The notes beneath the pieces are model-generated. The model saw nothing but the letters and a program-made list of their open reading frames with translations. It had not been told where the DNA came from and did not search any database. Shown one piece after another: positions 1-31,827 of a stretch of 31,827 nucleotides of DNA; within the stretch, counting starts at the first letter, position 1; the number at the start of each line of letters is the position of its first letter. The stretch comes from Myxococcales bacterium (lineage in GTDB: Bacteria; Myxococcota_A; Polyangia; Haliangiales; Haliangiaceae), in assembly GCA_947483555.1 (NCBI GenBank), contig CANKMW010000015.1:90425-122251 (forward strand), written 5' to 3'. The translations under genes were made by a program, and so were the position numbers.

Positions 1-1279
1 TCGACCAGGGCCTCGAGGCTGCGCGCGATCTGCGCCGCGCGCTCGGCGGCCTCCTCCTTCGAGAGCTGGCGCTCGACGATCGCGCGCTCGCGCAACGCCG
101 GATCTTCGGCGGGTCGCGCCGCCCGCTCGTCGCGGCGGGTCGCGGCCTCGCGCTCGCGCGCCGCGCGCTTCTCGTCGTCGGGGCCGCCGGCTTGCGCCCG
201 CATGGCCGCCATCGCGGCGACGTTGATGACGTCGCCATCATCGTCGCGTCCGCGGTCACGGTCACGGTCGCGGCTGCGTTCGGCGCGTTCGCCGCGCTCG
301 CGAGCCTTGGCCTCGAAGGCGTTGGCGGCGTCGCGGCGCGCGGCGGCGGCGGTCGCGGCCGGCCGGCCATGGACCTGCTGCTCGGCCGCCTCACGGCGGG
401 CGTGGTAGCGGGCCACCGCGCGGGAGAAGCGCTCGTCGACGGCGATCTCCTCGGCGTCACCGGCGTCGTCCAGGCGCGCCCAGGCGGCCTCGGACTGCTG
501 CACCGTGGCCAGCGAGACTTGCCATTCGAACACCTCGGCCAGCCCCTCGACCTCGCGCAGCAGCTGAGACTTCTCGGCGCGCCGGCGCCGGACGTCATCG
601 GACTCGCGCGGCTTCTTGGCCTCGGCCGCCTCGACGAGGTCGTCGACCTTCTTGCGGGCCCGCTGTTTCACGGCCTTGTTCTTGGCCTTCTGGGCCACCT
701 GCTCGAGCAGGTCGCGAGCCGTGAGGCGATCGACGGCGAGCAGCCCGAGCTCTTTCACCGTGGTATCGACGGCCAGCGCCCGCAGCACCTCGGCGTCGTC
801 GATGCGCGCGACCGCGGTCTGCCGGATCTCGGGCGAGCTGGTCGCCCGCGCCAGCTCGGCGAGCGCCCTGGCATCGCGCAGCTCGTCCAGGGCCTGCTGC
901 CGCACGCCGCGCACCGCGGCGCGACTGGCGACCTCGGCGAGGGCGCGCTGGTCATTGAGCTTGAGCAGACCTGCCAGCGCGACCTCGGCGAGGGCCTCGT
1001 CGTCGTCCTGGCACGCGCTCGTGACCCAGATCTCGGCGGCCCGCGAGCCGGCCAGTCCGCGCAGCACGCCGTCGGCGTCGCGGGTCGCGATCTCGGCCAG
1101 CACCTCGACCTCGTCGAGCTTCTCGATGGCGACCCGGCGGACGCCGGCATCCTTGTCGGTGCGGGCGACGGTGGCGAGGACGCCGGCTTCGTCGGAGGTC
1201 AGGGCGCGCACGGCGTCGAGGCGAACGCGAACGTCACTGTGGCGATACTTGGGACGGAACAGGTCGACGATGCCCATGA
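1..1279 (-). CDS. HEAT/PBS-lyase-like repeat protein with coiled-coil, Arg/Glu-rich C-terminal half (possibly DUF349-like); C-terminus lies beyond the window start
   Basis: Minus-strand frame is open from ATG (1279..1277, MGIVDLFRPKY...) to position 1 with strong GC3 bias. The N-terminal half is repeated helical units (VRRVAIEKLDEVEVLAEIA...DEALAEVALAGLL...) typical of HEAT_2/PBS-lyase repeats. The later part is charged coiled-coil (KKVDDLVEAAEAKKPRE..., RFSRAVARYHARREAAEQQ). The six-frame track misses it because no stop lies in the window. The long plus-strand ORF 192..1751 is its antisense. Confidence 0.6.
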
Positions 1280-1621
1280 GTTGTTCTCCAGCCAGGTGGA
1301 GCGACGTGCTCCACGGAATCTCGCGAATCTATGGGACCTGACGGCCCACGACAAGCTCCGTTGGCGACCCGGCTCCACAAGCCCAACTGCCCTGGATCGT
1401 TGGCCCTCGCGTGTTGGCGTTCACACAGGCCTGACCACCGCCGGTTCTTGCGACGGTGGTGTCGCGGTGTACGCCAGCTGCACACGGAGGACCGCGACGA
1501 CGACGCGCCAAGTCCGCGGTACGAATCAGGCCAGCGCCTGGCCCGCGCACTGCAACAATCCGGTCACCAACAGATGCCGTCCATGCGTATGGTTCTCGAG
1601 TCGGTGGGGCACCCACCGAGT

Positions 1622-2299
1622 GTGCCCCGCCGCTCCCATGTGCTCGCCCTGCTGTCCGTGGCCGCGTTCCTGGCCGCGTGCGCCGCGGACGACGCGCCGC
1701 CCGGCGAGTGCGAGGTCAGCGGTCGCTACCTGCCGTTGCGACCGGGCCTGAGCTGGACCTATCGCGTCTCGGACAGCGCCGGCGTCACCGAGAAGACGCA
1801 GACCGTCGGCGCGCTCGAGGACGTCGGCGGGACCAAGGCCGGCACGATGGCGTATCGGCTGACGACGGTGAAGGCCGGCGGCACCGTGGTGAGCTGGCAG
1901 GAGGATCGCGGCGACTCGGTCCGCCGTCACAAGGAGCTCGACATGGCCGGCGGTTCGCAGACCACCGAGCTGTACGAGCCATCTCGGCTCCGCCTCGACG
2001 AGAGCGCCGCGCACCTGGTGGCGGGCGCGTCGTGGATGGAGAGCTACTCGGAGATCGTGACCGACGCGACCATGGTGACCACCACGACGGCCAAGACCGA
2101 GCAATGGCGGATCGAGATCGCCGAGGAGACGGTGATCGTGCCGGCCGGCACCTTCTGCGCCCTGCGCGTCGCCCGCACCAGCGCGACGGCCAGCGGCGGC
2201 GGCTCCGACAAGGCCTTCTGGTTCGTGCGCGGCCTCGGCAAGGTCAAGGAGGTCGGGACCAACCAGACCGAGGAGCTGATCAGCGTGACCGGGAACTAG
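1622..2299 (+). CDS. lipoprotein, hypothetical (225 aa)
   Basis: A GTG at 1622 gives the N-terminus MPRRSHVLALLSVAAFLAAC, a textbook lipoprotein signal with L-A-A-C lipobox. GGTGGGG sits 12 nt upstream. Codons upstream of 1622 in the 1331 ORF have poor GC3. Stop TAG 2297..2299 is one nucleotide before the next start. ATG 1574 is an alternative start. Confidence 0.6.
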   Translation: MPRRSHVLALLSVAAFLAACAADDAPPGECEVSGRYLPLRPGLSWTYRVSDSAGVTEKTQTVGALEDVGGTKAGTMAYRLTTVKAGGTVVSWQEDRGDSVRRHKELDMAGGSQTTELYEPSRLRLDESAAHLVAGASWMESYSEIVTDATMVTTTTAKTEQWRIEIAEETVIVPAGTFCALRVARTSATASGGGSDKAFWFVRGLGKVKEVGTNQTEELISVTGN

Positions 2300-2300
2300 G

Positions 2301-3089
2301 ATGAGTCGCGGCGCCCTGGCCGTCCGCGGCATCGAACCGATCGACGTCGAGTCGGCGCTGGTCGGGTTCGTCGCCGCGACGCCCGAGTTGCTGGCGCGCC
2401 GGGAGCTCTTGCGCCGGGTCGACACCAAGTTCGCGGTCACCGTGGATCGCCTCCCGGCCATCGTCACCGCGCTCGCCCAGCACTATGCCGTGCTCCGGGT
2501 CCCGGCCGGCGACCTGGCGACCTATCGCAGCCTCTACTTCGACACCCCCGACCTGCGCTGCTTTCACGACCATCGCCGCGGTCGCCGGGTTCGCCACAAG
2601 ATCCGGATCCGGCACTACCCGGACCGCGCGCTCACGTTCCTGGAGATCAAGACCAAGCGCAACGAGATGGTCACCGACAAGCACCGCCTGGCCCTCGGCT
2701 ACGGCCTCGAGGAGCTGGGGGCGCGCGAGCGCGACTTCCTGCGCGCTCATTTCGGCCCCGACGTCGACGTGCTACAGCCCGAGCTGGTGATCGGGTTCCG
2801 TCGCCTCAGCCTGATCGGCGTCGCGACCAACGAGCGGGTCACGATCGATGTCGATCTGGCGGCCGTCAGCCTCGACGGCAACCGGGTGTCGTTCGGCGAT
2901 CTCGCCGTGATCGAGATCAAGCAGTCGCCGTTCTGCGTCCGCACGCCCGTGATGCGGGCGGTGCTGGGCGCCGGGTTGCGCGAAGCATCGATGAGCAAGT
3001 ACACCACGGCGATCGCGGTCACCCGACCGGGACAGCGCCACAACCGTCTGCTGCCCGATCTGCGCGCGATCGCAAGGAAGTCCACGTGA
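2301..3089 (+). CDS. VTC-domain protein (polyphosphate-polymerase/CYTH-like triphosphate tunnel domain, PF09359-like)
   Basis: 262-aa ORF with motifs RRVDTKF, YRSLYFDT, RRVRHKIRIRHY, LEIKTKRNE and VIEIKQS, characteristic of bacterial VTC domains. Coding-type GC3. ATG 2301 lies 1 nt after the upstream stop. Confidence 0.7.
   Translation: MSRGALAVRGIEPIDVESALVGFVAATPELLARRELLRRVDTKFAVTVDRLPAIVTALAQHYAVLRVPAGDLATYRSLYFDTPDLRCFHDHRRGRRVRHKIRIRHYPDRALTFLEIKTKRNEMVTDKHRLALGYGLEELGARERDFLRAHFGPDVDVLQPELVIGFRRLSLIGVATNERVTIDVDLAAVSLDGNRVSFGDLAVIEIKQSPFCVRTPVMRAVLGAGLREASMSKYTTAIAVTRPGQRHNRLLPDLRAIARKST
3074..3080 (+). promoter_or_regulatory. Shine-Dalgarno AAGGAAG inside the 3' end of the VTC gene, 5 nt upstream of the GTG start at 3086
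   Basis: The AAGGAAG motif is visible in the sequence. The GTG start (3086..3088) overlaps the TGA stop (3087..3089) as GTGA, indicating translational coupling. Confidence 0.5.
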
Positions 3090-3748
3090 ACCACGTCCGC
3101 CAGGCCCTGATCATCGTTGCCGGGCTCTCGATGCCCGGCGTCATCGTGGACGCGGCCGCCGAGTCGCAAGTCTGGACCGAGGTCGGCGTGCGTCACGACC
3201 TGAGCAAGCGGTTGACGCTGACCTTCGATCAGCACCTGCGGTTCGACGCCGACGTGTCGCGGGTCGGGTCATTCATGCCCGAGCCAGGCCTGGCGTATCG
3301 GGTCCAGCCGTGGCTGCGCGCCGGCGTCGGCTATCGCCTCGAGTACGAGCGTGACAACGGCGGTGACCTGGTGGCGCGGCATCGGCTGTTCGGGTGGGGC
3401 CGGGTGCGGCGCGACGTCTCCGACCTGCGGCTGGAGTACCGGTTGCAGCTGCAGGAGCAGCGCCGTGCCGATGCCAACCCGGTCTACCGCCACACCGTGC
3501 GCAACCGCGGCGAGGTCTCGTTTCGTGGCCTGCGGCCGGTGGTGCCGGCAGCGTCGGTGGAATTGCACCACGTCCTCGGAGAGGACGGCAACACCGCCCA
3601 CCTCGGCAAGATGTGGCTGACGGTCGGTCTCGAATACGGACGCGGCGACCTGGCGTTCGATGCCTTCTATCGGGCCGAGGTGGCGCAGCACGACCCTGGC
3701 GATCCGACCGTGCACATCCTCGGTGTCGGCGTCCACTACGAGCTCTGA
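3086..3748 (+). CDS. exported beta-strand-rich protein, possible outer-membrane beta-barrel (DUF2490-like?), 220 aa
   Basis: N-terminal signal peptide MNHVRQALIIVAGLSMPGVIVDAAAE. Alternating hydrophobic pattern throughout (LRLEYRLQLQ, VSFRGLRP, HILGVGVHYEL). GTGA start/stop overlap with the upstream VTC gene. Confidence 0.6.
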   Translation: MNHVRQALIIVAGLSMPGVIVDAAAESQVWTEVGVRHDLSKRLTLTFDQHLRFDADVSRVGSFMPEPGLAYRVQPWLRAGVGYRLEYERDNGGDLVARHRLFGWGRVRRDVSDLRLEYRLQLQEQRRADANPVYRHTVRNRGEVSFRGLRPVVPAASVELHHVLGEDGNTAHLGKMWLTVGLEYGRGDLAFDAFYRAEVAQHDPGDPTVHILGVGVHYEL

Positions 3749-3756
3749 CTCCTGAG

Positions 3757-4698
3757 CTAGCTGGCCGCGAAGGCTTGCTGGGCGCCGTCGAGGCCGCCAT
3801 GAGTGGCCAGGTAGGTGGCGGTCGTCGGTGCCAGGGTCGCCAGGCGACGCAGGCCGGCGCGGCCGTGCTCGGTGGCGACCCAGCGTTCGAAGAAGTAGGG
3901 CGCGCGCCGGTCGAGGCCGCCGGCCGGCGCGGCGGCGACCGCGGCGGCGAGCTCGTCGATGCCGGCGCCGGTGAGCGCGCTGGTGCGGAAGATCGGCCGA
4001 TCGCCGGCGCCAGGCGCGGCCAGGCGCAGGCTGGCCGACAGCGTGTGATAGGTCGCCGACGCCGCCGGGTCGAGGTCGCCCTTGCTGACCACGAAGGCGT
4101 CCGGCACCTCCATGATGCCGGCCTTCATGAACTGCACGTGATCGCCGCCGTGTGGCTGAAGGACCAGGAACGTGCGGTCGGCGAGCCGCACCACCTCGAC
4201 CTCGCCCTGACCGACGCCGACGGTCTCGACGATCACGGTCGTGAACAGTCGCACCAGCACCCGGCAGGCCTGGTGGGTGGCGCGGGCCACGCCGCCCAGC
4301 TCGGCGGCCGACGCCTGGCTGCGGAAGTACAGCCGTGGCTCGTCGTGCGGGAAGCGGACCCGCGTGCGATCGCCGAGCAGCGCCCCACCGGTCAGCGGGC
4401 TCGAGGGATCGACCGCGACCACGGCGACCCGCTGGGCCGGATCGGCGGCGATGATCCGGTTGGCGACCGCGCCGACCAGCGTCGACTTGCCGACGCCGGG
4501 CGCGCCGGTGATCCCGACCACCCGGCCGATCCCGAGCGCAGCTGCGGCGTCGAGCCGGGCCAGCGCGTCACGTCGCACCGCCGCGGCCTCGGGGCGGTCG
4601 TCCTCGAAGCGGGTGATCAACCGCGCGATCGCGCGCTTGTCGCCGGATCGCGCGGCGTCGATCAGCGTGGCGATCGCCGGCTCGCCGTCCTGGCTCAC
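3757..4698 (-). CDS. meaB: methylmalonyl-CoA mutase-associated G-protein chaperone MeaB/ArgK (313 aa)
   Basis: Walker A GITGAPGVGKST, then G-protein motifs (VDPSSPLTGGALLGDR, VETVGVGQ, SKGDL). The GTG start at 4698..4696 overlaps the mutase TGA stop (4697..4695) as GTGA. The upstream part of the 501-aa track ORF is Arg-rich antisense junk. Confidence 0.85.
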   Translation of the reverse strand: MSQDGEPAIATLIDAARSGDKRAIARLITRFEDDRPEAAAVRRDALARLDAAAALGIGRVVGITGAPGVGKSTLVGAVANRIIAADPAQRVAVVAVDPSSPLTGGALLGDRTRVRFPHDEPRLYFRSQASAAELGGVARATHQACRVLVRLFTTVIVETVGVGQGEVEVVRLADRTFLVLQPHGGDHVQFMKAGIMEVPDAFVVSKGDLDPAASATYHTLSASLRLAAPGAGDRPIFRTSALTGAGIDELAAAVAAAPAGGLDRRAPYFFERWVATEHGRAGLRRLATLAPTTATYLATHGGLDGAQQAFAAS

Positions 4699-6695
4699 CC
4701 GGGGCGTCCCTCGATCACGTCCATCATGCGCTCCATGACCTCGCCGAGCTCGTAGTCCGACGGCGTGAACACCTTGCGGACGCCGAGCGCCTCGAGGGCG
4801 GCGATGTCGCCCTTGGGAATGATGCCGCCCACCACCAGCGGGATGTCGGCGCCGCCGGCGGCGGCCAGCGCCTTCACCAGCTGCCGGGTCAGCTCGACGT
4901 GCGAGCCGCTCAAGATCGACGCGCCGATCAGATCGGCGTCCTCCTCGACCGCGCTGTGGGCGATCTCCTCGGGCGTGAGCCGGATGCCCGAGTAGACGAC
5001 GTCGAAGCCGGCGTGACGGGCCGCCACCGCGATCACCTCGGCGCCGTTGGAGTGGCCGTCGAGGCCGGGCTTGCCGACCACCAGCCGTGGGCGATGGCCG
5101 CGGGCGGCGGCGAAGGCTTCGATGCGAACCCGCAGGCGAGCCGCGCGGGTCTCGTCGAGCTCGAGCCGCTGGCCGGCGACCCCGGTCTGGGCTCGGTATT
5201 CGCCGAACACCGACCGCAGCGTATCGGCCCACTCGCCGGTCGTCACCCGCGCCAGCGCGCACTCGATCGAGGGCTCCATCATGCCGTCGCCCGAGCGCGC
5301 CGCCGCAGTCAGCGCGGCCAGCGCGTTCCGCACCCGGTCGGGGTCGCGCCGGTGGCGGGTCTCCTCGAGCCCGCGCAGCGCGTCGGCCACCGCGCTGTCG
5401 TCGGCCTTGAACACACCACCATCGTCACCACCGACCAGCGGCGAGGGCAGGGCGTCGGTCCACTTGTTGACGCCGACCACGACCTGCGCACCCGAGCCGA
5501 TCCGCGTCATGCGCTCGGCCATCGACTTGACCAGCGCGCCCTTCATGTAGCCGGAGTCGATCGCCGCCCGCACTCCGCCCATGGCCAGGATGCGCGCCAC
5601 CTCGGCCCGCGCGCCGTCGGCGATCTCGGCGGTCTTCGAGGCCACCACCGGGCTGCCCTCGAACAGGTCGGGGTAGTCGAGCAGGTCGGTCTCGAAGGCG
5701 AGGATCTGCTGCAGGCGCAAGGACCACTGCTGATCCCAGGGCCGCGGCAGGCTCATGGCCTCGTTCCAGGTCGGCAGCTGCAAGGCGCGGCAGCGCGCCT
5801 TGCGCGACAGCGTCACGCCCAGGGTCTCGAGCAGGATGCGCCATGCGTTGTTCTCGGGCTGCGCCTCGGTGAGCCCGAGCGAGTTGACCTGCACGCCATA
5901 GCGGAACAGGCGCAGCTTGGGGTCGGTCACCGCGTAGCGCTCGCGCGTGATCTCGTCCCACAGCTCCGCGAACGCGCGCATCTTGCACATCTCCTCGACG
6001 AACCGGATGCCGGCGTTGACGAAGAACGACAGCCGCCCCACGCAGCGCGCGACCGCGGCCTGATCGATGCGGCCGCGCTGCTGGATGAGATCGAGGATGC
6101 CGATCGCGTTGGCGAGCGCGAACGCCACCTCCTGCACTGGCTGCGCGCCGGCCTCCTGCAGGTGGTAGCTGCACACGTTCGACGGGTTCCACTCCGGGAT
6201 ACGATCGACGCAGTACTCGTAGGTCTCGGCGACCAGGCGCAGCGAGTGCTCGGGCGGGAAGATGTACGTGCCGCGGGCCAGGTACTCCTTGACGATGTCG
6301 TTCTGGGTGGTGCCGCGGAGCTGGGCCTCGGGCACGCCGCGCTCGCGGGCCAGCGCCACGTAGAGCGCGAGCAACCACATCGCGGTGCCGTTGATCGTCA
6401 TCGACGTGTTCATGCGCTCGAGGGGGATGCCCTCGAACAGCACGTGGAGGTCGTCGAGCGAGTTGATCGGCACCCCGACCTTGCCGACCTCGGGCAAGGC
6501 GATCGGGGCGTCCGACGAGTAGCCGCACTGGGTGGGCAGATCGAACGCGATCGACAGGCCGGTCTGTCCGCGTTCGAGGTTGGCGCGGTAGAGCGCGTTC
6601 GAGGCCCGCGGGCTCGAATGCCCGGCGTAGGTGCGAAAGATCCACGGCGCGTCGCGCACCACGTTGCCCTTGGCGTCGTTCAGCAGGTGCGACAT
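4695..6695 (-). CDS. B12-dependent acyl-CoA mutase (methylmalonyl-CoA mutase family), single chain with fused C-terminal cobalamin-binding domain, 666 aa
   Basis: N-terminal MSHLLNDAKGNVVRDAPWIFRTYAGHSS...GQTGLSIAFDLPTQCGYSSD matches the mutase catalytic-domain core. The C-terminal region has the DxHxxG B12-binding motif (GLDGHSNGAEV) and a Rossmann-like GGIIP segment. ATG at 6695. The rest of the 724-aa track ORF is an upstream extension with poor composition. Confidence 0.85.
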   Translation of the reverse strand: MSHLLNDAKGNVVRDAPWIFRTYAGHSSPRASNALYRANLERGQTGLSIAFDLPTQCGYSSDAPIALPEVGKVGVPINSLDDLHVLFEGIPLERMNTSMTINGTAMWLLALYVALARERGVPEAQLRGTTQNDIVKEYLARGTYIFPPEHSLRLVAETYEYCVDRIPEWNPSNVCSYHLQEAGAQPVQEVAFALANAIGILDLIQQRGRIDQAAVARCVGRLSFFVNAGIRFVEEMCKMRAFAELWDEITRERYAVTDPKLRLFRYGVQVNSLGLTEAQPENNAWRILLETLGVTLSRKARCRALQLPTWNEAMSLPRPWDQQWSLRLQQILAFETDLLDYPDLFEGSPVVASKTAEIADGARAEVARILAMGGVRAAIDSGYMKGALVKSMAERMTRIGSGAQVVVGVNKWTDALPSPLVGGDDGGVFKADDSAVADALRGLEETRHRRDPDRVRNALAALTAAARSGDGMMEPSIECALARVTTGEWADTLRSVFGEYRAQTGVAGQRLELDETRAARLRVRIEAFAAARGHRPRLVVGKPGLDGHSNGAEVIAVAARHAGFDVVYSGIRLTPEEIAHSAVEEDADLIGASILSGSHVELTRQLVKALAAAGGADIPLVVGGIIPKGDIAALEALGVRKVFTPSDYELGEVMERMMDVIEGRPG

Positions 6696-6816
6696 CGCCA
6701 CCACTATAAAGAGGTGACGCGCTGCGGCATAGCGCGATCGGGAAATGTGCAGATGAACCGGGTTTCGGTAACGACCCGAACCGAGATTACAAACGTGCGT
6801 CGTCCACACTCGGTCG

Positions 6817-7344
6817 ATGAAGAACCTGGGCCCTGTTCTGATCGCCATCGGTCTGCTCGCTCCGGCCACCGCCGCCGCCGGCGTGAACGTCGACTACGTC
6901 GCCCGCGCCGGCGACGACTCGACCGCGGAGCACGTCACGGTGGTGCGCTCGCGCAACGCGATCACCGGCTTCACGACCACGGTCTCGTACGAGAAGGGCG
7001 CGCTGCTCGACGAGCGCGAGGACGGATACACGGTCGAGCTCACCACCGGCTTCGGCTTCGTCCCGGCGTGGTCGTTCCTCGGCCTGCCGCGCTTCGCGGT
7101 CCTGTCGATCGACGCCGCGCAGATCGAGGCGATGGTCTACGTGCTCGATTGCGACCTCGAAGGCTTCTGTGATCAGGTCTCGGCCACGCCCGCCGAGGGA
7201 CGCCTGGAGGTGCGCTGGACGGCGACCGGCGCCACGACGCACGGACCCGGCCGCAACTTCGCGACCCCGGCCCACGCGTCTGGACTCGCCTTCGACGGCG
7301 AGCTCGACCTGGTCGGCGATCTGTCGGGCGCCGCCTGGCGCTGA
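6817..7344 (+). CDS. secreted hypothetical protein (175 aa)
   Basis: Signal peptide MKNLGPVLIAIGLLAPATAAAG, high GC3, no recognisable domain. Confidence 0.6.
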   Translation: MKNLGPVLIAIGLLAPATAAAGVNVDYVARAGDDSTAEHVTVVRSRNAITGFTTTVSYEKGALLDEREDGYTVELTTGFGFVPAWSFLGLPRFAVLSIDAAQIEAMVYVLDCDLEGFCDQVSATPAEGRLEVRWTATGATTHGPGRNFATPAHASGLAFDGELDLVGDLSGAAWR

Positions 7345-7387
7345 CGTCACTTTGCTGACCGCGGCACACGTCCCAGTGGTCCCCGGG

Positions 7388-7401
7388 GACCGCGTGCGCC
7401 A
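7388..7401. promoter_or_regulatory. perfect 14-bp palindrome GGTCCCCGGGGACC flanked by CACG/CGTG half-sites, in a 100-bp intergenic region
   Basis: The palindrome is visible in the sequence between the 6817..7344 gene stop and the 7445 start. It is a candidate operator or structured terminator/leader element. Confidence 0.35.
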
Positions 7402-7444
7402 AGTGTCGACGACCTGATGGCCGACGCTCGGCCCGGCGGTTGCG

Positions 7445-9796
7445 ATGGACGGGACCATGCGCGTTCCTGCCCTCATGCTCCTGCTGTTCGCGGTCGCCAC
7501 CCTCGGCGCGTGTGACGACTGCGGCTCGTCGCCCGACGCCAGCCTGGACGCGACCGGGCCCTCCGGCACCGTGGTCGGCCGCGTGATCTCGCCCCACGTC
7601 GGTGGTCTCGATGTCGTCCCGCGGGCGGTCGTGATCCATCCGTCGGGCGTCCGCGTGGTCGCCGGTGACGACGGCAGCTTCGTGCTTGCCGGCGTCCCGG
7701 TCGGGCCGGCGACCCTGCGCATCGAGGGGCCGCGCGCCGCCGAACCCGATCATCCGCTGAGCTACGCGCCCGGCTTCGCCACCGTCGAGGTCGTGGTCGA
7801 CACCGAGGTGGCGATCGAACCCGCGCTGCTGCTCGGCTGCGAACGGAGCTTCGATCCATCGGTCGCCAACGTCCTGCCGCTCCGCGGTTGCGGCGCCGAC
7901 CGCGGCTCGCTCGAGCTGCCGGCGGGCGCGATCGCCGACGACGCTGGCGTGTTCACCGGCCGGGTCAGCGCCGAGATCGCCGTGGTCGACCCCGCCGCGG
8001 CCGGGATGCAGGTCCTCGCGCTGTCACCGCCGCCGACCGCCGAGCCGGTCGAGCTCGCGGCGGGCGTGTCGGTGCGCCTGCGCGACGCCGCGACCGGCGC
8101 GCCGCTGCATCTGGCGCCCGATCGGGTCGCGCGCCTGCGCCTCCCGATCACCACCGCCGCGGCCACGATATCGCTCGCCTGGCGTGACGACGACGGGGCC
8201 ATCACGGCCCGGCCCGAGCTGGCCGCGACCACGAGCCAGGACGCCAGCGGCACCTACGCCGTGCTCGACGTCGCGCACTTCTCGTCTTACATCCTGTACT
8301 GGGCGGCCGGCTGGCGCACGACGGCCGAGCTGCGGGTGCGGGGCTGGATCGGCAGCGCCAACAGCTGCTCGGCCGGCTGCATCATCAGCTCGACGTCGGG
8401 CCAGGACGTCAACCCGACCTGCGCCGGCACGGTGTGCGTCAACGACTCGACCTCGGTCGACGTGCGGTGGGGCACCGGCCAGGTCCACGGCACTGCTGGC
8501 ACGCCCATCCGGGTCCCGTCCGACACCCAGGTGAGAGTGCGCCTCCGCCACACCAACGCGCTGGCCCGCACGGTGGGCGGCACGCCGATCTACGATTCCG
8601 GGTGGTTCGGGCTGTGGACGCCGCCGGCCGGCCAGCGCGCCGAGGTCGGACCGATCGCGGTGCCGGCGGTGCCCGAGGGATGCGCCATGCTGACGCTGTC
8701 CGCCGGTGCGTGCAGCGGCCCGTTGCGCGTGTACCGCGGCGGCGAGCTGATCCAGGCCTCGTACGGCGACTTCTGCGCCGCCGCCGGCGCTTGCGTCATG
8801 TTGCCGGCAAGCGGCGACCAGGGCCTGTTCGTCGAGACGCCCGGCGGGCGCCGGGTCACGCTCGACGGCAACCCGGCGTTCGGCCAGTCCTGCGGCGGCG
8901 GCAGCTGCACCACGCTCGGCGCCAGCCCGCCCACCCCACCCCTGATCGGCGCGTCCATCGCGGTGACTCACCGCCACAACATCGCGCTGACCACGGCCAC
9001 GCCGGCCACCGGCGATCCCGGCGTCGAGTTCGTCGTCGACCTCGATGGCGCGACCAGCACCGGTCCGATCGACACCTTCGCGTGGACCGTGTTCGCCATC
9101 GAGAGCGGCGCCGAGCTGCCGATCTGGAACGCAGCCGGCGCCGCCACCGGCACGACGGTCGGCCTCGACGCCGGCACCTACCGGGTCCGGCTGCGCGGCT
9201 ATGGCGGGCGCGGTCAATGGGACGAGACCACCACGACCGTCAGTCTTGGCGGATCGCCCACCGATCCGGTGGCATCGTTCACGGTGAATCCGGCGGCGCC
9301 GGCCGCCGGCTCGTCCTTCGAGCTGAACGCGTCGGCCTCGACCGCCGCCAGCTCGATCGTCAGCTACGCCTGGGACCTCGACGGAAACGGCACGTTCGAG
9401 AGCACGCAGGGTCACCCCATCACCCACTACTACTTCGCGACCCCCGGCCCGCGCGCGATCTCGCTGCGCGTCACCGACGATCAGCAGCGCACCAGCCAGA
9501 CCACCCGCACGGTCACCGTCACCGGCGACACGAACTCGGTCACGATCACCGTGAATCGCGCCGGCAACACCGTGGGCGCCTACGTGATCAGCGTCCCCGC
9601 CGGCATCGCATGCTCCGAGGGCACCGGCGCGGTGTGCACGGCCACCTTCCCGCGTGGCACCAGCATGCACCTCGACGCCTACGTCAGCGGCACCCCGGCG
9701 CAGAGCGCGTGGGGCGAGGTACCAGGCGCCGACGGGTACCAGCTCTTCCTCGGCAACGTCCAGGCCGATCGTTCGGTGACTGCGACCTTTCCGTGA
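7445..9796 (+). CDS. large surface lipoprotein with carboxypeptidase-regulatory-like beta-sandwich, PKD domain and C-terminal InlB-B-repeat-like domain (783 aa)
   Basis: Lipoprotein signal MRVPALMLLLFAVATLGAC. A CarboxypepD_reg-like segment (GTVVGRVISP...VVAGDDGSFVLAGVPVGPATLRIEG). A clear PKD signature (SYAWDLDGNGTFESTQGHPITHYYFATPGPRAISLRVTDDQQRTSQTTRTVTV). A C-terminal Cys-containing repeat resembling bacterial InlB-B-like repeats (ISVPAGIACSEGTGAVCTATFPRGTSMHLDAYVSGT). Confidence 0.8.
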   Translation: MDGTMRVPALMLLLFAVATLGACDDCGSSPDASLDATGPSGTVVGRVISPHVGGLDVVPRAVVIHPSGVRVVAGDDGSFVLAGVPVGPATLRIEGPRAAEPDHPLSYAPGFATVEVVVDTEVAIEPALLLGCERSFDPSVANVLPLRGCGADRGSLELPAGAIADDAGVFTGRVSAEIAVVDPAAAGMQVLALSPPPTAEPVELAAGVSVRLRDAATGAPLHLAPDRVARLRLPITTAAATISLAWRDDDGAITARPELAATTSQDASGTYAVLDVAHFSSYILYWAAGWRTTAELRVRGWIGSANSCSAGCIISSTSGQDVNPTCAGTVCVNDSTSVDVRWGTGQVHGTAGTPIRVPSDTQVRVRLRHTNALARTVGGTPIYDSGWFGLWTPPAGQRAEVGPIAVPAVPEGCAMLTLSAGACSGPLRVYRGGELIQASYGDFCAAAGACVMLPASGDQGLFVETPGGRRVTLDGNPAFGQSCGGGSCTTLGASPPTPPLIGASIAVTHRHNIALTTATPATGDPGVEFVVDLDGATSTGPIDTFAWTVFAIESGAELPIWNAAGAATGTTVGLDAGTYRVRLRGYGGRGQWDETTTTVSLGGSPTDPVASFTVNPAAPAAGSSFELNASASTAASSIVSYAWDLDGNGTFESTQGHPITHYYFATPGPRAISLRVTDDQQRTSQTTRTVTVTGDTNSVTITVNRAGNTVGAYVISVPAGIACSEGTGAVCTATFPRGTSMHLDAYVSGTPAQSAWGEVPGADGYQLFLGNVQADRSVTATFP

Positions 9797-10038
9797 TGCC
9801 CCGTCACGGCCTCCGGTCGACGACGACGCATAGCGGGTGAGCGCGGGCTGGTCGGCGACCCGCGTGTGGGAGAGCTCGGGTAGCGGTGGGATGTGCTCGC
9901 GGGTACGCACGATGTCCGCCGGGGTAGCGACGCTTGCGAACGGTGACATCGGGACGCCACACTGATGAGATGACGTCGCGTACCAGAACCGCGCCCGATC
10001 GACGCAGTGGGAGGCCGACCGAGCGGGTGGTCTGGACC

Positions 10039-10338
10039 ATGCTCTCCGCCGAGGACGTGTGTGTCGGCGACGTCCTGGTGTGGGGCACCGTGCTGGCCAT
10101 GGCCTGGGGTGGCCCGCTCGGCATCGAGGCGTGGCGGATCGTGATCCAGGACCATCACCGGCCGCTGTGGCTGGCACCAGGTGAACCGGTCCACTGCCGC
10201 CAGCGCGCGACCGCGTCGACGCCGAACCCGCTCGCCGGCGTCGTGGGCAGTGGGAGTCCCGTCGGCGATCGCGCCACCAACCTACGCCAGCTCGTTCGCC
10301 GCGTCGCCGCCGAGTCGGCACGACGCCAGCGTCGCTGA
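10039..10338 (+). CDS. possible small hydrophobic protein (99 aa) inside the 558-bp gap upstream of mqo
   Basis: ATG with GGTGG 10 nt upstream. GC3 is about 85-89% over the first 55 codons. Hydrophobic stretch VCVGDVLVWGTVLAMAWGGPLGIEAWRIVI. No homology recognised. Confidence 0.3.
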   Translation: MLSAEDVCVGDVLVWGTVLAMAWGGPLGIEAWRIVIQDHHRPLWLAPGEPVHCRQRATASTPNPLAGVVGSGSPVGDRATNLRQLVRRVAAESARRQRR

Positions 10339-10354
10339 CCGATACAATCGCCCA

Positions 10355-11764
10355 ATGGCCGTGGACGGCGAGTGCGACGTCGCGCTGATCGGCGCCGGGA
10401 TCATGAGCGCGACCCTGGGGACGCTCCTGGGCAAGCTCGAGCCGACGCTGCAGGTCGAAGCCTTCGAGCGCCTCGATCGGGCCGCCGCCGAGAGCTCGGA
10501 TGCCTGGAACAACGCCGGCACCGGGCACGCGGGGTACTGCGAGCTCAACTACACGCCGCCCGCCGCCGATGGCAGCGTCGACTGCACCAAGGCGGTGCGG
10601 ATCGCGGAGCAGTTCGCCACCAGCCTCGAGCTGTGGCGCGCGCTGGTCGCCGGCGGCGAGCTACCGGACGCCGCCTCGTTCCTGCGCCAGGTTCCGCACC
10701 TGAGCTTCGTCGCGGGTGAGGGCGACGTCGCGTTCCTGCGCGCGCGGGCGCGCCAGCTGGTGTCGTGGCCGCGGTTCGGCGATCTGGAATACAGCGAGGA
10801 CCCGGAGCAGATCGCGGCCTGGATCCCGCTGGTGATGGACGGGCGCGACCGCGGCCCCCCGGTCGCCGTCACCCGCATGACCCGCGGCACCGACGTCAAC
10901 TTCGGCGCGCTCACGCGCGGCATGTTCGCCGCGCTCGCCACCCGGCCGGGCTTCGCGCTGCACCTCGACCACGAGGTCGTCGACCTGCGCCGCGATGGCG
11001 GCGGCTGGCGCGTCGACGTGCGCGACCTCGCCAGCGGCGACCAGCGCACCGTGCGGGCGCGCTTCGTGTTCATCGGCGCCGGCGGCTACTCATTGTCGCT
11101 GCTCGAGCGCACCGGGATCCCCGAGGCCCGAGGCTACGGCGCGTTCCCGGTCAGCGGTCAGTGGCTCCGCTGCACGAACCCGGAGGTCATTGCGCGTCAC
11201 CACGCCAAGGTCTACGGCAAGGCCGCGGTCGGCGCGCCGCCCATGTCGGTGCCCCACCTCGACACCCGCTGGATCGGCGGCCGGCAGGAGCTGCTGTTCG
11301 GGCCCTACGCCGGGTTCACCACCAGGTTCTTGAAGCGGGGCTCGGCGCTCGACCTGTTGGGATCGATCGGCATCCACAACCTGCGCGCGCTCCTGAGCGC
11401 CGGGCTCGAGAACCTCGACCTGACTCGCTACCTCGTGGGTCAGGCCATGCTCTCCACCGAGGAACGCGTCGCGCTCCTGCGCCGCTACTGCCCGCGAGCG
11501 AACGACGACGACTGGGACGTTCAGGTCGCTGGTCTGCGCGTGCAGATCATCAAGAGCGATGGTCATGGCGGCGGCGACCTCAGGTTCGGCACCGAGGTCG
11601 TGACCAGCGCCGACGGCACCGTCGCCGCGCTGCTGGGCGCATCCCCGGGTGCATCGACCGCGGTCTCGATCATGCTCGAGGTGCTGGCCCGCTGCTTCCC
11701 CGCGCAGTGGGCCTCGCCGATCTGGCGAGCTCGCCTCGTCGAGCTACTGCCGTCGCTCGGCTGA
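10355..11764 (+). CDS. mqo: malate:quinone oxidoreductase (FAD-dependent), 469 aa
   Basis: N-terminus MAVDGECDVALIGAGIMSATLGTLLGKLEP...ESSDAWNNAGTGHAGYCELNYTP is the diagnostic Mqo FAD-binding and signature region. The 58 codons upstream in the track ORF are Arg/Ser-rich junk. Confidence 0.85.
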   Translation: MAVDGECDVALIGAGIMSATLGTLLGKLEPTLQVEAFERLDRAAAESSDAWNNAGTGHAGYCELNYTPPAADGSVDCTKAVRIAEQFATSLELWRALVAGGELPDAASFLRQVPHLSFVAGEGDVAFLRARARQLVSWPRFGDLEYSEDPEQIAAWIPLVMDGRDRGPPVAVTRMTRGTDVNFGALTRGMFAALATRPGFALHLDHEVVDLRRDGGGWRVDVRDLASGDQRTVRARFVFIGAGGYSLSLLERTGIPEARGYGAFPVSGQWLRCTNPEVIARHHAKVYGKAAVGAPPMSVPHLDTRWIGGRQELLFGPYAGFTTRFLKRGSALDLLGSIGIHNLRALLSAGLENLDLTRYLVGQAMLSTEERVALLRRYCPRANDDDWDVQVAGLRVQIIKSDGHGGGDLRFGTEVVTSADGTVAALLGASPGASTAVSIMLEVLARCFPAQWASPIWRARLVELLPSLG

Positions 11765-11776
11765 CACGCGATCGGG

Positions 11777-12529
11777 TCAGCCGCGCAGCAGGTCGACGCT
11801 CAGCTTGGCGACCAGCGCCAGCGCCACGGCGACGGCGGCGACGCGGACGATGGTCCCGCCGCGGGTGAGCACGATGTGGGCGCCGACCAGACCGCCGATG
11901 AACTGACCGGCGGCCATCGGCAACGACACCGACCACATCACCATGCCGCTGGCGGCGAAGGCGATCACGGCGGCCAGGTTGGACGCGAAGTTGACGACCT
12001 TGGCGTTGGCGCTGGCCGCGGCCGGCGCCTCGGCGAGCAGCCACATGAAGCCGACGATGAGCAGGGTACCGGTGCCGGGCCCGAAGAAGCCGTCGTAGAA
12101 GCCGATCGCCAGCGCCAGCGCGACGGCGATCGCGAGCGGGCGTCGTGGCGGCGCCGCGCCGGTGCGCCGCGGCACCATGACCAGCACCGCCGCCGCCACC
12201 AGCAAGCCGATCACCAGCGGCTCGAGCGCCCGGGCATCGACGTACGAGACGATCACCGCGCCCGCGGCCGAACCGGCGAAGCCAGCCGCGAAGCTGGCGG
12301 CGCTGCGCCGTGGCGCGAGCTGGCCGGCGCGGGCGAAGCGCAGTAGCGCCGCGCCCGAGCCGAAGACCGACTGGCCCTTGTTGGTGCCCAGCGCCACGTG
12401 CGGCGGCAGGCCGGCATGCAAGAGCGCCGGCAGCGTGAGCAGGCCGCCGCCGCCGGCGATGGCGTCGATCACGCCGGCGACCAGCGCCACGCCGCTGAGG
12501 GCGATCGTGGCGCCGAGGCTGACGTCCAT
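11777..12529 (-). CDS. TSUP family (TauE/SafE, DUF81) membrane permease, 250 aa
   Basis: Multiple TM helices. N-terminus MDVSLGATIALSGVALVAGVIDAIAGGGGLLTLPALL and the internal GxGGG repeat are typical of the TSUP family. It is convergent with mqo, with a 12-bp gap. Confidence 0.8.
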   Translation of the reverse strand: MDVSLGATIALSGVALVAGVIDAIAGGGGLLTLPALLHAGLPPHVALGTNKGQSVFGSGAALLRFARAGQLAPRRSAASFAAGFAGSAAGAVIVSYVDARALEPLVIGLLVAAAVLVMVPRRTGAAPPRRPLAIAVALALAIGFYDGFFGPGTGTLLIVGFMWLLAEAPAAASANAKVVNFASNLAAVIAFAASGMVMWSVSLPMAAGQFIGGLVGAHIVLTRGGTIVRVAAVAVALALVAKLSVDLLRG

Positions 12530-12567
12530 CGATCGGATGGTACGTCAGCACCCGGCACGAGTGGAGC

Positions 12568-13851
12568 TCAGCGCCGGCGGCGGCGCGCGAGCCAGATGGC
12601 GGCGAACGCCATGACGACCGCGATCAGCTTCCACGGCAGCGACGACGACGACGACGGTGCCGTCGAGCCGACCTGCGCCCCGCCAAGATCACCCTTGCCG
12701 AGCTCGATCGCGTAGGCGGCAGCGAGGCGCGCGAACTTGACCGCATGCGCGGCGTTGTTGCCGCTCAGCTCGAGGGTGTCGTCGCGGGTGTGGATCTTGG
12801 TGTTGCGCTGGCTCATCCGCGACTCGAACGGCATCGACGCCGGGACCCCGATCCGATTCCACGACGCGTGATCCGAGCACGCGTATCCGCACGCATCCCA
12901 GCCCCAGGTCGCGCCGACGTAGCCGTCGATGAGCCGGATCAGGAACCGGTTCTGGGCCGCGCTGGTGAAGTCCTTCATCAACCAGATGTCCCGATCGGAG
13001 CCCTGATAGTTGGTCATGTCGAGCTGCAGCGCGCCGACGACCTTGACCTTGCGTTTCTGGTAGTCGCGCGCGATCGACAGCGAGCCGCGCAGGCCGACCT
13101 CCTCGGCCGCGTACGCCATCAGCTTGATGGTGCGCGCCGGCCGGACGTCATGGGCGAGCAGGACGCGGGCGACCTCGGTCAAGGTCGCGATGCCCGAGGC
13201 GTCGTCGTCGGCGCCGGGGGCGTTGGCCGCCTTGCCGCCGACGGCGATCGAGTCGAGGTGGCCGCCGATCACGATCACCTCGTCGGCGCGGCTGGTGCCC
13301 GGGATGGTCAGGATCACCGACTTCTGCGCATAGCCGTGATCGACCAGCTCGATCGTGACGTCGGGTCGGATCGTGAAGCTGCGCCACCGATCGCGCAGCC
13401 AGATCGACGCCGCGGCGCCGGTCGCCGAACGGTAGTAGCGGTTCTTCATCGCCGACAGCTCGCTGATGGTGCCCAGGATCGCGGCACCATCGATGGTCGG
13501 CAGCACGGTCCGGACCATGGCCGCGCGATCGAGCGTGTAGTCGACCTCGCCGCCGTCGGCCGGTCGCTGCAACGAGGCGCGAGCGTCGGCCAGCGAGTCG
13601 TGCACCATGTAGCCGCCGCAGCGGGCGTGCTGTTCGTGCATCGCGTGCGATAGCGCCTCGAGTTCGGCCTCGTCGTAGGCGAGCACCGCGACCACGCCAT
13701 CGGTCTCGACCATCTGGATGCGAGCGCCGTGCAACGACGCCACGCCATGGGCGGTCCCGATCGCGTCGGCGCCGATCGAGATGTAGACCTCGCGTGGCGC
13801 GGGCGACGAGCATCCGGCGAGCAGAACAGCGATCAGGACCGGACGACGCAT
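12568..13851 (-). CDS. M28 family zinc aminopeptidase lipoprotein with unusual C-terminal Ser-rich/TM/poly-Arg tail (427 aa)
   Basis: Lipoprotein signal MRRPVLIAVLLAGC at ATG 13851. M28 metal-binding core (GGHLDSIAVGG, GADDDASG, AEEVGLRGS). The C-terminus is GSTAPSSSSSLPWKLIAVVMAFAAIWLARRRRR. Confidence 0.85.
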   Translation of the reverse strand: MRRPVLIAVLLAGCSSPAPREVYISIGADAIGTAHGVASLHGARIQMVETDGVVAVLAYDEAELEALSHAMHEQHARCGGYMVHDSLADARASLQRPADGGEVDYTLDRAAMVRTVLPTIDGAAILGTISELSAMKNRYYRSATGAAASIWLRDRWRSFTIRPDVTIELVDHGYAQKSVILTIPGTSRADEVIVIGGHLDSIAVGGKAANAPGADDDASGIATLTEVARVLLAHDVRPARTIKLMAYAAEEVGLRGSLSIARDYQKRKVKVVGALQLDMTNYQGSDRDIWLMKDFTSAAQNRFLIRLIDGYVGATWGWDACGYACSDHASWNRIGVPASMPFESRMSQRNTKIHTRDDTLELSGNNAAHAVKFARLAAAYAIELGKGDLGGAQVGSTAPSSSSSLPWKLIAVVMAFAAIWLARRRRR

Positions 13852-13881
13852 ATCCACGAGTCTACTGCTACGTTCGCCCCG

Positions 13882-15357
13882 ATGCCCGCCTCCGCCGAGC
13901 TCGGCCCGGTTCCCGACGCCATCGCGCGCGCCTACGATCCGTCCCGCTTCCGTGCCGACGGCCATCGCCTGATCGACCAGCTCGCCGATCATCTCGCGGC
14001 GTGTACGTCCGCCACCGATGACGGCCTGCCGGTCATCCCGTGGCTCGCGCCCGCCGACATGCTGCCGCGCTGGCCCGCCGACTTCGCCGACCAGCCCGCC
14101 GACGATCTGGTCGACACCCTCACTGCTACCGCTGCCGGCTCGATCCGGCTCCACCACCCGCGTTACCTCGGCCACCAGGTGCCGCCGCCGGTGCCCGGGG
14201 CCGCGCTCGCCGACGCCGCCGCCGCGCTGCTCAACAACGGCATGGCGGTCTACGAGATGGGCGCGGTGGCGACCGGCCAGGAGCTCGCGGTGGTGGCGTG
14301 GATGGCGCGCGTGCTCGGCATGCCGGACACCGCCGGCGGGCTGCTCACCTCGGGCGGATCGGTCGGCAACCTCACCGCGCTGCTCGCGGCCCGTCAGGCC
14401 GCGGCGGGCTTCGACGCCTGGACCGACGGTGCGGACGCCGGACCGCCGCTCGCCGTGCTGGTCGCCGCCACCGCCCACTACTCGATCGCCCGCGCGGTGC
14501 GCGTGCTGGGCTGGGGCGCCGGCGGTGCGGTCGAGGTCGCGGTCGACGAGCGTTACCGCATGCGCGCCGACGATCTGACCCGCGCTCACGCGGCGGCGGT
14601 CGCTGCGGGTCGGCGGCCGATCGCCGTGGTCGCGTCGGCGGGTTCAACCGCGACCGGAGCCTACGATCCGCTGCCGGCGATCGCCGACTTCTGCGCCGCC
14701 CACGGTCTGTGGCTGCACGTCGATGGTGCCCACGGCGCCAGCGCCGCGCTGTCAGCGCAGCATCGCCACCTGGTCGACGGGATCGAGCGCGCCGATTCGG
14801 TGGTCTGGGATGCCCACAAGCTGCTGGCCATGCCGGCCTTGTGCACCGCGGTGCTCTACAAGGACGTGACCCGCAGCTACCAGGCGTTCGCGCAGGAGGC
14901 GTCGTACCTGTTCGCCGCCGAACGCGAATGGTGGAACCTGGGGCTGCGGACCGTCGAGTGCACCAAGCGCATGATGGGCACCATCCTCTACGCCAGCCTG
15001 CGCGCCTACGGAGTCGGCTTCTTCCGCGCCTATGTCGAGCGGGTGTTCGCGCTCGGCCAGGCCTTCGCGGCGCGGGTCGCCGCGGCCCCTGACTTCGAGC
15101 TGGCGGCATCGCCGGACGCCAACATCGTCGTGTTTCGGTACCGTCCGGAGCCCGAGCTGGGCGGGGCGGCGCTCGACGAGCTGCAGGCGGTGATTCGCCG
15201 CCGCTGTCTCGAGGACGGTCGCTGGTACTTCCTGTCGACGCGGCTGGGCGGCGCGCTGTGGCTGCGCACCGCGCTGATGAATCCGCTCACCGGCGTCCGC
15301 GAGCTCGACGGTGTGCTCGACGCCATCCGCAGCGCCGCCGCCGCGGTGCAGCGATGA
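13882..15357 (+). CDS. PLP-dependent group II decarboxylase (diaminobutyrate/aspartate/aromatic amino-acid decarboxylase family), 491 aa
   Basis: N-terminus MPASAELGPVPDAIARAYDPSRF...LIDQLADHLAA. Gly-rich PLP region TSGGSVGNLTALLAAR. Catalytic lysine context SVVWDAHKLLAMP. The start is only 30 bp from the divergent M28 start. Confidence 0.85.
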   Translation: MPASAELGPVPDAIARAYDPSRFRADGHRLIDQLADHLAACTSATDDGLPVIPWLAPADMLPRWPADFADQPADDLVDTLTATAAGSIRLHHPRYLGHQVPPPVPGAALADAAAALLNNGMAVYEMGAVATGQELAVVAWMARVLGMPDTAGGLLTSGGSVGNLTALLAARQAAAGFDAWTDGADAGPPLAVLVAATAHYSIARAVRVLGWGAGGAVEVAVDERYRMRADDLTRAHAAAVAAGRRPIAVVASAGSTATGAYDPLPAIADFCAAHGLWLHVDGAHGASAALSAQHRHLVDGIERADSVVWDAHKLLAMPALCTAVLYKDVTRSYQAFAQEASYLFAAEREWWNLGLRTVECTKRMMGTILYASLRAYGVGFFRAYVERVFALGQAFAARVAAAPDFELAASPDANIVVFRYRPEPELGGAALDELQAVIRRRCLEDGRWYFLSTRLGGALWLRTALMNPLTGVRELDGVLDAIRSAAAAVQR

Positions 15358-16244
15358 CGTTGCCGTGGGCGCCCGCCGACCTCGGCGTCGACATCGCGCC
15401 GCTGCGAACGCCGGGCGACGACCATCGCTACACGCTCGACATCCCGCGCCACTGGGACTTCCTGTTCCCGTCGGGTGGGGTGGTCACGTCGGCGGCGCTG
15501 CGCGCCGCCGAACACGCCATCGGCGATCCCAGCTATCGGCTGGTGTCGGCGACCGCCATGTTCTGCGAGCCGATCCACGCCGGCGCGGTCGCGATCGACG
15601 TCGAGATCCTGCGCGCCGGCGGCGCCGCCGTGCAGACGCGAACCCACCTGCGCACCCCGGGTCAGGCCGGCGCCCAGGTGATCGCCACGTTCGGGCGCGA
15701 TCGCGCCGGACCCGACATCCGCGGCGCCGCGATGCCCGACGTGCCGCCGCCCGATCGCTGTCCCGATCTGCTCGCCGACGATGGCAAGAACCCGCACCTC
15801 AAGGCGCGGTTCTTCGCCAACGTCGACGTTCGCCTGGCTTGCGGCGCCCGCTTCTGGACACCCGACTTCACGGCCGGGCCGGCGCGCTATGCGCGCTGGT
15901 TCCGTTACCGCTGCCCGCAGCGCGACACCGCTGGCCGCTTCGATCGGCTCGCCCTCGCGCCGATCGCCGACACCATGCCAGCTGCGCTGACCCACGCCGT
16001 CGGTCCCGGGCCATACCGCTTCCACGCGCCGAGCCTCGATCTCACCGTCCACGTCGTCGACGATACCGAGCGCGAGTGGGTGCTGGTCTCGGCGTATGCG
16101 AGGCGGGCGCGCGCCGGCTGGGCGATCGGGGAGGCCGAGCTGTGGGATGACACCGGCCGCCTGCTCGCCTTCGCGTCGCAGGCCATGTACATCCGCTCGA
16201 TCAGCGGTGACCCGCCTGTGAGGGACGCCACCGAAATGACGTGA
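15354..16244 (+). CDS. acyl-CoA thioesterase II-like double hot-dog protein (TesB-like), 296 aa
   Basis: ATG 15354 overlaps the decarboxylase stop as ATGA. Two hot-dog-like halves (RLVSATAMFCEPIHAG... and ...LDLTVHVVDDTEREWVLVSAYARRARAGWAIGEAELWDDTGRLLAFASQAMYIR). Confidence 0.65.
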   Translation: MTLPWAPADLGVDIAPLRTPGDDHRYTLDIPRHWDFLFPSGGVVTSAALRAAEHAIGDPSYRLVSATAMFCEPIHAGAVAIDVEILRAGGAAVQTRTHLRTPGQAGAQVIATFGRDRAGPDIRGAAMPDVPPPDRCPDLLADDGKNPHLKARFFANVDVRLACGARFWTPDFTAGPARYARWFRYRCPQRDTAGRFDRLALAPIADTMPAALTHAVGPGPYRFHAPSLDLTVHVVDDTEREWVLVSAYARRARAGWAIGEAELWDDTGRLLAFASQAMYIRSISGDPPVRDATEMT

Positions 16245-16283
16245 TGAGGTGGCGAGGTCGGAACGAGGCTACAATGGAGACGA

Positions 16284-17786
16284 ATGACGCGCGTCTCGAC
16301 GTGGATCTGGCTGGCGGCGCTGGCGGGGCTGGTGCTCGGCGCCGGTTGCGCGTCGAGCACGGTGAACGACGACGGTGACCTCGACGCCGCCGCCACCGAC
16401 GCCGAGCCCGACGCCGATCTGACCGACGCGCCGGTCGGCCATGACGCCGATTGCGGTGACGTGCCGTGCGACGGCATCCACGTTCACCCCGGGGGTGCCG
16501 ATACCAATCCCGGCACGCGGGCGGCGCCGATGCTGACCCTCGGCGCCGCGATCAACCGCGCCAGCACGCAGAGCAAGGCGGTTCTGGTCGCGGCCGGCAC
16601 CTACAGCGAGGCGCTGTCGATGCGCGCCGCGGTGTCGATCTACGGTGGCTTCGATACCAACTGGATGCGCACGCCGGGCGCGGTCACCATCATCGACGGT
16701 GGCGAGATCGGGCTGCGCTTCGTCGCCGTCAACGCGGTGACCCGGCTCGACTCCGTGACCGTGGCCAGCGGCGACGCGGTCAGCGCCGGCGACAGCTCGA
16801 TCGGCATCCTGATCAGCAACTCGGTCGGCGTCGAGCTGGTCGCCGTCGAGGTCGCGCCGGGCCGCGGCGCCACCGGCAACCCGGGCGCGAACGGCGGCGT
16901 CGGTGCCGTCGGTGGCCCCGGTGGCCCCGGCAATCCCGGCTGCGAGAACTCGAGTGGCTTCTGTTCGGGCTGCTCGCGGCCGGCCGGCGGCACCGCCGGC
17001 GCGTCGAGCTGCGGTCGCCCGGGCGGCGGCGGTGGTCAGCCCGGCAACGGCGGCGGGAGCGGCGTCGCGGGCGGCATCGGCTCGATCGGCATCACTGGCG
17101 GCAGCGGTGGCGGCGGTGGTGGTGGTGGCAATGGTAACCCCGGCGCAACCGGTGGCACCGGCGGGACCGGCGCGCAGGGCTCGGCGGGCGCGAACGTCGG
17201 CACCTTCGCCGGCCTCGCGTACACCCCTGCCAGTGGCGGTGACGGTGGGACCGGGTTGCCCGGCAACGGCGGTGGTGGCGGCGGCGGTGGCGGCGGCGGT
17301 GATGACAGCTGCGACTCCTACGGGTCGAGTGGCGGCGGTGGTGGTGGTGGCGGCTGCGGCGGCACGCTTGGCACCGGCGGACGCGGCGGCGGCGGATCGT
17401 TCGGCGTCTTGATCAGCGGCTCCACGGTGACGATCCGCGGCTCGATGATCACCAGCGCCATCGGCGGACAGGGCGGGCGCGGCGGTAGCGGTGGCGGTGG
17501 CGGCAGCGGCGGCGGATTCGGCAACGGGGGCGCGTACGGCGGCTCCGGCGAGCAGGATGACGGCGGCATGGGTGGCCGGGGCGGCGGCGGTGGCACCGGC
17601 GGTCGCGGCGGCGATGGTGGCGGCGGCGGCGGTGGGCCGTCGATCGCGCTGGTCTGTGTCGGTGCCGTGGTGCTCACCCGCGACAGCACGACGCTGGCGC
17701 CGGGCAGCGGCGGCGCCGGCGGGCTGGCGACGGTCGCCGGCGCGCCGGGTCTATCGGCGATGTCTCGCGGATGTCCGGCGCCCTGA
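16284..17786 (+). CDS. Gly-rich lipoprotein with N-terminal right-handed beta-helix-like domain (500 aa)
   Basis: Lipoprotein signal MTRVSTWIWLAALAGLVLGAGC with GGAGA SD. N-terminal segment DGIHVHPGGADTNPGTRAAPMLTLGAAINRASTQSKAVLVAAGTYSE. About 250 residues are >40% Gly (GGxGG repeats) with a Cys-rich insert CENSSGFCSGCSRPAGGTAGASSCG. The antisense Pro-rich ORF 17318..17968 is an artefact of the GGC repeats. Confidence 0.75.
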   Translation: MTRVSTWIWLAALAGLVLGAGCASSTVNDDGDLDAAATDAEPDADLTDAPVGHDADCGDVPCDGIHVHPGGADTNPGTRAAPMLTLGAAINRASTQSKAVLVAAGTYSEALSMRAAVSIYGGFDTNWMRTPGAVTIIDGGEIGLRFVAVNAVTRLDSVTVASGDAVSAGDSSIGILISNSVGVELVAVEVAPGRGATGNPGANGGVGAVGGPGGPGNPGCENSSGFCSGCSRPAGGTAGASSCGRPGGGGGQPGNGGGSGVAGGIGSIGITGGSGGGGGGGGNGNPGATGGTGGTGAQGSAGANVGTFAGLAYTPASGGDGGTGLPGNGGGGGGGGGGGDDSCDSYGSSGGGGGGGGCGGTLGTGGRGGGGSFGVLISGSTVTIRGSMITSAIGGQGGRGGSGGGGGSGGGFGNGGAYGGSGEQDDGGMGGRGGGGGTGGRGGDGGGGGGGPSIALVCVGAVVLTRDSTTLAPGSGGAGGLATVAGAPGLSAMSRGCPAP

Positions 17787-17858
17787 CTACCTGCCCTCAC
17801 ATCGCCAACGCCACGATCCGGCTTGCGCTGGCTGCGTCCGGTTGGGATCCTTTCGGGC

Positions 17859-19775
17859 GTGAATCCTGGGGTAGCGAGCGCCGGAGCCGCGTCCAACCAG
17901 TACCAGATCCTGGGCCACCTCGCGACGGGCGGGATGGCGGAGCTGTACCTCGCGCGCGCCGTCGGCATCGCCGGGTTCGAGCGCTACGTGGTGCTCAAGC
18001 GCATCATGGCCGAGCACTCGCGCAACCATCGGTTCATCACGATGTTCCTGGACGAGGCGCGGCTGGCCGCACAACTCCATCACCCCAACATCGCGCAGGT
18101 CTACGACATCGGTCGGGTCAGCGACTCGTACTTCTTCACGCTCGAGTACGTCCACGGCGAGAACTGCCGCGATGTGCTGCAGCGGGTCGCGGGCCTCAAG
18201 CGCCAGATTCCGATCGAGCAGACGCTGGCCGTGATCGCCGGGGCGGCCGCTGGCCTCCACTACGCCCACGAGAAACACGGCCTCGACCGCCAGCCGCTCG
18301 GCATCGTGCACCGCGACGTGTCGCCGTCGAACCTCATGGTCTCGTACGAGGGCGCGATCAAGCTGGTCGACTTCGGGATCGCCAAGGCGGCGCACCGGAT
18401 GACCGAGACCCGGTCGGGCGCGGTCAAGGGCAAGGTCGCGTACATGTCGCCCGAGCAGTGCACCGGCCATCCGCTCGACCGCCGCAGCGACATCTTCTCG
18501 CTCGGCATCGTCTTCTACGAGATGGCGACGATGACGCGCCTGTTCAAGCACCCCAACGACTTCGAGACGATGACCAGGATCGTCAACGGACCGATCCCGC
18601 CGCCGACCAGCCGGCGGCCCGAGCTGTCGCGCCAGCTCGAGGCGGTGATCCTGACCTGCCTGGCCCGACGCCCGGAAGACCGCTACCAGACCGGCGCCGA
18701 TCTGCTGCAGGCGATCGATGCCTTGGCGGCACACGAGCGGCTGTCGCTGTCGGCGCCGGCCCTGGGTCGCTACCTCCGTGAGCTGTTCGGCGAACGCCCC
18801 GAGCCGTGGGACGAGCTCGAAGCGGCCGGCGAGCACACCGGGTTGGTGACCATCGAGACCACCAGTTCCGGGCTCGACCCTGCCGGCGACGCGCTGAGCG
18901 CCGGATCGACGCAGCGTTCGTGGAGCGCCGGTGGTGGCGGTGGCCGCGACTGGCTGCCCGGTTCGTCGGCCGCGCTGGTCTCGGCGGTGTCGGTCCTGAC
19001 CTCCGGCGCCACGCCACCGACGATCGATCTGCCGGCGGAATCACCGGCATACCCCTCCAGCCCGCCGGCCGTGCCGGTGCGGCTGGTGCCGGCGCCGCTG
19101 TTGACCGCTGCGCCGCCGATCCGATCCGGGGCGCGCCTGCCACTGCAGCCGCCGGCGATGGACGCGGCGGAGGGATCGGATCCGGACGGCGCGGCGACCG
19201 TCGTCGGGCCGGCCAGCGGACCGCTGATCATGCCGCCGCCGCTGATGGTGCGCGACACGCCCGATCGCGATCCGTCGTGGGGCGGAGGCGGCGACCGCGA
19301 TCCGTCGTGGGGCGGCGGAAGCGGCGCCGCGGAGATCGACCTGCGGCCGCGCCATCGCTGGGTGCTGTGGAGCGCGCTGGCCACCGTCGCCATCGGCGTG
19401 ATCGCGATCGTCGTCGCGTCGGGGGGCAACCCGGAGTCGGGCTCGCCGGCGGCGGTGCCTGCGAGCGCCGCGCCGCCAGCCGCCGTCGCCGACCGACCGC
19501 CGCCAGCCACCGTCGCCGACTCAGCGCCGCCGCCGCCAGCCACCGTCGCCGACTCAGCGCCGCCGGTGGCCGCCCCACCGCCGCCGGCAGCCGCGGTCGC
19601 CGACCCGCCAGCCACCGCGGCGACACGCACGGTCGGCTCGACGAAGACCCGGCCGAGAACGTTGAAGGCGAAGCCCGATCGCATCCGACCCGGTGACGGC
19701 AGCAGTGCCGACCGGGCCACCAAGCCGCCGAAGCCGCCGGTCAAGTGCGGCGGACTCTATCCACCGTGTGACTGA
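17859..19775 (+). CDS. Hanks-type Ser/Thr protein kinase, single TM, Pro/Ala-rich repetitive extracytoplasmic tail (start uncertain: GTG 17859 or TTG 17823)
   Basis: Kinase subdomains: Gly loop LGHLATGGMAELY, VLKRI (Lys), HRDVSPSN catalytic loop, DFG, SPE. TM helix HRWVLWSALATVAIGVIAIVVAS. The tail has 2x DRDPSWGGG and 2x PPATVADSAPP repeats and ends KCGGLYPPCD. Confidence 0.85.
   Translation: MNPGVASAGAASNQYQILGHLATGGMAELYLARAVGIAGFERYVVLKRIMAEHSRNHRFITMFLDEARLAAQLHHPNIAQVYDIGRVSDSYFFTLEYVHGENCRDVLQRVAGLKRQIPIEQTLAVIAGAAAGLHYAHEKHGLDRQPLGIVHRDVSPSNLMVSYEGAIKLVDFGIAKAAHRMTETRSGAVKGKVAYMSPEQCTGHPLDRRSDIFSLGIVFYEMATMTRLFKHPNDFETMTRIVNGPIPPPTSRRPELSRQLEAVILTCLARRPEDRYQTGADLLQAIDALAAHERLSLSAPALGRYLRELFGERPEPWDELEAAGEHTGLVTIETTSSGLDPAGDALSAGSTQRSWSAGGGGGRDWLPGSSAALVSAVSVLTSGATPPTIDLPAESPAYPSSPPAVPVRLVPAPLLTAAPPIRSGARLPLQPPAMDAAEGSDPDGAATVVGPASGPLIMPPPLMVRDTPDRDPSWGGGGDRDPSWGGGSGAAEIDLRPRHRWVLWSALATVAIGVIAIVVASGGNPESGSPAAVPASAAPPAAVADRPPPATVADSAPPPPATVADSAPPVAAPPPPAAAVADPPATAATRTVGSTKTRPRTLKAKPDRIRPGDGSSADRATKPPKPPVKCGGLYPPCD
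19263..19322 (+). repeat. in-frame tandem repeat, 2 copies of a 30-nt unit (GAYCGCGATCCGTCGTGGGGCGG core) encoding DRDPSWGGGG
   Basis: The direct repeat is visible in the sequence at 19263..19285 and 19293..19315, inside the kinase gene. Confidence 0.6.
19498..19560 (+). repeat. in-frame tandem repeat, 2 copies of GCCGCCAGCCACCGTCGCCGACTCAGCGCC with 33-nt period, encoding PPATVADSAPP
   Basis: Identical 30-mers at 19498..19527 and 19531..19560, inside the kinase gene tail. Confidence 0.6.
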
Positions 19776-20564
19776 ATGACCGACCCGCCCGAACCGACCT
19801 CCGTCGCTCGCGTTGCCCGCACCATGGCGCTCGCCGTCGCGCTGCTGGTCGCGGCCCGGCCCGCGTTCGCCCAGCCGGCCTCGACGCACGAGACCGCTGC
19901 CACCGCGGCGTACGAAGCCGGTGACCTCGCCACCGCGTTGCGCGAATTCGAGGCCGCGTACGTGGAGACCCGGCGCCCCGATCTGCTCTACGTCATCGGC
20001 CGCCTGTACGCCGAGGGCAAGGACTGCGGGCGCGCGAACGATCACTTCATCCGCTTCCTCGCCACGGGCCCGGGCCCCAACGCGAGCGAGGGCGCGAACG
20101 CCGAGATCGCCAAGTGCCAGCAGGTGCTCGACAGTCAGCGCGCCGCGGGTGGCGGATCCGATCGTGGCGCCTCCCCGATCGGCACTCCACCCTCACCACC
20201 GCCCGACCCCGTGGCCGTCGCAGCGGTCGACGGCCGGCGGTTCTTCAAAGACAAGCTCGGCCTGGCGCTGCTCGGCGGCGGCGTGGCCGCCGAGGTGGTC
20301 GCGGTGCTGATCTACACCCAGGCGCGCAGCGCGCAGTGCGGCGATCCGGTGTGTAGCAACCTGACCTACGACGCGTACCAGGCGGCCGAGGATCAGGCCC
20401 GCTCGAGACGGCTGACGTCGGTGATCGTCGCCGGCGTCGGTGGCGCGCTGCTCGCCGGTGGCGTGGTGCGCTACCTGACCCGCGACGACCGCGATCGCGA
20501 GACGTCGCTGAGCGTGAGGCCGACCGGCGGCGGCGCCGAGGTTGTCCTCGGCGGCCGGTTCTGA
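19776..20564 (+). CDS. TPR-like repeat membrane protein (262 aa), translationally adjacent to the kinase
   Basis: ATG 19776 directly follows the kinase TGA (TGAATG). Signal/anchor MALAVALLVAARPAFAQP. TPR-like helices (AAYEAGDLATALREFEAAYVETRRPDLLYVIGRLYAEGKDCGRANDHFIRFL). C-terminal TM segments (LGLALLGGGVAAEVVAVLIY, VIVAGVGGALLAGGVV). Confidence 0.7.
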   Translation: MTDPPEPTSVARVARTMALAVALLVAARPAFAQPASTHETAATAAYEAGDLATALREFEAAYVETRRPDLLYVIGRLYAEGKDCGRANDHFIRFLATGPGPNASEGANAEIAKCQQVLDSQRAAGGGSDRGASPIGTPPSPPPDPVAVAAVDGRRFFKDKLGLALLGGGVAAEVVAVLIYTQARSAQCGDPVCSNLTYDAYQAAEDQARSRRLTSVIVAGVGGALLAGGVVRYLTRDDRDRETSLSVRPTGGGAEVVLGGRF

Positions 20565-20595
20565 GCTCGGGTCTCGAGGGCCGGCCGCGGTTCTC

Positions 20596-21375
20596 CTAGC
20601 GTCGATCGGCGGTGAAGCCGGTGGTGAACTTGACGGTGGCGCCGAGCACCAGCGCCTCGAGCTCGCCGTCCATGTTCGGATCGCCGGCCCACAGGCAACC
20701 GCCGGAGTAACCGACCGTGACCAGGCCGGCGTTCATCGCCACCGACTCCCAGTCGCCGGCGCTCGCGGTGCCGGTGTTCTCGAGCGTGGCGTCGGCGATC
20801 GACCAGCCGATCAGGGCGCAGTTGATGCCGTTGGTCGCGATCCCGGCGCCGAGGTAGAGCCGGAACGTGCGGCCGTTCTCGCCGATCACGCCGAAGCGCT
20901 CCTCGTTGCGCGTCACGACGTCGCCGGTACACACGTCGTCGCAGTCGGGGTTGTTGGTGCCAGCGCCGCAGGTGCCGGCCACCGGCCGCGCCAGCGCGCC
21001 GGTGCAGCTCTGCACCGGCAGGGTCACGTACATGCGGTGCTCGAATCCGACGTCGCGCTGCTCGGCGAGCACCGCGCTCGGCCACGCCTCGCTCGGGCAC
21101 AGCACCTCCGGGCGCGCGCAGTCGAGGTCGAACGTCAGCGGCCGGCCCTGGTGGGTGATCGTCACGCTGCCACCCTGGGCGCCGGTCTCGGCGGTGTAGA
21201 CCGAGCCGCCCACGGTGATCTCGACGCCCAGGCGGTCGTCGTAGTTCACGTCCCACCAGCCGGTGACATCGGGCGCCGGCGACCGCGAGTTGGCCGCGCA
21301 GCCGTCGCCCTGGGCGCCGGTGAGAAGGGGGAGGGCACACATGGTGAACGAGGCGATGAGGGTCTTGGTCCGCAT
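20596..21375 (-). CDS. secreted Cys-rich hypothetical protein (259 aa)
   Basis: ATG 21375 with GAAGG SD 8 nt upstream. Signal MRTKTLIASFTMCALPLLTGAQG. At least 12 Cys in the mature part (TCGAGTNNPDCDDVCTGDVV etc.). High GC3. Confidence 0.6.
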   Translation of the reverse strand: MRTKTLIASFTMCALPLLTGAQGDGCAANSRSPAPDVTGWWDVNYDDRLGVEITVGGSVYTAETGAQGGSVTITHQGRPLTFDLDCARPEVLCPSEAWPSAVLAEQRDVGFEHRMYVTLPVQSCTGALARPVAGTCGAGTNNPDCDDVCTGDVVTRNEERFGVIGENGRTFRLYLGAGIATNGINCALIGWSIADATLENTGTASAGDWESVAMNAGLVTVGYSGGCLWAGDPNMDGELEALVLGATVKFTTGFTADRR

Positions 21376-21460
21376 GACTGGAACCTTCGCAAGCCGGATG
21401 CCAGGCGAAGGTCGGGCCACCTGTGGATAAACGCCACGATCGCCAGCTGGATCGTCAACG

Positions 21461-21494
21461 GAAGCGCATGGCTGTGACCTTCGGGATGCGCTTC
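21461..21494. promoter_or_regulatory. 9-bp inverted repeat GAAGCGCAT / ATGCGCTTC with 16-nt spacer in the divergent intergenic region upstream of the PEGA gene
   Basis: The inverted repeat is visible in the sequence. It is a candidate hairpin or operator about 40 nt upstream of GTG 21536. Confidence 0.3.
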
Positions 21495-21535
21495 TGCCTG
21501 GTTACACCCGCAGGAATTGCCTACACTGCTTCTTC

Positions 21536-23425
21536 GTGGCGGACGGAAACGCTTGGCGCCTCGTCAGCCGATGCGTGACGGTCGAAGACCTGGTGCGGGC
21601 GTTTCGCACCTTCGCAACGGCTGACGGTCTCGAGAATGTCCCGGTGACCGGAACTGGCCCGGCCGACGGCGCGAAGCTCCGTGTGACGCTGTCGCTGGCG
21701 TCGAAGGTCGCGGTGCTGGATGGCGATGCGGTCGTGGCCACGGGTCCCGGCGTGCTGAGCATTCGCTTCGTCAGCATCGACGTTCGCGGCAAGGGCCTGC
21801 TCGCGTACATGGTCGAGCACCGTGGCACCCAGCACCCGCCACCACTGCCCCGCCACCTGGTGCCGCTGGGCGCGCCGCTCGGGACCGGCGCCCGGGGTGA
21901 TGGCTCGGCGACGTGCACGATCGAGTCGGTGGCCGCCAGTGGGCCGGTGCCCGTGCCCCGGCCATCCGAGCCGACGATTCGCGGTCCGGCTGTGGCTGTG
22001 GCTGTGGTCGACGCCGCGGCGAGGCCGAAGCGCGAGATGCAGAAGACGTTGATGGGCATGCCGACGATCGGAGCGCCGGCGCGAAGCAAGCCGGCGACCG
22101 CACCGCCGCCACCCGCGCCGCCCGGCGTGGTCGCGACCGGCACGCCACCGGGCGTGCCCGCCGACAGCCTGCCGGTGCCCACGCTGCGCGGCGGATCGAG
22201 CGACACCGCACCGACCCAGCCGACCCGTGGCTCGGGCACACCATCGCCGGCCATCGCTGCGGCCGCGCAGGCGCTGGCGGCCGCGCCGCTGCCGTTCGAT
22301 CAACTCGTCACCGTGCGGACCGCGGCGCCGCGTCGCGTCGTGGCCGCACCGTCGGGACCGGTCGACGACCTGCCGACCCTCCCCAACGAAGATCTCGTCA
22401 CCGATGTGGCGGTGGAGCTCCCCGATCTACCGTCGGACTACGTCGACCCGATCGTCGAGCCGCCATCGATGCCGGCCCCGGTTCCGCTCGCCCATGCGCC
22501 GGCCGGATCGTCACCGGGCTGGCCGGTGCCGCCCGGCGCGGCGATGCCCGCGATGCCGGTGATGGCAGCGCCAGCGCCGCACTATCCGACTCCGTATCTG
22601 CACCCTGGCGCACCGCTGCCGGGGACGGCGCCGGTGAGCCCGCACCAGCCTGGCTACGGCACCGGGCCAGCCGCGGTGGTCGACTGGCGGGCGGTTCCGA
22701 ACCAGGTCGAGCTCGACCAAGACATGACCGAGATGGTCCAGCTGGTGCGGCCAGGTGTGCGGCGCCGCTGGCCAGTGATCGCCGTGACCTCGGGCGTGAT
22801 CGTCATCGGGGTGGCGGCGATGGTCATCAGCGCCGCCAGCAGCGGCGACGGCGATGAGCCCGCTGCGGTCGCCCAGCAGGCCGTGACCGCAACGGCTCCG
22901 CGATCCACCGTGCCGCCCGCGGTCCCGGGATCCGATGCCGCGGATCCAGGTTCGGGCGAGGTGGCGGTCCCCAGCCCGGGGCTGGCGACCGAGTCGCCGC
23001 CGCCGTCGCGCTGTCGGGTGGCGTTCACGTCGAGCCCGGCGGCCGCCGAGGTGACGCTCGCTGGCCAGGTCATCGGCTCGACGCCGTTCACGCACGACGG
23101 ACCGTGTACCGGCTACCAGGTCACGTTCCGCCGCGATCGGTACCAGCGCTTGAACCGCGAGGTCGGCGCCAGCGCCACCGCGATCGACGTCCGGCTCGAG
23201 CGACCGATGTTCCGCGTCAAGGTGTCGTCGCGGCCGTCGGGTGCCACCGTGACGGTGGGCGGCAAGCAGGTCGGCAAGACCCCGGTGACGATCGCCTTGC
23301 CCGGCTTCGAGACCACGTCGATCGTCCTGACCCGCAAGGATCACGCACCGGTCACGCAGCGCGTGTACGCGGGCAAGAGCGGGCAGCGTGTCGATCTCAA
23401 GCTGAAGCCACGTGGGCGCCAGTGA
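21536..23425 (+). CDS. membrane protein with PilZ-like N-terminal cytoplasmic domain, Pro-rich linker, one TM helix and two C-terminal PEGA domains (629 aa)
   Basis: GTG start. N-terminal roughly 100 aa is PilZ-like (KLRVTLSLASKVAVLDGDAVVATGPGVLSIRFVSI). TM helix RRRWPVIAVTSGVIVIGVAAMVISAAS. PEGA signatures (RPSGATVTVGGKQVGKTPVTIALPG; AEVTLAGQVIGSTPF). Confidence 0.7.
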   Translation: MADGNAWRLVSRCVTVEDLVRAFRTFATADGLENVPVTGTGPADGAKLRVTLSLASKVAVLDGDAVVATGPGVLSIRFVSIDVRGKGLLAYMVEHRGTQHPPPLPRHLVPLGAPLGTGARGDGSATCTIESVAASGPVPVPRPSEPTIRGPAVAVAVVDAAARPKREMQKTLMGMPTIGAPARSKPATAPPPPAPPGVVATGTPPGVPADSLPVPTLRGGSSDTAPTQPTRGSGTPSPAIAAAAQALAAAPLPFDQLVTVRTAAPRRVVAAPSGPVDDLPTLPNEDLVTDVAVELPDLPSDYVDPIVEPPSMPAPVPLAHAPAGSSPGWPVPPGAAMPAMPVMAAPAPHYPTPYLHPGAPLPGTAPVSPHQPGYGTGPAAVVDWRAVPNQVELDQDMTEMVQLVRPGVRRRWPVIAVTSGVIVIGVAAMVISAASSGDGDEPAAVAQQAVTATAPRSTVPPAVPGSDAADPGSGEVAVPSPGLATESPPPSRCRVAFTSSPAAAEVTLAGQVIGSTPFTHDGPCTGYQVTFRRDRYQRLNREVGASATAIDVRLERPMFRVKVSSRPSGATVTVGGKQVGKTPVTIALPGFETTSIVLTRKDHAPVTQRVYAGKSGQRVDLKLKPRGRQ

Positions 23426-23566
23426 GCCGCAGGCGAACGTTCAACAATGACGCTGGGTATTCGGGGCCACGGGTGCGGTGCGAGGTCTGGTTCGTGACAT
23501 CCGGCCGGCGCCTCGTCGGGGCGAACCATGTTCGACCGGTCCTGATCGTGTGCTAGAGCCGGCAGC

Positions 23567-23917
23567 GTGATCCACGTCCTGATCGCGTCGTCCCTGCCGC
23601 TGGCGATCTTCTTCGTCGGCTGGTGGCGGCGCGGCCGCCGCGTCACGGTGCGCAGCCTGGTGACGCTGGCGATCGCCGGCGCGGTGTCGGGCCTGTGGGC
23701 GGTGGTGCCCGACACGCCGCGGTTGTGGGGCGATCAGGCGTACTACGTCGAGCTGCACCACCGTTCGTACTGCGACGCGTGGTGGTTCCACTGCGCGATC
23801 GACCGCCGCGACGCTGTCGACAGCTCGATGCTGTTCCCGGTGCTGTTCGTGCTGGCCGCGGTCGCGGTGCTGACCGTGGCGTGGCGCGAGCTGGCGCGCT
23901 GCGAGGAGCGGCGCTAG
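23567..23917 (+). CDS. small integral membrane protein (116 aa, about 3 TM)
   Basis: GTG start. Hydrophobic helices (LIASSLPLAIFFVGWW, LVTLAIAGAVSGLWAVV, MLFPVLFVLAAVAVLTVAW). Its stop overlaps the next start (TAGTG). Confidence 0.5.
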   Translation: MIHVLIASSLPLAIFFVGWWRRGRRVTVRSLVTLAIAGAVSGLWAVVPDTPRLWGDQAYYVELHHRSYCDAWWFHCAIDRRDAVDSSMLFPVLFVLAAVAVLTVAWRELARCEERR

Positions 23918-24276
23918 TGGCCCACGCCAACCTGCACATGGCGGTGGGGATGATGATCGGCAGCGCCGCGACGATCCTGCCGGTCGCGCGGGCCTGGCTC
24001 GGTCGGAAGCCGCTGGCGCGTCCGGTCGGTCGGATGCTGGTCGCGGCCTACGCGCTCGGCGTATGGGCGCTGGTGCCCAACCTGGTCACCGCCGCCGGTG
24101 GACCGGTCGCGGTGCACACCGCGTCGTGGGCCAACGTCTTCGTCGGTCACGCCGTCATCGACGCCCGCAAGGATGGCGGCCTGCTCATCGGCGAGCTGAT
24201 CCTGGTCGTCGTGCTGGGCTTCCAGTACACGCTGCTGGTAGCGGCGATCCACCGCGCCCGCAGATCAGGGCGCTAG
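23917..24276 (+). CDS. small integral membrane protein (119 aa, about 3 TM), coupled to the preceding gene
   Basis: GTG 23917 overlaps the upstream TAG by 1 nt. Helices (AVGMMIGSAATILPVA, MLVAAYALGVWALVPNLV, LLIGELILVVVLGFQYTLLVAAI). The 3' end overlaps the convergent beta-propeller gene by 12 nt. Confidence 0.5.
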   Translation: MAHANLHMAVGMMIGSAATILPVARAWLGRKPLARPVGRMLVAAYALGVWALVPNLVTAAGGPVAVHTASWANVFVGHAVIDARKDGGLLIGELILVVVLGFQYTLLVAAIHRARRSGR

Positions 24277-26100
24277 TCGCGGAAGCTCGAGCAGCCCGCG
24301 CCGGGTCGCGATCCAGTGCGTGGCGCCAACCCGCAGCGCGGCGGTGACGTCCTTGCCGGGTAACCCGGTGGCCGTCGTCCACGTCGCCGTGGTGCCATCG
24401 CCGCTGCGCAGGCCTTCCTGCGTCGACGCGTACAGCGTGTCGCCGTCCCAGCGCAGGCCGCCGGGGTTGATCCAGCCGCCACCCAGGCGCGCCGCCGTCG
24501 ACGGCATGGCGGCGCCGGCATCGCCGAGGTCGAAACGCACCACGCCACCCTTGTAGCCGCCGACCCAGACCGAGCGGCCGCGGGCGGCGATCGCCATCAC
24601 CCAGTCGTCGTCGAGGTGGCCGGTGGCGACGGCGAACCGCTGCCAGCCGGTGCCGCGATCGCCGGCCTTCACGGCGGCGGTGCTCGGCCCCCGCCACACG
24701 CCGGTGGTGGTGCCGAGCCAGATCATGCCGTCGACGTCCTCGGCCACCGCCCACACGTTGCCGATCTCGGTGCCGGGCGGGCCGAGCGGGGCCGGCCGTG
24801 CGTCGGTCACGATCACCGCGCCGGTCGACGTCCCGGCGACGATGCGGCCGTCGCGCAGGCGGGTCAGCGCCAGCACGCTGCGCCCGGGCAGGCCGTCGCG
24901 GCGGGTGAGGCGGCCGACCGCGTCGCCATCCAGCGTCATCAGGCCGGCGGCGGTGGCGACCCACAGCCGCGACGCCTTGCCGGGCCGCGGCTCGACCAGC
25001 ACCGCGTTGATGCGGCCGTCGAGATCGGGGTGTGCGACGGTGCGCCAGGCGCCGCGCTCGTGCACCGCCAGGCCGTGATCGAAGGTCCCGACCCACAACC
25101 GCTCGCCATCGGCGGCCAGGGCCGAGACGTCGTTGGAGAGCAGGCCGTCGGCGTGCGGTGCCGCGCGCCATGCCGCGCCGGCGCCGGGCCGCAGCCACAG
25201 GCCATCGAGGCCACCGGCGCACGCCCCGCCGTCGTGCTCGGACAGCGCCTGCGCCAGCACCAGGCCGGCGGGCGCGCCGTCGAGGGCGATCAGCCGCCCG
25301 CGATCCACCCGCCGGAGTCCCTCGCCGAGACCCGCGACCACGATCGCGCCGTCGACCGCGGTGACGCGGGTGACGTGGCCGCCGCCGAGGTCGCGGACGC
25401 CATCGCCGTCGCGGACCAGCAACCCATCGGTGGTCGCGATCCATAGCCGATCAGCCGCGGGCCCCGAGCCAGCCGCCGGCCCGGCGTACATCGAGGTGAT
25501 CGCCACGTTCGGATGCGCGACCCCGAGCGTCACCGGCTCGAGGCGACCACCGCGGAGCTGGAACAGGCCGGCGGCGGTGCCGGCCCACAGCGAGCCGCCG
25601 CTCGAGACCAGCGCCGCGACCCGGCCGCGCGCGGCCCGGGTGCCGCCTTTGAACGGCACCGTGACGCCCTTGCCGCGCGCGCCGAGCTTCACCACGCCGC
25701 CGTTCCAGGTCGCGGCGTAGAGCGCGCCGTCGTGGCGGACCAGGTCGCGGATCGCGGCACCGGCGATGCTGCGCGTCACCGCCAGCGCCTCGCCGTCGAT
25801 CCGGATCCGCGCCCCGCCACCGTCGGCGCCGATCCAGACCTGATCGCCTTCGCGCACGATGCTCTCGATACGCGTCCCGGGCAGGCCGTCGCGGGCGGTC
25901 CACACCGCGCGCTGAACCCCGCTGGCATCGACGAGCACCAGGCCACCGCCGGTGCCGACCAGCGCGCCGCCGGTGGCCAGCGGCAGGCACGCTCGCACCT
26001 CGTGGGTGTCGCTGTGCACGCGGGCCGGCGCCGCGGCCGCCGCGGCCGGGACCGCCACCGCCGCCAGCGCGGCGACGATCACCTGGCCGCGCGGCGTCAC
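24265..26100 (-). CDS. secreted beta-propeller protein with two-component-regulator-propeller (Reg_prop/Y_Y_Y-like) repeats, 611 aa
   Basis: The GTG start 26100..26098 overlaps the upstream TGA as GTGA. Signal MTPRGQVIVAALAAVAVPAAAAAAPA. At least 7 repeats of the LW(I/V)GTxxGL type (LWAGTAAGLFQL, LWIATTDGLLVRD, LWVGTFDHGLAVHE, LWVATAAGLMTLD, IWLGTTTGVWRG, VWVGGYKGGVVRFD, VWIGADGGG). Confidence 0.8.
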   Translation of the reverse strand: MTPRGQVIVAALAAVAVPAAAAAAPARVHSDTHEVRACLPLATGGALVGTGGGLVLVDASGVQRAVWTARDGLPGTRIESIVREGDQVWIGADGGGARIRIDGEALAVTRSIAGAAIRDLVRHDGALYAATWNGGVVKLGARGKGVTVPFKGGTRAARGRVAALVSSGGSLWAGTAAGLFQLRGGRLEPVTLGVAHPNVAITSMYAGPAAGSGPAADRLWIATTDGLLVRDGDGVRDLGGGHVTRVTAVDGAIVVAGLGEGLRRVDRGRLIALDGAPAGLVLAQALSEHDGGACAGGLDGLWLRPGAGAAWRAAPHADGLLSNDVSALAADGERLWVGTFDHGLAVHERGAWRTVAHPDLDGRINAVLVEPRPGKASRLWVATAAGLMTLDGDAVGRLTRRDGLPGRSVLALTRLRDGRIVAGTSTGAVIVTDARPAPLGPPGTEIGNVWAVAEDVDGMIWLGTTTGVWRGPSTAAVKAGDRGTGWQRFAVATGHLDDDWVMAIAARGRSVWVGGYKGGVVRFDLGDAGAAMPSTAARLGGGWINPGGLRWDGDTLYASTQEGLRSGDGTTATWTTATGLPGKDVTAALRVGATHWIATRRGLLELPRLAP

Positions 26101-28874
26101 TGTCCGATCACCAGCTCGAGCGCGGCCTGGTTCAGGGCGTGGTCGCGCACCACCACCCGCAGCGTCACCGGCGCCGCGGCCGCCGCGGTCTTCCACAACC
26201 CCTCGAACCGCCCCCACGAGGTCTGCGCCAGCATCAGGATCTCGCCACCGGGCAGCACGACCTCGACGCGGTCGGCATCCTTGCGGCGCGAGCTGGTGGT
26301 CGCCAGCTGGCGAGCCTCGATCCGGTAGCCGTCGGCGGTGCGGGTCGCCGTGAGGCGCATCGCCGGCGCCACGGTGTCGACCGTGTAACCGAGGTGCAGC
26401 ACCTCGACGCGGCCGTCGGCGTGGGTGACCGTCACCCGGGCCTGGTAGTCGCCATCGGCGGTGTCCTTGTCGATGAGGAAGCGCACCATCCAGGCATCGA
26501 CGTCGCGGTCCCACTCCGCGACCTTGGTCTCGCCCCACGGAAACGTCACGATCACGGAGCGCGCGTCGCGCGGCGCCGGGATCTTGATCTCGGGGTCGCC
26601 GGGCTGGATCTCGTCGGGGCTGAGGCTGGCCTGGCGAGCGCCCAGGGTGTCGAGATCGCCGCCGGTGACCTGCGGCGCCTGCGCCAGCTGCTGCTCCTCG
26701 GCCTTCTTGCGTTCGATCTGATGCAGCTTGTACGCCTCGTCGCTCTCGAGCACGAGCAGCGACGTGTGCCGGGACAGCACGCCGTGATCCTGGCTGGCCT
26801 TGACGATCTCCTCGCGCGGGGCGTCGGCAGCGTCGAGCGCCGCCAGGTGCTGGACCGCCCAGCGCTGGGCCACGGCGGCGGTGTCGACGGCGCCGGCCAG
26901 CATCACCTGCTGGGTTACCTCGGAGCCGGCGACGTCGCCGGTCAGCGTGAGCGACGCGGGGACCGGCGCGCCGGTCGGGGTGTGCACGATCGCCACCAGG
27001 GTATCGCCGTCCCACAACGTGGTGGCGCGGTTCGGGTACAGGACGCCGCTCGCACCGGCGTCGAGCGCGAGGTGGGCGTTGCGGATCCGGCCGGCGTCGC
27101 CGCCGTGGGCGGCGGCGAGCGCGAAGCGGGCAGCGTCGATCGAGCGCCGCACCATCATCGCGCGTCCGCCGCTATGGCCGGCGAGGTCGGCCCATAGCTC
27201 GGTCGATGCGCCCTTGCCGACCAGCGCGGCGTGGATGGGGGCGCCGGCGGCGGCGGCGAGCGCGGCCAGCGGGGCCTTGCCCAGCTCGCCCCAGGTCGGC
27301 ACGCCGTCGCCGATGTAGATGATATCGGTGGGCGACAGCCGGGTCGCCGCCGCCAGCGCGGCGCCCACGTCGCTGGCACCGTCGGGTTCGATGCCGTCGA
27401 GAAACGCGGCGGCGTCGGTGATCGCCGACGGCGTCGCGGCGACCATCTCGGTGGCGTGCGCGACCACGGCGACGTCGCTGGCCAGGACCATGAAGCGGTC
27501 GCGGTCGCCGAGCTCGCCGAGCGTGGTGCGCAGGAGCTCCAGCTGCAGCGGCCGGCCCTCGAGCGTGCTGCGCGAGGTGTCGAACACGACCACCAGGCGA
27601 CGGGGCGGACGCGCACCGGCGCCGGCGGTCGCATGACCGCCAAACAGCGACCGGGCCGGGGTCACGCGGACCGCGGTGTAGGTGCCGTCGGCGCGCACCT
27701 CGCGCATCACCGCCGCCACCGTGGTGGTCACCGGCACGCTGAGGTCGAGGCCGCCGGCGACGTTGGTCTCCTTGGCGGCGACCTTGCCGTCGACGGTGAC
27801 GGTGAGGGCGCCGATCGTCGAGGTGCCGCCGGTCTCGGGCAGCCCGACCGTGAAGTCGTAGGCCCAACCGTCGGCGTCGCGGGCCAGCGGCGTGGTGTAA
27901 CGGATGACCACGCGCTTCTCGCTGCTGGCCTCGATCGGAAACACCCGCAGCTTGAACCAGTTGCCCTGCTCCCACTCGAGCAGCGCCGGGTCCTGCATCT
28001 CGTCCACGATCTTCTCGTAGACCGCGCGCGCCTTCTCGCGCTCGACGATCTCGCCCTCCATCATGCGGCCCGAGATCTCCATCGCCATGCCGGTGAGGAT
28101 GGCGCCGTCGGGAACCGGAAACCGGAACGTGCCCTCGCGGGTCTCGGCGGCCGGGTTGAAGAACACGTGCTCGACCTCGGTCATCGCGAGGTCGCCGGCG
28201 GTCTTGACGCGGACGTCGACCTTGCGCAGGGCGAGCGGTTCACCGATCTCGCTGGCGCCGCGGGCCTCGAGGCGGCCGATGCCAGCGCCGTCCTGGTCGT
28301 GCTCGAGGCCGAGGCTCCAGTCGGCGAGCTCGGGGCGGGCGCCGGTGGCCAGCACCTGGGTCGTACCGTCGTTGCGCGCCGCCAGCAGCACGTCGCCGGT
28401 GATCGCCAGCGCGCCGTCGCGGCTGGCGACGGCGACCGGGATCGCGGCGGCCGAACGGCGCAGGCGGCTCTTGCCGGCCAGCGCCTCGACGTACACGCCC
28501 TGATCGTCCTGAGCCAGGCGCAGGCGCGCACCGGCACGCAGCCACAGCCGACCGGCGGCGTCGCCGTGGCCGATCGCGACGATCGCGCCCTGGCGCGTCA
28601 CCTCGATCTCGCGCACCGCCGTCATCGGCGTGCCGGCGGTGAGCGGGCGCCAGGTCGGATCGGCGCCAGTGCGGACCCGGACCACGCCGCGGGCTCGGAC
28701 CAGCTCGAGCGGCAGGCGCAGCGGCGTGCTCGGAAGGTCGGCGCGGGCGGAGCCGCCGGCGAGCGCGCCGTCGGGATGGCGCGCGGTCGGGGCGGAGCCG
28801 CAGGCCAGCGCGGTGGCGGTGGCGCCGAGCGCGGCCAGGTTGCGGATCGACGCGGTCGAGAGCAGGGACTTCAT
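26097..28874 (-). CDS. lipoprotein with VIT (vault/inter-alpha-trypsin) domain and von Willebrand factor A domain, ITIH-like, 925 aa
   Basis: ATG 28874 overlaps the upstream TGA as ATGA. Lipoprotein signal MKSLLSTASIRNLAALGATATALAC. VIT signature (HVFFNPAAETREGTFRFPVPDGAILTGMAMEISGRMMEGEIVEREKARAVYEKIVDEMQDPALLEWEQGNWFKLRVFPI). vWA with MIDAS (LVVVFDTSRST...). A roughly 200-aa C-terminal extension of unknown fold. Confidence 0.85.
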   Translation of the reverse strand: MKSLLSTASIRNLAALGATATALACGSAPTARHPDGALAGGSARADLPSTPLRLPLELVRARGVVRVRTGADPTWRPLTAGTPMTAVREIEVTRQGAIVAIGHGDAAGRLWLRAGARLRLAQDDQGVYVEALAGKSRLRRSAAAIPVAVASRDGALAITGDVLLAARNDGTTQVLATGARPELADWSLGLEHDQDGAGIGRLEARGASEIGEPLALRKVDVRVKTAGDLAMTEVEHVFFNPAAETREGTFRFPVPDGAILTGMAMEISGRMMEGEIVEREKARAVYEKIVDEMQDPALLEWEQGNWFKLRVFPIEASSEKRVVIRYTTPLARDADGWAYDFTVGLPETGGTSTIGALTVTVDGKVAAKETNVAGGLDLSVPVTTTVAAVMREVRADGTYTAVRVTPARSLFGGHATAGAGARPPRRLVVVFDTSRSTLEGRPLQLELLRTTLGELGDRDRFMVLASDVAVVAHATEMVAATPSAITDAAAFLDGIEPDGASDVGAALAAATRLSPTDIIYIGDGVPTWGELGKAPLAALAAAAGAPIHAALVGKGASTELWADLAGHSGGRAMMVRRSIDAARFALAAAHGGDAGRIRNAHLALDAGASGVLYPNRATTLWDGDTLVAIVHTPTGAPVPASLTLTGDVAGSEVTQQVMLAGAVDTAAVAQRWAVQHLAALDAADAPREEIVKASQDHGVLSRHTSLLVLESDEAYKLHQIERKKAEEQQLAQAPQVTGGDLDTLGARQASLSPDEIQPGDPEIKIPAPRDARSVIVTFPWGETKVAEWDRDVDAWMVRFLIDKDTADGDYQARVTVTHADGRVEVLHLGYTVDTVAPAMRLTATRTADGYRIEARQLATTSSRRKDADRVEVVLPGGEILMLAQTSWGRFEGLWKTAAAAAPVTLRVVVRDHALNQAALELVIGQ

Positions 28875-29980
28875 CGCGAGCCTCCACGCGCGACGTTGAT
28901 CCGCGCGACAGTGACGGTGTCTTCCTTGTTGAACAGGCGGTAGGGCAGGACGTGGCGTTGCTCGCCGGGCTTGCCCTCGTCGAGGACGATCACGACCTCG
29001 CCGCGAGCCTCGGAGATGTTGCCGCGGCCGACGCCGAAGTAGTTCACCTGCACCAGGTAGGTGCCGGGCCGCGCGCTGGGCGCGGTGTAGCTCTCGGGGC
29101 CGTAGCCGGTGGTGATGTCGTCGTACAGGGCGTCGCCGAGCGCACCCTGCTTGTGCTGGTAGTAGACCCGCTCGCCGGTCGGGTTGGTCACCCACAGGTC
29201 GACGTCGCTGCGATCGGTGTCCCAGGTCAGGTAGATCTTGATGTCGTTCTCGCTGCCGCCGGTCAGCTTCAGCAGGGCGATCGCCTGGTCCATGGCGGCG
29301 GCGTCGGCGGGCTGGTCGCGGGCCAGCTGGTGGTAGACCTGCGCCAGGCGCTGGCGGGCCGGGTAGCGCACCGCCTCGGGCGTGGCGGTGTCGCCGACGA
29401 TGGCCTCGAGACGCTGGCGGGCCTCGGCGTTGCGGCCCATGCGCTGGGCCACGTCGGCGAGCTCGAACGCGAGGCGGCGGTCATCGGGCGACATCAGGGC
29501 GGCGGCGGTCAGCCGCTCGTACGCGGCCTCGAGATCGCCGGACTGCTTGAGCGCGCTGGCCAGGGCGCGCTGCGCGCTGGCGTCCTTGGGCAGCAGCTCG
29601 ACCACCGCCGAGTAGGCGCGCCGGGCCTGCGCGCGCTGGCCCAGCTCGCTGTACAGGTCGCCGAGCAGGCGCACCACCACCAGGTTGTAGGCGTCGGCGG
29701 CCCGCCACGCGCGCGCCGCGGTGACCGCCTCGTCGAGCTTGCCGGCGCGGTGCAGGGCCCGCACCAGCGTGAAGCGGGCGCCGCGATCCTTGGCATCGGC
29801 GTCGACGGCGGCGCGCAGCTTGGCCAGATCGGCATCGGTGACGGCGTCACGCGCGCCGGCCGGCTCGCGATCGCCGGCGATCACGGACAGGCGCGACGTC
29901 GCGGGCGCCGGTGTGGCCGCGGCGCGGGTTGCCGCCAGCGCCAGCGCGGCGGCGAGCAGGACAAACGGGAGCTTCCTCAT
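28871..29980 (-). CDS. secreted TPR-repeat protein with C-terminal YfaP/DUF2135-like domain, 369 aa
   Basis: ATG 29980 (MRKLPFVLLAAALALAATRAAA signal). TPR-like helices (AYNLVVVRLLGDLYSELGQRAQARRAYSAVVELLPKDASAQRALASALKQSGDLEAAYERL...). C-terminal roughly 110 aa (DIKIYLTWDTDRSDVDLWVTNPTGERVYYQHKQGALGDALYDDITTGYGPESYTAPSARPGTYLVQVNYFG) resembles DUF2135. First gene of the coupled operon. Confidence 0.75.
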   Translation of the reverse strand: MRKLPFVLLAAALALAATRAAATPAPATSRLSVIAGDREPAGARDAVTDADLAKLRAAVDADAKDRGARFTLVRALHRAGKLDEAVTAARAWRAADAYNLVVVRLLGDLYSELGQRAQARRAYSAVVELLPKDASAQRALASALKQSGDLEAAYERLTAAALMSPDDRRLAFELADVAQRMGRNAEARQRLEAIVGDTATPEAVRYPARQRLAQVYHQLARDQPADAAAMDQAIALLKLTGGSENDIKIYLTWDTDRSDVDLWVTNPTGERVYYQHKQGALGDALYDDITTGYGPESYTAPSARPGTYLVQVNYFGVGRGNISEARGEVVIVLDEGKPGEQRHVLPYRLFNKEDTVTVARINVARGGSR

Positions 29981-30262
29981 GCGGTGTGGATTTGCATCGC
30001 GGGTGCCAGCGCGAAAGCCGGCGCGGATCGCGGAGTTGGGCGCCAGCGTGGGCGGGGCGACACGCTGCCGACCGCGCCGCGGACACGGCCTCGGGTCGGA
30101 CCACCACCGATTCCCCCGCTGCCGCCGAACCCAGGTCCTCCTCGCACGACCTCGCGCGCCGTCGCGGGGGGCTCCGACGGGTCCCAGCCGGCGACCGCGT
30201 GGGCGGTGGTGCTTTTGGGTGCGACATCCGGCGCGACGCTCCGTCTCCGCGGTGAACCCCAC

Positions 30263-30268
30263 GGAGAA
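30263..30268 (+). promoter_or_regulatory. Shine-Dalgarno GGAGAA 6 nt upstream of ATG 30275
   Basis: The motif is visible in the sequence. It is the strongest SD motif in the window. Confidence 0.5.
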
Positions 30269-30274
30269 CCACGC

Positions 30275-30847
30275 ATGATCACGCACGCTCGTTTCCTGCC
30301 CTTGCTCGCATCCCTGACCCTCGGCCTGGCGCTCACGGAGTCCGCGCACGCCGATACCCCGCTCACCGAGATCACGGCCTACGAGGACGGCTTCGCGCCC
30401 CAGGTGGTCTACGGACCCGCCGCGGTCCCGGCCGGGATGAAGGGCAATTTCTCGATCGTCAACGCGCTGCCGGCCCTGACGCCGGTCGAGCTCGTCGTCG
30501 AGCTCGATGACGACGGACAGCCGGACGCGTTCTCGACGGTGACCTTCGTCATCGCCATCGAGAACGGCGGCAAGGTGCCGATCGACATCTACCGCGTCAA
30601 CTCGTTGCTCGAGGACCGCCACTGGGTCGTCCCGACGTTCACGCCGCAGCGCCTCGCGCCGGGTCAGGTGCTGCTGGTCAAGGTCGTCTTCGCACCCAAG
30701 GCCGCCGGCGAGTACAAGGGCATCTTCGACGTGTGGGCCGGGTGGCGCCGCAACTACGAGTCGACGCGGGCGCGCTTCCCCGGCCTGGCGCGGGTCCGGA
30801 CCCACGACTGGATCGAGGTGCCGGACGGCGCCCAGCGCCAGCCGTGA
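30275..30847 (+). CDS. secreted hypothetical protein (190 aa), divergent from the VIT-vWA operon
   Basis: ATG with strong SD. Signal MITHARFLPLLASLTLGLALTESAHA. High GC3. This is the only coding part of the 631-aa track ORF 28952..30847; the rest is antisense to the TPR gene. Confidence 0.7.
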   Translation: MITHARFLPLLASLTLGLALTESAHADTPLTEITAYEDGFAPQVVYGPAAVPAGMKGNFSIVNALPALTPVELVVELDDDGQPDAFSTVTFVIAIENGGKVPIDIYRVNSLLEDRHWVVPTFTPQRLAPGQVLLVKVVFAPKAAGEYKGIFDVWAGWRRNYESTRARFPGLARVRTHDWIEVPDGAQRQP

Positions 30848-30901
30848 GCTTGCGCGCTCCCGGCGGCCGAGCGCAGCGCGGTCCGCGGTACGTTCCGCGC
30901 C

Positions 30902-31684
30902 ATGACCACCGGACGAGTGTCTCGCGAGCGGCGCGGCCACCTGCTGCTCATCGGCCTGGACCGCGCCGCCAAGCGCAACGCCTTCGATCTGCCGCTGTGG
31001 GACGACCTGTGTCGCGCTTACGCCGAGCTCGAGCGCGACCCCGAGCTCCGCGTCGGCGTGCTGCACGCCCATGGCGATCACTTCACCGGCGGCCTCGATC
31101 TGCCGGCCTGGGTGCCGGTGTTCTCGTCGGGCACGTGGTCGATCCCCGATGACGGGATCGATCCACTCGGCCTCACCGGCCCCCGCCTCAGCAAGCCGAT
31201 CGTCGCCGCGGTGCAGGGCATCTGCCTGACCATCGGCATCGAGCTCCTGCTGTCGACCGACGTCCGCATCGCGGCCGACTCGACCCGCTTCGCGCAGATC
31301 GAGATCAAGCGCGGCATCTATCCGGTCGGCGGCGCGACGCTGCGCTTCCCACGCGAGGTCGGCTGGGCCAACGCGATGCGCTGGCTGCTCACCGGCGACG
31401 AGTTCACCGCCGCCGAGGCGCTGCGCATCGGCCTGGTCCAGGAGGTGGTGGCGCCCGGCGAGCAACTGGCCCGCGCCACCGCGCTCGCCGAGGTGATCGC
31501 CGCCCAGGCGCCGCTCGGCGTCTACGCCACGCTGGCCTCGTCGCGCGCCGCCGTCCCGGCCGCCGAGCATGCCGCCGCCGCCCGCCTGCTGTCCGATCTC
31601 CACCCGCTCATGGGCAGCGAGGACGTGCAGGAGGGGCTGCGCGCCTTCGCCGAGCGCCGGTCCGGTAGCTTCCGCGGCCGCTAG
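30902..31684 (+). CDS. enoyl-CoA hydratase/isomerase (crotonase superfamily), 260 aa
   Basis: Crotonase-fold motifs (LDRAAKRNAFD, HGDHFTGGLDL, oxyanion-hole region AAVQGICLTIGIELLLSTDVRIAADSTRFAQIEIKRGIYPVGGAT). Confidence 0.85.
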   Translation: MTTGRVSRERRGHLLLIGLDRAAKRNAFDLPLWDDLCRAYAELERDPELRVGVLHAHGDHFTGGLDLPAWVPVFSSGTWSIPDDGIDPLGLTGPRLSKPIVAAVQGICLTIGIELLLSTDVRIAADSTRFAQIEIKRGIYPVGGATLRFPREVGWANAMRWLLTGDEFTAAEALRIGLVQEVVAPGEQLARATALAEVIAAQAPLGVYATLASSRAAVPAAEHAAAARLLSDLHPLMGSEDVQEGLRAFAERRSGSFRGR

Positions 31685-31718
31685 AACACCGACCGGTTTG
31701 AAACCGCAGCGAGTCCGA

Positions 31719-31773
31719 TCGCTTGCGCTCCCCACCGGGCGTCCTGAGCCGGACCGAGCGCAAGCGAGGTCCG
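31719..31773 (+). terminator. GC-rich stem-loop region downstream of the enoyl-CoA hydratase gene with two mutually exclusive hairpins
   Basis: 12-bp perfect inverted repeat TCGCTTGCGCTC (31719..31730) / GAGCGCAAGCGA (31756..31767). Alternative 6-bp stem CGGACC (31750..31755) / GGTCCG (31768..31773) whose loop is the second arm of the first stem. No U-tract, which is common in high-GC genomes. Confidence 0.35.
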
Positions 31774-31827
31774 TGTCGAAGGACGGACTTCGTCGACATG
31801 CGCCCTTCGACTCGGCCGCTGCGCGTC

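Follow-up and report, generated by a model that had tools for sequence, protein, structure and literature searches.

Three minus-strand genes, here termed A, B, and C, probably constitute a self-contained operon whose products form a single extracytoplasmic complex, made in roughly equal amounts and dedicated to metal-dependent ligand binding. Judged from their sequences, A and B together amount to a widespread single-chain VIT-vWA-(TPR)-DUF2135 protein split in two, which is a new observation. All coordinates refer to the window, i.e., the whole 31,827-nucleotide stretch of DNA that was analyzed. The genes are chained by stop/start overlaps at the positions given in a preliminary description of the sequence, which are correct to the base:

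28871..29980, minus strand: gene A, 369 aa, exported TPR + DUF2135/YfaP_C protein (codons 29980..28874, ATG start, stop 28873..28871)
26097..28874, minus strand: gene B, 925 aa, ITIH-like VIT-vWA lipoprotein (codons 28874..26100, ATG start, stop 26099..26097)
24265..26100, minus strand: gene C, 611 aa, exported Reg_prop beta-propeller (codons 26100..24268, GTG start, stop 24267..24265)
28871..28874, minus strand: ATGA overlap of the A stop (TGA) and B start (ATG), from translation of the minus-strand frames
26097..26100, minus strand: GTGA overlap of the B stop (TGA) and C start (GTG), from translation of the minus-strand frames
29981..30274, no strand: divergent intergenic region upstream of A, 294 bp, from the gene boundaries

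Third-position GC is ~0.9-0.98 in exactly these three frames, and the B start has a GGAGG 7 nt before it. Being real and conserved, the overlaps suggest that A, B, and C are translationally coupled. The triad is bounded by a divergent plus-strand gene from 30275 and a convergent plus-strand gene ending at 24276; thus, the unit comprises exactly three genes. The 294-bp region upstream of A presumably holds the operon promoter; a scan of it for the sigma-70 consensus returned no match.

The same A-B-C order, with 4-nt overlaps and a lipobox on B, recurs in ~57 independent loci of three Polyangia lineages (Haliangiales/Kofleriaceae, Polyangiaceae, and Nannocystaceae), and the triad is therefore not a chance association. 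The order is kept in essentially every flank-spanning locus from L004 to L071, over which B identity ranges from 36% to 78%. A -4 or -1 overlap is retained at the A/B junction in most loci, an ATGA or GTGA in frame with C marks the B/C junction in ~50 of the 57, and the lipobox cysteine is found in B orthologs from all lineages. No flanking gene is conserved beside the triad among the ~57 loci. The best-conserved part of the operon is the DUF2135 module of A, with 56-90% identity across loci.

Pfam HMM searches upheld every domain previously assigned to the three proteins (TPR, DUF2135, VIT, vWA, and Reg_prop), and the export signals ascribed to all three products likewise hold, those of A and C being SPI-like and that of B a lipobox (L-A-C25-G). 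Gene A encodes the following elements:

29909..29980, minus strand: signal peptide, residues ~1-24, SPI-like, start MRKLPFVLLAAALALAATRAAA, ending in AAA with T next
29855..29896, minus strand: conserved N-terminal strand, then a GDREPAG motif, residues 29-42, SRLSVIAGDREPAG
29276..29836, minus strand: TPR array, residues 49-235, 11 helices
28892..29248, minus strand: C-terminal DUF2135/YfaP_C beta-sandwich, residues 245-363

Homologs of A number 683. The N-terminal n-h-c pattern is retained in 30 homologs, and residues E39 and P40 are invariant. In the AlphaFold model (pLDDT 84, pTM 0.80), the strand formed by residues 31-35 reaches a pLDDT of ~93. The TPR array (TPR_19 at 4e-10) is akin to peptide-binding TPRs. 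The DUF2135 score (PF09906) is barely above the Pfam cut-off, at 22.8 bits vs 22 (24.5 bits when the module is scanned alone), yet the hhalign match to E. coli YfaP is strong (probability 99.7%, E 2.8e-25).

Gene B encodes the largest product, which is organized as follows:

28800..28874, minus strand: lipoprotein signal peptide, lipobox A-L-A-C25 with G next, then a ~25-residue disordered tether
28347..28709, minus strand: N-terminal all-beta domain, residues 56-176, 13 modeled strands, pLDDT >90
27897..28229, minus strand: VIT domain, residues 216-326, PF08487 at 1.2e-26
27105..27599, minus strand: vWA domain, residues 426-590, VWA_3 at 8e-9
26682..27089, minus strand: post-vWA beta region and helices, residues 596-731, including TSLLVLE..EAYK..IERK
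26571..26666, minus strand: invariant linker, residues 737-768, TGGDLDTLGARQASLSPDEIQPGDPEIKIPAP, core QPGDPE at 26589..26606
26106..26591, minus strand: pair of Ig-like domains at the C-terminus, residues 762-832 and 839-923, from the modeled strand pattern

[quoted passage not shown] The VIT domain aligns with those of ITIH4, ITIH1, and PARP4, and the post-vWA region aligns with ITIH4, ITIH1, and the single-chain relative P0311. As had been noted, the MIDAS of the vWA domain is intact; it comprises D432, S434, S436, S/T501, and D523 and contains the motif D432-T-S-R-S436. Across 55 homologs, C25 and the motifs DTSRS, PDGA(S/T)D, and GDG are invariant, G26 is nearly so, and most linker positions do not vary, including TGGDLD and QPGDPE. 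The latter is present in every B ortholog that covers the linker region, down to ~38% identity. Residues 732-753 are predicted to be disordered (pLDDT ~31), and this disordered yet invariant linker ending in QPGDPE is a further new observation. Residues 1-42 have a pLDDT <50.

Neither the N-terminal beta domain of B nor its C-terminal Ig-like domains are found in the single-chain relatives. The former has no Pfam match at E<=10, and its comparison with the FecR region of P0311 gave nothing significant. In tblastn searches with the B protein of the window, most Polyangiaceae/Nannocystaceae orthologs show no match upstream of residue ~180-198, and a few match from residue <=50. The Ig-like region, scanned alone, scores 27.3 bits against Big_13 (cut-off 27). 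The NCBIfam models that match B all describe cell-surface sorted VIT proteins (sortase, XrtN, MSEP-CTERM, and PEP-CTERM targets), with all scores below their cut-offs.

Gene C begins with M/V-TPRGQVIVAALAAVAVPAAAAAAP, an SPI-like signal. Its assignment to Reg_prop stands (PF07494 at 7.7e-15, 53.6 bits vs a cut-off of 20.4), while the initial estimate of a propeller with seven or more blades is corrected to 14 motifs of the type phi-W-phi-G-T-x-x-G-L, spaced 34-51 aa apart. With 14 repeats, C is probably composed of two seven-bladed propellers. A half-size C occurs in one Polyangiaceae sub-clade. The first half is delimited by two cysteines that are invariant in 41 full-length orthologs and constitute a candidate disulfide:

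25201..25989, minus strand: first seven repeats of C, bracketed by Cys38 and Cys294

The relationship between A and B is apparent from the closest DUF2135 modules to that of A, which lie at the C-terminus of ~1000-aa proteins. All nine scanned proteins of this kind have an N-terminal VIT domain, three of them with TPRs in between and one with a FecR-VIT-VWA-...-DUF2135 arrangement; the C-terminal attachment of DUF2135 to VIT-vWA proteins, mentioned in the preliminary description, is thereby confirmed. Of the 79 representatives that reach 800 aa among the best 148 DUF2135 matches, 78 possess a B-like core, and B aligns with the single-chain P0311 over 518 columns (E 4.4e-45). The proposal that DUF2135 had separated from VIT-vWA needs refining. 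DUF2135 did not split off on its own and subsequently acquire TPRs, because the single-chain relatives P0306, P0318, P0323, and P0311 already have TPRs between the vWA core and DUF2135; the detached part is the whole TPR-DUF2135 unit, now encoded upstream of the VIT-vWA core. It is also new that B and C form one open reading frame in two loci, a 1441-aa B-C fusion without the C signal peptide (P0114/L003) and a 1102-aa reading frame of B and a half-size C (L059), either of which could be an assembly or frameshift artifact.

Several known systems resemble parts of the triad. ITIH heavy chains share several features with B: an N-terminal VIT domain, a vWA domain whose MIDAS is complete, a beta/helical region after it, and a Gly-Asp-Pro motif at the entry to the beta-sandwich that follows the core. 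This motif is GDPH in ITIH3, ITIH5, and ITIH6 (PMC10880436) and GDPE in B. Unlike the heavy chains, B has two Ig-like (Big_13-type) domains in place of ITI_HC_C, an additional N-terminal beta domain, and a predicted N-terminal lipid anchor, and its partners are a TPR-DUF2135 protein and a double propeller rather than bikunin or another Kunitz protein. The single-chain VIT-vWA-(TPR)-DUF2135/YfaP_C proteins are ~1000 aa long, are annotated as "VIT domain-containing protein" (e.g., HZU97332.1 from Planctomycetota), and carry a DUF2135 module homologous to that of A (1e-31 to 1e-37). In the triad, by contrast, the unit is divided over two genes with the TPR-DUF2135 part first, B has gained the lipobox, the N-terminal beta domain, and two Ig-like domains, and a coupled propeller gene is added. 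Neither form has a described function; the literature searched contained no account of the function of the triad or its family, in agreement with what had been stated at the outset.

Surface-sorted proteins described by TIGR03788 (marine sortase target; E 7.9e-36 on B, 123.7 bits vs a cut-off of 551.65), TIGR04477 (XrtN target), and TIGR04286 (MSEP-CTERM), all of which score far under the family cut-offs on B, share the VIT (and vWA) core with B and are likewise exported and envelope-anchored, B by predicted lipidation. They differ in relying on a C-terminal sorting signal instead of an N-terminal lipobox and in having no TPR-DUF2135 or propeller partners. Hybrid two-component sensors of Bacteroides have periplasmic Reg_prop double propellers, which bind glycans. 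C has a similar ~14 repeats; in contrast to these sensors, it lacks a YYY domain, transmembrane helix, kinase, and receiver and is predicted to be a free exported protein.

An unlikely alternative is that the triad is an extracytoplasmic sensor that captures a periplasmic or surface ligand and signals to an unlinked transducer, in the manner of Reg_prop hybrid two-component systems (Pfam describes Reg_prop as a sensor-domain family of such regulators) or FecR-type anti-sigma factors. A sensory role retains some weight because certain single-chain relatives are encoded near ECF sigma factor or Ser/Thr kinase genes. The coding sequence of P0311 (TM + FecR + VIT + VWA + TPR + YfaP_C) overlaps an ECF sigma factor gene at the 3′ end of the latter, a VIT-YfaP_C protein in L089 has an ECF sigma factor gene two genes upstream, and in L086 a gap of 1 nt separates a VIT-TPR-YfaP_C gene from the gene downstream, which encodes a Ser/Thr kinase carrying a WD40 propeller. 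However, only three of eight sampled single-chain contexts contain a signaling neighbor, no regulator gene is conserved beside the triad in the ~57 loci, A, B, and C have no transmembrane helix or anti-sigma, kinase, or receiver domain, and the Ser/Thr kinase of the window (17823..19775) lies outside the conserved unit.

The preliminary description had raised a possible analogy with bacterial alpha-2-macroglobulin (A2M) anti-protease systems, prompted by YfaP. As it stated, YfaP carries DUF2135 and is encoded in an A2M operon; yfaP is the last gene of yfaA-yfaT-yfaS-yfaQ-yfaP, next to the A2M pseudogene yfaS. The C-terminal beta-sandwiches of A and YfaP are homologous, with the shared motif WDTDxTD(V/L)DLxV..P.GE...D(V)TTGYGPE...G.Y.V.(V/I)NY, and in each case the module goes together with a large exported protein similar to one of metazoans. 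The N-terminal parts differ, YfaP having no TPR, and the partner is A2M for YfaP and a VIT-vWA protein for A. A trap of this type is very improbable. The analogy is unsupported since no A2M, MG, thioester, Kunitz, or other protease-inhibitor domain occurs in A, B, C, their flanks, or the window, and nothing A2M- or inhibitor-like is conserved near the triad in related loci. Moreover, the majority of close DUF2135 modules form part of VIT-vWA proteins and have no tie to A2M, and a mammalian ITIH heavy chain is not itself the inhibitor. A Bat/MoxR-type system, whose vWA and TPR proteins undergo remodeling by a MoxR AAA+ ATPase, would account for a vWA and a TPR protein in one operon and for a match of A to NCBIfam TPR_BatC. 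That match, at 26 bits, is far under the cut-off of 175 bits, B is a VIT-vWA lipoprotein, whereas vWA proteins of the BatA/B kind are transmembrane, and MoxR and DUF58 genes are absent from both the window and the conserved neighbors, which effectively refutes this highly improbable reading. That A, B, and C are functionally unrelated neighbors with incidental overlaps deserves almost no credence and is refuted by the order and overlaps kept in ~57 loci down to 36-38% identity amid differing flanks and by the fusions tying A to B and B to C.

The evidence favors an envelope complex. A and B are expected to act together because the VIT-vWA core and the A modules share one polypeptide elsewhere in bacteria, and the fusion reading frames P0114/L003 and L059 argue the same for B and C. 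The signal peptides, the invariant Cys38 and Cys294 of C, and the surface-sorted NCBIfam matches of B argue for a location outside the cytoplasm. All three proteins would be exported through Sec, and B would be lipidated at Cys25 and hung by its ~25-residue tether from what, going by the lipobox and the +2 residue only, is likely the outer membrane, as no Lys follows the Cys. A could then dock on B, which would noncovalently re-create the VIT-vWA-TPR-DUF2135 layout of the single-chain proteins. The TPR groove may grip the invariant acidic linker of B, and C would dock on B as the third subunit. Through the MIDAS the complex would bind a ligand in the extracellular space or the envelope, with Mg2+ or Ca2+ as the bridge to an acidic group, while the propellers and beta-sandwiches may offer additional surfaces for binding. 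The complex most plausibly serves to adhere to, or to organize, a polymer or protein of the matrix or envelope, and is less likely to inhibit proteases.

The operon under study consists of three minus-strand genes, designated A, B, and C and collectively referred to as the triad:

Gene A, 29980 to 28874, minus strand: 369 aa, ATG start, TPR and DUF2135
Gene B, 28874 to 26100, minus strand: 925 aa, ATG start, VIT-vWA lipoprotein
Gene C, 26100 to 24268, minus strand: 611 aa, GTG start, Reg_prop propeller

Translation of the minus-strand frames bears out the start/stop overlaps reported in the preliminary description: the A/B junction is ATGA at 28874..28871 and the B/C junction is GTGA at 26100..26097, so that stop and start codons overlap at both junctions. 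A GGAGG element is found 7 nt ahead of the B start, and GC at the third codon position amounts to 0.9-0.98 in exactly the A, B, and C frames. The operon comprises exactly three genes, since it is bordered on both sides by plus-strand neighbours, a divergent gene that begins at 30275 and a convergent gene that terminates at 24276. A promoter/terminator scan gave nothing informative in this 74% GC DNA.

Outside the operon, the window is ordinary high-GC chromosome, encoding among others methylmalonyl-CoA mutase with MeaB, Mqo, a PLP decarboxylase, an M28 peptidase, a Ser/Thr kinase, and a PEGA protein. MeaB and the mutase are located on the minus strand (3757-6869) and adjoin the genes for a VTC-domain protein and, directly following it, a DUF2490 protein (2301-3748, plus strand). 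The Ser/Thr protein kinase (17823-19775, plus strand) and the PEGA-domain protein (21536-23425, plus strand) are encoded 1-6 kb downstream of the operon and are not conserved alongside the triad. The divergent neighbour (30275-30847, plus strand), which has a 294-bp intergenic region in common with gene A, codes for a small secreted protein (MITHARFLPLLASLTLGLALTESAHA...) that matches no Pfam family. Its ORF cluster, merged with an adjoining enoyl-CoA hydratase ORF, is present in 12 related loci.

Pfam confirms all of the domains assigned to the triad in the preliminary description, i.e., TPR, DUF2135, VIT, vWA, and Reg_prop. The core of protein B is composed of a VIT domain (PF08487, 1.2e-26, residues 216-326) N-terminal to a vWA domain (VWA_3, PF13768, 8.4e-9, residues 426-572). 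Across 55 aligned homologues, of which 15 were displayed in full, the metal-ion-dependent adhesion site (MIDAS) of the vWA domain is complete and invariant, comprising D432-T-S434-R-S436, PDGA(S/T)D at 498-502, and G-D523-G. Equally invariant in this alignment is Cys25 of the lipobox A-L-A-C25, a cysteine present in orthologues of all lineages, while most positions of the block spanning residues 737-768 (TGGDLDTLGARQASLSPDEIQPGDPEIKIPAP) do not vary either.

The nearest solved relatives of B by sequence are ITIH4, ITIH1, and PARP4, with hmmsearch against PDB sequences retrieving ITIH4 at 7.5e-15 and ITIH1 at 3.4e-8. When the AlphaFold model of B (pLDDT 83.7, pTM 0.70) is used as a Foldseek query, ITIH1 (6fpy) ranks first (E 8.7e-27, 580 columns, TM(target) 0.53). 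Together, the sequence matches and the predicted fold argue that the core of B is truly ITIH-like. From the N to the C terminus, the model contains a disordered tether after the Cys, an all-beta domain (residues 56-176), the VIT sandwich, the vWA fold, a beta/helical region past the latter, a disordered stretch coinciding with the invariant block, and two Ig-like domains.

Unlike ITIH, B has terminal domains of its own. The ITIH heavy chain ends in ITI_HC_C, whereas residues 590-925 of B give no PF06668 match at E<=10, and an assignment of its C-terminus to ITI_HC_C was therefore rejected; when this C-terminus is scanned alone, a Big_13 Ig-like domain reaches threshold. A FecR-like identity of the N-terminal beta domain is unsupported, with no Pfam match at E<=10 and an hhalign probability of 2% against the FecR region of the homologous protein P0311. 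In addition, ITIH has a Kunitz-bearing partner (bikunin), whereas no Kunitz or other inhibitor domain is found in A, C, or the neighbouring genes.

Protein A has an SPI-like N-terminus that is kept in orthologues and matches several TPR families (TPR_19 at 4e-10). Its DUF2135/YfaP_C module (PF09906) scores 22.8 bits against a gathering threshold of 22 in a scan of the whole protein and 24.5 bits when residues 241-369 are scanned alone. This borderline call is secured by profile comparison with E. coli YfaP, the founding DUF2135 member (hhalign probability 99.7%, E 2.8e-25, 183 aligned columns). The module is the best-conserved part of the operon, with 56-90% identity across loci by tblastn. 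A search with the C-terminal 129 aa of A returned short gene fragments only, which were used for the profile and are uninformative on architectures. Directly after the signal peptide (residues 29-42; window 29855-29896, minus strand) lies an invariant GDREPAG, beside a confidently modelled beta-strand; it echoes a QPGDPE motif in B and the I.PWDP.TPY found ahead of the TPR in single-chain relatives, i.e., bacterial VIT-vWA-(TPR)-DUF2135/YfaP_C proteins of ~1000 aa.

Protein C, which also has an SPI-like N-terminus kept in orthologues, scores 53.6 bits with Reg_prop (PF07494, cut-off 20.4), matches no other Pfam family, and stops right after the last of its repeats. These are marked by 14 copies of the motif phi-W-phi-G-T-x-x-G-L, 34-51 residues apart, which suggest two seven-bladed propellers. 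The preliminary description was thus right about the Reg_prop kind, with probably two propellers in place of the single one it had proposed. A half-size C of ~310 aa, equivalent to the final seven repeats and encoded in one Polyangiaceae sub-clade (L051, L053, L059, L060, L062, L063, and L070), fits the two-propeller reading. The only two cysteines of C, Cys38 (window 25987-25989, minus strand) and Cys294 (25219-25221, minus strand), are invariant in 41 orthologues and flank the first seven repeats. A disulfide between them, closing propeller 1, is probable and would imply an oxidising compartment.

The protein collection contains 335 detectable homologues of B, the named ones mostly from Kofleriaceae MAGs; MAGs of Kofleriaceae and other Myxococcota are the nearest relatives. 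When one genome per species was scanned, 80 loci were retrieved; loci are given as L-numbers throughout. The preliminary description had called for a test of conservation, and the three-gene order is indeed kept in related genomes: tblastn with A, B, and C recovers A-B-C in essentially all of the loci L004 to L071 whose sequence extends across the flanks, with B identity down to 36-38%. The carriers belong to Kofleriaceae, Haliangiales, Polyangiaceae, Labilithrix, and Nannocystaceae, the last with two cultured carriers, Enhygromyxa salina DSM 15201 (L069) and Plesiocystis pacifica SIR-1 (L061). The split of A and B into two genes is kept in about 57 loci; most loci show an A/B overlap of 4 or 1 nt, and an in-frame ATGA or GTGA joins B to C in about 50/57. 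Clustering of all flank ORFs in the related loci revealed no further gene conserved with the triad; close relatives share local synteny only, and even L001 and L003 have different flanks. The three genes therefore make up a module of the class Polyangia that is complete in itself and mobile in its genomic context. A second VIT-vWA family, ~30% identical to B, occurs in L072-L083 (Nannocystaceae and other Myxococcota), with a TPR gene downstream rather than upstream and with neither the DUF2135 module nor a propeller gene.

The DUF2135 profile matches 8621 of 1.8 billion cluster representatives, and many of the best matches are ~1000-aa proteins that carry the module at their extreme C-terminus. 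All nine long DUF2135 proteins scanned have an N-terminal VIT, and three of them have TPR between the core and DUF2135; one of the nine is P0311 (FecR-VIT-VWA-...-DUF2135), to which B aligns over 518 columns with 30% identity (E 4.4e-45). In a survey of the best 148 of the 8621 matches with local HMMs built from the core of B and the modules of A, a B-like core was detected in 78 of the 79 representatives of at least 800 aa. The single-chain relatives combine a core homologous to that of B and a C-terminal module homologous to that of A in the order VIT-vWA-(TPR)-DUF2135 within one polypeptide, whereas here the same parts are divided between two genes with the TPR-DUF2135 gene first. A and B therefore correspond to a widespread single-chain protein that has been split and re-ordered; the N-terminal domain and the Ig-like domains of B are not found in the single-chain forms. 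Such a relation is classic evidence that the products of A and B act together. Fusions of B to C exist as well: P0114 (L003, 1441 aa) has the architecture VIT-vWA-Reg_prop without the signal peptide of C, and in L059:5830-9138, B and a half-size C constitute one 1102-aa ORF.

The best NCBIfam matches of B, all far below cut-offs, are surface-sorted VIT proteins that are sortase, XrtN, MSEP-CTERM, or PEP-CTERM targets, so bacterial VIT-vWA proteins are recurrently envelope-anchored; B is predicted to be anchored by a lipid instead. In Myxococcus, a Lys at position +2 of a lipoprotein confers inner-membrane retention. The residue after the Cys of B is Gly, which is nearly invariant in the 55 closest homologues, is Gly, Ala, or Ser in distant orthologues, and is never Lys; the anchor is on these grounds probably in the outer membrane. 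The preferred reading of the triad starts from the gene-level features, which are established, and infers its assembly, location, and ligand binding. Coupled translation would yield A, B, and C in about equal amounts, and all three would cross the inner membrane. B would then be lipid-anchored, probably at the outer membrane, where binding of A would restore the ancestral VIT-vWA-TPR-DUF2135 arrangement and C would bind B as well. The MIDAS would catch an acidic group of the ligand, with the propellers and sandwiches widening the binding surface.

A different role, that of an extracytoplasmic sensor, finds some support among the relatives of the triad. In L085:938-5523 (JGI 3300035099), an ECF sigma-70 gene shares bases with the beginning of the gene for P0311, which has 1345 aa (TM + FecR + VIT + VWA + TPR + YfaP_C) and the topology of an anti-sigma factor; the two look like a sigma/anti-sigma pair, in which the extracytoplasmic sensor would be the single-chain form of A and B. 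In L089:3573-9088 (GCA_022844575.1), an ECF sigma factor gene is followed by a Por_Secre_tail (T9SS signal) protein gene and, overlapping the latter and two genes downstream of the sigma factor, by the gene for a 1214-aa VIT-CarboxypepD_reg-YfaP_C protein. In L086:4837-10592 (Planctomycetota, GCA_035653775.1), the gene for a 934-aa VIT-TPR-YfaP_C protein ends 1 nt ahead of one for a 984-aa Ser/Thr kinase with a WD40 propeller, so that the VIT/YfaP_C family is for a second time coupled to a propeller protein, in this instance with a signalling domain. The triad itself, however, carries no transducer domain, no regulator gene is conserved next to it, and C has none of the parts that characterize Reg_prop hybrid two-component sensors (YYY domain, transmembrane helix, histidine kinase, and receiver). 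Most of the single-chain contexts examined likewise contain no signalling gene; further ones are mostly short and uninformative. The preliminary description had instead suggested an analogy to the anti-protease systems of alpha-2-macroglobulin operons, which draws only on the neighbourhood of YfaP in E. coli. Its background statements are right, as the MG1655 record lists yfaP as the last gene of yfaA-yfaT-yfaS-yfaQ-yfaP. The analogy itself is unsupported, with no A2M or inhibitor domain in the triad, the window, or the conserved neighbours.

Membership in three known kinds of system was rejected. The A2M, DUF2138, DUF1175, and DUF2300 genes of an E. coli-type alpha-2-macroglobulin operon are absent from the window and are not conserved in related loci. 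The MoxR AAA+ ATPase and DUF58 of Bat/MoxR vWA operons are absent from the window and the conserved neighbours, and the BatC model reaches 26 bits against a cut-off of 175. The PADLOC models of anti-phage defence systems give no match for B or C and one chance-level match for A (E 0.004).

B also carries an Asp-Pro motif that invites comparison with ITIH. Every B orthologue that covers the region keeps (I/L/V)QPGDPE(I/V)x(I/V), while the surrounding linker drifts, and in the AlphaFold model QPGDPE is found at the entry to the first Ig-like domain, the first C-terminal beta-sandwich. ITIH heavy chains have a GDPH/DPHFII Asp-Pro processing site after the core, where B has the invariant QPGDPE with the His replaced by Glu, and this positional parallel is notable. 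For VWD domains, PMC10880436 describes autocatalytic cleavage of GDPH at the Asp-Pro bond. B may, in the manner of ITIH precursors and VWD domains, cut itself at QPGD|PE (Asp760-Pro761), shedding its two Ig-like domains and leaving a reactive C-terminal Asp through which the lipid-anchored VIT-vWA unit would be coupled covalently to envelope or matrix polysaccharide. The TPR-DUF2135 protein A and, as a glycan-binding double propeller, C would serve as transfer or positioning machinery. If true, heavy-chain transfer onto chondroitin sulfate or hyaluronan would have a counterpart in bacteria. The scheme is nonetheless given a low probability: the Glu in place of His argues against cleavage, as does I(K/Q)PW(D/N/T)PxTPY at the equivalent junction of the single-chain relatives, in which the Asp is not invariant.

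In agreement with the preliminary description, which knew of no function for this combination, no paper on the family was found in the literature searched for DUF2135, YfaP, bacterial VIT-vWA lipoproteins, and myxobacterial VIT proteins, nor any article there mentioning DUF2135; the only functional report found for a bacterial VIT-VWA protein deals with a Limnobacter protein of 708 aa that is unrelated. Since both the domain families and the single-chain architecture have been catalogued before, the finding does not amount to a new category. What is new, and well supported, is the split, propeller-expanded, translationally coupled three-gene form that is conserved across Polyangia.

Bacterial VIT-vWA and DUF2135/YfaP proteins are numerous, as the count of DUF2135 cluster representatives illustrates, and the DUF2135 module is without a described function. 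The triad amounts to a natural dissection of this family, in which a single-chain protein has been split into two coupled genes and a propeller partner has been added, providing three separately tractable subunits with clear contact predictions and cultured hosts (Enhygromyxa salina and Plesiocystis pacifica). Another question it helps to address is how closely bacterial VIT-vWA proteins resemble mammalian ITIH heavy chains, a parallel that the invariant Gly-Asp-Pro at the ITIH processing position makes directly testable. Should the lipid-anchored, ligand-binding complex proposed here prove to be an adhesin or matrix organiser, an entire class of social, predatory bacteria would share it as a conserved part of the envelope.
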